DNA from: Raillietiella orientalis
Lineage: Eukaryota
DNA: 64,000 nt
Assembly: GCA_036172245.1 (NCBI GenBank)
Contig: JAYWIR010000037.1
Location: forward strand, 1,302,001 to 1,366,000
Direction: 5' to 3'
In this document: in pieces, positions 1 through 64,000 of the stretch
Layout of the letters: every line of letters starts with the position of its first letter
Numbering within the stretch: the stretch's first letter is position 1
Made by a program: the position numbers and the translations under genes
The notes under the pieces: model-generated
What the model was told of the DNA's origin: nothing
The model's database searches: none
The model's input: the letters and a program-made list of their open reading frames with translations, nothing else

Positions 1-418
1 TTAATTAATGAAAAGCACGAGCAGTAGATGCACAAACACCCGTTAGTGATAGTGAAAAAGATCCTGATTTAGAGTTTATACAAACACCAGATGAAGTAAA
101 TTGTAGTTATATTACTGATATGTTTTCAATTCAAGCCTTATATAGACGTGATTTCGAAATTAATTTTTATGCTGATCATACATATACAATTTTCGTGAAA
201 AATTTTGGAAAATTGAATGATTAGTTGGTGATAAGGATAAACAAATTCGTCAATCAGATAAATATTATACTTATGTTGAAAATATTCGTGGCAAAAAAAA
301 GCAAGAAAAAAATCCCATTTTAACTGAATATAATGCAATGTTAAAATACCATGAAAGTCATTATGTTATTATTGAAAAATGAATAAAAGAAATGAAAAAA
401 GGTGAAGTATCAACATAA
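1..418 (+). pseudogene. Phage Gp15-like tail assembly chaperone (5'-partial, one frameshift near 190)
   Basis: Joined translation ...DEVNCSYITDMFSIQALYRRDFEINFYADHTY/FREKFWKIEWLVGDKDK...YVENIRGKK...EMKKGEVST* (TGA 218-220 and 380-382 read as W; TAA 416-418). It resembles the Gp15 family pattern (Y..D...I.A.F...Y.I.L...W..F...IR) and lies directly upstream of the tape measure. Confidence 0.6.
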
Positions 419-447
419 CGGGAAAAAAAAGAGAAAATAAAACTAAT

Positions 448-714
448 TTAGAACGAAATACCATCACTAGTTACTTCCCCTGTGAAAATATTTGAAAGTT
501 CAGACATTGATGCAAGACTACTTTCAGTGATTGTTCCTTGTTCATTTTGAGCACCACTAGTTCCTGGTTGATTCCCAACAAATACTGCAATTTGCTTTTC
601 TCTATCTTTCACCCTTTGCAGTCTTCCTTTTATTTTGTCATATATGCCACCTTTTTTAGCTCTAGCTTCTATTTTTTTAATTTGATCTAATCTTTCTTGT
701 TTTGTGTTCTTCAC
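448..714 (-). CDS. Hypothetical 88-aa protein (basic N-terminus, acidic tail ending SDGISF)
   Basis: Intact ORF with GTG start and a purine-rich AAGGAAAAGA RBS-like tract upstream; follows the 45-aa ORF as in an operon. Confidence 0.6.
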   Translation of the reverse strand: MKNTKQERLDQIKKIEARAKKGGIYDKIKGRLQRVKDREKQIAVFVGNQPGTSGAQNEQGTITESSLASMSELSNIFTGEVTSDGISF

Positions 715-734
715 GTTTTCTTATTTCTTTTCCT

Positions 735-872
735 TTATTGTTTGTTGTTTCTTCTTTCAACTTTTCATTTTTCAAGTTCTTTATCTGCTTGTGTGAATAT
801 ATCACCTGCAATTGCACTTGGAATTGCTCCAGCTACAATTGCTGCACTTATTAATTCTAAAATCATCATCAT
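735..872 (-). CDS. Small 45-aa protein with hydrophobic N-terminus (code 4)
   Basis: MMMILELISAAIVAGAIPSAIAGDIFTQADKELEKWKVERRNNKQ*. The TGA at 765-767 (minus strand) reads as W. AAAGGA RBS-like motif upstream. Not in the supplied ORF track. Confidence 0.6.
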
Positions 873-1140
873 AGTTATCTATTATCCTTTCATATTAAAT
901 TAGATCTCTTTATAGAGATATAATACCCATGAGGATAATAATATATTTTTTTATTTTTTATTTGTAAAATCTTGATAATAAATAGTTATTATAGATTATA
1001 TTATAGATAACCTTTCACATTTTGTAAAGTAGATTGCTTCTTAATGATTATTTTTTTCTTTTCTACCAGTTAATTCTGCTGCTTGTTGATTTGCATATGT
1101 TCGAGGTTGTTCCCATTTTGTTTTGCATCTTGAAATTATT

Positions 1141-2891
1141 ATAAATTTGGCAAATATAAATATAGAAGTAAAAAAATTAACTGACACTGTTAATCTTGCA
1201 AATCGCAATCTTGCTAATCCAATTTAAATATTGTAAAGATATTGATATTTTAAGAAATAAAATTGTTGAATATAATAAAAACATTGAAAACACAACAAAA
1301 CAAAAACAATAGTTTATTAATAAAATGAATGAATCACAAAAAAATCAAAAAGAATATTTAAATCAAATTAAAAACAACGAAATAGCGCTTAAAAATGATG
1401 AAAAACAAATCAAAAAATTGAATGCAGAATTATCGCAATCACAAAAGAAATTTAATGCAATTCCGCGAGAAATTGAATTTTCCAATTTAACAACTGATAA
1501 ACTTGACCGTTATATAATTAATTTTAATAGTGATCTAAAAGAAACTAATAAACAGCTGACTGAAATAAATGGCGATAAGTCTATTGAACTTTGCGACAAG
1601 TTATCAGATGTAGGTAAAAAATCAAGCACTTATATTACATTGCCTTTAACTGGTATTAAGATTGTTTTAGGAAAAATAACAAAAGATACGATTTTATTTG
1701 CTGAAGAATTAAATAAAACAGCACAAAAAATTAATATTTCAAGTGATAATTTACAAAAATTTAGATTTATTGCTAAAAAAATTGATGCATTTCAACGATT
1801 AGGAATTAATATCAAAATCCTGGTGGAGAATTAAAAAATAGTGAAAGTATTTCTTAGAAGTAAAAAATGCATTATCTCAAATAACAAGTGAAACAGAAAA
1901 AAGTAACATTATTTTTAAAATTTTTGATTATAAGTTAGGTAGTCAAATTGCTCTATTATTATTTAAAAAATAGTTCGGAAACAATAAATATAACTAATAA
2001 TTTTGAAAATCTAACATAGATTTCAAATGAAAATATTGAAAACTCAATAGAATTAAGTAATAAATGGAAAGAATTAACAAAAAAATAACAATACTTAAAA
2101 TTGAATTAGCAATAGGTTTATTCCCCATTTTTGAAAATTTTGTTAAATTTATGGATAATAATTTAGCACTATCCATTAAAAAAATAAATGATACTTTCAA
2201 TTCACTAAGTATGAGTAAAAAAGAATTAAATTTTAAAATTGTAGGTGTATTAACGGTTATGCAACCCACTGTATTAATGTATTAGTATCAATTGGAAGTG
2301 CATTAATAAATGCCATTAATTTATTAAAAACTGCCTTTTTGGGGTTATCATCATCCATGGGACCAATCGGAATAGTAAATAAGTATTATAAGTGCCTTAT
2401 TAGTACCTTTATTAGCCAAAAATAAAGATTTTAAAGAATTATTAAAAGAATGAGAAAATATTTGTAAACAATTATTAATCCCAGTTATTGAAATATGTAA
2501 AAACTTGTTTCAAGCAGTAATGCAATTTTAAAACCAATTTTTACAACCTTTAATGAATTAGCATCTATTTTTGCCAAAATTGGAAAAGCAATTATAACCT
2601 TTCTAATACCTTCGTTTAATTTTTTTATCAAAATTTTAAATAGTATTATATGACTAATAAATAAAGTATCAACAGGACTAAAATATTTAACATTTGTATT
2701 AATAAATGTCCAAATTCCTACATTACCAGAAACCATCATTGCAACAATCAATTCTTAATACAAAAAATATAAATAATAGTGATGCATTTAATAATAATTT
2801 TAATATTTCCAGTAATGTTGACATTGAACAAGCAACAAATGAAATTCTTACACAAATGGGAAATAAAATAAATAGGGGAATTAAAAAATAG
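1141..2891 (+). pseudogene. Phage tail tape measure protein, multiply frameshifted
   Basis: Coiled-coil N-terminus, then KLSDVGKKSSTYITLPL...AEELNKTAQKINISSDNLQKF...AFQRLGINIK/NPGGELKNSES/FLEVKNALSQITSETEKSNIIFKIF, a typical tape-measure core. Amphipathic helices follow (KNKDFKELLKEWENI, TGA 2451), ending NNNFNISSNVDIEQATNEILTQMGNKINRGIKK*. ORFs 1325-1834, 2064-2285 and 2706-2891 are its pieces. Confidence 0.85.
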
Positions 2892-3800
2892 TGAAATAAT
2901 TTTATAATATTTAGAAAATTTAAAATAAAGACAAGTAATGATGAAGTTATTGATTTACAAAACACTAGAGATATACTTACCATTTCTTCTAGTGATATTG
3001 GCATTGGTTCTAATAAGTCTTTTTTAAATGTGAAAAATAACTAACTTTATTTTAGAATCAGTTAAAAATATTAAATGAATTGTCTTTAAAATTACTATTG
3101 ATACATCCTAATTCATATAAAAAATATCGTAATTTTATTGAAAAAATAAAATATGAATTTACTAATTATGAATCATTAAAATTAATTTATGGTATTTAAT
3201 AATAACTATACTGCATAATATTGCGATATGTATGTTAAAAATATAACAAAAAATGAATTAAACCAATTCAGCAATTTAGAGCTTGCTTTTATTTTAGAAC
3301 GAGTTTCGAACTGAAAACAGAAAGTTCAAATTGAATGAGAATTAATTATTGATACAAGTGGTGAAAAAAGATATAACTGTAAATTTGGGGCATTTAAATA
3401 TGAAAGTATTTATGACCAAACAAAGAAAATTAAAAATAATAGTGATTTACCAGCAAAAGGCGAGATAATTATAAATTACCCACCAATAAGTCCGCATATA
3501 AAACTCCTTAAAGATAATAAGGAAATTAGCAAATGTAAAATTTATGAAACAATCGAAGAAAATGAAGCAATTATTATTAATGCAACCATTGAAAATGAAA
3601 AAAATATAAAAATTATTAAAGACAAAAATGACAAAATTTAGCGAGAAATCAGTATTTATGAAAAACAGGACTTTAAATTAAATACATTTGTTACAATACC
3701 ATTAGTAGAATATGAAATCAAATACTTTAATGATTTACCAACATCAAAATTAGCGGCGAGTGTAGAAATAAAATATTATGAAGAATATTTATCAGTATAA
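2892..3800 (+). pseudogene. Phage distal tail protein (Dit), disrupted
   Basis: FRKFKIKTSNDEVIDLQN...; NITKNELNQFSNLELAFILERVSNWKQKVQIEWEL (TGA 3312 and 3336 in frame)...NNSDLPAKGEIII...QDFKLNTFVTIP...VEIKYYEEYLSV* (TAA 3798-3800). Located right after the tape measure; has internal stops and frameshifts. Confidence 0.75.
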
Positions 3801-4100
3801 TTATCTTAATATTAATATTTTTCACAAATTGATTTACATTTTAAAGATAATAGTATTGTTGAAAAATATAATATGTATGAAGACACCTATGTTTTACAAG
3901 TTTCTAAGTTTACATTAAATAAAAATAATACAAATGCTATCATTGGTGTTTCTGCATATATAACTAATGATATTAGTCAAAAAATATGCTTAGGAATAAT
4001 AACATATATCGAAAATATTGAAGGAAATAGATCTTGTATAGTTGTAAACAAATAATCGGAATGTTTGATTTTAAAATATTAGTTAAAAATACTATAAATG
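3801..4100 (+). pseudogene. 5' fragment of the next phage tail/baseplate gene (Tal position), truncated at the junction
   Basis: KDNSIVEKYNMYEDTYVLQVSKFTL...LGIITYIENI.../CKQIIGMFDFKILVKN; follows Dit directly and runs into higher-GC DNA. Confidence 0.55.
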
Positions 4101-5286
4101 AACTTGCTTGGAATGGTTCAAATAAAGTTTTTCCAGAATTCTTATCTGCTCTGTCATAAAGTATGCATCTTTAAGCGTTGTTTTTTCTTTTTTGTTTGGT
4201 TCTTTATTTTTTTCTTTTCTTTTCCGTAGTAAAGGAACAAGAAACTTCAGTAGAAAGCATTTCTTTGTTCCTTCAAAGCTATAAATTCTGACATTAGGAA
4301 TTTTTGTAGATGAGAGAACCACTTCACGTGAGTTATTCCTTGTTAGAATTTTCTATTAAGCTACTGCACTTTCGACTTCAGATGAATTTTCAGTGTTCTG
4401 AGAAAATGAAAATGTTTTCTTTCTTCACCTTACATTTACTTAGCAAAATAAAATACACAGTTTCTCAAGTCTATTGTCTCCTCGATGTTATAATAGGTCG
4501 CTTTGAGTCTTCTGTTTGCTTTCTGATGAGGAAAAAATACAGGTACAGTCTTCGTTTTCTTAGTCTTTGTTTCTTTCTAAAGAAGTGAGAGGAAAGATTT
4601 ATCAAACGGTGAGACAATGGGAAAAATGTTTCCAAAGAGCTGTCTTATTTACTGGACGATCAATTCACAGGGTCCATAACTGGTCAAGTAATTCAAGCAC
4701 ATGAGTGCAATTTCCACGTGGTGAGTTCTCCATGTACTCGTGTCTGGATTCTAAATCTCATATTGTGTCATTATTTAAGCAGTTATTTCTTCTGTAGCTA
4801 AGTGATGCCATTTTGGAACCAACTCATGTTGAAATTGCCACACGTGGTTTAAGGGTGCGTTCATACTGAGCATCTGCACTTCACAGATTCAGCTGAAGGA
4901 ATATGCATCTCTTAGCAACGAGATCCCTTCTCATTTCGTTAGCTGCCTCACAGAGTTTTGAATGATCGAAAATCTAGCCCGAATGTATTACCGAAGACAG
5001 GCCAACAAGCAGTCACGGAAGATGCAATTACCGAGAGATGTAAGGACACCCCTGGAAATAATTTGTCAAATCTCGCGAAGAAGTACTTCATAATGCAGCT
5101 ATAGCTGCTTTCACTCGGGAAATTATTAAGAAGACAAAAGATAACTTCGATTCAGAAAAATGTACATCGCAATCAACTCGTATTTTCCCTCTTAGTCGCC
5201 TTCTCACTTCTAGATAGATGGCTCTCAAATGCCAGTAAAACGTATTCAGGCCTGCGTTTTGTTCATCATTAATCTCTCATGAATTC

Positions 5287-5520
5287 TCATGGCAGAGTAG
5301 GATAAGAGAAGAGTTTCCAAGGAAGACGACGCCTTCTTTCATGCACGCTGTATATTTTAATACATGAGATGTCTGGTACACCCATTCCTTGAATTATGGC
5401 AATGGATTTGAATTCTAATATTCTGTGCACTTTCCCATAGCTTCCTAAGTAATCTTCAACCAAATCACCAGCCTTTATAGGAGAGAGTGGCTTAATAAGA
5501 ATAATGAGATACAAAACAGC
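5287..5520 (-). mobile_element. LINE ORF1 (RRM-like) fragment
   Basis: LIKPLSPIKAGDLVEDYLGSYGKVHRI resembles the I..LP....I...L..YG.V pattern and the ORF1 relic near 11.35-11.45 kb (AELKKYGSVY). Confidence 0.35.
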
Positions 5521-6049
5521 ACGCCGTCAGAGTGGAACTTCTCAGGCATACACGAAGGAGGTGAGGAGATAGGAGGAGCGACTTCTCAGAGGAAATGGAT
5601 TCTTAGAATGATGCACCGACAGTTCCCCTCGATGCACCGTGACTCTGAAATGCTGCTGTGGGCAATAAGCCTTCGAAGGTTTTGGGCTTGAACATTTGTA
5701 TTGTACACACTCTGCATAAGTTGAGGAATTCGCCTAACTTTTGCAGCTTGAGATTGGAATTTTTCTGGAATAAACCCTTTCTCTTAAAAGGGCAGTACCA
5801 AAGGCAAAAACTTCAACCATTTGTACTACTCTTACAGCGCAGCGGAATAAGGAAATTTGATGGAAAGCTCTCCGGTAGCTGTAATTCATTTGCATCTCTC
5901 CAATCTCCATTCTTTTCCAAGCAATACTTAACACGTTCAGTGTGGCTGCTGCTGCTTTCTCCTTCCAAGAATCAAGCTAGGCTGGCTTTCCTCACGGAAA
6001 CGAAGTTTCCTCGTCCGTAAGTCTGAAGTTTCAGGCTGCCTCCAAGATG

Positions 6050-8400
6050 AAATCGGGAGTCTCACAAGGCGCACGTGAAGAACTTTTAACCACTTTCGCA
6101 AATTCCGAACGGATCAGTAGGATCAGCTGCAAATGTGGGAAAACGGACCGCTTTTATGGACTCTAGGGGACTTTGCAATGTGCCAACAAAGAGTTGTGAT
6201 CGCTCCCCTAGATAGTTTACTAATCTCACCTTACAAAAGGAGGGAATTTCCACATCAAATTCACTCCGCCTCCTGATCTTCCCCACTTTGAAAGGGCTCC
6301 ATGAGATCACTTACTGGTTGTCACCTGACCCCACAAATGAGGTTCTTGAGGTGATGTTCAAGTGAGGATGCCACATGAGTAATGACCAAAGTGTTCCTAT
6401 CAGTGCCCTTTTCTGGTGACTTGGAGAGAGGTTTATTCCTTGCAAAGAAAGAAACATTGTGTCCTTGAGGAAATATTCACAAAGCTTCTTGGAATTCTTC
6501 AGCTACTCCTACTCCTGACCAGAAGCGTTCACAGTGTTTCAAAAGAAGAAGATACTCCTCTGTAGGTACCGAAGAGCTTTCGGGTCTGAACAAAACAAAA
6601 GTCTAGATGAAGAATCGCTTACAAAGAGTTTTCCGCCTCCTTTCCAGCCTCTGATCACATCTTCCTTGCTTTTTGTGCTCGTGCGTTCCGCATACCAAGC
6701 TCAAGTGAGGACAGGTGCCTTTGTGACAACAGGAAGCTGTGTCCTTTTGCGAGTGTTTCCCAGAAGAGTAGACGTTCTTATCCCACCACGTCCACTCTTC
6801 ATAAAATTCTGGAATTTTCTTGCAGATGGATGTGAATCCCAGAGATTCGTCCTCTCAGCTTCGCAAACTTTGCTCACCGATAACCTGAGAAAATACGAGA
6901 GCTTCACCTCAAAAATCTCATGGATATGGATCAAGTTCCCCTATTAGCAGATGATATGCACCTTCTCAAGTTTCCCTTCGAGGGTTTTTCTCAGCGACCA
7001 GCACTCATTATTTGTTCCAGCTTCTCCCAAAGCGTAATAAACCCTAATGGGAAGTGAAAAGTCCGCATCAGAACTGCAATGCAAGCACGGATTCCTTGGA
7101 AAGAATGTGCAACGTTTAAGGACGGGCCGCTACTGGAAGGCAAGCCTTTAGAAGTAAAAGTCCGAGTCCGCTTTTCAGCTAAAGTCAGCTGCAGCTCAAA
7201 TGGGTGAAGTGAGTGAACGCAATGATTCGTTGACAAACCCTCGAACATCACCATACAGTGTATATGCATTTTCAACCTTCTTCTGTGAACTCTTGATTTC
7301 GCCGAGAGCAAACTTCCCAAGGTGAGTTCTTGGTCAAATTCAATCATTATATCTTCAACACGGCTTCGTCCATCACTCTGCGCGTACCGCACGGTAGCTT
7401 TTGGGTGACCGTCAAAAGAACAGAAAGCAAAAGGAAGCAGCAAACATGCGTCGTATTCGTGCTATGAAGACTCACGAAAAGATAAAGTGATCAAGGAATC
7501 ACTTCGTGCTAATTGTTTGTCAGAGTCTCAGCAATAAGAGTGGATTTCTTCATCACTCTTCGTTGAAATTCTCACCCCAAATTCTGTTCAGTAACTGTCT
7601 GTAGGAACACCACATTTTTCTTTGATGCTGCTGCGCTGCGTTTTCGTGTCGAACTGGATTCGAAGACACCGCTCCTATTGCAGAGTCTCCATTTCAGTTT
7701 CCGAAGGTTTCAATGGAGATTCATGCAGAAGAATTGAATTCATTTTACATGGCAAGTCCCCCCTAAGAGGTCATTTTAGAGTTCTCCATCGGTAATGAAT
7801 GGGTTGGTACATGAAATGATATGGCAGGATCATCTTCAAACCACAGCAAATCATGTGGAGAGGTGCTCAAAAAACTCTGCTTTTCCGTAAAATGGACGCT
7901 GATGCACTCGAATTCTCACACAGATAACCTTCCATACCGTTTGCCTGATGGAACCTATAAGAACTCTTTTCGGTTTGTGAGAACTACTTTAGCTTCAAAA
8001 CGGTTGAGCAAAGTCACATTTTTATTGACGTCGTTTGCAAGTGAGATCACCACTACATGTTTGAGCAGACCATTCTCTAAAGCATGAGGGAGCTTTATGC
8101 TCTTTATGTTTTTTTGCACCCATTGTCACTCAGCTAGTTGAGCTCGATAGTTCCAGCATTCTTTAGTAAAAACAAAGTCCGGAGAAATTCTCAAAGATCC
8201 TTCTGTCCAGCAGTTCCGAAGCTCCACTTTCCCAAAAGTACATCAAGGACCTTCCTGTTAGGGAGACTTGCACAAAAATGGTGTTTACACCGGCAAAAAC
8301 CAACAGTGGGTATGATGCCTTTCCCTATTTTCTGCCAGCATTCTGGACGTTTTTAAAGACTGTCTGTTTTTTCATTGCATCTCATTTGATTGCATTTGAC
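6050..8400 (-). mobile_element. Highly degenerate Ty3/gypsy pol remnant (integrase end clearest)
   Basis: ISWSPFKVGKI (~6300) resembles W.GPFKV. DSHPSARKFQNFMKSGRGGIRTSTLLGNTRKRT (~6750-6850) resembles the SDQG..F...GI....T.YHP..NG integrase core. Upstream RT signals are weak. Confidence 0.4.
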
Positions 8401-9579
8401 TGTCTATTTCTCTGATCATTTATCTGAGAAGACTACAATTCTTTAAGCCGCTACCAAGAAGCAGGGCTCCATTTTGAAATATCTGGAAAACTTTCTTTCC
8501 ACACAAAATGCATACGAAAATGAAAATAAGGTGTCAATTCGCCAAAAATCATTTCCTTTTTTTCGACGAGGGCTTAAGTACTGATCTGAAAAAACAAGCA
8601 GCTGTGAGCGCTAGGCTTGCATCTACAAGGAACTACTGAGCAGCCGCGGCACTGATGCTTCTCTACTAAAAATGTTTATTCTATGGGTCAAGGCAGTAAA
8701 CGTTAGTCAAAAAACTGGTTCATCAGAACCGGTGTGCATTTTCTTGTTTCTCCTTGTCATGTTTCCGTGGATACTGTTAAGTGATCTTGCCAGTCACTTT
8801 GAAGCTCTGATCTTTTTCTGAAGAATTTTCCGCACTGCAACGCTGTTTTTTTATTCCGAAGTTATGGAAAACTGAACAGTAGAAGAGGATTGGATATCAT
8901 CTTAGAATCGGCCCCACTCGGACTGAGCCAATCTTTGTTGAACAAACGTTACATCATTTCTGGTTAGGAACCACTTGTGGACCGACATGGCATTCAACGA
9001 AGGAAATGACGTTCTTAGAGGATTGTGACGCACTGGAAATTATGGAAACATTCTTCATTTGTACAGTTGGAAAATTCAGAGAGCATGGAATTCTTTTGTC
9101 TTTCAGCATGCTTTTAGAAAAATTATTTAAAGGATTTGTCTGCACTGAGGACTTTAGCATGCTTTCAGATGAAACTTGCTCCCTGAAGAAACTTGTGCAG
9201 CCTCTACCGAATTCAAATGAACTTTCACCTAAAATCTGGATCAATCGAAAGCGAAATGCTCGCAAATTTGCCTTCCTGAACCTCCAAGTATCTCAAAATG
9301 ACCACAAAACATTCCGATACTTCTAATAAGACAACTTTGGCCCGTTTCATCCAGCATATTCCTGCTTTCTACTTCTAAGATTTCTTCTGAAATTTCCCAG
9401 CTTTGCTTTTAGCAATTGCACTTATCCTTTAATTTAGATATCGATGTAGACCGTGATTATCAATGTTGACAGTACGTTGGTACACTGAAAATGTACCGCA
9501 GCTACACGGCCTGCATTGAGGACTGTGTGGCTACGGTCTTGTCTTTGCACATATCAGCAAGCGTTGCGGATTCGATTAC

Positions 9580-10275
9580 CCTTAAAGCATCAACACCACT
9601 GGCGATCCCATGCAACGCACGTGTCCACCACTGAAGAAGAGGGAGTGCAGCCCCAGACTGTTCCAGGTGCAGGAAAAGAGAAACCCTTCCCGCACCTGTT
9701 GCTGGATTGTGTTGTCCTCCTGAGCGTCTGGGAACGTTTCACTGTGGTCCTCCCACTCCCGATGGGCAACGGCAGAGAGATTTTGCAATGCCTCTTCACG
9801 CGCGACGGGATGTCGCCTGCAACTTCCCTTGCCGCCCTGTGCTACTCCCGTGGGATCGTGGCGGCGAGAAGCTGCACTGAAAGAGGCCAGGCTAACGCTG
9901 AGGTCATCGCAATCGTCTGCTCTTTCACGAGGAAGGTGACAAGATCTCTGACAACAAAAGGAGAAAGTTGCCAACATCCCCCAGGGAATGCTGAGGACAC
10001 CAGGCAGAAATCTGCGAACCCTTCTCTTCCCCTCACCACCCAACACATTTTTTTAGACTGAACTTTCATGTGTGTGTGTTTTTTCTTTATTTACTCCTTC
10101 CCCCACTTCTCCTGTGCGGACCTCATCGGGAGAGCTGCTCAAGAGAAGCAACGCCTCCGAGGCCTCATTCCCCATCGTGGTGGAGATGTGGAGCCGCTAC
10201 GAAGGAAGACATTTTTTATATGACTGCTTTTCTTGTAGATATTTTTTTACAATAAATGCCTTGGCGTAGCCGGAT
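9580..10275 (+). mobile_element. 5'-truncated L1/Tx1-like LINE 3' end
   Basis: GKEKPFPHLLLDCVVLLSVWERF (C-terminal zinc-binding motif of ORF2), a pyrimidine-rich 3' UTR, and AATAAA at ~10251. Confidence 0.8.
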
Positions 10276-10279
10276 GAAA

Positions 10280-10830
10280 ATGTAGGGTCGATGCCGAGCT
10301 TGAGGGGTGCATCGTGGATTTAGAGTTTCCCCGCAGGTTAACGCTAGTTGGACCACGGGCTTTGGTTGCGGCACTGGAAGAAGCCTGAAGCAGGATGCCT
10401 TCATTGGCTGGCCAGGATTGGGAGTTGACCCTCCAGGGTCCTTACAGGAATTAAGGACCGATGCCTTTCGGGGTTCCCCTCCGTTTGTGCAAATGGAGTC
10501 GTCTAGTCACGCGGACGGGACTCTCCGTCTCGCACCAAGGAGCTGATTGATACTCCCCTCGGAGGTTCGCCTCTCCAGAGTGCCAAGAGCACGCTGATCC
10601 CTTCTGAGAGCGACCCTTCAGAGAAATTTGGAAGCATCCCTTTGGGATTCTCTTCAGAAGAGAAACAAGGAGCGACTCCTTTGCTGGATCCCTCCGAAGA
10701 AGAAATTGCAGGAGCGGATCCTTTCCAGGTTCCTTTCGGAGGAGACATGAGGAGAGGTTCCCTCCGCGGGAATAAGGAAGAGATTCCCACAGGAGACAAC
10801 CATACGATGCGGGCGTGCAATTTTGAATGC
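10280..10830 (-). repeat. GC-rich dispersed repeat homologous to 31300-31900, probably the disordered ORF1 N-terminal region of a LINE
   Basis: GCGGATCCTTTCCAGGTTCCTTTCGGAGGAGA (~10713) vs GCGGATCCTTTCCGGGTTCCCTTCAGAGAAGA (~31800). Minus-strand SPPKGTWKGSA vs SSLKGTRKGSA. Confidence 0.65.
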
Positions 10831-11039
10831 TCTGTCTAGCCTAAAGTTAGAGTCTTTTTCCTTGGTGTTTGTGTAATGGTGCATCGACTGTGTTCGCATG
10901 GCAGGAATGCCTAATAACACCGTGATGGATGTTGGGGAAGAGGAATTCAATTCCACTCCCGAAGTAATGTAAGTGGGAGAGTTCGTCCACTTCTATTGCT
11001 TCGAAAGAATCATCCTCCCCGAGAGCGAGGGAATGGAGT

Positions 11040-12150
11040 GTTGTGGCTGCAACACAGTCAGAGGCAGATATGGCCGAATCAAATGCTTATCAGACCATGG
11101 TCTACAGGCCCTCCCTGTTCTACAAGTTAAGTGGTCTATTTATAGAAAGCACTGAGCACTCCTTTGGGAGGGAGCTGCGCAATTTAAGTGGCCAGGAGGA
11201 AGAATTAAAGGCATTTAAAGCATGTGTCAGCACGTTAAGCTGATCTGCAAAGATGCAGACCTAGCACAATGCATGCTAAAGACCTCAATTACAGTGGAAG
11301 GCCGCAAGATCTTCCCCGTGACGGAGGACTTTTTCGTAGTGGCCTACCTCGAGGACATCACACTACGCATGTCTGAGAACGTGATGCATGCGGAGCTCAA
11401 AAAAATATGGCAGCGTGTACGCGCTATGGACCAAACCAAGCCCCTTCGAAGCTTTGGAAAGCTTTTTAGCAGGCTGGCCGCCACGCGCGTCACGGTGCGT
11501 GAGAACAGCAGGCTCCCCTATAACTGAAGATCGGCAACGGACTCGCCGGTCACTGGTACATGGGGAAACTCCAGTACTGTGGCCACTTTGATGTCACGGG
11601 ACGTTTGAAAAGGCGGTTTCCAAACATCCAGTGCCACCTTTGAGGAAATGAGGGACACATTAGACAAGTGTGCTTGAAAGTGAAACCGCTTGTGATACAC
11701 TTTCGAGCATACAGTGGCACAGAAATCAGGAAAGCACTCGGACTAACCAAGACCGAAATAACAAATGAAGAAAGAACAACATCAGCAGCAAAAGTCGGAA
11801 ACGCAAATTTCCGAAGTAGCTGACACTGAAGGAGACTTATAGCTGGCGGAATCCAAAAAGGAAAAACAACAAGAAAAAAACGGAGAACTTCTCCACCCGT
11901 TAAAAGAAAGCCTGCAGTGCGAAAAAATCCGAAAATGCAAGGTGGTCATCGAGTGCGTCCCGGCAATTGAAGCCGCCACAGTAGGAGGAACCGCTCCCGC
12001 CGACGGGACTCTCGAATGCGAATGCTTCCTACAAGCAGATTTGCACTTGGTGGCGCCGAGCTTTTATTTTACAAAAATAAAACAAAATGGGAACGCAACC
12101 GTGGAGATGGCGAGTTTCCTGTAAGACGACCAAGGGAAGTTCAAGGGAAG
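11040..12150 (+). mobile_element. L1/Tx1-like ORF1 (RRM-like region plus two CCHC zinc knuckles), disrupted
   Basis: VVAYLEDITLRMSENVMHAEL/KKYGSVY..., then YCGHFDVTGRLKRRFPNIQCHL*GNEGHIRQVC. The CX2CX4HX4C knuckle at 11632-11673 has its second Cys mutated to TGA. Confidence 0.7.
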
Positions 12151-12169
12151 GATTCATCGACATGCTCGA

Positions 12170-13130
12170 CCGGTTTCCTGAACGTCCGGAGAGGGGGAAG
12201 TTTGGGTTAGGAAACATAAACGAATTGGAGGGCAGAGGTAGGGTCTTCGGCTTTTCCCGTTCCTTCATGAAGCACCGGGGAAGGATCCGGAAGGGATGGG
12301 AGTGGACAGTGAATAATTATATGAAAAGCAAAAACGGATTATGAAAGGCGGAGCAGGGGTCAGCGGCAATGTCCGTTCCTTCCTTTCAGAAGCGGCACAG
12401 GATATCCGCGATCTTCTCCTTACCTTCCAGGTCTAGGTGGAGCCACCTGGCAGCTATCCTCTTATAGACAGATGAGATGCTTGCTGCCTCCGTTCACTGC
12501 GCCCAAGACTCCATCAAATGGCAGGCCGTAACGAAGACACGGATGCAACGTGTCGTCGCAATCACAGCACTTATCGTGGCTACACCTGCCTCCAAGAATC
12601 ATCGAAACAAGTCCCTCACAGTGTCTCCGGTTAGCAGGAGTGCTTAGTTGAGCCTCCACCAAATTTCCTGAAGGGCACTGCAGTCTAACAAGAGGTTCAG
12701 GAACGATTCAGTCGCTCCGCACCTCGAACAGCTCGGGGTCACGACGCCTCGGAAATCTGGTTCCTACTCTGGCTGCACTGGAAACCCTAATGCAAAAACA
12801 GAAGAATGTCCTGTTTCCACTTCAGTGGAAACACGGAAGAGTTTGTGCACAGAAGAGGGACAACAAGTTCGTCGGTAGCCACTGTGAGCAGCTCGCTCCA
12901 TCGAAGCAGTCCCTTCACCCTATGAAGTGGAGAGGCGACTCGCCTTCCAGCCTTCCAGGAGTTTCGTTCTTCCTGCAGTGGTGCAGGACAACTTCCACCT
13001 CTCCTGTAGGCAGCTGTCGTCATTTACCCTTATGGCAGAAAGAGCTGCGAAAAGAGGAGTTGCGGCCAGACGGGTACTCCTGTTTGCGTCTTGCAGGACA
13101 TCTTCCAACGGGCGGTTTATTACTAGGATT
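12170..13130 (-). mobile_element. L1/Tx1-like LINE 3' portion (diverged subfamily)
   Basis: GLLRWSELL...PLKWKQDILLFLH, RCGATESFLNLLLDCSALQEIW and RIAARWLHL, followed by a pyrimidine-rich UTR. Confidence 0.75.
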
Positions 13131-14230
13131 CGCCAGGGCATTTATTTTTGAAATTCTATAAATAAAATTTTATAATAAAGTCGAAAATGTTTTTCAATCG
13201 TGGTAGAACACTTGGTTCTACCACGCGCGGAGGAGTTGCCAAAAACCGGTACGCAGACAGATGAGGTCAGCACCAACGGCGAAGTGGAAGGGAAAACCAA
13301 AGAAAAATAAACAAAAAAAAAATTGCTAAAAAGGGGAGGAGAGGGCAGGGAAGGGATCACTGATCTCCTGGATTCGTCTGCTGCATCCTGCTCAGAATGC
13401 TGACAAATGCTGCGTCCGAATTACCGAGATGGGGTCATCTTGATACGCAGTCTTCAAAAAGATCGTCGTCCAGTGGATGGCATCCCTACCATTTTCTCCT
13501 CTCATTTTGGCGTTCGAGCATGCCATGATTCCACGTACACAGCAGAGAACTGTTGCGGACGCGGCCGGCTACAGATCAGTACGTCGAATGAAGCTTCGAG
13601 AAAGTACTCCCTCCTGATTTCCTAGGATCGTCAAGAAGTGATTCCAAAGGGATCGAAGGGTGGGGCAGTCCAAGAATAAGTGCGGGAAGGTCTTCCTTTC
13701 GCCGCACTCCGCACAATGGACATTCACACTAACCTGTGCCCAATGAGAGAGGCGTGCTCTGCATGGGATTCCCCAATGAAACAACAGTAACGCCATGTCT
13801 TGCCATTTCAGGGGGAGGGTGCCACTGTCTCAACACGCTGGGGGGCACTTCACCTCCTCCGGAGGGATTCTGAGCAGCTCGCCTCAGAGCAGAATCCCTT
13901 TAAGCGGGACGCTCGGCGTCACAGCGTCCGCTAGCTGCCGACTTGTCCACGCCTTCACAAGATGTTCCCGCCTCTGATAAGGCAGAACACTTTCCACATT
14001 GCCTGTTGGTAGCTCTCACAGCAGCCTGCATGAGTTGGTCACGATCTCCTGCCGGGGCTGTCGAGCGTTCCTTCCTCTCCTGAGGCAGACGTATTCCGCC
14101 TCGTTCGAGCCATGAATCTTTCCTCATGAGGAAACTACTAAAGCGAGGTAGTGCAGTTGGCAAGGAGGCAGGAGATCCAGTTTTCCTAAACCAGGGCAAC
14201 CATCTGAGGCAGCTGATGACCATAATGTCA
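13125..14230 (-). mobile_element. 5'-truncated L1/Tx1-like LINE with complete 3' UTR
   Basis: ALLLFHWGIPCRARLSHWAQVSVNVHCAECGERKTFPHLFLDCPTLRSLW. The UTR starts TGATCCCTTCCC, has a hairpin at 13199-13225, and AATAAA at ~13141-13146 (minus). Confidence 0.85.
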
Positions 14231-14329
14231 CAGGTTGCGGTCGCATGCTACAAGGATCGAAGTCAATCCTCAGTCAATCCTCCTCCTACTGGCGAGGAGG
14301 CGTGCTGGTTCGCACCATGGCGCTGTTCA

Positions 14330-15650
14330 CGACCTCACCGCAAGGGCGAGGCTTCGAAGTTGGAACTGTTGCTTCATGAGCTCCAGGGTAAGGAGGTCCA
14401 GTCCACGTCCTTGCGTGGAGCGCACAAGTCATTTAAACGGACAGTGGACTTCTCTGTGCCCCACAGGGCTTTCTTTACGAGGCTCTCGGTCCTTTACTTG
14501 ATGTCGGGTGGGGCAGGGAGAACAAAAAGTAGGGGGCAAAGTAGGAGGACCGCGAACGAGTTCCACGCCGCGGTCCGTTCCTGCAAGTAGAACTTGCCGT
14601 TCCGTAACGGGCCGAGCACCATCTCTACTTTTTGGAGACGATCGGACTAGGCTGCTGCTGCGCAGAGTCCCTCAAACAGAGCGCCAAGGTACTTGAAGTA
14701 CCCGCAAGTTGAGATCCCCATGTGGATCAAGTCCGACCGTCCTGCACACGCCGAGACCCGATCGGTGAGATAATCATCGCTTTCAAGAAGCTCAGGAGGC
14801 GGAAAGCAGAGAAAAGCACCAGGGGAGGACGGCCTGCCTGAAGAGTTTTGCCAGTACCTTGCAGCAGAGCTCACTCTTCTGATGCATAAGTTAATTTTCC
14901 TTACCTGGAATGCAGAAGATGTTTCCTCTCCATTCAGATCAGCAAGAGTACGTATCTCCTCCCTAAAGGAGCAGACCTGAGGAAAAGCAGCTGACGTCTG
15001 ATCACCGTGTTGAACGCGGACGCCGACTTGCTGGCGAAACTGAAGCAATTGGGACGGACGGCGTAATACGCAATTAGCCCGAAGCAGACCTACGCTGTTC
15101 CCGGGAGAAGTGTGGATGTCAACCTGTTCTTGGCCGGCACATGGTTTGAGTCACAAAGAGTAGGTAAGGAGATGAAAGGAATTGTCGGCAACCCGAATCT
15201 TGAGGCTCCTGCTGGGCAGGGAAGGAAAACCAGCCGCAGCACTGGCAGCTCTTTGCTACATCTGCGGAGCAATACACAAAGAGGACCATACGAGAGGGAC
15301 GCCATCGAGCATCGCTTTCTACGGATAGCAGCAAGATGGCCCCACCTGGGTGTAATCAAGACCGACCTAGCCAGCAACTTGGAAAGGATGCAGAGGACGC
15401 CCTTCAGCGGACAATGACCCCTTATCAGCCCTCCATTTTTTTCTCGTGTGTGTGTTTTTATTTCATGAACTTTTATATTTCTTTTTGCTTTCCCCTCCCC
15501 TCCGCTACGAAGTGAACCTCGCCGGTCTGAGACCGGCAGCCCGGAAGGTCCATGGACAAAGTAAGTGTGGTAGGACCACGTGTTCCACCACTATCTGTAA
15601 GTCTATTTTGAATTTTAATAAGCTCCCTGGCATGTTCGGGTGAAACCACG
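14330..15650 (+). mobile_element. L1/Tx1-like LINE: endonuclease-RT linker and RT start joined directly to the C-terminus and 3' UTR
   Basis: KAPGEDGLPEEF (~14815), ITVLNADADLLAKL and ISPKQTYAVPGR, then a jump (~15215) to RFLRIAARWPHLG. UTR hairpin at 15567-15591. Confidence 0.8.
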
Positions 15651-15659
15651 GCGAGAGGT

Positions 15660-17400
15660 TCATCCAGATCTCCCTACCAAGCATAAGAGGAATAAGCTAC
15701 TTTCTCTGGAGCCTTCCTGGACTCACGACCCCGTACGGACTATCCCCTAACTTGGGTCTTCAGCTGCCAGAGAAGAGGGACAGCATTTGAACGCAACGTG
15801 GGTAGCAGATTCCAGGTTGAGGTGATCGCACACATCTTTCTGTCCATTGTGTGGGTTATGCTCCACGCTTTTCTGTTACAACGAAACAAAGTGATGACGT
15901 GATGGTAGGGTGGCGAGGCGAAGATTTTCCGATAGCATAGGAAAAGCAGTTGACGTTGGATTCTAAGAGTCATCCCGTGCCGCACATTCGAAATGCGCTG
16001 ACTTCTCCTCAGGCTTACGATCAATCCTCCTGCTGGAATACGGCTGGTGTAAGTTACCAATCCTCGTTACTCATTTGCTTAAGAAGACAAGCACGCAAGA
16101 CTCCTGGGTGTAGCTGCAAACTGCATTCCGGAAGCACTGATTCAAAGAAATCCCTCACTTTGTAGTGTGTCATCCTGTAGGACTTTTTATTTTGAATGTC
16201 GCTTGTCAGCATCGCTTAATTTGGCAGCCGAAACTTTGAAATAGCCAAACTCATAGTTCATGGGTCAGAGTGATTCGGAAGAAGTTTGAAAAGCGGCGAG
16301 TCCATTTTGAATCATTGAAATCCAAGCACGTGACCAGAATTTTCTAAGAATGGAGAATCTTTCCTTTCCTGGATGCCATGGGATCACGCACCCGGCATCG
16401 TTTGATTCCGAAGCACAGCCAGTGGCTTCAACTTTCAACACCTATCTTTGGGTTGGAAAGTGCCACAATCTTGCAAACATTAGAGAACAATACTGTTCTT
16501 CAAATCATCTCCTCTTTAGCTGAGGTGTCCGCATAGAGAGCGATTCTACAGGCTATGACATCTGGCGACTGTACACGACGTGTCTTTGCTGAAGGTTCCA
16601 GAAATGGCTCATCGTCGTAAAGTCATCTCTCCTCAAGAAAAGCGCACCTTCCCCTTAGATGGGCAGCTGGAACTGAATCTTGTTTTGCAGCCAAGACTGA
16701 TACAAAACAAGGGCCCCTCCGAAGAATTCCTTGGCCTCCATCGCGCTTGCAGAAGATGCCTTCTGAGAGGTCCTGCGTAAGACTTCGTCTCGACCCCTTA
16801 TGGAAAAGTGTGAAGCAGGCATGTTCTTCGATTCAACAATACGGGGATCTGTATACTGAAACGTACACTTTGGTTTGGATGGACTCACACGGCACTCTTG
16901 TCCTGAGGGTGGAGACCGACGTGTTCCTCCAGTGTCAACAATGCTGCAGTCACCATACCAAACGCCTTCAGCCGACCTGCCTGGGAAGGGTCCGCGTGTC
17001 TTCTAAGCGGTTCCTTCTTGCTGACTCGTTTGTTTTGAGGATTCCCAGCAAGACTGTCATGGCCATTTCGCTGGAAGCAACGGCTGTTGCCCCAAAGACT
17101 TATTTTTTCATGCAACCGATACCTCCAGACCTCGAGTTTTTTTAAACAAACATAGGAATTGCATGTGCACGAATTCATGATCGTTTCCCAGATGGATTGA
17201 AGCATTTTGCGCGACTCTCAAAACCTTCATGTGCTGCTGGAAGCATAACGTGGGAGTGCTTATGAAATTGTCTTCAGTCTCACTTTTGACTACAGCGTGA
17301 AAATTTGTTCTGTAATTTTCGAGCTTTCGAAAGTTCAAAGTCATAGATATTCTGCATGCTTATTATAATAAGTAATTATCCAACGAAAGTCTTCATTGGG
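15660..17400 (-). mobile_element. Ty1/copia pol remnant (post-protease, integrase, start of RT)
   Basis: In copia order on the minus strand: DNFISTPTL, LEVWRYRLH (cf. LWH.RLGH), KLKPLA...GHVLGF (cf. KLDPRA...SRDV.F), and AWSITHTMDRKMCAITSTWNLLPTLRSNAVPLLWQLKTQ (cf. W..AM..E..N.TW.LV...W..K.K). Confidence 0.65.
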
Positions 17401-17899
17401 GACTAAAGATTGCTGAGATCGTGCAGAAGAATTCACTTGTTTTGAGTCGAGTGAGTCTTAGCAAATATTCGATGAACAGCAGATGCTCATCTTGAGAAGC
17501 GATTTCCTGAAGACTCTGTATTTCGCACCCTGAGACGCAAGGCAATCGAAGCTTTGCAAGCTCCTCAGCATTTGTTGAACGCATACGGCTCTTCTTCTGA
17601 TGCTTGCTTTGAACCACGAGCCCATACTATTCAGAATTAAAAATAATACATGTAATTAAAGTAAATACAGCTGTTGGCCATGCACTGGCGTGCATAGTAT
17701 CCGAATTTCAGCCTAGCTGCTCTGTGAAACAGCACATCCTCATCTCACGTGAGCCACTTCATCAAGTGATCGTGTCAAAGTATAGAATGTTCACAAGAGT
17801 GTGCCTGTCGCTGCTAGCAATGCTGCCGTCTCTATTCAAGCAAGATCTCCTAAATTTATCCAAAGAATAAATCTCTGGTGTTCTTGACTGCAGCCTGAA

Positions 17900-18650
17900 A
17901 CCATTAGCATTTAACAAAAAACTGCTATTCTCGGTGATATACGACGATGTAATTTCAAAATTCCTTGGAAATCACTTAATTCTGCTATGTTATTTCAAAT
18001 TTCCCCATTTTATGTCCTCGTGCCATTATGTTAGTTCAGCCACACGCACATAGGTCTCGGCACAATGAGGAAAACTGAATTTCAAATGAGATCCAGAGTT
18101 CCTACTTTGTACTCACAGCACTGATCCCTGTAGCTGCACTGAGGTTCCTGGAGAGCTGTGTGCACGAAAGTCACTCTGCAAAGCATCCAAGATGCACACA
18201 GACTAAAATGGGTCGTTTGATGGCCATCGATTCCTTATTCCCGCGCGATAAACATCCGTGGGTCTGTGCTGAGCGATCGCTGCAAATAAATCGGAGAAGG
18301 ACATTCAAATTTGAAGGGTTCATCTCACGACGGTTGCAACCAAAGCTGCGACAGCGTATCCTGTTTGGGATTGTCCTGATACGGAAGCGTCATGGCCAAA
18401 CTGATATGCATCCCGTGGATCTCTCAGCTGGGAAACAACACCATGGACTATTGCAAGAAAAAGAATGAATTGCTGAAAAATCACAGCAACAAATGCAGGA
18501 AGGTTCCTCAATACACGCTTTACGCGTTCCCCGTGCATTTTGGAATCACTATGAGTCGAAACAGAAACGTGCAAATGTACCTTCTAAAATGCCATCCCGA
18601 TGTATGACAAATTTAAGCGGGATGATGTGATGTGGGACCGTGCTACATCT
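17900..18650 (+). mobile_element. Possible pogo/Tigger (DDE_1) transposase remnant
   Basis: KMGRLMAIDSL and GIVLIRKRHGQTDMHPVDLSAGK resemble NGWM and I.L..IP.G.T..LQP.D..V.K. Confidence 0.35.
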
Positions 18651-20049
18651 TCATACATTGCAGACGTAATAAATTTCATATGCACTCCAGTATTTGCACA
18701 ATATTAAACAAAGACATGATATTTCAAAATCTAAAACTGATCATGAAATGTTTATTTGAGTAAGTATTTTCCAATCCTCTCATCAACCGCGGGAAGCAGA
18801 AGACATCGCGGTCAGTATTCAATGTTTTCACAGAGACAGCTGTTTACCCCTTTGGTGCGAACGGCACTACAGAGCTCTCAACAAACATCGTTAATGATTT
18901 TGTCAGAGTGGTTCCATCATTTGATAGCATCCAACGTAGCACACAGATCGTCTGGGCTAAATGACATCCAAAGCACAAGTAAGAAAAATGTGGGAAATGT
19001 ACATTCAAGGAATCTATGAAGGAAGGACTTGGGATCGGAAACTGCGAGTGCAGTTCGTTTCTTGTGCCGTCGTGCGGCGTTTCGGATGCACTCGTGGAGT
19101 GTGAAAACTGCTTGTCGATGCGGAAAGTGACGGACAGCTCGTTCCACGGTCACACAACATCGAGTTGGGTAAGAGAACGTACTCGTCAGGAGTGCATTTC
19201 TTTTTCCCCTTTTTTCTTTTTTCCTTTTTTTTACCCTGGATGAGAATCTGAGAATTCCACAGTTGCTAGAAGCAACGTTCACATCAGTCATGCAACGCAA
19301 AGCGATGGAAGTTTCAACCAAGCAGCAGCGAAATTTCAGCTGCTCGCACGGAATGATTTCCACCATGAATATTTCCATTGAATCAAGGATCTATAAAGGT
19401 CTTTCTCCCGCTTAGAAACCGGAATGCTGCGTCCTGCCAAAGAAATCTGTCTAGCATTACTTCATTATTCTTTCTTACTTTTTCTAGGCGGCTTTCTTTT
19501 CGATCTGAGCAAAAGTACTTATTGGCATATTCGATGAATAAGAGAATACATTTGTCCTTCAAAGTGCAGCTGGGAGTACACCACCCAAATGTCCTGTTTT
19601 CTACAATGACGGTCACTCTGATCAGCAATAATGGAGAGAATGATGCTGATCACGATGATGCACCATTGTGTTACAAGAAATCAGCAGCCATTCTCCCCAA
19701 ATAGGGTTTTTATTATATTAGGAAAAACGGATCCCTCTTATCCTATCTAACCAAAGCATACGCAAACAGTAAAGGTCTCTCCCAGAGCTATCCTGCAAAT
19801 GAGCTGTCATGATTTCCTGAAGAATTTTTCACCTGGCTATGCCGGGGCGTTTGTGAAAGGAAGAATAAACAAACAATCTGGAAAAGAAAACGAAAAAAGG
19901 AATTTCAAGGAACGGGTTCACAAAAACGCAGTGCGGAGAGGGAGGGAAGCGGACACTTCCCGAAGAGCTGGTCGCACCGATTTCATGTCGACTGATGCTA
20001 CGCCTTCCTGAGGGATGACTCGTGAAATTGTAAGGAGTCGTTGCTGTTC

Positions 20050-22300
20050 ATACAGTCAACCAGCAGCTCCCTTTGCTGGATGAAGCGACGATAGAAGCGA
20101 AAGAATACAAAATACCTTCACGGGGAACACCATATGGCTACCACACTACTGCCCACCTTTGGTTTCCGAAGAGTTTGAAAAGTGCTCAACCACCAAATGT
20201 GGAAGGGCAACCGAGAAGAGTTCCCTTCCTCAGGTGAGATCACTTCATGGCACGCGGGGTGTCTGCGTCACTGCAAGGCCGTATGAGCTGTTTCTGGGTT
20301 ATACGATCAAGAAAGCTGTCTAGATGAGGCGGAGTTTCGTGGAGGAAAGGGAGACGGAATGCAAATTCCGTTTCGCTCCATCTTCTTCGTGGGGACTGTG
20401 ATCGATAGCCAGAGTGCGACGACATCTGTTTCAAGGGCAAACACCGGCACCTTTGACTTGTCATGTCCTTACAAAACGTCAGCATAATCTTTGTGTGTTG
20501 CGTTCTTGATAGATGGCAAACCCGCTCTCCATTTGGGTTCAAAGAAAGATGCCCCAAGATGAGAATGCACCGAGACATGGCATTTGGAAATCCGCATGAA
20601 AGAACCAAACTCGTTTTCAGATTGGTCTAAATCACATTCCCTACATCCGTGTTTTTCCGCAGCATTATGAGACTGCAGACAATAGAACTGGACTCAAAGA
20701 CGTAGTGCGATGAAGGGCTTACAGAAGAAACTTGTTGGCAGAGTAAAAGGAAAGTGCTGCAACTCAAAAGAGCCATTTGACTTGGGATCGATTATTAGCT
20801 TTTCAGCCCGTGGATGACAAAGTAAAGAGTAAGCATGTACGGATCTCAAAATAATAATAGCATTGAAAGGAAAACAGGCAGAGTTTAGTGGGCTTCAACC
20901 AGAGTACTGAAGATTGTTTTTACAAAAGCGGATCTTCAATGCCATAAGGCAAGTAAGCATTCGTGTGCTTACTTGCCTTATGGCACTGAAGATGCAAGGC
21001 AAAGTGCACTCTTCTGACGTGCCGGTCGATTGACAGCTCTCTCGCTTTGAAGAGCTGTTTTCCATCCGAATTCATCTGAAAGCCGAATCTGCAATTTGAT
21101 CGCTCATTTTTGTGATCGCAGAGTCTCCTTAGCTTTAAAGTTTTAGAGACTTACTCAAAGCTTATGGGGAACCTGACTTTGCTCCCAATTAGCCGGTGCT
21201 TTCCATTAAAGCAAATCATAGAAGTCGAGGTCATCAAAATGCCAACTGAATAAGCAGAGAAGAAAGCATCAAAAGGAGCAAGATGTTCAAGATTTGCACG
21301 TGTTCCCACAAATTTCACTTTCAGTCGCCCATCATTATTTTGAAATACACGATTCGTGCCCGCACATCAGCAGATTCGAATCTTGCGAAAACTTCGTCCT
21401 ACCTCATGCATTTGCGGTCACAAGACATGCAGGCAAGGTCAAGGCAATGATGGATGCTTCAACCCAGGGATATGCGTCTCAGACAGCGCACACCTCGTAT
21501 GAGAGAGTACTCTGCGCGGCTTGAGGATTCTCTGGAAATTCTCGGACAAGTGGCACGAGACATTGGAAATCCAGAAACACTTGTGAGCTCTGACAGTCAA
21601 AAGAAGGAATTAATAATCAAGCGGGAATAGTTACCCACGTTTAAAATAATGCAAAGGCAAATGTCTATTCCGCAGTGCGTGTAATGCTTCCTCAGGATTT
21701 TGAGCAGTGTTCTTTTAAATGCGACGCCCATGCTGAATGGCGGTCAAACGAATCCAACGAGAAATGTTTACGATTTACCCAAGATAAACGACTAAACGAC
21801 TCAGAGAAGAGCAGTGTGTAAATCAATGGTGAACTGCCGTGGATGTCCACGTCACCCTTTTCCACAATCCCAGCGGCTCGAAATCGAGTTCACTGTGGAA
21901 TCATTCGAACCCCCTATGGGCCGCTCTGGTCCTCTGTCTCCAAAAATTCGTGCCTCCAAGAATCTAAATTTCAGACTGCTTTGCTTGCAGGAGAAGACGG
22001 TGTCACAATCCACCACAGTTACAATAGACCGGGAGTCACCTCGGCATTGTAACACTGCTTTTGCGCAGGGAACTAAGAGTGCAAATTCTTCTCCTTCCAT
22101 CTTTCATCCATGTCAGATGCATGTTTTCAATGAAGAAGCAGACGAGCACATGATGACACGTCCGAGTAGAATCCCTGATCACAGAAGCGATATTTCTCTT
22201 TCCTTCTGGCACTCCTAATTTGGTACGAATACATCTCAAATAATCGTATCCACGTTTATCGTCTTCCTCTATTACAGAACCACTATCCGTTGCAAAGCAA
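20050..22300 (-). mobile_element. BEL/Pao gag-protease region remnant
   Basis: EGEEFALLV...FLEARIFGD (~21900-22100; cf. L.GEA..LV...L..RFG). EFAFRLPFLHETPPHLDS (~20330; cf. Y.V.LPFK....L.DN). Confidence 0.4.
20932..20993. repeat. 28-bp inverted repeat with 6-nt loop
   Basis: ATCTTCAATGCCATAAGGCAAGTAAGCA-TTCGTG-TGCTTACTTGCCTTATGGCACTGAAGAT; 27 of 28 positions pair. Confidence 0.95.
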
Positions 22301-22724
22301 CTAGCAAGGAATCATGTTGATTGTGTTCTGGTCGCCCCTGAGGGAAGTTGCTTTTTTTGTACTCTCTTGAGTGCATAAAGGGCACGGTTGTAAACATCAT
22401 TCCTTTTTTCAATTTCTCATCGGACCCCACTTTCACTTTTACTCGATGTTCCGACTCTGCAGTTCGGTTTGGACCTTATAATCAAGTATCTCCTGTATCG
22501 AAATCCTGCACATTTTTTCAATGACTGGATGTTTTTCTTGCAGCCGCCAGCCTGTTTGAGGAGAAGTGGCAGAACTTGGTTTCAGACTGTCTGCGTTTAA
22601 GACGGAGAATCCGTCGCGACAAAAGGCTTGTTTTCAGCATCCCGGAACCGATGATCCCTGGTCTCATAGAACGGAGCTGTTTCATCAGCGGAGCGAACCT
22701 GATGAAGGTGAATGAAGAAAATAA

Positions 22725-22782
22725 TTAAAGAATAGGTTCGGGAGACGAGCGATGGCACTTGTCTCCCGAACCCATTCTTTAA
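22725..22782. repeat. 25-bp inverted repeat with 8-nt loop, TTAA at both ends
   Basis: TTAAAGAATAGGTTCGGGAGACGAG-CGATGGCA-CTTGTCTCCCGAACCCATTCTTTAA; one A-C mismatch and one G-T pair. Confidence 0.95.
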
Positions 22783-22935
22783 CCCACCCTTGCGCGTGAG
22801 ATATTCTAAGTTGCTAACCCTATTTTTGTTAAACTGAACTGAATTCTCAGTGGAGACTTATTTCTAATGCATTGACAATTCTCAAAACGCTACGACCATT
22901 AAGCGTAGGCATTATGGGAAGCATCGCATAATAAA

Positions 22936-22953
22936 AATAATAATAATAATAAT
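22936..22953. repeat. (AAT)n microsatellite
   Basis: AATAATAATAATAATAAT is directly visible. Confidence 0.8.
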
Positions 22954-23799
22954 ACAAAGAGAATTCAATCAAAAAATTAAGGATGCGCTTCAATGTAAGT
23001 ATGTCCCACATAGGCAATTCTTATATGAAGTAATATCCTCATACAAAAATACTTTTGCGCACATATTTGTCGCTGATTGAATTCATGATTGCCACGGCCA
23101 TTTGTTTCGTATATTTCGATTTTCGCAAATATGAAACGTCATTAACAAGTGCTTTGAAACACCTTGTTATTGACAGGCTAACAAGTAATGATATCCGTTA
23201 GAATATTGACTGAAAGGATTCACATAAGTCAGAAGCGGGAAATACAACATTCTAATTCTAAATTTTTGTCAGGTAGCACTTCTAAATTTTGTATAGGAAG
23301 CTGTCAGTGCAAGAAAAAATTTGCTACTTTCTTGAAGAATCTGAAGGAAAAGTGAGATTCTAAAAGGATTATAACCTTGTGAACTTGAAAACCTGACCTA
23401 TTTTCGGTAAAAGAAGATGACGTAGGCGACCCAAGTAGGCAGCTGACTCTCCGTAAGTAAGCATATTAGTGTTACTCACGAGATACGTCAACTTTGAGCC
23501 CGTTCCTACAAAATGGTTGTCTGCCGCTGTATCAAAAAGGTCACATCATCGACCTTAGTGCACTGCAAGTGCAAACTTGGTGTGGTAGTAGGAGAACCTG
23601 AATGCTTCGAGACAGATGCTAAACATGGTCTTCCAGCAAGAGGGACAAGATGCGCTACTGTTGAGCCAGCTGTGAGACCAAAAGAGAACTAAACATCTCA
23701 CTTGTTTGGTGCTATTTGAATCTTTCCATTACACTAATAATAGGCTTTTTTTTGCCTCTAGGCGTTGTGACGGCCTATTTCACTGTCTCTGCAGAATCT

Positions 23800-24950
23800 C
23801 TGTGAACTGTTCAAGTGAATCTCATCGTAATGCGCAAAAGAGCCTCGGAGATCAACTCATGAAGATCTGAGTGATAAACAGCTGTTCTAACATTTCCATG
23901 GTCACACAAACATCTTGCTTTCCACAGCATCCTCAAAACTTACCAATGTGAACGATGAATTAGTCATCCTCTGTAGGTGATAGGGAAAGAGAACCGGTAA
24001 GGAAATTAGAAATTACAAGAAACGCAGTTCAAGAACAAGATGAGAAAAAAAAAAGAAAACACAAGCAAGAAGGAGGAAGAAAGCTATGTCCAAAAACACT
24101 GAATGGCATTCTTTTTCATTTACCGAACGAGATTTGGATGTATTCCCAGCTAGCATTTTTGCTTTTTGTCTTACAAGATGGCAGTATGAAAGACAAAGAT
24201 GCATGAACTCGTGCATTATAGCTCATGAATCTTTGCCCTTCATGAATTCAGCGAGCTGGGGACAGGCGATCATTCAAAGATTAGCATCTACATCGATTTT
24301 CCTGGTACCTGATCAAGAAACTAACAGAAATTCTCCGCGTGAAGACCGTCGCACACAAGATACAGGCTGCATTTTGAGGGTTTTATTTTCCTTTTCCATT
24401 TCTTTCAGAGCCCCCAGTACAGACATGAGTCAAACTTTACTCCTCGTTTAGAAAAAAGCAGAGTCATAGGCTATGAGCCTTGTGGGGTCTTTACAAGAAT
24501 TTTTGCGATGTTCTGCAAGCATACCTGGAAGCCGGCACCTCCCTGACAGCAAAAGCGACGAATGGCACAGTCTTCGTGGTTTCCGTTCCTGTAGCTCAGC
24601 AAACAAGTTCTTCGCACTGAAGAATGGAATGGGGAGGAAGGTTGCTCAAAACCAGAGCAGAAGAGAAGGAAAAAGAGCTCAGAAAAGCTGCACTGCTGCG
24701 GTTGTTTTGAATGCTTGCGGTTGAAGCGAACTGTCGAGCACCGATGGTTGCAGCCGTCAAGTACTTTACCAAGGGGCACTTACGGACAAATCATCTGCGT
24801 GTTTATCGCGTCGAACAGCAGCTGCCATCAACAGTCTCCGCAAACTGGAATCTTCAATCCAACGCATGCATTTCTGCCATGCTAACAAATCTTTTTCGTA
24901 AGCATAATGTTCAAACTGAGCTGATTCCTGTTTTTTACATAAAGTAATCA
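23800..24950 (+). mobile_element. Probable piggyBac transposase C-terminal remnant
   Basis: FCLTRWQYERQRCMNSC (cf. KW.D.R.V..LST), MSLVGSLQEF...SKSDEWHSL (cf. MGGVD..DQ...RKS.KWY), then a decayed Cys-rich tail (HLRVYRV...WNLQSNACISAMLTNLFRKH), in the expected order. Confidence 0.45.
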
Positions 24951-25449
24951 AAAAACGATTATCAAGTGAATATTTTAAAATACAACTTCCATTAGGTTGG
25001 TGATTTTCATTTTCAAGTCATCCAATTTCCATCTGTAAATACATTTATTGAAATACCAGCAGTTAAAGTACGTCACTCGTGATTAAATTTGAATAATCAA
25101 GTGGCCTACAATAGCTGCTAACCTTTTCTATAGAATACCGTTCGTTTGCTGATATTCCAAATATCCATGGCATTTTTGCGTGGAAGCATATCTTTACTCA
25201 CCCAGAAAGATATGACGATGAAAATTCTGTTCTTTGGACTTAGCCGGATTACATGGCTTCCGATTGAGGGTGCCACAGTCATGACCCCAAGTCTGTCTCT
25301 GTTCGCAAGCGACTTGTCTTTTATATATCGAAAGAATAGGGAAACGAAATAAAGTCGAAAGTCAGAAAGAGCCTTTTCTCATCCCGGATTGCTCGGCCAT
25401 TCATCTCTCATGGAATAAACAACGAAACACCATTTTATATCAGACTGAA

Positions 25450-26500
25450 TCTTGAACCTAAGAGGGATCTCAAGGTGCGCTGCAAGTGGGAGGGTGAAGT
25501 GGACACATGAATGAGTAAATGCAGTCTTCTAGTGCTCATGACTCTCGGAGCCCTGCGTCTTCCACTCGGTTACAAGAGGACTTTTATTTATCCAAAAATA
25601 AACATGCTGAGTAGGAAATGAGTTCCTACTAGAATTCTTCATAAAGTACAGGATACTGTCTCATGTGCAGCTGACCGAGGGAAAGAGATCTGGAGTGGCC
25701 AAGGGGAAAGATACAATAAAAAAGCCAAAATAAATAATGAGAGGTCATATGGACCTCAGTTGTTGACAGTTTGAGCAATGTTCCCCTTTTCCTTGCTTTC
25801 GGATGAGACCATCTTGCACGAAGCACGAAGCATGAAGATGTAGCACGCAGATGGATACGAAGGAGCTGACCCGCGCACCATTGCTGATGTGTTGCCTTTG
25901 CAAGGAGGTGTTGCCTCGATGCTGTGTATACAACATAAGGTAATCAATCTTGTGACGATGGAAGTTCATCTCTCATAAAAAAACTTCGCACGAGGTCTTT
26001 GAGAGTGTCGGTGTGACGGAAGCTCTTGCCCGATGCATTTCCAATCCAAAAGATCTCCTCGAGTCCAGTAGAAGGTGTAGCGGATTCTTGCAGCACACTC
26101 CCCACAGTTGGGGAAGATTGCCTCAGTCAAATGGTGACGACGTCTGCTGCAAACGCTTCTGCAGTTCAGAAATAGTACCATGTCCTTGAATGAGGAGATG
26201 AAGAAGCTAAAGATACGCCGAGACACAAAGGGTGATCACATGGTCGAAATAGAGTAAAGAATCCTTGCACCCGTATTCTCCAGGCATCTGAGAGGATCAG
26301 CTGCGCTACTTCCACCTGTATTATTTCACTGTTTCCATATATTCTCTTTCGAAAATACAAATAGAATTGACCACTTTACTACTGTTGGGTCTGTCTTGCT
26401 TAGACTTCATCTAGCAATGTCTCCTTGAAAGTGAAATCTCAGTTTCCATCACCTCATGGCACTCTTGAAGTTCTGAGATGTAAAGCTCCAGTGTTTGTTA
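25450..26500 (-). mobile_element. Ty3/gypsy integrase remnant
   Basis: VAQLILSDAWRIRV, AARIRYTFYWT (zinc-binding domain, cf. T.ARI...FYWP), IDYLMLYT and RWSHPKAR. Confidence 0.55.
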
Positions 26501-26799
26501 GACAAACAGGACTCGAAACTCAGTCTTCTGTAGCTTCAATCTGAGATTTAACTGTGCCTAGCATCTTCACGCCGAGTTTAGGGTCGCGATGTGGGACATC
26601 AGGTCTTTGAAACAGAACCTCGAACTCTGCAAACCTCACAGGACCTTTCTCAGGCGAGCATCGGCTCTGATGCTCTCTTCGTAATCCAGGGACAAACAAA
26701 AACTAGAGTTTGAAAGAGAACAACCCAACAAACTATAACACACCAAGCTATACGAGACCTTCAGCAAAAGGGGCTTGCCATCCACGAACCGACCAGTAC

Positions 26800-28000
26800 C
26801 ATTGCAAACTTCTGATGGGTTCTTGCTTGCCGCATTACTCAGGCAGATAACCTGCTACAAGGGTATCGCCTTCCTCCTACTGTTCTTCGGCATCTGCTTT
26901 TAGTTGGATTTGAGAGCATACATGCTGATGCTGGCCAGTCTCTGTCCGTGCACGCCGTCCATGGCCGCCTACGCAGACGACCTGCTTCTCCTGTCCATGT
27001 CCCATTTCCACCCCGGAAACGAGGCTCGAGGACTTCTTCAAGTTAATCCGCCAAGGTACATGCATGAGCGTTAACAGGAAGTGCACGGTCGTACCGGTGG
27101 CTGCGGCGTGGGAGAGTCAAGCCAACTGGATCGCCTAGGGATCTCCACGGGCAGGTAGTTCAAATACGTTGACGTTCTGTCGGGCGACTTTTGCTCGTCA
27201 GAAGCATGGTGGTCCTGCCTTCAAATGGCAGAGATGGCTCTTGGTCAGTTTCTCAACAGCAAGTTTGCTTGCAAGAGCAGGCCTCCATCTGGAACACTTT
27301 TGCTGCTCCCTCTTCGGCTCCCCATTTTTTGTTTGCCCACTCAAACTCGGTGAAGATCCAGGCGCAGCGCATCCTACACAAAGCATTGTGCGGCTCTGGA
27401 TGATTACGGATCCGACTGAAAGACTTGGTGGCGTCGTCGAAGCACGATTAGATCGGACTGCAAGTTCAATTCCAACATCTCTTTCTGTCTGGAAAAATGT
27501 GATCTTCCCATTGTGGTGCGCTCCGGCACGCCATATCCTCCGGCGATGCGCTGGAAGCTCAGCTCTTCTTTCGCTGCTGCCGCGCGACCTACGCTAGAGG
27601 ACCGGAGACCCGCGTCGGAGGTTTTGTGTTTGAGGCTTCCGCGTGTGGTACCATGCGTCGCAGGTTCGGATACTCTGGCTCCTACGGGCGCAAAAGTTTT
27701 AAGTACCTCCCCGGAAAAACTTGCTCCCCTCTCTTCTTGCGTATGTGTACACTTCCGTTTCTCTTTGCAGTCGACAGCAGGACATGATCCTCTTTTTGCA
27801 CTGGGGTCTGCGGTTCAGCAGATGTTGCATCACGTTTGAAAAGGGAGGACGCCTGCAGGGTGTTGCACATGCAAGGCGATCCAAGCTCTCCCACACTTGC
27901 TGAAGACTGAAGGCTTCCGCTGTGCGCGGGAATGTCCCGCATCAGAATTTATAAGTCAGGAGATGCATGCTGACTTCTGGCGCCGCTTCTTTTGGTTACG
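26800..28000 (+). mobile_element. L1/Tx1-like ORF2 fragment containing the RT catalytic core
   Basis: QG../LLFFGICF (~26860), MAAYADDLLLL (YADD at 26970-26981), GRLLLVRSMV, PPAMRWKLSS and RQQDMILFLHWGL. Confidence 0.8.
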
Positions 28001-28319
28001 TGTTCCGTGGAGTGGGTTCCGTACCAGGACTTTGATCTGCGTCGTGATTTCAATATTTCGCTGCAGCCCTAACGTTTGTCTACTCTCTAGAACTGCACCA
28101 ACACTTACGAAAAGCGACCTTCATTGCCTCTTTGTTGACGGAGTATGCAAAGGCCCCAACTGCCCAAAGTTGCCACAGTGATGGGCATTACTTTGTGAAG
28201 GCCATAGATGTGAAGCAGCCAAACTCTGCCGCCATTGCTGCGAATATTACTTAGAAATTACAGTTGTCTAGCGAGACGGCGAATGCTCAGGCGAGATCTT
28301 TTTTTTTTCTCAGTGCATC

Positions 28320-31300
28320 CTAAAGAGTTATTTTGTTTGTTTATTTGTCTATGATAAGCACAACTGAGTGGCGTATGAGAAACCTTTCAAAGCAATTTAG
28401 TGGATCACTTTTCTTCAGAGCAGGAGTCCCTTCAAGGCTTAAGGTGTCTCCCACAGAGATCTCCATACAGATTTCGCCCGACGGTTTCCCTCACGGCTTT
28501 CCGACAGAGATTACAGTGCGTCTCCACCTGCCACCCCCCAACACAAATGCCCTCTCCTTGCAGTATCAACTGCAGGGAGTCTTCCGTCTCCGCCACCGGG
28601 ATGGACATGGGTAGCAAGAGAAGCAGGCCACTTTTGCAGGCCCGCTTTCCTATAAGGGTTCGGTGCCAATAGAGGTGAAACTCCTTTCTTGCCTCGTTTT
28701 CTTAACCTCATGGCGTTCACGTAGTCACTACTGAAAGAAACACCCATAAACCATAGTGGCAGATGGAGAGCAGAAATAAAAGCAAGGTGAAGGTGAGGCC
28801 AAGGGATTCCAAGAGTTTCAGTGAAACCCTTTTTGCCAACGGACCACAATCCTTAGATCATCTGAAGTATACACTTGATTTTCTTCTTCCCAAAAGCACC
28901 ATCTTGAGATTGTTTCTCCCTACGACTCTCTTGTGAGACCTTCTTCAGCCGGAAGCAGTTCTGCAGCGACACGATGGCTTCCAGGGTTTGCCTTGGAACA
29001 GCATGCCTGCCCTGGCTTCACAAAGTAGTCTGATACTTTACCGGAACAGTTCCAAAAGCAACTTGGCATGCTCAGACTCTGGGGTGATGATTAGGTTGAG
29101 TGGGTCTTGTCCTCCGTGTAAGAGACGTACTTTTCAGAGCTGCTCGGGAGGAGGCGAATGACTTACCTGCCTCTCGTACGAGACTCGTGACTCCAAGATT
29201 CCGTTATGACTACAGCAATGAGGTGGTAAGAACTCTGCTAGTGGTGCATCGTTTCTTGGTGCTTTCCGAAGAAGAGCAAAAGAGTATCTTCGCCAACTAG
29301 ATGAACTTATCATAGGGCTGTCATTCAGCCTCTCCCAGCACACAAGCATTCTTTAGCAGCAACTGCAGAGAAAGTTTTTTTTGAAGAAGAGAGGAAGGTC
29401 TATTAAGTTGCGTGCTTTGGTCACGGCTGAGCCGCTCTCGACTAGCTCGTCCGGCAAGCAAGAAATCCCGAACTCTCAGTCCCTTTGCTCGATCCTGGCC
29501 ATGCACTCCTCATGGGAACGAACGTACGCGTTTGCAGAAGATATCAGCTTGAAAGTCAGCGCTACTGAAATTGATATCTACCACAAAACTGACAGAGGAT
29601 ACGTGAAGCGCGTACAAAAAGCAGAACTACGAATGGAAGCCTTTAGATGGTCCCAATCAAGTAGTTCTTGCATGGTTGAGCCAAGTGTGGTCTGCTGGTA
29701 GCTGGAGTCTCAGTTGGTGAAGGACAGGAGATCAGGGAATCTCGTCGTTCCCTTCTAGTATGGTGCATAAACATAGTAATGGGGCTCATTTTCATTTTAC
29801 ATGAAAGTTCACAAGGGCAAGGATACAAATTAGAATGACAGAGGAAACTCTCCACACAAATAAAATGTAGGTGGAACAGTCATCGATCTATGGCTCGCAT
29901 TTTGTGAAGAAATCTCGTTTATGTAGCCACAGAGGAAGGTGGAATGTCCTCTATAGCTGAACCACCTCGTTATTATGAAGTCTACTGGCACGCTAACTTT
30001 CAGTTAGGACGGTGATCTATCCTATGCTTCCAGCAAATCTCGTTTGAGTGTTGGATGATTTTGCAGGTCTCTCTCCGATGTCCTTTCACTTCTTCGGGAT
30101 TCGTAACATCTCGAGTACATCATTGTTTGCAGGTTCTCATGTTCTTGGAGGTGCACTACGATTTCTCCTACGGTTGCCAGAACTTCGACGAAAAGCGAAC
30201 TATAGGGATTGGCTCTCTTTCTGTCTTCTATTGCTGCTGCAGAGTGTTCCTAAATTACGCTGCATCCATGGAAGCCACCATGCCTAATCTCTGCAGTGCC
30301 AAGTCTCGCTTCAATCTTAAATTCCCTCCTGGAAAGATCTGGTCAAAAGTCAACAGATTCCACAGCTTCCCAAGCTGATCCACAACCACGGAATGCCCTG
30401 CGATCATAGTGTGTTGGTAAGTACCGTGGCTAATGATACGACGTGGGAACTTTTTGGAGATAATCTTCCTGCTCATTTGTTCGTTAATGGTGGACTCTCC
30501 ATGCTCAATCTTCTGCTTGGGAAAGCTTGCAGCCCATGCCTTTCGTCCCATAGCTCGATGAAGTTGGTCCCTTGGTCCCGATCTGCAGCTTTTGCTAAGA
30601 TCTCATTTTCCTTCCTCTCGAGAGTGGCCTCATGATGAGCATACGCCTCATAGTGCACGCTCCCGCGACCTTAAGTTTTTGTGTTTCTGCATAAGTATTT
30701 CTATTTTTGCAACCGTGCTTGCTCGTTGCCAGCTAGAAGAAACGCTTTTCTTCTATGTCACCCTGTTCCTGACTTCTCTTCTTGAGGGTTGCTTCTCCTC
30801 GTTCAGTCGGATGAATTTCTTATTTACTCGGCATCCTGCGGTTTCGCAAACCGCGGAATACGGTATCCACAATTCAAGTGTCCACCGCTTCTCCTGAGTA
30901 TCACCGCGAAGGAAGATGAGCAAGAAGCCATCCCCACACGATTCGCACGCGTGTTCTGTTTTTTTGGTATGCACCGTATCATCAGCTGGCAATGGTTGGA
31001 AAGCTCGGATTCTTGTTTTTCTATTATGCAAGTGCTTCTCATATCTCTGCTAGGACAGTTCCATTCCCTTGAACCCAACTCAACAATTCCCGTCTATCCT
31101 TGTCTGATGGTACCTTCTGAACTCGCTCTTTGACCGGCTAACGTTTTGTACGTGGCAGGATCTGCTTATGTAAGCTCTCTGGCCGGACTTTCTGAATACA
31201 TTCTTTTCTGTATTAAGAGGCACCTATGATGTACTATCTGAAGGATATTTGCCCACGTCGGAGGCTTTGTGGTTGAGGCTTCTGCGCGTGTCACCATGAG

Positions 31301-32230
31301 TCGCGGGTTCGAATACTCCGGCAGACACTCACGCCACTGCGTCGTTGGGTTCCGAGTTTCTCTTGCAATGGCGCTGATTGGCCGAGACATTCGGGAATGG
31401 CATCGGTGGTCGTTTAAGCCGGAGGCCCCTGATGAAGGCCGGAACAATGAAAGTCGACCTTCGGGTCCTTCCAGGAATCAAGGAGTGGGGAGTTCCCCCT
31501 CCGGTCGTACAACGGAGAGCAAACCCCCCACACCGGGGGATTCCTCCTGTTTCAACATGGAGCGAGGAGTCCTCACATATCCCGTTGTTCAAAGAAGCGG
31601 ACTCCCCCCTCTGTTGCGAGGGGGGGACCCTCTGAGTCGTCGCCTCTTCACAGAGTGCAAGGAAACAAGCGAGAGCGATCCCCCTAAGGGAAGCTGCAGC
31701 GCCCCTTCTGAATTTCGGAAGTCTCTTAGGGGTTCTCTTCAGAGGAGTGAACAGGAGCGGTTCCCTTGCGGGTTGCCTCCGGAAAAGAAATTCCTAAAAG
31801 CGGATCCTTTCCGGGTTCCCTTCAGAGAAGATGAAATGGAGAGGACCACTCCCCTTCCGGGGTGATCCCTCCGGAGAGAAGGAGGAAGGAGATTCCCTTC
31901 GGGACCCTTCGGAGACAACCAGGATGGGAGGTGCGATCCCCCCATCCGGGGAGGCTCCCTTCCCAAGCGTGAGAGGAACGGACTCCGAGCCCTTCCTGGA
32001 TTCATATAGGGCGGACCCACTCCCATCTCGGGTGCCCTATCCTGAAGAATTACACCCCCTAAGGGTTGCCGCAGGGGAGAGGCATTAAAAAAAAACAGTG
32101 TGTTTAAAAAGAGCCACGTGCGCCACGAAGCACGCGACCGGCTCTGAGGTACTTACCAAACCAAAAAAAAGAAAACTCTAAAAAAAAAAAAAAGCTAGGA
32201 GGAAAACAGCGAAGACAGAAGAAAAAGAAC
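28320..32230 (-). mobile_element. Degenerate 5' half of a LINE (5' UTR, S/P-rich ORF1, APE endonuclease, RT start)
   Basis: Minus strand, in order: T-rich leader (~32230-32090), S/P/G-rich region, PPTWANIL, LLSWVQGNGTV, HACESCGDG, YVYAP.../ERRDS with a decayed GDFN (~29775-29700), and GRWRRTVISV (~28520). Confidence 0.5.
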
Positions 32231-33064
32231 CCAAGGATTTCCATCATCATGTTTTCATGGATTTGTTTTTTTTCCATGGAAAACACCCTCTGTTTATAAT
32301 AGTTACTGTCCCTGAAGGCATTATTTGTTCGGTGGACTTTGGTAACACCACTCAGCCCTAAGAAGTTCTGCAGCTATGTCCATCTCTACATTAGGTAGCA
32401 GATAATTGGCATGTCTTCTCTGAAGCACTCTGCTAGTTGGCTGGGCATTATTGCAAGGTCAAATAGCAGTTAGCTGAGAGGACGTCCATGCTTTAGTTTC
32501 TTGTAAATGTGAATGACTCTCTCTGCTCGGCATTCTGCTTGTGTGTAATATATATATTGATGCATCAATGTATTAATTTTCCATTGTTTTTTTGAAGGCT
32601 GCCTACTTTTCTCTTCTGTGAAATCTTATAGATTAGTTTACATAGAATCGTTTCGAATTTCACAAAAATAAATACTTTTCAAGACTGCCTCGTAAAGAGC
32701 GAAACCTTTCTGCTGAGGGCAGTGGAAGAGTTATTTCTCAAGAGACAATTCCTTCCCCAACTGCAGAAACAGAGCCGTTCGTGCCTTCTACTATTTTGCC
32801 AGAGGGAGGCAGATCGAGAGAATAGAAAGGATCCGACCTCAATTCGCATGGGGAAGTTGTGGGCTCAACAGATCTTGGTGTTGAAAATACCTGGCTTCGA
32901 GGTGATCTTGATCGAAACGAACCAGGAAAAGAAGCCTGAGGAGTGTCCCATTTTCGTTGGATTTGACATTTCGGACTACCCAGGAAGAGTAGAAGTGTGG
33001 AAAACATGAACTTACGAGTAGTATCAGTTATAGAGAGAAGAAGTCCTAAGACGACCACACTCCC

Positions 33065-33500
33065 TTGGAGGTGTGTCAGTCCTACCCTCCCAATGGGGGA
33101 ACCACGCTAGCGTTCGCAACAACACCATCGCAGCAGCCGCCGTCTAAAGCGGCTGTGGCAGCGTTGCAGCGAAGAATGAGGAACACGACGGGGACAGCAA
33201 TGGCGAGGCCAACGAAGCCCGCCATCTTCACAATTGAACAGATGAAGAAGTCCGCGTGGAAAGAAGTGAAACAATTCATGTTCCGAATGGGAATGCTGCA
33301 ACTCACCAACATGCGAGATGTATACGTGGCATTCCACGAAGAGAACATTTTCAGACTACAGTTGCACACACGCTGCTTGAATGAGCTCACCAACCATGAG
33401 AGAGGCGACCGGAAGACAAGGCTAAGATTTTTCACCCGGTCACGCCCCGACCATACTAGAAGACAAAAGAAGTTTAATGGGAGTGCCCACCGACATGCAG
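33065..33500 (+). mobile_element. Possible LINE ORF1 N-terminal fragment
   Basis: Protein-like open frame (ARPTKPAIFTIEQMKKSAWKEVKQFMFRMGMLQL...IFRLQLHT) lying among LINE relics; no diagnostic motif. Confidence 0.25.
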
Positions 33501-34330
33501 GTCGGGACATCCAAAAATAGGGACCAGAAGGGAGGAAACTGCAAATATAGTGATATGGGAAGAATGAGGCAAGGGGTTTTCGTTCCTTCTTGAGAAAGGA
33601 AAACAAATGGGAAGGTCCGGGGCGAATCGGAGTAGAAACAATAAAAAAATAAATAATTGGAAGGTGAAAACAGGGATAAATGGTGTCGTCCGTCTCTCTT
33701 TTCAAAACCTGCGCTGGATATTTCTTTTTTCTGGTGATGTCATCATGTAATTGGCTGCCATCACGGTAATCTCCCTTCGCTGCGCCTCCACCTCGAGCAC
33801 ATGATGGGCCGCCTCCTTTGGAAGCGGGAGTGCGGAAGACAGCCTCCGCTCAGTTGATGGGTAGCACCGCAGTCCAAAAACAGCTGCAGGATCTACTCCA
33901 CCGACCCACGCAGTCCAGGGATGCAACTCCTTCCTTCCCCGAAGACTAGGTTGAGGCACTGACTGTACGGAAATCCCCAGTGCAGAAACAACAGAACAGG
34001 CTGTTTCGAGCTTCAGATGAACAAAGCTGAGATGGAACGGGCCATCTTCGTGGCACCAGACACTGCATTCCCAAACGATTGTCAACAGCGCTCTCATCTT
34101 TCCCTGCAACGGCTTCATGAGATCGTTCAGTGCATCATAAAGGCAGCACACGGAAGATAAGAAGCCGTCTCTTGAGAACAGAAAATGCCAGACGTCGACT
34201 CGCAACCACGATCCCTTCTTCGGTTACACAGACGAGATCGGGTCCATTCCGAAATGAGATGTGTCTTCAGGAGCATTTGGGAAGTATTCAGAGTGGCTCG
34301 AGAGAACTAGGAAAGGAAATATCCTGATGG
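33500..34330 (-). mobile_element. L1/Tx1-like LINE 3' fragment
   Basis: KQPVLLFLHWGFPY (~33970-34010, minus), followed by a decayed zinc-binding region and a pyrimidine-rich UTR. Confidence 0.6.
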
Positions 34331-34509
34331 TTCTCTCAGACTGTTTTCTAAGGAGATCACAATGTCAGTGAGTAGAGTCCACGTGGAACCATCGGCATCG
34401 CTGGACGAGTTAAGGTATCTTAGCTTCAGAAATCCATCGATCATAGTCGACTGAGGGAATTCACAGTATCGTCATGCACCGGATATAGGAAAAAAAAAAC
34501 GTATGATGA

Positions 34510-35620
34510 TGTATGTATCTAGTGGACCCATCGCCTCAACCAGTTCCATCCTTTGATACTTTGAGTCAAATGTTGGATCTCTCCCTGGTGTGCTACGGCA
34601 CCCGGCATCCTCCGGCGATGCGGGGTGCCGGGAGGGACGACTTCTTGCGTTGCTACCGCGCTGCGGATAGAGGATGTCAGGGTTCGGCTTTCCCCTGAAG
34701 CAACTGTTCTCATTGCTGGAATCCCTGCCTTGAATCTCTTACCGCTCCCAAAAATGGAACGCCTGGCGGCAGGAGCCAGTGGAGTCCTTGGTTGCTTCTT
34801 TGGAAGTGCAGAGGAACTGGATCCTCTGCAGAAACTCCTGTACAGGCCACTGGGGGATCTCCTGCAGAACTGGACGCTGTAATTCCGGATGGCTTCACAT
34901 CTCTTGCCGCAGCACTGTCAGCCATGAGGGCAAACTACAACAGCAGCCAACCGGCGAGGTGGGAGTTTGCCTGCAACATTACAGAAGTCAAAAAACTCCT
35001 GGACGGCTGCAAGACGGGCGAGTTAATGAACACAGCCACTTCTCGTTTCCGAGTGAAGAGACTGCTTTAATGAAGTTAACAGCTTGGTATACCTCCGAAG
35101 AACTCGTGGTCCCTCCCCTGTATATGGACACTCCTGTGTTCTCTCTCTGTTGGAAGCAAAATGTTCTGCTGTTTCTGCTCATTCCAGTGCAATCAGCTCA
35201 GACAGCTAGTTCTCGGGGAGTCATCTCTTTGAACTATTTAAGGACTGTCCTCCAGAGCGTGTGGCGGAAACTCGATTCGGCGGTCCGCCACTCGGAGGGC
35301 ACCTTTTTGGACTTGGTACGGCGTTTCTTCACTCCATAAGGGCTAACGGAGGGCGCTGTGATCGCAACTATCTGTTACCTCTTCTCCATAGTGACAGACT
35401 CTCTGTGTGTCGGACACACTTTGCAGCGAAGGGAAGCATGTAACTTGTCTTACCTCCCTGTCCTTTTTTTTCATTTATTGTCCCTTCCCTCCATTCCCTA
35501 CTTCCTCAGAAGCTGACCTGCATACCAGTGGTCATCCTCAATGAACATTTTTGGTTTTCTGACAACTTTTGTAAGTAGGGAATACTGTTTTCTTTATTTG
35601 TGAATAATTTTTTAATTAGA
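34510..35620 (+). mobile_element. L1/Tx1-like LINE 3' portion
   Basis: TRHPPAMR, QPARWEFACNITEVKKLLDGCKTGEL and CWKQNVLLFLL; collinear with 60780-61400 and 12800-13120. Confidence 0.75.
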
Positions 35621-36599
35621 GGTCTAGAGGTGGCCGAGTACAAACTCCACCTCAATCACGCTATATGACGGTTCGATTTACAACACAAGGAGATTCAGGA
35701 GCGCCAAGGTAACCAATGAGCGACTCTGGTGCTTCGGTTGCGCAGCGCGCGCCGGACACAGTGCTCTGGTATAATGTGTCTTAAAAAAGAGATACTGGTT
35801 TGAAATTTGGAGAATGGAACCTACCGGATCGCTGGAGATACAGAATCAGTGTTGAGGATGCGGTCTGGATATTCCGATGTAGACCTCCAGGAGTCGAGTT
35901 CGGGCATCAGCATGGATGCTCTGCCCGGACTCGGTGCCTGAACACAATGCCTCCCTAGACCATCGACCTTGTCACGTGGAGGTTAGAGTCACATGAATGC
36001 GAAAGAAGCGAATCGATCTTTGGTAACTTTCGTATCTTTGATACCGAGCTACGAGTCTCCAGCGAGAGGATTCCTCAGCTGAAGAATTCTAGGTTGATAC
36101 CGCAGTCATCTGGGAGAAGATTGTGCAGATAGTTAGAAAGGACTTAGCCTTTTTCTTCTCCGGTATCCCCCAAATTTTCAAATTTGAGCTATTTCTTCAG
36201 GACAAACGCATCAGCAAAACGGGATGGTAAGGTCACTCCATAGCTGTGCAAGCGTGTCTCGCAATTATCCATAGACTGGTTGGATCGCTTGCAGTGCTAC
36301 AGAAAATTTGTTTTCCGCAAGCAAAGTGAAGAAAAAATCTCTTTGAAACTCGATGTTTTTCTGGCTTTTGGCATTTGGGGTTTGTCCTGAATGGACAGCT
36401 GAGATCTTCACACTAAGCATTAATGAGGAATAACGTACCGGGATATCTCTGAGAGTCAAGCATAGCAAAATTCGAGTCTACGAGCACTCTGAGCCGCTGA
36501 AAGGTAGTCCAAAAGTGAACATGAAAGCAGTTTATTCTCTTTTCTTACAGCATGCATTGCGCCCGCATTTCTTCCCAAGATCAGGTTCGAAGAGGGCAG

Positions 36600-37750
36600 G
36601 GTTTAAGTGACTTACTCTGAGTAAGGTTGGTCATATCATAAGGAAAACTTCTGAGATGTTCATCGGAAACTTCGATGCTAATGCTGCTTGCGATGCTTGG
36701 AGAAGCTCTGCAAAAATATGGAGCTGGTGCGTCACCTTTTCCTATCTCCTATGAGCGTTGACGGGGAAACGAATTTCGCTCGCGCCGAAGGATCCGTCAG
36801 TGGTGCTACACCCCATGGGCATCACCGCCGACATGCAGAAAGACGCAATAGGGTCCGAACAATGGAAGGATAGAACTCTCCGTACGATCTGCCTGGAAGA
36901 GATCCTCTGGTGCTTTTTGGTTGGTGCTGCGCATGAGCTGCTCGCAACACGTGAAGTTTCCAGTGCTCTCTTTCGAGCCTTCCTTTTCAAGAAGGCGAAA
37001 GGCAAGGTCTCTTGCTACCAGGCCGGAGCTTCAGGAGGGCTCTCGATCTGAACCAATCCTGCTCCTCTTCCCCACTTCACCCCCCCAGAAAACACTCCTC
37101 GATTTTAGTGTCGGGATTTGCAGAATGTGTTTTTCCTGATAGCAGCAAATGAAGCAAATGGAGCCAGTTGGCCCAGTCTGCACCTTCCCGCCGTCGCCAT
37201 AGACAGGAACGCCTTGCATCTCCCACCGTATGTGCATCAACAGCAAGAATGGACCCTGCAGGCACGTGCAAAGGCTGTTTTCAGCTCACAAGTCCCTTTT
37301 GATGAGACTGTGCTGATTCTTTGCATTTGCTGCAAGAGCACCAAGTCGAACCACACGAGCCTTAGCTCGAAGGGCTGCATGTACGGACAACCAGGTCGAA
37401 GGGCTGCATGTACGGGACAACCTTCTCTCCAGCCAGTGTTTCAGGCGCAGGCTCTATTCAACCTTTTCCTCCGACTCAGCGTGGCGTTCAACTCACTCGA
37501 GAGCAAGTTGATCAATTGAGCGGCGCGAGTACCGGGTCCCTGGCTTCTTCAGCCAGCTCGAAGACTTTCCAAAAGCACAAAACTGCGGCGTACCCTTGAG
37601 GAAACTTCCGCGGCTTCGCCGTCGATGCGGGCACGTGTAAGATGGCTGCCATATCGGTCTCTGACAAGCATGCTCTCTGGTCAACCCGCCGACCACCTTG
37701 AGAAAGCACTAGAGAATCCCTTCCAGCCAGACAGTGCGAACAGTGATGCT
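36600..37750 (+). mobile_element. L1/Tx1-like endonuclease-to-RT-start remnant
   Basis: FIGNFDAN...DAWRSS..IWSW, GSEQWKDRTL, KTLLDFSVG (matches RTVDFSVP at ~14445) and RWLPYRSLTS. Confidence 0.55.
37367..37422. repeat. Short tandem duplication (29-nt period)
   Basis: TCGAAGGGCTGCATGTACGGACAACC-AGG-TCGAAGGGCTGCATGTACGGGACAACC. Confidence 0.9.
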
Positions 37751-38849
37751 TGGAGCAGCATCGTAATCAGCCGTAGCATCGAAGTTTCTGGATGAAATGC
37801 AGGACTGGAATATCAGGCTGTGTGCTCCTCAAAGACCATCTGCGTTCTCGTTCAGGATGACGAGGAAGCGTATGGTTGGCTTTATATGCCATCAGAAATA
37901 ATTTCTAAGGACATAGAGAAAGATTCTGTAGAATTATATATGATCAATTAAGAAGATTATGAAATTTCATTTATTGGAGAATCAGTAGTCATTTCATATC
38001 TTTTAACACACGCACAAAAAAATGGCAGCTCTGCAATCAGCATTTGGGAAGTGTTTGTGATTTAATATGAACCTCACAATGCGGACAAGTTAATTTTTGC
38101 ACGTCATATTTATTTCCTGTGAACAAACCAGGACAGCGTTTTGCTAAAATACCAAGTTCATGGATCTTTCTCGTCGCAGCTGAGAATTCCATCGCGAATT
38201 CTTCAGTTTGAATTTTCTGCTTTCACACTGTTTCGTGAATTTCCTGTGAAGTCTGGGAATGGAGAGTTTGTGTCTCTACAATCCCGTCAATCACCTGCGT
38301 ACAGAAACCGATGCAAGAGTCTGCTTTAATGGATCTGAAATACTACGAAAGTGCATATGAACTTTGCGAATATGTTTCAATTCCGATCTGGAGAAGATTA
38401 GTTAACTGTTATCCTTAACTCATAGGGTTTCAAGTGCCTTGCATCATTTCGATTTCCGAGATGCATACTCCACACACCACAAAGTGAAAAGGCAAATGGA
38501 ACAGACAGCTCTACGCAGAACATGGAAGCTGGCTTTGCAATCTCATTTTCTATGGTCTTATGCACTCTATTCAGCTCAAGGAGTCACGTGATAAAAATGC
38601 CATTGCAAGCAGTATGTAACGACAATTAGGAATCTTTCGCATTGAAAATCAAGGTGAACTGCAAATCTCCAATCATTTCTTACTGTCCTGCATTCAGCAT
38701 TCCATGAAGGTGAAAGTAATCTTTTGAATGTTAATGAACGATGATGATCCGAATGCTTTAATTAGTCAGAACAAACAAGCTGCTGCTCGGCTCCCTTTTT
38801 TTTTTTTTTTATAAACAGGGTTGGAGATCCGCATCAGCAATTGCCGTCC

Positions 38850-40100
38850 CCACGTTCATTGCATGCTCTCGACTCTCTTGGATTTCTGGTCGCACTCCAA
38901 AACACATAGAAATCCTCAGCTAAAGATCATTGACTGAAATCTTCAGAATTTTGAAATTTTTCTTTTAATGATTGCGTTGCCACGTCATTCCAACTGATGC
39001 TCTGCTCAATGTATTTTGATCTTTGCAGTGCTGAATTTCAATGCATACATCCATCATAAAATCAAATCAACACAAATGACTTTTCTCTGAGATGGATGAT
39101 GATATTTCCCATATTCTGCTTTATTTTCCGCTCTTGGCCCCATTCTGAGTGAGCATCCATCCCGAGAACAGCACCTTTGCTCCACGCAGAGTGGAAAGCA
39201 GCACAAATAAATTTCAGGACCAAAGACTGGAAGCTATCTCTGTCTATGGGAAGCATTTCTTATTGGAATTCAGCTTCCTAGAGAAGTTAATAAGCCTCTG
39301 CACCCCTCTCGTGCTACGCTTTCTCCAATCCAATAATTATGGTTCTCTGGATCTCTATAGCATCTCATTGAACGTATTATTCATTCATCTCCTTTCACCA
39401 CGATATTTCGATCTCTTATTGCTGATCTTCTTTGAAGAAACCCTCATATTTCTCCGGATAAGATGCTCTTGACAACGTGCTTTCAACTATTGCTAAATGA
39501 AACTAAGTTGTCCCTTTTCCTATTTATTCAGTGCCCCCTTCAAAAACATCATCGACGCACTCGCCCCTGCAAATTCCGACAAAGTGGCACAAAAGTCCGA
39601 TTTTTGAATATCGCGTTTATTGTGCTTCCTTCTTACTATAATCTCTCATATCCATTCTGACTATCTTTCCTAATCCACCTTTCTGTATTCCCTCAATTCC
39701 TTGGAACACAGGTTAAACGTATTCGCCTCTCACTCCTGAACGCCTCACGCCCCGTAATTTTCCTACACAAGAAAATGAATCCTTTGAAAATCTTCCTCAT
39801 CTCTCGCATATCCATGTGTTCTGTTTTTTCTGCTTTTACTCTTAATGCCGGGAAAGTCTCCTTTCTTACCGGTAGTTTCGATTGTAGACGGGTAGAACAA
39901 AACAGCTCAACTGCAATCACATTGGTTTCTTCCCGTGATCCTGAATGATTCCCTAAACGAAATTGCACGGGCATTGATCCATGGGATGAAAGTGCTCTGC
40001 ATATCTGGTCCATCATTCAGGAGAGAGCACTGGCATCTCGAATGCAGGATCCCCCCCAACTGGGACGATGCTCTGACCATCCTGTTTTCCTCATCTTGTG
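38850..40100 (-). mobile_element. BEL/Pao RT region remnant
   Basis: PALRVKAEK...DMREMRKIFKGF (cf. LLRFR...DI.KMF.QI), ECVDDVFEGG (~39555; cf. YVDD.L.G) and DSFQSLVLKF (cf. FDPLG). Confidence 0.45.
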
Positions 40101-42399
40101 CGTTCCCTTGGCTTCTGCTGTTTTGGAAAGTGAACTAAAGGTCCCGGTCGGTCCAAAGTGACCTAACTGTATTTCTGCTTAGGGAAATTCTAAAAGAAAC
40201 TCAAGAGCAGAAAACAAAGATCTTTTGAATTTTATGCTTCTTTTGGTGCAAGTATTTTTTGCTTTCTTTTTTTTAGAATCCTTTGGGACGTGTCCTGTCT
40301 CGATGCTGCTGGCGGCGTTAGTTTCCCTTCGCACGCCAGCATTTGCTTTTCTGTTTTCAGACACATTGCCCACGTCCCTATGATTCCATTTTAGCATCAG
40401 CCCCTTTTCACGAATTTCTGAATCCTAAGTGTTCTTTTCATTTGAATGTTTCCATATTTGCCTCCATATCAGCGTCTTCTCTCCTACTCCTTAGAATCTT
40501 GAAATCTCCTCAAGATCTAAAATCGTTCAGCGAACTGCAGTTGTCTTCGCTTGCGAGAAAACAAAGTTCTCCTACTTTGAATAGAATAATGGATGAATGG
40601 AATTTTGCATCTTACATTAGTCACGCAAGTCATCATTTCCGATCATTTTCAATAAATACACCAAAAGAATAGTGTAAATTAACTCATCCATCTCCGCTAG
40701 GAAATCCTCTCGTCACCATGGCAGACTCGGTGCGGTTTCGGTTCCTAAACCTCTATGTTACATTTCGTGGGACTGAATATTTTGAACTCCGGACATATAA
40801 CAAGATCTGTAGATTTCTTTCCTTAGAAATTCTGCTTTGTTTGCTGCATCTAACGCATGTGGCCCCCGAAAAACAAGGAAGATTTCATTTTCACTCCGGA
40901 AAAAAGCTATGGATCAGCCATTCACAGACCCGAATCCATCACGAACAGATAAAATTAATGGTTTGAAACTAACTAACCATCTGTTTCTATTTTTTGATAT
41001 ACTTCTAATCGAAAAGCAGTTCTGCAGCTTCTATGTCATCGGTCATTTTTGCAAAACAGATTTCATTCTGGTACTGAAGGTCTTCTCTGGCTGGAAAGTC
41101 CGAGATCAGAAGGCAAGGCAAATGAGAAGCTGCGAGCGAGCAAAAAGACTGGGATCATTTTTATGAAGTTTCTTATCAACTGATTGCTTTCATCCCCATT
41201 CTTTGAAGTTCAGCGTAGATACAAAGAGGAAACTTTGACATTTGGCAACTTCAACACCGAAGTAATGGATTTCAGCTGGTCCTTTTGGCGAATCGAAAGA
41301 TACTTCCAACACGTTGCATATACTTGAAACCCATGTAATATTTCAGCAAGCGTGTACAATTATAAATTATAGGCGTATACTCTGCAAGACAGCATACTGC
41401 CGATAACCTAGATAAGACAAAAAGGCAAAGCAAAACTTGAGCTGATCTTTAAACTCTACAAAACAGTGTTCATCTTGTTGTTCATCTTGAAGAGCCACAA
41501 AGGGTGAGGTGGCGCAAGCTCAACCTTTCAATTTGAATTGAAAGAGTGAGATGAGATGATTTCGAATTGGTTGTTTTTCATTGAGAAACCGTTCTTACGA
41601 AAACTGTGTTTAGATGCCAAAAAAAAAAAAAAGTGTAGTTTTCTCTTCGCGTCGATAGATTATGTGATTAATGCTAAAGAGGAAGCATTTTCTCTTCCGT
41701 TCTCCTCTTCCATTCCTTATGGTTGAATTCTGAGATTAGCAATGGACACAAAGTCTGCAAGTCATAGAGGATCAAATGTGAAAGCCCTTCGTACATTTTG
41801 AAAAATCAGTGCTGGATATTAGATGTCTAAATCAGGGTAAAAGTTGCTGTCAAGTTGCTGCCATTGGACTGACAGAAAAAAGGGACTCTTAGAACCAAAG
41901 AGAGCAAGAAAATGTGAGCGCATCAAAATTATGCTATTCAAGTGTTAAGACTGATAGTACAGATAGCACTCGCTGTGCACATGATAAGAATGTGATTCAG
42001 TGGTAAAGAGTACTGAAGTGCTAAACTACTCTGTAAGGAGTTTCAGGGTTGACGTAGAATAACAAATGGTGAAAATCAACTGCCGAGGGATTTTTCTGGA
42101 TAAACAAAAACATCACATGTATGTTTTTGAAAAGGTGTTCATTTGTATTCCAAAGTCAGAGCAAGGCGTTTGCGTTCTATTAGATCGATGTGTAAGAAGT
42201 CAGCTTGTAATGGTTTAATGGTCAGAATGGAACCAGCGGACCACTGAAAATGTTTTGCGTCCGTCGTTTCCGTCAATAAAGAAATGCAAAAAACACAAAA
42301 GTATTCAGTGATCAATCAATTATTGATCAATAAAAATTAATGATTCCTCCGTTCATGATGTGTTTCAGAAAATTCTAGTGTTAGTCGAAGCCTTGAGAT

Positions 42400-43345
42400 C
42401 CGTCTCTTTAGTCTCGAGATCTATTTATCCTTGGATTTGAAAATTTCACCATCACAAAGAATGACAGGGAGTATCTAGGCAGCGACATCGCTGCAGAATG
42501 GGAGGTTACCATTAAGAGCTCTAGTGCGGAGCGAAAGATAGGGGAATGGAGAACGGGCCAGCTCACGAACGCTGCGACTCCGAGTACCACCCCACACGGA
42601 CTCTTGCGCTGGGACGAGCTACTGGATGTTCCGGAGGAACATCTCAAGTGGCCCCCGATGCTCATGGACTCTCGCATCCTCCCCATGAAGTGGCAACAGT
42701 CGGCACTGCTGGTGTTGCATTGGGGCCTCCCATGCAACGCCCGCCGACATCACTGGACGCGGGGGGGTGTCAACCCTAATTGTGTCAGGTGCGGGGAGAG
42801 GGAATATCTCCCCCACCTGTTAGTGGATTGTGTTGCCCTCCTGCTCCTGTGGAAACGCTTTGCCGCGGCCCTGGGAATCCTCGGAGGCAACCCCAGAGAC
42901 GCTTTACGACCCCTCTTCGTCCGTGACGTCCTGTCGCCAGTGACCTCTCTTGTTGCCTACGCGGGATCGTCGTGGCGTGGAGCAAAGCGACGAGAGGATC
43001 CAGAGACAGGGATGCCACCGTATACGCCGCCCGCTTCCTGAGGATGGCGACGCGATGGCCCCATCTGGAACCACATACTCAGCAACAACTTGCCGGCATC
43101 CTCCAGAGGATGATGGACCCTCCCAGCAGACAGTGATCCCTTCCCGTTCCCTCCCCATTTTTGTTTTGTTTTTTGTTTTCTTTTTGTTTCGTGCCCCCTC
43201 CCCTCTGCTGCCGAGGTCGACCGCTCCGGTCTGCGCACTGAGGACCCAGCATGCTGCCAATTTCTAGGGCGTGGCTGGACTACTGGTCCAGTCACTGGTT
43301 ATAAACAGGTTTGTTCGTAAGAATAAACATCCCGGCGCAACCGAG
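42400..43345 (+). mobile_element. 5'-truncated L1/Tx1-like LINE, best-preserved 3' end
   Basis: WDELLDVPEEHLKWPPMLMDSRILPMKWQQSALLVLHWGLPCNARRHHWTRGGVNPNCVRCGEREYLPHLLVDC and RWPHL. The UTR starts TGATCCCTTCCC, has a hairpin at 43271-43295, and AATAAA at 43322. Confidence 0.9.
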
Positions 43346-44311
43346 TTTCAAGCAAAGAATGGCAGATTCAAAGGACGAAGTGTTATGAAATCACTTTTGA
43401 TGACAAAATGCACACAGTTCACTTGTGATACCCGTGTTCTTGTGAGGATGCTGTTGAACGTAAGCTCTTCGTGCATTAGTGACAGTTTCACATTTCCGAG
43501 AACTGCTCTTAAATGACTCGCTTATGAACTACCGAAACATAGGAATGTCCCCGAATTTTGCTATAAAAGACTGAAGCTCCTGACGAGATGCTGAAACTGA
43601 AGATTCTGATGTTCATGATGGGCAAAACTTAGAGCGTAAGCTTTCAAAGTACTTGTAGTTCCTATGCCTACATCAGTACGCCATATTTTACAAATGATTT
43701 GGAAATTATTTTCCCATCGGGCATTCAGGGATTTTTTCAAAATGCAAAGCATCATCACTAATGTTTCTCAGCATCCTTAGTGACGTTTACCACTTTGGAA
43801 TTTTCAAAGTAATAGTGAATCACCTTACTTTTACTGTGCAAGCGGATGCTTGAGCACAGTAAAAGATGAATGACACTCTTTTTTTGCATATTTTCATTAT
43901 GTCTGTAGAATTCCCTAGGCCTCTAACCACTGTGAATTATTCGCTGTGAATCCTAAACAATTCATAGCAATTGTAATGGTTGCAGCCCAAAGCAAAGCAA
44001 TCCAAGTTTTTAGATCTATGGTGGATTGCATGAAGATCAGAACCAAAAACCCTTGAGACAGTTAAACAAAGAAAAGACGAAGCAGAGGAGATAAACTTTT
44101 CTCAAGTTTCGCTGTCTGTGCATGTGCACTGCCCATTGCAATTTTCTGATCAAAGCAACCCTTGCCTCTTTTTCGATCGGATCAAGAAGTGGTAGCTGAG
44201 CCATTATGTATCTAGACGTATCGAGGAGATTCCAAGCTGCTCAAAGAGCAAGTTATGGGACTGAAAACTTATAATGCTATCCGAACTTTCAGCAACTGCA
44301 AAAAAGAATAA

Positions 44312-44368
44312 AGAAAATATTACAAGGAAATATTACAAGAAAATAACAAAATATTACAAAATATTACA
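44312..44368. repeat. Short AAATATTACA-type tandem repeat
   Basis: Four AAATATTACA units plus one degenerate unit. Confidence 0.8.
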
Positions 44369-44799
44369 TGGCTGTCAGGTCCTTCAAACTAAAGAATAAA
44401 AGTGCTCTTTCATATGACTGGCACATGTTCATCATCGAAGCAGAAGTGGACACCTATTTTGTCTCACCTTTGTACTGCTTTAAACACTGAAAAAGATGGA
44501 AGGATTTCTTCACCAAAGCATAATTGTGATCCATATGAGGTTCCCCTCCGATGATGCCTCTGATGAGATCTTTCCTGTTCCCATGATCCAGATGCAACTT
44601 GATTAGAGGGTACTTCCTTTGAGCGAATGGATGCAATAACCAATTCGATAACATTTTTCAACTTTCAGGTGCTACACGCCTGTCTAAGGTAAGATCTCTT
44701 AGCCCCGCTACAACTCTAGTGTCACTCACCTCTTTCAGTCTGACGTATCCTCAGTGAGACTACACCTCCATGAGATAAATGCCCCCGTGAAGAGTAGCG

Positions 44800-45680
44800 A
44801 ACACCTTCAGAACGTACTTTTGGAACGAGGCGAATGCAGCAGGGATGCACGCGCACCTCAGGAATACTTCGGTTTCCCGAAGATACACCCCATAACTGAG
44901 GCTTGCTCACAACAATTTTCACCTCTTCGGGTTTTCCCACTTGACCCCCGTGGGCAATCTTATGAAGCGTCTGCTTCTGATCTTCGAAAGAGAAGAAGAG
45001 TGTGATACCATTCTGGGTGCCATTCGCAGTCTCTATCGCTTTGTTTTGAAGAGGGACGAAATGTCACCGAAGAGGTACGTCAAAGGGCACCTTCACTTGC
45101 AAGTTGTAGCTACATCGGCACACCACATGGCTCACGTGGCTCGAATGCGCATCTCCCAGCTCTTCGGGAACTACCACGAGGCCAGCTCCTACTTCCAGGT
45201 CTGCTGCTTTACAATGGCCGCGTCTCCTGAGAGGTCCACGACGTACTCACCACAGCATGCCTAGGGTAAGTGCTCGCAGGAAAACTGCTCACTCTCCCAT
45301 AGTGTGGTAAAGAATGGCAACGAGAGATGTCGAAGATGTCGTTCACAGAAGAAAAGAATGGAATCGTTCAAGAGATCTCACTCTTTTACAGTGTATATTC
45401 AGCATCAGGTTCTCAAAAAGCTTCGAAGTCCCTATCTGGTTTCCGAGTGGCTCAACCAATCCTACAGCATCCTTCAAATCTTTGTCTTGGAACCTATTCC
45501 ATGCAGAACAAGTCTAGCTAGATGCCGGGGTGGCACAACAAGGTTCATGTCAAGTGAAAGTTGCTAAGAGCTCAGTGAATGATCAGGAAATCAAGGTTCA
45601 GGTACTAGGAAAAAATACTGTGACTTGACAGCAACGCGGTACTTCCATCTTTCCGAATCTGCTCGTTTTCACTTTTGCGT
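44800..45680 (+). mobile_element. Ty1/copia RT-end and RNase H remnant
   Basis: TP...EEECDTILGAIRSLY, RYVKGHL...TSAHHM, PERSTTY and VNDQEIKV follow the copia order (IGSL.Y, P...HW, RRST.GY, G.I.L). Confidence 0.45.
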
Positions 45681-46599
45681 GTGATTCCCTAGCGGCAATC
45701 TTTTAACATTGCGAGTGGATGCGAACGTTGCTACTCTGTAGCGGACCGAGTTTCACACAGAAAGGGGGAATAGGAGAGGCATACTCCGTTTCCCACCTGC
45801 TCCTCCATTACTAGTAATTCCCTCATTTTCTGGAAACCTCCATCACCACCTTGCTGCACACTTCAGGATGAAAAACAAAAAAGACAGCAACAAAAACGCG
45901 CACACCCTGTTGAGGCCAGCTAACTCTGTTGCAATTTGTGCATATTTAGAAGAATCTGTATACGAACCCAACCAAATTATTAGCCACCAGCAATGTACTG
46001 GCGGCCTCGCCTAACCGAACTGTCCCTGATGTTTACATTTTTCATTCTCGAGTTCATTACAAATGAGAGGTATGCTTTGGCAATTTTCTATCCTGACTGG
46101 CTACTGGATTTTTGACAGTGTACATCACAAGAAGAGTGCATTTCATTTTTTTTCCCCTGAAAGATAGTTTGATTTAATAATTACGGGAATTGGATTTCTC
46201 TGAACTCAGTTTTTCATTTCCACTGATTTAATTCCGGTTTAAGTTTCCTGCACTCTGTCGAAATTCACCCAAACAGAGTCGTTATTCTTCAGTACACTTC
46301 AGAAAAAAAACGCAGGCAAATTGATTTGGGCTGTCTTTCGAGTTTCAAATCTCTTAAGGATAATTTTTGGATTCTACTTTTTGTTCTACTGAGTCAAAAT
46401 GCTGAGCTATGAAATGCTTCCAACGTGATCAACGAAACTAGCAAAAGACCCAATAATTGACTGATGCAGAAAATTCACGAAACTGAATCCATGAGAACTC
46501 AGATATTTGCATTATTTTTGATAAAAACTAAAAATTGCAAAAAATAAAACAGGAGCAAGAGCAAAATTAGAAATAGCGAAGAAAAGGAAACAAAAGAAT

Positions 46600-47100
46600 G
46601 GGTGATCATGAGTTGAGCATGTATTCATTCATTCCTCGTCTTCTTCCTCCTCGCAACTGGAAATCGAGGAGTTGCAAGTGAGAACACTGCCATGACAAGC
46701 CCGTAAAAATGCTATCTGAATGGACCACGAGATGACTGACAGCAAATTCTTCAGCAAAGACGTGAGAATTGCACTGCTTCTGCGAGGGAACCTCACAACG
46801 TCTCAAATCCCCGATCTCTGTGCCAGAAAATCCATATTTTTCATCTGTACCCAAGAGACTGGAGTCACAGTGCTCTCCAAGACACAGCTTTCCTGAAGGA
46901 GGATCTATGAGATCAGCCCAGTAACGTAGCCCAGTATCCCTTGACTGCAAGAACTTCTTGCAGTGTCTATAACCGAACAAATTCTTTTTGTTAATTACTC
47001 AGTTTGTTCAGTCTTTTTGGATTTCCTCTCAATCTTTTTTTTATGAATCACTCGGTTCATTTGCAGCAACAGTAATCTCCTCTTCATTGTGGAAGTAGGA
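46600..47100 (-). mobile_element. Possible hAT transposase remnant
   Basis: GEHCDSSLLGTDEKYGF...WQCSHLQLL resembles HT.E.I...L..W.I...C.AH.LNL. Confidence 0.3.
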
Positions 47101-48399
47101 TGAAGATACATAGATACACAGAGGGAAACTCTGCCAGTGATATGTGTACGCTTGAAGTGTTCATGTTGGCATGGAATGATAGGTTAAATGCTTTGCGTTT
47201 GTATAGAATACAGTTCGAGAGAAGTAAAATTAAATTGAAGGCTACACCGATATTTTGCTTTTTCTATACAAGTAGTCTCACTCTATTTTTTTATCTACAC
47301 TGTTGCCCCTGACTTGCTTATCTTTCTGTTGGACCTTAAATAACTGGGACCTGCATCCGATTAAACTAGCAAAATCGACCTCTTGTCAATTTCTTCTTTT
47401 GAGGTCACTTGTGCTTCTGCTTTCTGCTGAAGAAACTCACTTTCCGTTCATCTGGATTTCTTGAAGTCAACATTCGAGTGTGACTCCCATTTCGCTCAGC
47501 ATTCCTGTAAATTGATCAGAAAAAAATCCGCCGAATTACGAAACGACTCCATACTTATCTTGCGGTTTCATTTTTACTGTTTACCCGAATACTTGAATAT
47601 ACCTTTGCAGGTTTCGAAGAGCCATTGGTCAAAGAAGGCAGCAACATTTTCAATAGTTGATAAGATTAGAATTTAATGGCCAATGCTTTTAGAAATAATT
47701 GCATTCTAAGGAAGATTAAAAACTGTTTCTGACCTCGGACTTTTTCAAAAGGCCCTCGCGATTTTTCAATTGCTGAGCAACACCGACAGATTCTTCCGCT
47801 GTTGACAAATCAGTTCGCGTTTCCCAATGCTGATCTCTTGCGGTTATCGATATAAAGAGTCTTCTTTTTCTTTTTCAACGCTCATTACTACAAGCCCATT
47901 CATACTTCCGTAAACTACAGGAGTCTGTTTTTCTGTTTTGCTTATCATTAAGTTCCCCACCGCAACAGTGGCTCCGACCTTAGATGCAATGAAATGCAGC
48001 ATCAGAATTCCGATGGTTTGAAAAACACAGCTTCGTTCAAGAAGGTTTCATCGAAGAAAGTGTAAGATGAGCACAAAGGAGAAAAATAAGCTTGCGTAAG
48101 CAAGGGTCTCACGTGGAGAAAAGAGAAGCTGCTAGCATGGAGCTCAGGGGGTGAAGCCGAAGAGAGAATTCAGCAAAAGAAGGCCAGCAGTTTCCCAGAA
48201 TCTGAGATCAATGTCTGAGGAGATGCGCTGCCAAGTTATTGCATTCTTCTGGAGGTAATGTAAAAATTTCAAGATCTGCTCAATCTGTTGGGGAGCAGAG
48301 ATCGAGAACAGCAAACTCAGCTATCAGTTTTCATTGTGCCTTGTTCGTGACAGAATAAATATGAATGAGCTGTTCCTCAAAGAAACGAAACCGTGCGAC

Positions 48400-51200
48400 T
48401 AATAAATATGCTCCATTTCTAAGTAACAGGAAATCAATAATACTCCAGCTGGTGAAGGACGAAGAGCATCGGAAGAAGAGTAGGGATCACAATGCATCTG
48501 CAGAAATCGGCATCCGAAAGTGAGTCTGAAAGAGAGCAGAGATGCTTTTGGCCGGAGATTGGAAACGACACTGAGAACGTGAATGCAGGCGGAACACCGA
48601 TGGCGGCGAGGCAGAGTCTTATGGAAGTGGGAATTTCGATTCGAGAGTCAATGCAAAATGGTCTCGTCTGACTTTCTCTGTTCTCAAAGCTACAGTCGGT
48701 TCAGGTGATCTCCCTTCTTTACTTGAGGATTACAATAAGAGCACTTGCTGAGGAAATTTTGGCAAAAGAAAGCAGAATGAACTCATTCTGGTGATCGCAA
48801 AAAATTAATGAAGGAGCTGAGCTGGATATGACCGCTTAAAGAGAAAACGTCCAGGGAGAAACTGCGGATGAGAAGAAGAGAAAGGAAGAAAAACGAATGC
48901 GCTGCTGATAGGTACTGAAAGAACTCTATAAAAACCAGTGGAATGCATGAGATCTTGGAGTAATCATTGAATAAGTTCCTAAGTCCCCAGCTGATGAGTT
49001 GCAGAAGTGAAGCAGCTGAGCAAAAAGTGCACAGCGAGCCTTGAAAATGTTGAAGCTGTAGAGATGCATTTCGATCCATCACTTCCAGAGGAAAAACGAT
49101 TTCTAGGAATCACGAGGGTTGCTCCAGTTATTCGAATGGTCCATTTCTTGAGGCGGTAGCCTTGGAAATTCATCCGGCTGTATACGAGACCTCCATTGCA
49201 TTCAGAGCCGGGTTAGTAGCTTCCACTGCGGTGTTAAAAATTAATGAAGATTAAAAAGTATTGTCTGCTTTAAAAGCTGTGCAGAATTCATAGAAGCTGC
49301 TGGTTGGCGAACCTGCCGCTCAGAATATCCAGCTCCCTTGTGACTTTGAGTGAGAATGAAATTAATGTCTAGAAACCCACCAAAATAAACCAAACAGAAT
49401 TCCTGGCAAGAAAGAAAAGTTGAGCCTTACTTTCCTATCAAACGACATTTCCTTCAATGGAGTTTTTCGGGAAACGATGGTGATGTCATCCGAGATATGT
49501 CTTGCCAACACTGCATTTTTGCCTCGATCCTTCAGCCCGATGCTGGAAATCAAGTACCACATACCGACATTCTTCGTCTTCTCGTACAGTTGGCTGTTGG
49601 GGCCGACCAGCACAGGAAACAGAAGCCATTCGATTGAGGAAGATATCATGAAGCTGACAATAGATAATTTTTTCCCGATGAAAGTCACCTAGAGACCCAA
49701 AAAGAAAGCAAACTACCGAATCTTGAATAAATGATGAATAAATGAAAAAAAAAAAAAATTGCGTGTGCAATTAATTTGGGTATTGATATCTTGTCGTCCT
49801 GGATAAATGCAGTGATTCAATTATTCAAGTTGAGAACTATGTGACAGTTGTGAATAGAAACATTGCTGTCGCAAGATACTTTTGACTTTCATCAGAGAAA
49901 CATCGCTTCGGGAGTTGATTTCCAACCAAGAGTTCAAGAGTTTGTTTTTGTGAAATGCACAATTTCGATAAAAATTCAAATAAAAAAGGAAGAGACGGGA
50001 GCCATAAAAAATGGGCTGAGAATAGATATCCCCAAAAGGCTATCCGCAGGCTCATGGGAAAAAAAACCCTCAAAAAGATTCCCAAACTCGAGGATGCCCT
50101 TGTACCAGCTGGGGTTAAAATGAAAGAAAAAGTAATCGAAGCAGGGAAGACCTCAAAGAATTCGGAAACTCTTATAGTAAAGAGAAGCAGGAGAAGGATG
50201 ACTAATTGCATCCCCCATTAGCAAACTAAGAAAAGAATTGCTGGTGCTGTTGATCCCAGAATCCTTTTCACTTAAGAAAAAAGTGTAACTACCGTTACCG
50301 GAACCGATACCTTTGGACGAAGCAGTTGTTTTCTCGGCAGGTGCAGCTTCTTTCAACGGAGTTTATAGAGACGTGGAGGGACCTGTTTTTTATTTAACTC
50401 CTTGTTCTCAGTCTACGAAGAATTGAAAATATTCCATCAGTCATCTGTATCTTGAACAGAGATGAAATACTACTGACCACATAGATTGTTTGTTCTTCAA
50501 AAACGAGGCTTTAGTTGGTCATAAGAGACTGCGCGGTTTGTCCAACGTGAAAAGGACACAAAAGAACTGCAAGTACAGCGTGAATGATCAAGGATTTGCC
50601 AGCTGCATTATAAAAAGATGGTGATGCTTACTTATGAGACAACCGTTGTACTTTCAACCGCAGAGCTCATCTCCCTATGCATTTCAAGTACCTGACTACG
50701 ATAATTTTGCAGTTACGAACTCCTCGCAGTCACGAACGTTCCTGGTGATTTCACAGTCCTCCCACTTCCTTCCTAGTGGATTTTTAATCACAGTTAACAA
50801 ACGCATGTTGCGCCAATTTGTCTTCTAAGCTTCCCATATTCCCCACCGCGCTGTGAGTGGCATTGGTCCCTGGTGTTTGCAGTTGTCTGGATTCGCTGAG
50901 GTTGGCTAAGCGAAGTGAGTTGAAACTGGCGACTGGGAAGCCGAACAACGAAATGAAATGGACTTGTTCCAGTGCCTCGAGGATCATGAAAGCTGTCCAC
51001 AGCCCGCTCTTGCAGATTGCTCTTACCAACACGGAAGATTTCCGGAAATGATCCCCAGAGTTGAGAACGATCGCAAGACCTGTATGGGATTAGAGTTGGA
51101 TCCCGAACTGCCTCTTCACAATCCACGCCTTGGGACAATGTCGCGACGGACCTGTCCCAAAGTGATCCTCACTTCGGCAGGGCGCAACGTGTGAGCGGGC
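48400..51200 (+). mobile_element. BEL/Pao element: gag remnant plus integrase to 3' end, RT/RNase H apparently deleted
   Basis: ASFNGVYRDVEGPVF (~50350; cf. PF..VG.D..GP), LYFQPQSSSPY (cf. W.F.P..SP), LPSGFLI (cf. LTP.HFL), NEMKWT (cf. R.KW) and terminal SAGRNV. Upstream GDLPSLLEDYNK is gag-like. Confidence 0.55.
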
Positions 51201-52399
51201 GCTCCTGGAAACGGAAAGTAGGTTTCCCAGAAGGGTGAAGAAGCAGCAGAAGCCTCATCGAATGAGTGAATCTAAACTAAGCCTCATTATACTTGTTCAT
51301 TTGCGCTCAAGGTTGCTGTTTGGATGGAAATCCTGCAAGTTTGTAAATTTCACAAGTGCCGATTTTAGAGATGGGCGTTAATTTTTTCAGGCTGAAGTGC
51401 ATCAGCAGTGGTGAATATTCATTGCACGATTTCATTGACATTTTTTCTCCCCTCCGTTCAGAAGAGGCGATATTGATAGTTGTACACACGTATTAATAAT
51501 AGCTACAGTGCCCACAAACAAGAATTTTGTTCGGAAAAGTGACATCCTTAGTAAATCTAAAATCGAGTAATGTGAATGCTCTCTGTAAAATCAGTAACTT
51601 GATTTTGTTCAATTTCCAAAGTGAATAAATCTCCACACTCCAAATTGTTTGGAAATTATTTCTACTCTTCTGGCACGCAAAAGCTTGGCTGAATGTTTAG
51701 TAAATGGATGAAATTAAGTAGCTGTATGGAGGAAAGAAAATAAGTTGGGGCTTTCCTCCTCATGGACTCCAGTTAATGTTTCGCTCCTCTAATTTCAGAT
51801 TCTGAGAAGGTCCTTGCTCTTCTTCATAGATTTTATTCGCTTTCATCCAATACCATGAAAAAAATAGTGTCGGCTCGCCTTCCTGTTACTCATAAGATGT
51901 TGAGGCAACCAGAAAATCAAGGTAAACGTGTCTTTGACCAAGTTACAAATCTCTGAAAACATCACTATCTGAACTTTGTAAACGTAGAAGCATGAAACCA
52001 TTTTGTATTACTGATGCGATTAATCACTGTGGTTTTTTCAACAGGAGCGAGCAAAGTGAAGTGTGTACACTTACATGCCATAACTTACGATTCACTGTTT
52101 ACTGTTTCGAGATGGGAAATTTCCCAAACCGATCCCATAGGAAAATCAGTCCAAGGCAATCCCGAGATTAAACCATCCTTTAACTGAAACGAACTAACAT
52201 TCATTTACTTCGGATTTACTCTTTGCTTCCTTATTTTCGGAGATTCGCTGTTCTAATCGAAATCGACATCCACAAAGTTTGAGATAATTTGAAACTATTC
52301 TTCAGAGAATCAAATGACATGACATGACTCGAAACATGTTAACTAAGATCATATATGATGATCCTAAATATGAATGAATTCGTTATCATAACGAGCTTC

Positions 52400-53950
52400 T
52401 GACTGCGTTAAACATGAAGAAAGTCAGCTGATCAATCATCAATCCTTCCAAATGTCATAGGAAAATCTGAGACAGGGCAACACATGAAGAAATGCAGCAC
52501 ACATGATGCACAATCAAAGACATAAAAACGCCTAGATGCATATAAAAATATTTAATTTTGTACAGTCAAGTGAGACGAAAGATGTACTAATGGACCTAAA
52601 ACATCTCCCATTCACGATGAAACTCCGTCATGAGGCAAAAAATATCCTAGATTCGGCCATACCTCTGCAAAAGTGGCTTCTCTCACAGTACTGGAGTTAC
52701 GAATAGCACAAGAAGCTTTTGCTCTAAGTCAGAGATCGCTGAAGGACTGGATTTGCCGGATTTGTGAGTGCATGTGATTAACACAAATAAGGAAGATGCA
52801 GCCAAGGTAGACTTCTAGATGACTGGAACTGATACTTTTGTTTCAACAGCTCATCTAAGTCATGCTACATGGATGCGTGTCCATATTCCAAGAGTAAAGA
52901 GCAACATGACTACTTCCAGAGATACTCATCTATGAAATAATGGAAAAAAAAAAAAAAAAAAAAGAAGCGAAAACAGCCCAATATCTTACTTTTCTTGGCT
53001 CACTTGGAACATAGACAACTTCAACTCGAAAAAATTCGTCACCCTTGGGACTGCTTTCAACATTTGGAATGAACGAATTTTTTGGTGCCCCAATCCGTTG
53101 TGAGAATTCACCGTCTGCATAAATCGTACCGTTATGCCGCACAAAGTAGATGCACCTATTCCTTTGGCAATCATTTTCAACCGCCAACATGTAGAGATGA
53201 ATACGGGCTCATCTGCAAAACCAGGAAGCGCAGAAGCTCATAATGCTCCTATAGGTATGCTCCACAATATTTCCACACCCTGATGATTATGGGTACAACT
53301 GGATTCATGTGAACCTCATGCTTGATTGATTACTGTCCTATTGAATTTCTATGGCTGAACACATCTCATACTTATTTAAAGCTGTATTGATTCGTCACAC
53401 AAGATTACATCCAGAAGGTAAGCATATTAGCATGTGCTGCGGCAAGAGAAAACCACAGCTAGGTAAAACCAATAAATTCTTGCTTCGTGTCGAAGACGTT
53501 TGAAACGTACATGCAGGAAGCTTGGTATGGGTCGGGATATATCTAAAAGCAGTTGGAATTATAAAATGTCGGATATAAAAATGCTTATTGAAACGCGATG
53601 CAAGTGCAGGATTGTGGGAAAAAAACTGCCACGCTGCAGCTTTGGCGGGGATGGAGTTACAGATGACCGGAAGCTTAAATATGCATTGAATCAGACGGAG
53701 AGTGAGCCGGAGGCGGGAAGCTGGCAATGAAAAGAAAATCAATCTGTTGCAGTTGAAGTTTTCAAAGAGGAAACTTCCGGCTTTGCATATGAGAAGCTCT
53801 CCAAAGTCCGGAAAGCAGGGAAAACACTTTGGAGTAAAATTCGGGAGAATTCTGTTTCCAAAAGGTCCGACTTTTTCAATGAATGGAAAAACCAACACTT
53901 CCTTCCGTCATGAACGACGTGCACCACAAGTACATTGCATTCGCGATTGC
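52400..53950 (-). mobile_element. Ty3/gypsy RNase H-integrase remnant
   Basis: CFPDF...IFFSLPASRL...WQFFSH (cf. L.PD...F.L.TDAS...AF.S), SSGCGNIVEHTYRS (cf. H.PG..N..AD.LSR) and SHNGLGHQ. Confidence 0.5.
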
Positions 53951-54959
53951 GTCAAGTAATGTACCGACGTGGAAAGAGTATTCCCTGGTTCCTTTTTTTT
54001 TCTTTTTTTTTTGGCAGCAACGAGATATCTTGGCTGCACACATCGCAGCATACTTTCCGTGACAAAGATCAGCAGTTGATTTCCATTTTCCGGACAACTT
54101 TCTAGTAAATCCGGAAAGCGAAAGTGCACGACGACTGCATACATCTTTCTGAAGGATTTCGGAGAAAAAAAAAAAAAAAAATGCAACTCATTCCATTTTC
54201 TTATGCAGTTCTTCCCCGCTCAGTTGGCTAGGTTTGCCATTTCGCAAAAAGTTTTTGCGAAATGGGAACCGATTGCAACGGAAAGTGAAGAACCCAACCA
54301 AATAAGCAAACTTTGGAAAAACCACGATTTACCGGAGGAAAACAGGAAGGATTCCAATCGAAATCGTGTCAGCACGACACCCTGGCGCCGTAGGATGCGT
54401 TTTCGAAATCCACGCGTTCCAGAAAACTCTTTCAAATTCCATGCTGCACGTAATTTCGGAGCATCCATTACAAATTAGCTAGTAACAGGGGATAACCAAT
54501 GACGGTTGTCAGGTGGACTCTGGAATGGCGCTATCCAGGACGGAAGTGGCCCTCGTGAACCGAAGATCCTTCAAGTCCAATCTTTTATCCATATCATAGA
54601 TTCTTTTTCACAGTTGCTCTAATCTGGTTCAGCGACAGTCAGAAGACAGGAGCACTTCGGCGCAACAGAGGCAAGTTGATGTCTCGAAGATCGTGAAGTA
54701 AAGTGATGTAAATTCAACGACGGCTGAAACATCTCAATGACCACACAAATGTCTAAAAGGATGCATTCATTCTAGGTGGTCGCATTGCAAAAGACGAATT
54801 TCAAATGAAGAGCTTTCGCAGCTCCGGAGGTACACGCACAAGACGGCTTTCAGAATAAGGACTTACCAATGGACACTGTCGAGATATTCTTCTAAGTGAT
54901 CGGTGGTAAATTTAAATCCTATGGTGAAATCCTGTGTTTTCGCACACAGTATGGTAGCA

Positions 54960-55850
54960 TACTCTAAACGTGCATCTGAGCATTGAAACTCCATTTGCAT
55001 ACAGGGTTGTGGGATCGTAGGTCGTCTTTGCATTCATGCGAAAGCAGAATAATTGGGAAGGATTGTATCGAAAGTGAACTTTTTAAAAAGTTGATAATGG
55101 AGTGCGAAATGATTGGAAGTGCTTCGTAATCACTTTCAGATGTGACATTTTCCAAAATCCTTGAAAGTATCCATTCTTCGAATGCACCTAATTTATTGAT
55201 GGCTGCACTTGTCGCTTCAAAGAGTTCAATTTGGATTGGAGAATTTGAAAATCGCTGGCATGGGATGAAGTCAATGGTGATTCCTCAGTGCAGCGGAACA
55301 TTTTCTGCTGAATTCGTCCTCATAACACGTTGATCAGAATGAGACAAGTTTTTTTTTTTTTCCCTCACGATGCTTATGGTTGAAATTTCGTCTGTTTTTT
55401 CACATCACTGGAACTCTTATAATGAGTCAGTGCTGTAATGAAACAACTTTTCTTGATCATGCTTCCAGTTTGAGAGCACTTTGTTTTTTCAAGACTTCCC
55501 ACCCATCCCAGAATACATGGTAGCCAGTGTACATGGATGTTTCCATCAGCACTCGAGTAACATGATCTTAAAAAGCCTGACTGCGTCCCCACAGACGTTG
55601 GCTTCTCGGCCTTTTGGATAAGATCAAAGTGAAATTCGTGCTAAGATGGCTGAAATTCCTCGAATCAATGATTTTACATTCCTCCATGCTGTCCTTATTG
55701 ACCTCTTGAGATATCCAAGCTTGTTAATACTCGTTAACGCATTGACATCCGCAGATGCTCTTGCCCAGAGTTTTGAAAATTGATTCCCACTTACCTTCGC
55801 TGTAGTTTCTTCCAGCTGTCCAACTGTTTTATTTTTCAAGTATATGGATT
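54960..55850 (-). mobile_element. Tc1-like transposase remnant
   Basis: TAWRNV, NIHVHWLPCILGWVGSL...GSMIKKSCFITAL (cf. VMVWGCF..G.G.L...G.M...Y..IL) and SNSPIQIEL (cf. SPDLNPIE). Confidence 0.5.
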
Positions 55851-57249
55851 ACCTAAAGTTCGGCAAAGCATCCTGCAAAAGATCCGCAAACAGAATCACG
55901 CTTGCGGAATCGAATAAAAGGGTGGGATTTGGAATCACCTTCCAATTGATTCTAGAACCAGTTCCTATTTAAACTGTTAACACGTTTTATCAGGGATCAG
56001 ACTGAGAAATCGCTCCGCCGTGACAGAGGTATCCTCCATTTTACCAAACATATACATATTATGATGTAGAGATTTCCCATCTGCTCTTCTTGATCATCAG
56101 CTTAAAGTTTTTCATGGAAATGCTCCAGTGGTATGAGATTCGCACGCCTCTAGAAATTCTCATTATGCTTGCTTTAGCACTATACCATTATGTGACATCA
56201 TTTCAGGGATTTATCTACTATAAAAAGAAGACAGTTCTTTGGTCAGGGAGAAAGAGCGAATGCTGGCAGTGATTTCGCGGTCCATCTGTGCATTGTGCAA
56301 ATGAACTGACAGTGAGCGATTTACTGAAAACTTCGTCCAGTCCCGTAAAGTATCATTTCCATAGAGTAAAAGACATGAGAAAAATCACAAGTCTTCAGCA
56401 GAGTGAAAACTGATGGTAAAATTCAGCGTAGGGAACGAAGAGCAGGGGGTTTCGAAAGAGTGAGTCAAGGAAGGAAATTAAATGCAGAAACATTTGCTAA
56501 AATCTTTAGAGATCAGATTCTGGAAAGAACCGAATGGACCGTCTGAATTACTTGATCTTTTTTAACGAGGAAGTATAAATGCTTGATCCCATCATGAATT
56601 ATCGTTGGCAACCCTCTAGATGAACACTCAAGTTCGATTTTTTAGATGAAAGTTTAGCTAGCTAATTTTCATTGCCTGCAACCAAACACTTAGATAAAGA
56701 CCATATTTTCCAGAAAGCTTCGTTCAATTCCTGTAATCGGATATTTGTTTATTTTTTCTGTTTCGTGTGGATCCACGTTTTTATAATGCGTCGATACCAT
56801 TTTTATAGCCAATAACTTTCATCCCTCCGGAAGGGCATCAAAAACCATAATTCATTTTTTTAAAGAAGAACGTTTCGATTAGTTCTTAGTTCGATTCTTT
56901 TCAGCGTGCAGTCTCTTTTCCTTGTGGAAGAAGGCTTGTTCTTGTTTTCTTGCAATACTAAATTTGGGATCTTTCTCTTTGAAAAAAAAAGTATTTTTGG
57001 TTTCGTAATGATCGCTCAATTAAACACATTTTAATTATGTAATACAAGAGTAACTATTTTTAAGGTCTGTACACTTTTGAATCTACATATTAAACATAGT
57101 AAAATAACATTCGCAATCTTTCCCTTCACTTTTGTGGATCCAAGGTTCAATTTCGTTCTGGAAAAACTAGGTATCATTTTCTAATCACCTTGCAGTGGAG
57201 CTCAATAAATGGTGATGGAAGGAGGCGGAAAAGCTCAGGTTCGTATCGA

Positions 57250-59560
57250 GGTCATGATTTCAAATACTATTTGGAGGACTATTCCAGAGACTTCTTGGCT
57301 CGAAGCATCTGCAAATGCCTATTGAATCACCAGCCAGAGCTTCGACAAGCGCAAGTCGCTGAAGCAGAGAGCCCACGAAGACAACGGATTCCACCGAATT
57401 GGAGCTTCTCAGGGATCGTCTGATGGACTTTCGTACGCATTCGATGGAAGTGCTTTGCCTTTCCAGCGATGAAATGAGTTCCACCAAGGATTTTCATGCT
57501 GCCAAACGCTTCCACAATCTGCGAAAATGTCACATCCAACGGAATTCGAACGATCTCATTGCCAAGCATGGAAATACCAATCCTAAATAAATTCAGCCGA
57601 ATTTCACTTCCTTGCTTTCATCTCGAGGATCCGATTTCAGTTTCCGACGGGGGCTGCCTCATTTGCCATGTTTACTTCGAAATTTCAACCACCCTGACCA
57701 CACTATGCTTTCTTGACATTAAACGAATGTACGTTGTCTTCTGCAGTACACCACCAATTATCTCGTGCTCTGCCGCTGCTCTGAAATTCAAATACCATTA
57801 GAAAACCATCGTCGAAACTTCAGTTAATTTTTAACCAAGCTGATGAGAAATGCCACGTTTGTTTACCTGCTACTTACATCTATTCAAAGATAACTGTCAA
57901 GTGTGCCTGGACTCACTAGATTCGATTTCTCTTGATCATCTTTCTATTCCTGAAAGCAAGGTACGTGCTTTCATTGCAAGCGGGGGCCTCTACATTAACG
58001 AAACTGCGAGTCCATAAACGTCAGTCTATGAAAAGATCAACTACTGTGTGCGTCTCTTTGATTACAGGAGCTAATCACGTCAGGACTCATGCCATTGTCC
58101 CAAAACGAAAGCGATTGATCAGATCTCCAGTTGAAAACTAATTTTGACCTAATCCAATGCATTGATTGACTACGGATCGTCATCTTTTACCGAGAGAATT
58201 GTGTTCTCGAAATTAAACATGAGTCTCAATTGCAGAAAATTTTTAAGAGTAGAATTTCAAGAAGATGAATCAGAAAATGAGCTCCCTGTTTCGATCTAGA
58301 GACTGCCAGAAACTAAATCGACTGGCAGGAAACAGACGAGAGACGGTTGCTAGGAGCGTTGAAAAAGATAGAGAGCGATGTTTCCTTTTGACATTTCCAG
58401 TGTAATGGAAGATTTGCAAATTGATGTCGTGAAACACACGGTGATCCACTTGAACCGACCGTGCGGATGACTCGCTACTTTTTGCCACAAAGCCAAACTT
58501 AAGACGAGACGGTTTGAGGTCGCTCACCCAATACAACATCCGTTGCTAAGTTTCCTGAAAACCAGCTGTGAGTACTTATTCCTTTGTTCCACCAAGCATG
58601 AAGCTACTTTTCCTTCTTGGGAGTGCCCCTTTTACAAATGCGATACTTTAAAGAAATCCATTCGGTTCTCCCTAATCCGAGTTTGGAATGGCCAGATTTT
58701 CAGGTGCAACGTTGGACTCGTTATCGATGTAATAACGTGTGGTCCCAAAGGAGAGTGAGGCAAATTTTTAAGGAAAAGTTTGCTGCTACTCATCTTTACA
58801 TAGCTGAGAATCGAATGATCGTATAAAACTTGCCTCCGACTACGTAATCAGGCAGTGCTCATAGTGAGAAAGGAAAAAAACTCCTGACATTTGAGCAGCC
58901 TAGACTAGAGGACATTAAATTCATCACAAGGGGGATGTGCAACTTATTTAAAGCTTCTAATAAGCATCTGCATCCCAAGCAGCATATTCGTGTATGAACT
59001 TATGGAGTAATCCAGACGTGCTGTTTATTGCTGATAACTGAAAGGCTTCATCACTTTACCTTCACAGAGCTCGATGTTCGATGTTCCTTACCCCCTTTGG
59101 ATAAGCCGAACACTGATTGGTCCAGTATTTTCCATGGTCCAGTCCCCCGTTATCCGAATGAGAATTACAAGAATGCAGATACACTTCCACATGGTCAGAA
59201 GCTCGATTCTAGCATGTCAGATTACAGAATGAGATGGATAGCAGGATTTTAAATTTGTCGCTACCATCTTTATAGCCTGAATAGAATTACACACAAGATG
59301 CCTTCCATGGTATCTGCGATGTGACAGAATGCAGTGACTTCAATGGACGCTTTACTCGACCGACTTGACCACTGCATGAGAGCAACAAGAGATATGCATC
59401 CCATATAAGCAATCCTTAAGGTCTGTGTGAAGCAAAGAAGAGAAAAGCACGTCGTAAAATTAATCCTCACTGCTATTGCAAGCAATATGCAGGCATTAGA
59501 AGTTGATACTGTTTTTTGGGGGGACCAATTGCGAATCTCAGGTGTCATCATCGTTTAATC
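57250..59560 (-). mobile_element. Ty1/copia gag-protease-integrase remnant
   Basis: MLYWVSDLKPSRL (cf. DVLYVPDL..NL), DHRVFHDIN (cf. WH.R.GH.N), RKLKSDPR and IVRIPLDVTF (cf. I..SRDV.F), in copia order. Confidence 0.55.
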
Positions 59561-59749
59561 AACCTAAAAACATTATCTGAATCACTGTAATTGCAATTAT
59601 AAATTCTTTTTCGGATATGCCGGCTGCGAATCTGAAGTGAAACGTGCTGAATGGGCAACTTCGATCACGACCAGCAAAAATGTGTGTGCGCCAACATGTT
59701 ACAGGATCGAATCTCCTAAGTGATGAAATGAGAGGAAATGAGAATCATT

Positions 59750-60650
59750 CTGGTGACTAGAATGCTGCTGTAAATCGATTCCATTGCAGGAATCTGATTG
59801 TACCCGCTTATGGAAATCGCTTTTTTCCGGAACTTTTCAGCATGGAAGTGGATGACGATGTCACCACAAGTTCGAAAGAAGTACTTTGCACTGGGGAACC
59901 AGGAACACTCATGTTCCTGGGCAGTGGAAACCCAGTGTTTTCGAGACCCAGTTCAATGTAGAATCAGGAAAAAGGTAGGCCAAATTCAGAACCAGATTTT
60001 TTCTTTCCGAGCGCGGCATTGCACTAAAAGGAAAAGTTTGAACCCTAAAGTCTCATGCTTTCTTCTTCTTCTTTGAAATTCGAGAAAATAGTGTAGAATG
60101 GGAGATAATTGCTGATTCCATTCGTTTTATCCAGCTTTTTGAAAGCCTGCGAAAGCTCTCCAGCAATGTGAAATCCTCAAAAAACACATTTGAAGCACCT
60201 TGAGGACTAACTGCTTTGGCATGCATCCAGTGCATCTTCTAAGACTGGTTCAGATAACTAAGTGCTGGTTTGTGTTTTCGAAATTTTTCCAGCCTGACAC
60301 GTACAAGATCAGCAGCTACCGTCTGACGGGTGAATGGGCTGAAGGATTCTTATTGAAATCATTATTTCGGATTTTAAGAAGAGTTGGAATTTCCATAGTT
60401 TTTGCATTTTTCTTCCTCCTCCTTACATTGAGCGTTGCTTTTGAAAAGCTAAAATTTTGTAATATTTTTCAAGGAATCATCAAAAGACCAATGAAAATCA
60501 AATTGCATTTTCTCTTACGGCTGAAGAATACAGAGAGCGATTGTTCACAGAATCGTGTGACCACTAATCAAAACAACGATGCAACTGTCTTTTTGCCTCT
60601 GGGACAACCAAAGTCTGAATTCGGAAATGAAGAAACGATCTGCGAAAAAG
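59750..60650 (+). mobile_element. Very degenerate LINE RT remnant (clade not determined)
   Basis: FSAWKWMTMSPQVRKK...GNQEH (cf. WK...I.PI.KK...NYRP) and QIFSFRARHCT (cf. Q.GFR..RST). Confidence 0.35.
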
Positions 60651-60699
60651 CTGCGAATCCGACACCCGAAATGAATTACCACCCGGTGTGTATCCGCTT

Positions 60700-61400
60700 A
60701 TGTTGGAACCAGAGCTCTCTGGTCTTACGCACAGGGCTGATCCTGCTGAATCAGGAAGTTTCGATGGCAAAACTCATGTTCCCGTACACTCGGGTCCCGG
60801 ATCCTCCTGAAAGACTTGGCGGTGCTGTGGGTTGGTTAACTTGACTCTTGAGAAGATCGTACTGCAGGTGCAGTTCCGTCTTCCTTCCCTGTTTGACAAA
60901 TTGGCGGGCCTTCCATTGGGGAGCCGCGTCACGCCACATCCTCCGGCGATGCGCTGGAAGCTCAGGACTTGTTTCGCTGCTGCTGCGCAACCTACGCGAG
61001 AGGGCCGGATTCGGCTACCCCATGAGACATCTGCCCTCACTACTTGCAGGCGTGGATCTCCTGACCCTCCATATAAACCGAAACGCCTGGAGACAGAAGA
61101 CTCTCGGATCCACTTTGCAAGTGCGCCCAGAGGGGCTGAGACAGATGCAGAACCTCCTACACAAACCGCTGGAAGATATCCTGCAGGGTTAGACGCAGTG
61201 GTCCCAGATAGCCGCCACACCCCTTGCCGCAGTACTGCCTGCCCTAATGGCAAGAAATGACAGCAGCCAACCGGCCGGGTGGGAGTTCTGCAGGCTTGCG
61301 GGGGTTGAGAAACTCCTGGACGACTGCAAGACGAGCGAGCTGGCGAACGCCGCCACTCCTCGTTTCCAGCCAATGGGACTGTTTTAGTGAAGTGAACAGC
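60700..61400 (+). mobile_element. L1/Tx1-like ORF2 post-RT fragment
   Basis: PDPPERLGGAV and HPPAMRWKLRTCFAAAAQPT; strong nucleotide similarity to 27405-27610 and 34600-35060. Confidence 0.8.
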
Positions 61401-61404
61401 TTGA

Positions 61405-62890
61405 CTTGACACCAGGTAACGCCGGGGCGTTTATTATAGAGATAATAAACATACATATGTATGCCCATCGGCACTGCATCGTCCGAAAATGTTCGGAACC
61501 TGCCGAGTAACCGGCAAGCCGTCCGGTGAGGTTCTTCTGGGCAGCGGCAGGGGAAGGGGCAAACAAAAATAACAATAAATAAAAATCAATAATAAAAGAA
61601 AACTCTGCGGAACACGGGAAGGGATCACTGTTTACTGGAGAGCGTCCACTGCATCCTTTGCAGGATTCCCGCAAGTTCCATCGGAGTATGCCCCAGCATC
61701 TTGCTGCCGTTAGCAGGAAGCGCAGATGATGCAGACGGCTTCCCTATCGCACCGTCCTCCTCTCGCGTGACTCCAGGCCGCGAGTGTGACAGTTCCACGT
61801 AGGCGAAAAAGAGCTGTTAGGGATGCACGAGACGAATGGGCATCGCTCATGAAAAGGAGCTTCGTCACGTCCCTGGGATAGTCCGTCGGTGCACCAAGGG
61901 CCATTACGTAACGCAAGTACAGGGGCTGGAGAGCAACACTGTCCACAAGCAGGCGAGGGAGGGATTCTCGTTTCCTGCATCTGCAGCTGTTGAGTCCATA
62001 ACCCCTCGGGTCCAGTGAGACCGGCGGGCGTTGCTCAGGAGACCCCAGTGCAACAGTAGAAGTGCCGATTCCTGCCACTTCAAGAGGAGGACCCGGTTGT
62101 TCTTGAGCTCTGGAGGACACTCAAGGTCATCCTGTGAGATTTCCAGCAGCACATCCCAGCTCAATAGCTTTTGTCCTCTGAAGGAAAGGCTGGTAAGCGC
62201 GTCGAGCCAGCCAGAGCACAGAAAGGTCGTTAAAGAGGCTGTGAAGCCCATGCATTCCAGAAGCTCCACATGAAGCTCACGATCGACGCAGTTGAATGCT
62301 TTGGGCAAGTCGACTGCGACCGCACTCCCTCACGACCTTTCCATCCACCACCGGTGGTCTCCCTAGAATTCGGGGTGCCGACCGTATTCATTTACTTTAC
62401 TACTCTGTAACTGAAACCAGATGTTCGCGAGGAACATGCTGGAATCCATACTTCTCCCGGGAACAGCCTAAGTCTGTTTCGGGCTGATCACGGACTCTGC
62501 AACCGTCCTAATCGCTCCGACCACAGTTTCGCCACTAACTTGGCGACCGAGTTCAACACGGTTATCGGACACCAGTTGCTGAAGTTCATTAGGTCTCCTC
62601 CCTTTGGGAGGAGATGCATTCATGCTCATCGTAAGGAGGTGGGAACATCGCCTCTCTTCCGAATCAGCAGCGTTGAGCGCTGCACCAGGAGGAGCAGCTC
62701 CTACGCGAAGCATTAAAATGCTCTACGGGCAGCCCTCCCCTAGCGCCTTCAGCTTCCTGAGCTTCCCGATTGAGGTGATGATTTCACCCATCGTGAAAGG
62801 CTCGTCAAGACATGCTCTCTCCTCCCCTCCGATCTCTGGAGAACCTTCCGGATGCAAGAACTGAGAGATACCCCGCTCCGAAGGTGCCCC
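61405..62890 (-). mobile_element. L1/Tx1-like LINE: RT start joined to C-terminus and 3' UTR (RT core missing)
   Basis: LDEPFTMGEI, VISPKQT*AVPGR and VDLPKAFNCVDR, then a jump (~62165) to WDVLL...KWQESALLLLHWG. The UTR starts GTGATCCCTTCCC; AATAAA at ~61430 (minus). Confidence 0.85.
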
Positions 62891-62899
62891 AGCGCACAG

Positions 62900-63840
62900 A
62901 AGGAATAAAAACTGCTCAATAGGCGCTTATCGCCACCGGAACAGCGACCTTCCTGCAATATGGTGAGTATCCTGCCGTATCCATGGAAGGAAAAAGGTTT
63001 TATGCTCGTGGACAACTAGACAGCTATTGGACGCTGCTACCCCGAATGTTCCACCGAAAGGAGTTCTGTGTTGGGACGAGCTGCTCACGATACCTTAGGA
63101 GGAGGTGAAGTAGCTCACATCGTGTTGGGACATTAGCATTCTCCTCCTCAAGTGGCAGGAGGTGGCGTTGCTAGTGTTGCATAGGGGAATCTCATGCAAA
63201 GCACGCCTCCATCATTGGACACAGGGTAGTGTGGATGCCCGTTGTGAAAGGTAAGGCAGCTAAGAGACATTGCCACATCTTCTGCTGAACTATGCCGCCC
63301 TCCGATCCCTCTGGGATAGTCTGTCGACGATCCTAGATATTCCTGAAGACGGCCCCAGGGATGTTTTTAAGCGCCTCTTCGTCCGTTCCCACCTTCCGCG
63401 TCCCCAGCAGTTCTCTGCTGCAATCGCGGAATCACGGCGGTCTGGAACGCGACCAGAAGAGGCCAGAATGGCAGATGCCATCCACTGCGCACAGATTTTT
63501 TTGAAGACCTCATTTAGATGGTCTCACGTGGGCAACGTAAGAACACGACTTGTTTGCGTCCTAGAAAGGACATAGGAAAAGTCTCTCATGATGCAGTGAT
63601 CCCTTCCCCGCCCTCCCCTCATCAGGAAACATGTCTCTTCCCTGTTCTAACGTATTTTTGTTTTTTTTTGTTTGTGGCTTTTCCTTCCCCTTCGCCGCGG
63701 AAAGGCACCTCGCCGGTCTCCAGATAGGTGGCCGACGAGTTACAAGGACGTGCTGAACCAAGTGGTTCACCACAGGAACATTTAATTGTATTTGTATTAT
63801 TATTATAATAAATTCCCGGGAAAATTCTAGCGATAACCTT
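62900..63840 (+). mobile_element. 5'-truncated L1/Tx1-like LINE with 3' UTR
   Basis: VLCWDELL, KWQEVALLVLH, ETLPHLLLNY and RWSHV. The UTR starts TGATCCCTTCCC, has a hairpin at 63750-63773, and AATAAA at ~63807. Confidence 0.85.
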
Positions 63841-64000
63841 CCTCCAGGACCGAGCGCTCCTGACAGTCGTCCAGCAGGCTGGACGACCCGGATTATCAAG
63901 CTTGCCGCGTGGCTCCGGCTCTGTACTCTGCTAGTCGGCGGATGATCGGTGTTCGGATGTAAGCAGCTTGGTTTATCACCCGGTCACGTCGGGAATTTTA

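Follow-up and report, generated by a model that had tools for sequence, protein, structure and literature searches.

The question raised by the window (the whole stretch of DNA analyzed, 64 kb in length) is whether the AT-rich DNA at its start is symbiont prophage DNA inserted into a eukaryotic chromosome, or whether it was joined to the adjacent DNA falsely. The AT-rich start noted in the preliminary description is real: GC content was 21.5–27.7% in the 1-kb bins of positions 1–4000, 34.3% in 4001–5000, and 37.4–54.8% in the 1-kb bins farther on; with 100-nt bins the step was located at 4100–4600. The window contains no N at any position, and the AT-rich block runs uninterrupted into eukaryote-type flanking DNA, as had been described. 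Our reading, held with moderate confidence, is that positions 1 to ~4140 are dead, rearranged, prophage-rich Spiroplasma chromosomal DNA that was inserted into the chromosome of a eukaryote, probably an arthropod, and decayed neutrally.

Positions 1103–4140 were collinear with the genes for the tape measure protein (TMP), the distal tail protein (Dit), and the next tail protein of a multi-copy, siphovirus-type Spiroplasma prophage (Table 1). The reference was an intact copy, locus L005, in which the TMP gene matched phrog_1533 (E 5.9e-29), the Dit gene matched Dit_N (93.3 bits), and the third gene, an ORF at 10568–12085, encodes a 505-aa tail protein matching phrog_7064 (E 3.9e-24). Window positions 1103–4132 mapped to L005 7776–10927 in a single order. 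BLAST identity of 1124–4132 to the Spiroplasma prophage loci was 83–85% at the nucleotide level, and BLAST homology began at L005 7798, 22 nt within the TMP gene. The TMP relic aligned at 85.4% and 89.2% nt identity, with 14 indels (12 of them frame-shifting) and in-frame stops in 5 of 598 codons; a 173-aa piece was 64–73% identical to nine Spiroplasma loci. The preliminary description had named all three tail genes, and here it was borne out. The piece at 1313–1831, translated with code 4, matched tape-measure PHROGs, albeit weakly (E 3.6e-4 and 4.8e-4), and the piece at 2892–3041 matched Pfam Dit_N with 28.3 bits (cut-off 25). A further Dit piece (3219–3638) showed 81% aa identity to the L005 protein (E 6e-79), with both TGA-encoded Trp residues lining up; the Dit relic contained three frameshifting indels and in-frame stops in 3 of 286 codons. 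The next-tail-gene relic was 86.3% identical to L005 (nt), had two frameshifting indels, and was cut mid-gene, homology being lost ~360 nt into the 1518-nt gene. The tail assembly chaperone gene that had also been proposed did not hold up: nothing in the window matched L005 7246–7563, the gene that precedes TMP and occupies the chaperone position.

Table 1. Features of the window from its start to just past the junction.
Positions	Strand	Feature	Basis or remark
1–187	+	Multi-copy Spiroplasma phage gene fragment	83.5% nt identity to OL689226.1
188–411	+	3' end of the gene just upstream of the terminase gene, siphovirus-type Spiroplasma prophage	83–86% nt identity
412–1123	.	Orphan AT-rich stretch, 28.7% GC	Without database relatives
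1103–2895	+	Tape measure protein gene relic	Maps to L005 7776–9684
2904–3800	+	Distal tail protein (Dit) gene relic	Maps to L005 9691–10590
3778–4140	+	Next tail gene, first ~120 codons	Maps to L005 10568–10927
4132–4148	.	Junction, Spiroplasma homology lost	Alignment and BLAST; contains GAATTC at 4136–4141
4177–4229	.	Polypyrimidine (T/C-rich) low-complexity tract	Read directly and also flagged as repeat; ~35 nt past the junction

The tail module had been assigned to 1–4200 as a whole. Tail genes do occupy ~1103–4140, but the first 1.1 kb consists of the three other pieces listed in Table 1. The block is pieced together from four or more segments, with breaks at 187/188, 411/412, 1123/1124, and ~4140. 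The tail module is cut at both ends and otherwise collinear with the intact prophage, ~7.7 kb of whose head genes are absent from the window copy. The part derived from Spiroplasma yielded no host transposon, a point against integration.

The first fragment lies inside a gene of Spiroplasma phage MaM-2019a, obtained from particles of S. poulsonii NSRO (OL689226.1), namely the 1073-aa ORF coming after the portal gene (CDS at locus 5047–8268), with an internal segment of which it shares 83.5% nt identity. This 19-kb phage differs in that neither a tape measure nor a Dit gene is annotated in it, and it leaves the remaining window unmatched. The start of the window cuts the fragment on one side, and the other side breaks off at 187–189, where nearly all of the genomic copies likewise stop; there are dozens of these, at 77–87% identity, in genomes G001 and G002 and in other genomes of the genus. 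The second fragment matched L010 3004–3230 and the sites immediately to the left of L005, L006, and L008 (83–86% nt); relative to L010, aa identity was 73.5% across 68 aa (tblastx). Where the window has the orphan stretch, the intact prophage has ~7.7 kb of packaging, head, and tail-tube genes. This stretch contains an ORF relic on the minus strand at 451–878 with one internal stop. It gave no matches to plasmids and nothing real among 79 scored family genomes (only matches of 21–117 nt at 39–47 bits), and it resembled no other part of the window; a 90-aa piece of it had no relatives in 80 family genomes or in a collection of 5.8 billion proteins.

From these sequence comparisons, a Spiroplasma phage origin of 1 to ~4140 is well supported, and the Spiroplasma- or Mycoplasma-like Mollicute source proposed earlier holds, the only close relatives found being Spiroplasma prophages. 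Those of 1124–4132 at 83–85% identity were prophage copies in five Spiroplasma genomes, and of ten loci confirmed in genome_contigs, nine belong to two Spiroplasma endosymbiont genomes. The prophage of the endosymbionts of Antitype chi and Lasioglossum calceatum (OZ026467.1 and OZ026468.1; L002–L010) resembles the window in the order of the TMP, Dit, and tail protein genes, in nucleotide sequence (83–85%), and in the Dit core (81% aa). The window copy differs from it by 17 frameshifts and by lacking the terminase, portal, capsid, and tail tube genes and everything past codon ~120 of the tail protein. Antitype chi is a moth and Lasioglossum calceatum a bee, and the Spiroplasma endosymbionts of both carry the prophage in multiple copies. 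Today the related phage is nearly unchanged (2–5% divergence) among the Spiroplasma of moth and bee. Some part of the window was matched in 19 of the 21 genomes in the GTDB genus of G001, and the tail module in 5; the closest copy among these 21 genomes was 85–87% identical. More distant copies lie on S. citri plasmids, annotated as ‘phage tail tape measure protein’, and in the S. poulsonii NSRO phage. The phage group had been called poorly sampled, which is accurate for phage collections, where neither 50,697 phage records nor IMG/VR yielded a relative, but not for sequenced Spiroplasma genomes, which contain many prophage copies.

The window copy is heavily decayed. Relative to intact L005, the three tail-gene relics contained 19 indels, 17 of them frameshifting, and in-frame stops at 8 of 990 aligned codons, a count that includes the genes' own terminal stops; the intact controls had one in-frame stop per complete gene. 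With these frameshifting indels and premature stops, no tail gene is open and translatable, and the longest code-4 ORF is 169 aa. In-frame TGA in the window aligned with Trp in the relatives. Because the block uses code 4, its correct translation in a nucleus was never possible. Frameshifted copies are also present in living Spiroplasma genomes (L007 and L009), and differences by codon position numbered 61/55/86 in the window and 121/73/113 in the Spiroplasma copies, flat spectra not being unique to the window.

Divergence set the window copy apart from its relatives. It was 12.3–15.8% away from each Spiroplasma copy, whereas those copies were 2–10% apart among themselves, and its terminal branch in the ML tree was 0.25–0.26, compared with 0.01–0.06 for the cluster copies and 0.15 for L026. 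At sites where all 11 Spiroplasma copies agreed and the window differed, it had G/C for A/T at 123 and the reverse at 44, polarity being unrooted. Changes private to individual Spiroplasma copies, added up across all 11, ran in the opposite direction, 55:83 (Fisher p 3.7e-9 against 123:44), and those of the two most decayed resident copies were 15:36 (towards G/C : towards A/T). The GC content of the window copy was 21.9%, compared with 18.6–19.9% in the 11 copies. Because a pseudogene in a living Spiroplasma should drift toward A/T, the asymmetry may point to decay on the host side. It could alternatively reflect a somewhat GC-richer donor lineage or a shift toward A/T on the stem leading to the living copies; with all of the asymmetry placed on that stem at 83:55, 123 of 167 was still an excess (binomial p 1.8e-4).

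Nuclear integration is plausible although unproven, and it is the reading toward which we lean. It is favored by the heavy decay, the patchwork structure, and an asymmetry toward G/C where the copies resident in Spiroplasma lean the other way; by the N-free joint to 60 kb of eukaryote-type DNA; and by the position of the window copy as an outlier on a long terminal branch. A piece of Spiroplasma chromosome rich in prophage remnants would have entered a chromosome of the host, a eukaryote and probably an arthropod. The patchwork may have formed in the donor chromosome, or fragments may have been end-joined when they integrated, in the manner of NUMTs and Wolbachia insertions. The joint with the flanking eukaryote-type DNA would then be genuine, and the inserted block would have decayed as neutral, functionless DNA, a molecular fossil of past infection.

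The alternative that survives best, although we consider it unlikely, is a false join: 4.1 kb from a Spiroplasma of the sequenced animal, or from a plasmid or prophage remnant, would have been attached through chimerism, either of a read or of a clone, or through a mistake of the assembler. Across loci BLAST ended at 4091–4132, the alignment placed the end of homology near 4148 at the latest, and 4140–5600 gave only two chance-level matches to five Spiroplasma genomes. The GAATTC within this ~20-nt junction interval is the sole EcoRI site in 1–4141, and its presence there has the look expected from a ligation chimera of an EcoRI-based clone library; given 39 EcoRI sites in 64 kb, the chance of one in the interval is ~1.2%, or ~6% for a site of any among the ten six-cutters checked. 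The Spiroplasma-like part also sits at the very start of the window, and if that start were the end of the contig, a chimeric end would be easier to imagine. The assembly is the one record of the join to eukaryote-type DNA. It has no N or gap there, which speaks against a false join; no bridging read or contig was obtained, which speaks for it. The junction 46-mer had no match in metagenome_contigs, and no junction-crossing contig was present in X1, the sole public run found (share 0.07). X1 did contain 151-nt contigs of low depth identical to the window on both sides, at 3868–4018 and 4460–4610; this is weak evidence against a false join, and X1 may be the source sample, so that its contigs are not independent support. 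Decayed and rearranged prophage copies abound in the chromosomes of living Spiroplasma (L007, L009, and dozens of fragments), and Spiroplasma is reported to evolve very fast (PMC8208695), so that an unsampled strain could carry a copy diverged by 15%. None of the 21 genus genomes, however, has a copy closer than 85–87%, and the window copy exceeds all 11 resident copies in GC and differs from them 123:44 toward G/C, whereas the residents, the decayed ones especially, lean toward A/T.

The flank was scanned against Pfam with the 343 stop-to-stop ORFs of at least 65 aa in 4100–64000; no flank ORF exceeded 255 aa across 60 kb. One ORF matched MMADHC and two matched zf-RVT (below gathering score). 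The BEL/Pao elements proposed earlier were not recovered, none of the 343 ORFs matching a protease, RT, RNase H, or integrase family, a scan that copies too decayed for 65-aa ORFs would escape. Judged from its sequence, the flank appears to be gene-poor, repeat-rich, eukaryote-type DNA, in which zf-RVT relics of LINE type and a single MMADHC-like exon were recognized. The insertion might be genuine but carried by a cobiont eukaryote, such as a parasite or an organism taken as food, or by a scaffold that is unplaced or extrachromosomal, in which case the transfer would have been assigned to the wrong host; the flank does show generic eukaryote features only, but nothing positive points to such a carrier, LINE relics and an MMADHC-like exon would be typical of animal nuclear DNA, and we consider this highly improbable. 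Equally slight is the chance that the donor was a related Mollicute or other low-GC bacterium sharing this phage, an idea prompted by one distant match (24% aa) in an Erysipelotrichaceae contig and by the orphan stretch without a Spiroplasma match, since every match above 65% nt identity was Spiroplasma and three separate pieces (1–187, 188–411, and 1124–4132) each matched Spiroplasma repeats at 83–87%.

Transfers of Wolbachia DNA into arthropod chromosomes, WO prophage genes included, are well known. A nuclear insertion in the window would resemble them in that DNA of an endosymbiont, inherited and often rich in prophage, has integrated into host chromosomes and is decaying there; it would differ in that the donor is a Mollicute and the piece is only ~4 kb. 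Because this donor reads TGA as Trp, expression after transfer is essentially excluded. Transfers from Spiroplasma to a host are almost unrecorded. The one case found in our literature search is that of Ixodes ticks, in which cassettes derived from Spiroplasma ixodetis lie in the nuclear genomes of I. ricinus and I. inopinatus (PMC11617991). These cassettes resemble the window block in being pieced Spiroplasma DNA, 70–90% identical to living strains and adjoining or interrupted by host sequence, and in that the assemblies need no free Spiroplasma contig to account for them. There are three differences: the cassettes are reported to match only Ixodetis-clade strains and S. platyhelix (PMC11617991), whereas the window matches a prophage of the genus to which the relatives on S. 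citri plasmids and in the S. poulsonii phage also belong; they were followed in ten individuals and by RNA-seq, whereas the window is known from one assembly; and the window block is uninterrupted by host sequence.

If the join is an artefact, the 4.1 kb is cobiont DNA to be removed from the assembly. We suggest, tentatively, that the block may instead be a true chromosomal fossil of a tailed prophage from the Spiroplasma genus of the S. citri and S. poulsonii relatives; it would then be the first record outside the Ixodetis-clade tick cassettes and would have kept an older, G+C-richer state of the phage. Because its genes are dead and its code is unreadable by the nucleus, there would be no functional consequence. 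If true, it would be a second, independent case, from another Spiroplasma group, and would mean that Mollicute symbionts leave genomic fossils too. In a host lineage, the block would be the marker of an earlier infection. Its slow evolution could make it a time-stamped outgroup for the rate of Spiroplasma phage evolution, and a slowly changing yardstick for a bacterium that evolves very fast and for the phages of that bacterium.

No N was present anywhere in the window, and the G+C content changed in a step near 4100–4600. In 1-kb bins it was 27.7% (1–1000), 21.5–23.3% (1001–4000), 34.3% (4001–5000), and 37.4–54.8% in all later bins; in 100-nt bins it was 18–23% up to 4100, 29–35% in 4101–4600, and 36–48% thereafter. 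The preliminary description, which had about 4.1 kb of AT-rich DNA running into different DNA without a gap, was correct on this point. All open reading frames (ORFs) in the AT-rich left block (1 to ~4140) were short, the longest being 169 aa under code 4, the Mollicute code in which TGA encodes Trp.

The intact reference for gene mapping was L005, a prophage locus in a Spiroplasma genome, in which the gene set is complete and open under code 4. Family scans identified its terminase large subunit, portal, protease-capsid fusion, major tail protein, tape measure protein (TMP; phrog_1533, E 5.9e-29), distal tail protein (Dit; Dit_N, 93.3 bits), and a 505-aa tail protein (phrog_7064, E 3.9e-24). 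Relics of the tape measure, Dit, and next tail genes, all three named in the preliminary description, mapped collinearly onto L005. A chaperone relic had also been proposed there, but nothing in the window matched the gene at the chaperone position (L005 7246–7563).

Direct family scans of the left block gave weak tape-measure matches for code-4 piece 1313–1831 (phrog_167, E 3.6e-4; phrog_4704, E 4.8e-4), a Pfam Dit_N match of 28.3 bits for piece 2892–3041 (curated cut-off 25), and a second, weaker Dit_N match for 3056–3196 (17.3 bits). The decisive evidence for a Spiroplasma origin came from relatives. When a 173-aa TMP piece was compared with genome contigs, 10 of 263 candidate stretches were confirmed. 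Nine of these were in two Spiroplasma endosymbiont genomes at 64–73% aa identity, eight in the endosymbiont of Antitype chi (OZ026467.1) and one in that of Lasioglossum calceatum (OZ026468.1); the tenth was on an Erysipelotrichaceae contig, at 24% aa identity. Alignment of window DNA (1124–1784 plus 1767–4091/4132) to all nine loci gave 83–85% identity. Some part of 1–4150 was matched in 19 of the 21 genomes of the GTDB genus of Spiroplasma genome G001, and the tail module was present in five (G018, G001, G015, G002, and G020); across the 21, identity reached at most 85% for the tail module and 87% for any part of 1–4150. S. citri plasmids carried relatives at ~69% nt identity, annotated "phage tail tape measure protein." The phage collection yielded no tblastn match for the TMP or Dit pieces, and the TMP piece had no relative in IMG/VR or JGI metagenomes. 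On these comparisons a Spiroplasma prophage is well supported as the source of the left block, and the Mollicute-type source proposed earlier was upheld.

Relative to L005, the window copy contained 19 indels, 17 of them frameshifting, and 8 in-frame stops in 990 aligned codons, natural terminal stops counted; intact controls had 1 per complete gene. The best-kept piece (3219–3638) was 81% aa identical to L005 Dit (E 6e-79), and two TGA codons within it aligned with Trp of L005 Dit. We therefore conclude that the tail genes are in the Mollicute code and are dead.

Several further features of the living prophages and of the TMP relic were also recorded. In otherwise intact copies the TMP is split into two overlapping ORFs (L005 7776–9227 and 9154–9684; L010, another prophage locus, 8539–9228 and 9155–9685). 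The overlap is the same in two species and may reflect either a conserved site of frameshifting or a defect that they share. The copies also vary in length, L010 being longer by 156 nt near codon 63. The one tandem repeat in the window, a 45-nt unit in 2.0 copies with 80% matches (1273–1360), falls in the TMP relic, in its coiled-coil region. The siphovirus-type prophage occupies about 10 or more sites in one endosymbiont genome (G002), and its copies in moth and bee symbionts diverge by only 2–5%, which suggests that one active phage recently spread among Spiroplasma of different insect orders. The loci covered here were L002–L010 and L022–L025, in genomes G001, G002, G015, and G018.

The tail module had been described as spanning the whole left block, but the first 1.1 kb is a patchwork of other phage fragments and an orphan stretch. 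Positions 1–187 were 83.5% identical to the interior of a 1073-aa post-portal gene of the S. poulsonii NSRO phage; dozens of copies of this segment occur in Spiroplasma genomes, and in almost all the match ends at 187–189. Positions 188–411 matched the 3' end of the gene that sits just upstream of terminase in the siphovirus-type prophage. Between 411 and 1124, genes for packaging, head, and tail tube that span ~7.7 kb in L005 are absent. The orphan stretch there (412–1123; 28.7% GC) was unmatched in plasmids and elsewhere in the window, and a family-wide DNA search returned only short AT-rich matches of 39–47 bits. A 90-aa piece of its ORF relic found nothing in 80 family genomes or, among proteins of near length, in the protein collection.

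Features located in the window
Feature	Position	Strand	Basis or remarks
ORF relic in orphan stretch	451–878	minus	~143 codons, one internal stop, hydrophobic N-terminus
TMP relic	1103–2895		L005 mapping
Dit relic	2904–3800		L005 mapping
Tail protein relic, first ~120 codons	3778–~4140		L005 mapping
zf-RVT-like relic	9489–10058	plus	recognised by eye, shared motif in translation
zf-RVT relic	13572–13829	minus	E 3.2e-5
zf-RVT relic	42412–43038	plus	E 8.8e-4
Dispersed repeat pair	13712–13951 / 63007–63246
Dispersed repeat pair	15073–15158 / 62403–62488
Dispersed repeat pair	27514–27606 / 60917–61009

In the remaining ~60 kb, the flank, no ORF exceeded 255 aa. A Pfam scan of its 343 stop-to-stop ORFs of at least 65 aa gave one match to MMADHC (E 6.5e-9; ORF 46609–46998, minus strand) and two to zf-RVT, both below the gathering score. 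The three zf-RVT and zf-RVT-like relics all represent, in decayed form, the zinc-binding region at the C terminus of a LINE-type reverse transcriptase, the Pfam support for two being weak and the third recognised by eye. None of the 343 ORFs matched a BEL/Pao-type protease, reverse transcriptase, or integrase family, and the BEL/Pao elements of the preliminary description were not supported. The LINE-like ORF had no relative among 4430 candidates. The few dispersed repeats were 77–86% identical, with two pairs inverted, and probably represent old members of the same retroelement families. No Rfam family and no tRNA (ARAGORN) was found in the window. Because of the short ORFs, the MMADHC and zf-RVT matches, the dispersed repeats, and the lack of Rfam families and tRNAs, the flank is eukaryote-type, gene-poor, and repeat-derived. 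Part of the MMADHC ORF (46753–46923, minus strand) was 44% identical over 57 aa to a 345-aa MMADHC homologue (E 6e-5, a weak lone match); other parts of the protein were not found in the window, and the piece is either one MMADHC-like exon or part of a pseudogene.

Nucleotide homology to the prophages stopped at 4130–4132 in the four furthest-reaching loci, with a possible weak continuation in one alignment (A1) ending by about 4148. As described earlier, the phage DNA thus ends mid-gene, homology being lost ~360 nt into a 1518-nt tail gene. Further Spiroplasma DNA past the junction was ruled out: 4140–5600 had only two chance-level matches in five Spiroplasma genomes, and the window beyond 4200 had a single 27-nt match to the prophage loci. 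No part of 4100–9000 is repeated elsewhere in the window, so the junction yielded no definable transposon.

The substitution pattern bears on where the copy decayed. At 202 sites the 11 resident copies (those in living Spiroplasma) agreed and the window differed; the window had G/C for A/T at 123 and the reverse at 44. Private changes summed over the resident copies were 55:83 (G/C-ward:A/T-ward), and those of the two most decayed were 15:36 (Fisher tests, p 3.7e-9 and 3.4e-8). Taking the G020 copy as the third taxon gave 90:22 for the window branch, and the window copy was 21.9% GC vs. 18.6–19.9% for the resident copies. The tree is unrooted, and the 123:44 asymmetry may partly sit on the stem leading to the living copies; even wholly on that stem, at a ratio of 83:55, 123 of 167 would be excessive (p 1.8e-4). 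Spiroplasma evolution is described as very fast in one account (PMC8208695). These data lean toward a window copy not under the Spiroplasma mutation regime. Under either polarity, a heavily decayed copy whose G+C exceeds that of its living relatives is not an expected product of decay inside Spiroplasma (compare L007 and L009, decayed resident copies). The asymmetry could alternatively stem from a donor strain with higher G+C. Flat codon-position spectra (61/55/86 for the window, 121/73/113 for the Spiroplasma copies) do not discriminate and were rejected as demonstrating neutral decay specific to the window, since the resident copies were about as flat. A maximum-likelihood tree gave the window a terminal branch of 0.25–0.26 next to prophage locus L024 (support 0.92–0.95); this placement was set aside because it joins the three longest branches.

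Overall, the preliminary description was confirmed in part. We regard nuclear integration of the left block, as proposed there, as the best explanation and as reasonably probable. A false join in the assembly is possible but distinctly less probable, and minor rivals share the remainder. One caution is that GAATTC at 4136–4141, the sole EcoRI site of the left block, lies at the junction; the chance of an EcoRI site in a 20-nt interval is ~1.2%, and of any of ten six-cutters checked ~6%. The window holds 39 such sites in 64 kb, by a rough estimate twice the number expected from base composition. The one public sequencing run listed (X1; share of words 0.07) consists of low-depth 151-nt contigs and may be the source sample of the assembly. 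On window 1–12000, 41 X1 records were fitted, 10 at least 99% alike, with contigs identical to 3868–4018 and 4460–4610. A bridge over 4132–4148 was absent among the matches listed (8 of 64 pieces), and such short low-depth contigs are uninformative either way. X1 word depths of 2.6 and 3 were unusable as copy numbers. Five X1 "joints" were treated as spurious, because their sides were only 20–24 nt in AT-rich sequence. The junction 46-mer had no match among metagenome contigs.

The closest precedent is the set of S. ixodetis cassettes described in the nuclear genomes of Ixodes ricinus and I. inopinatus, which are reported as 70–90% identical to living strains, as patchworks of up to 26 pieces, and as having matches restricted to Ixodetis-clade strains and S. 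platyhelix (PMC11617991). A limited literature search found no other Spiroplasma-to-host transfer. Unlike the cassettes as described there, the window matches a prophage of the genus with S. citri-plasmid and S. poulsonii-phage relatives, and it would therefore be an independent case. This kind of event is already known; the insertion, if real, would be a further case, with no function for the inserted genes.
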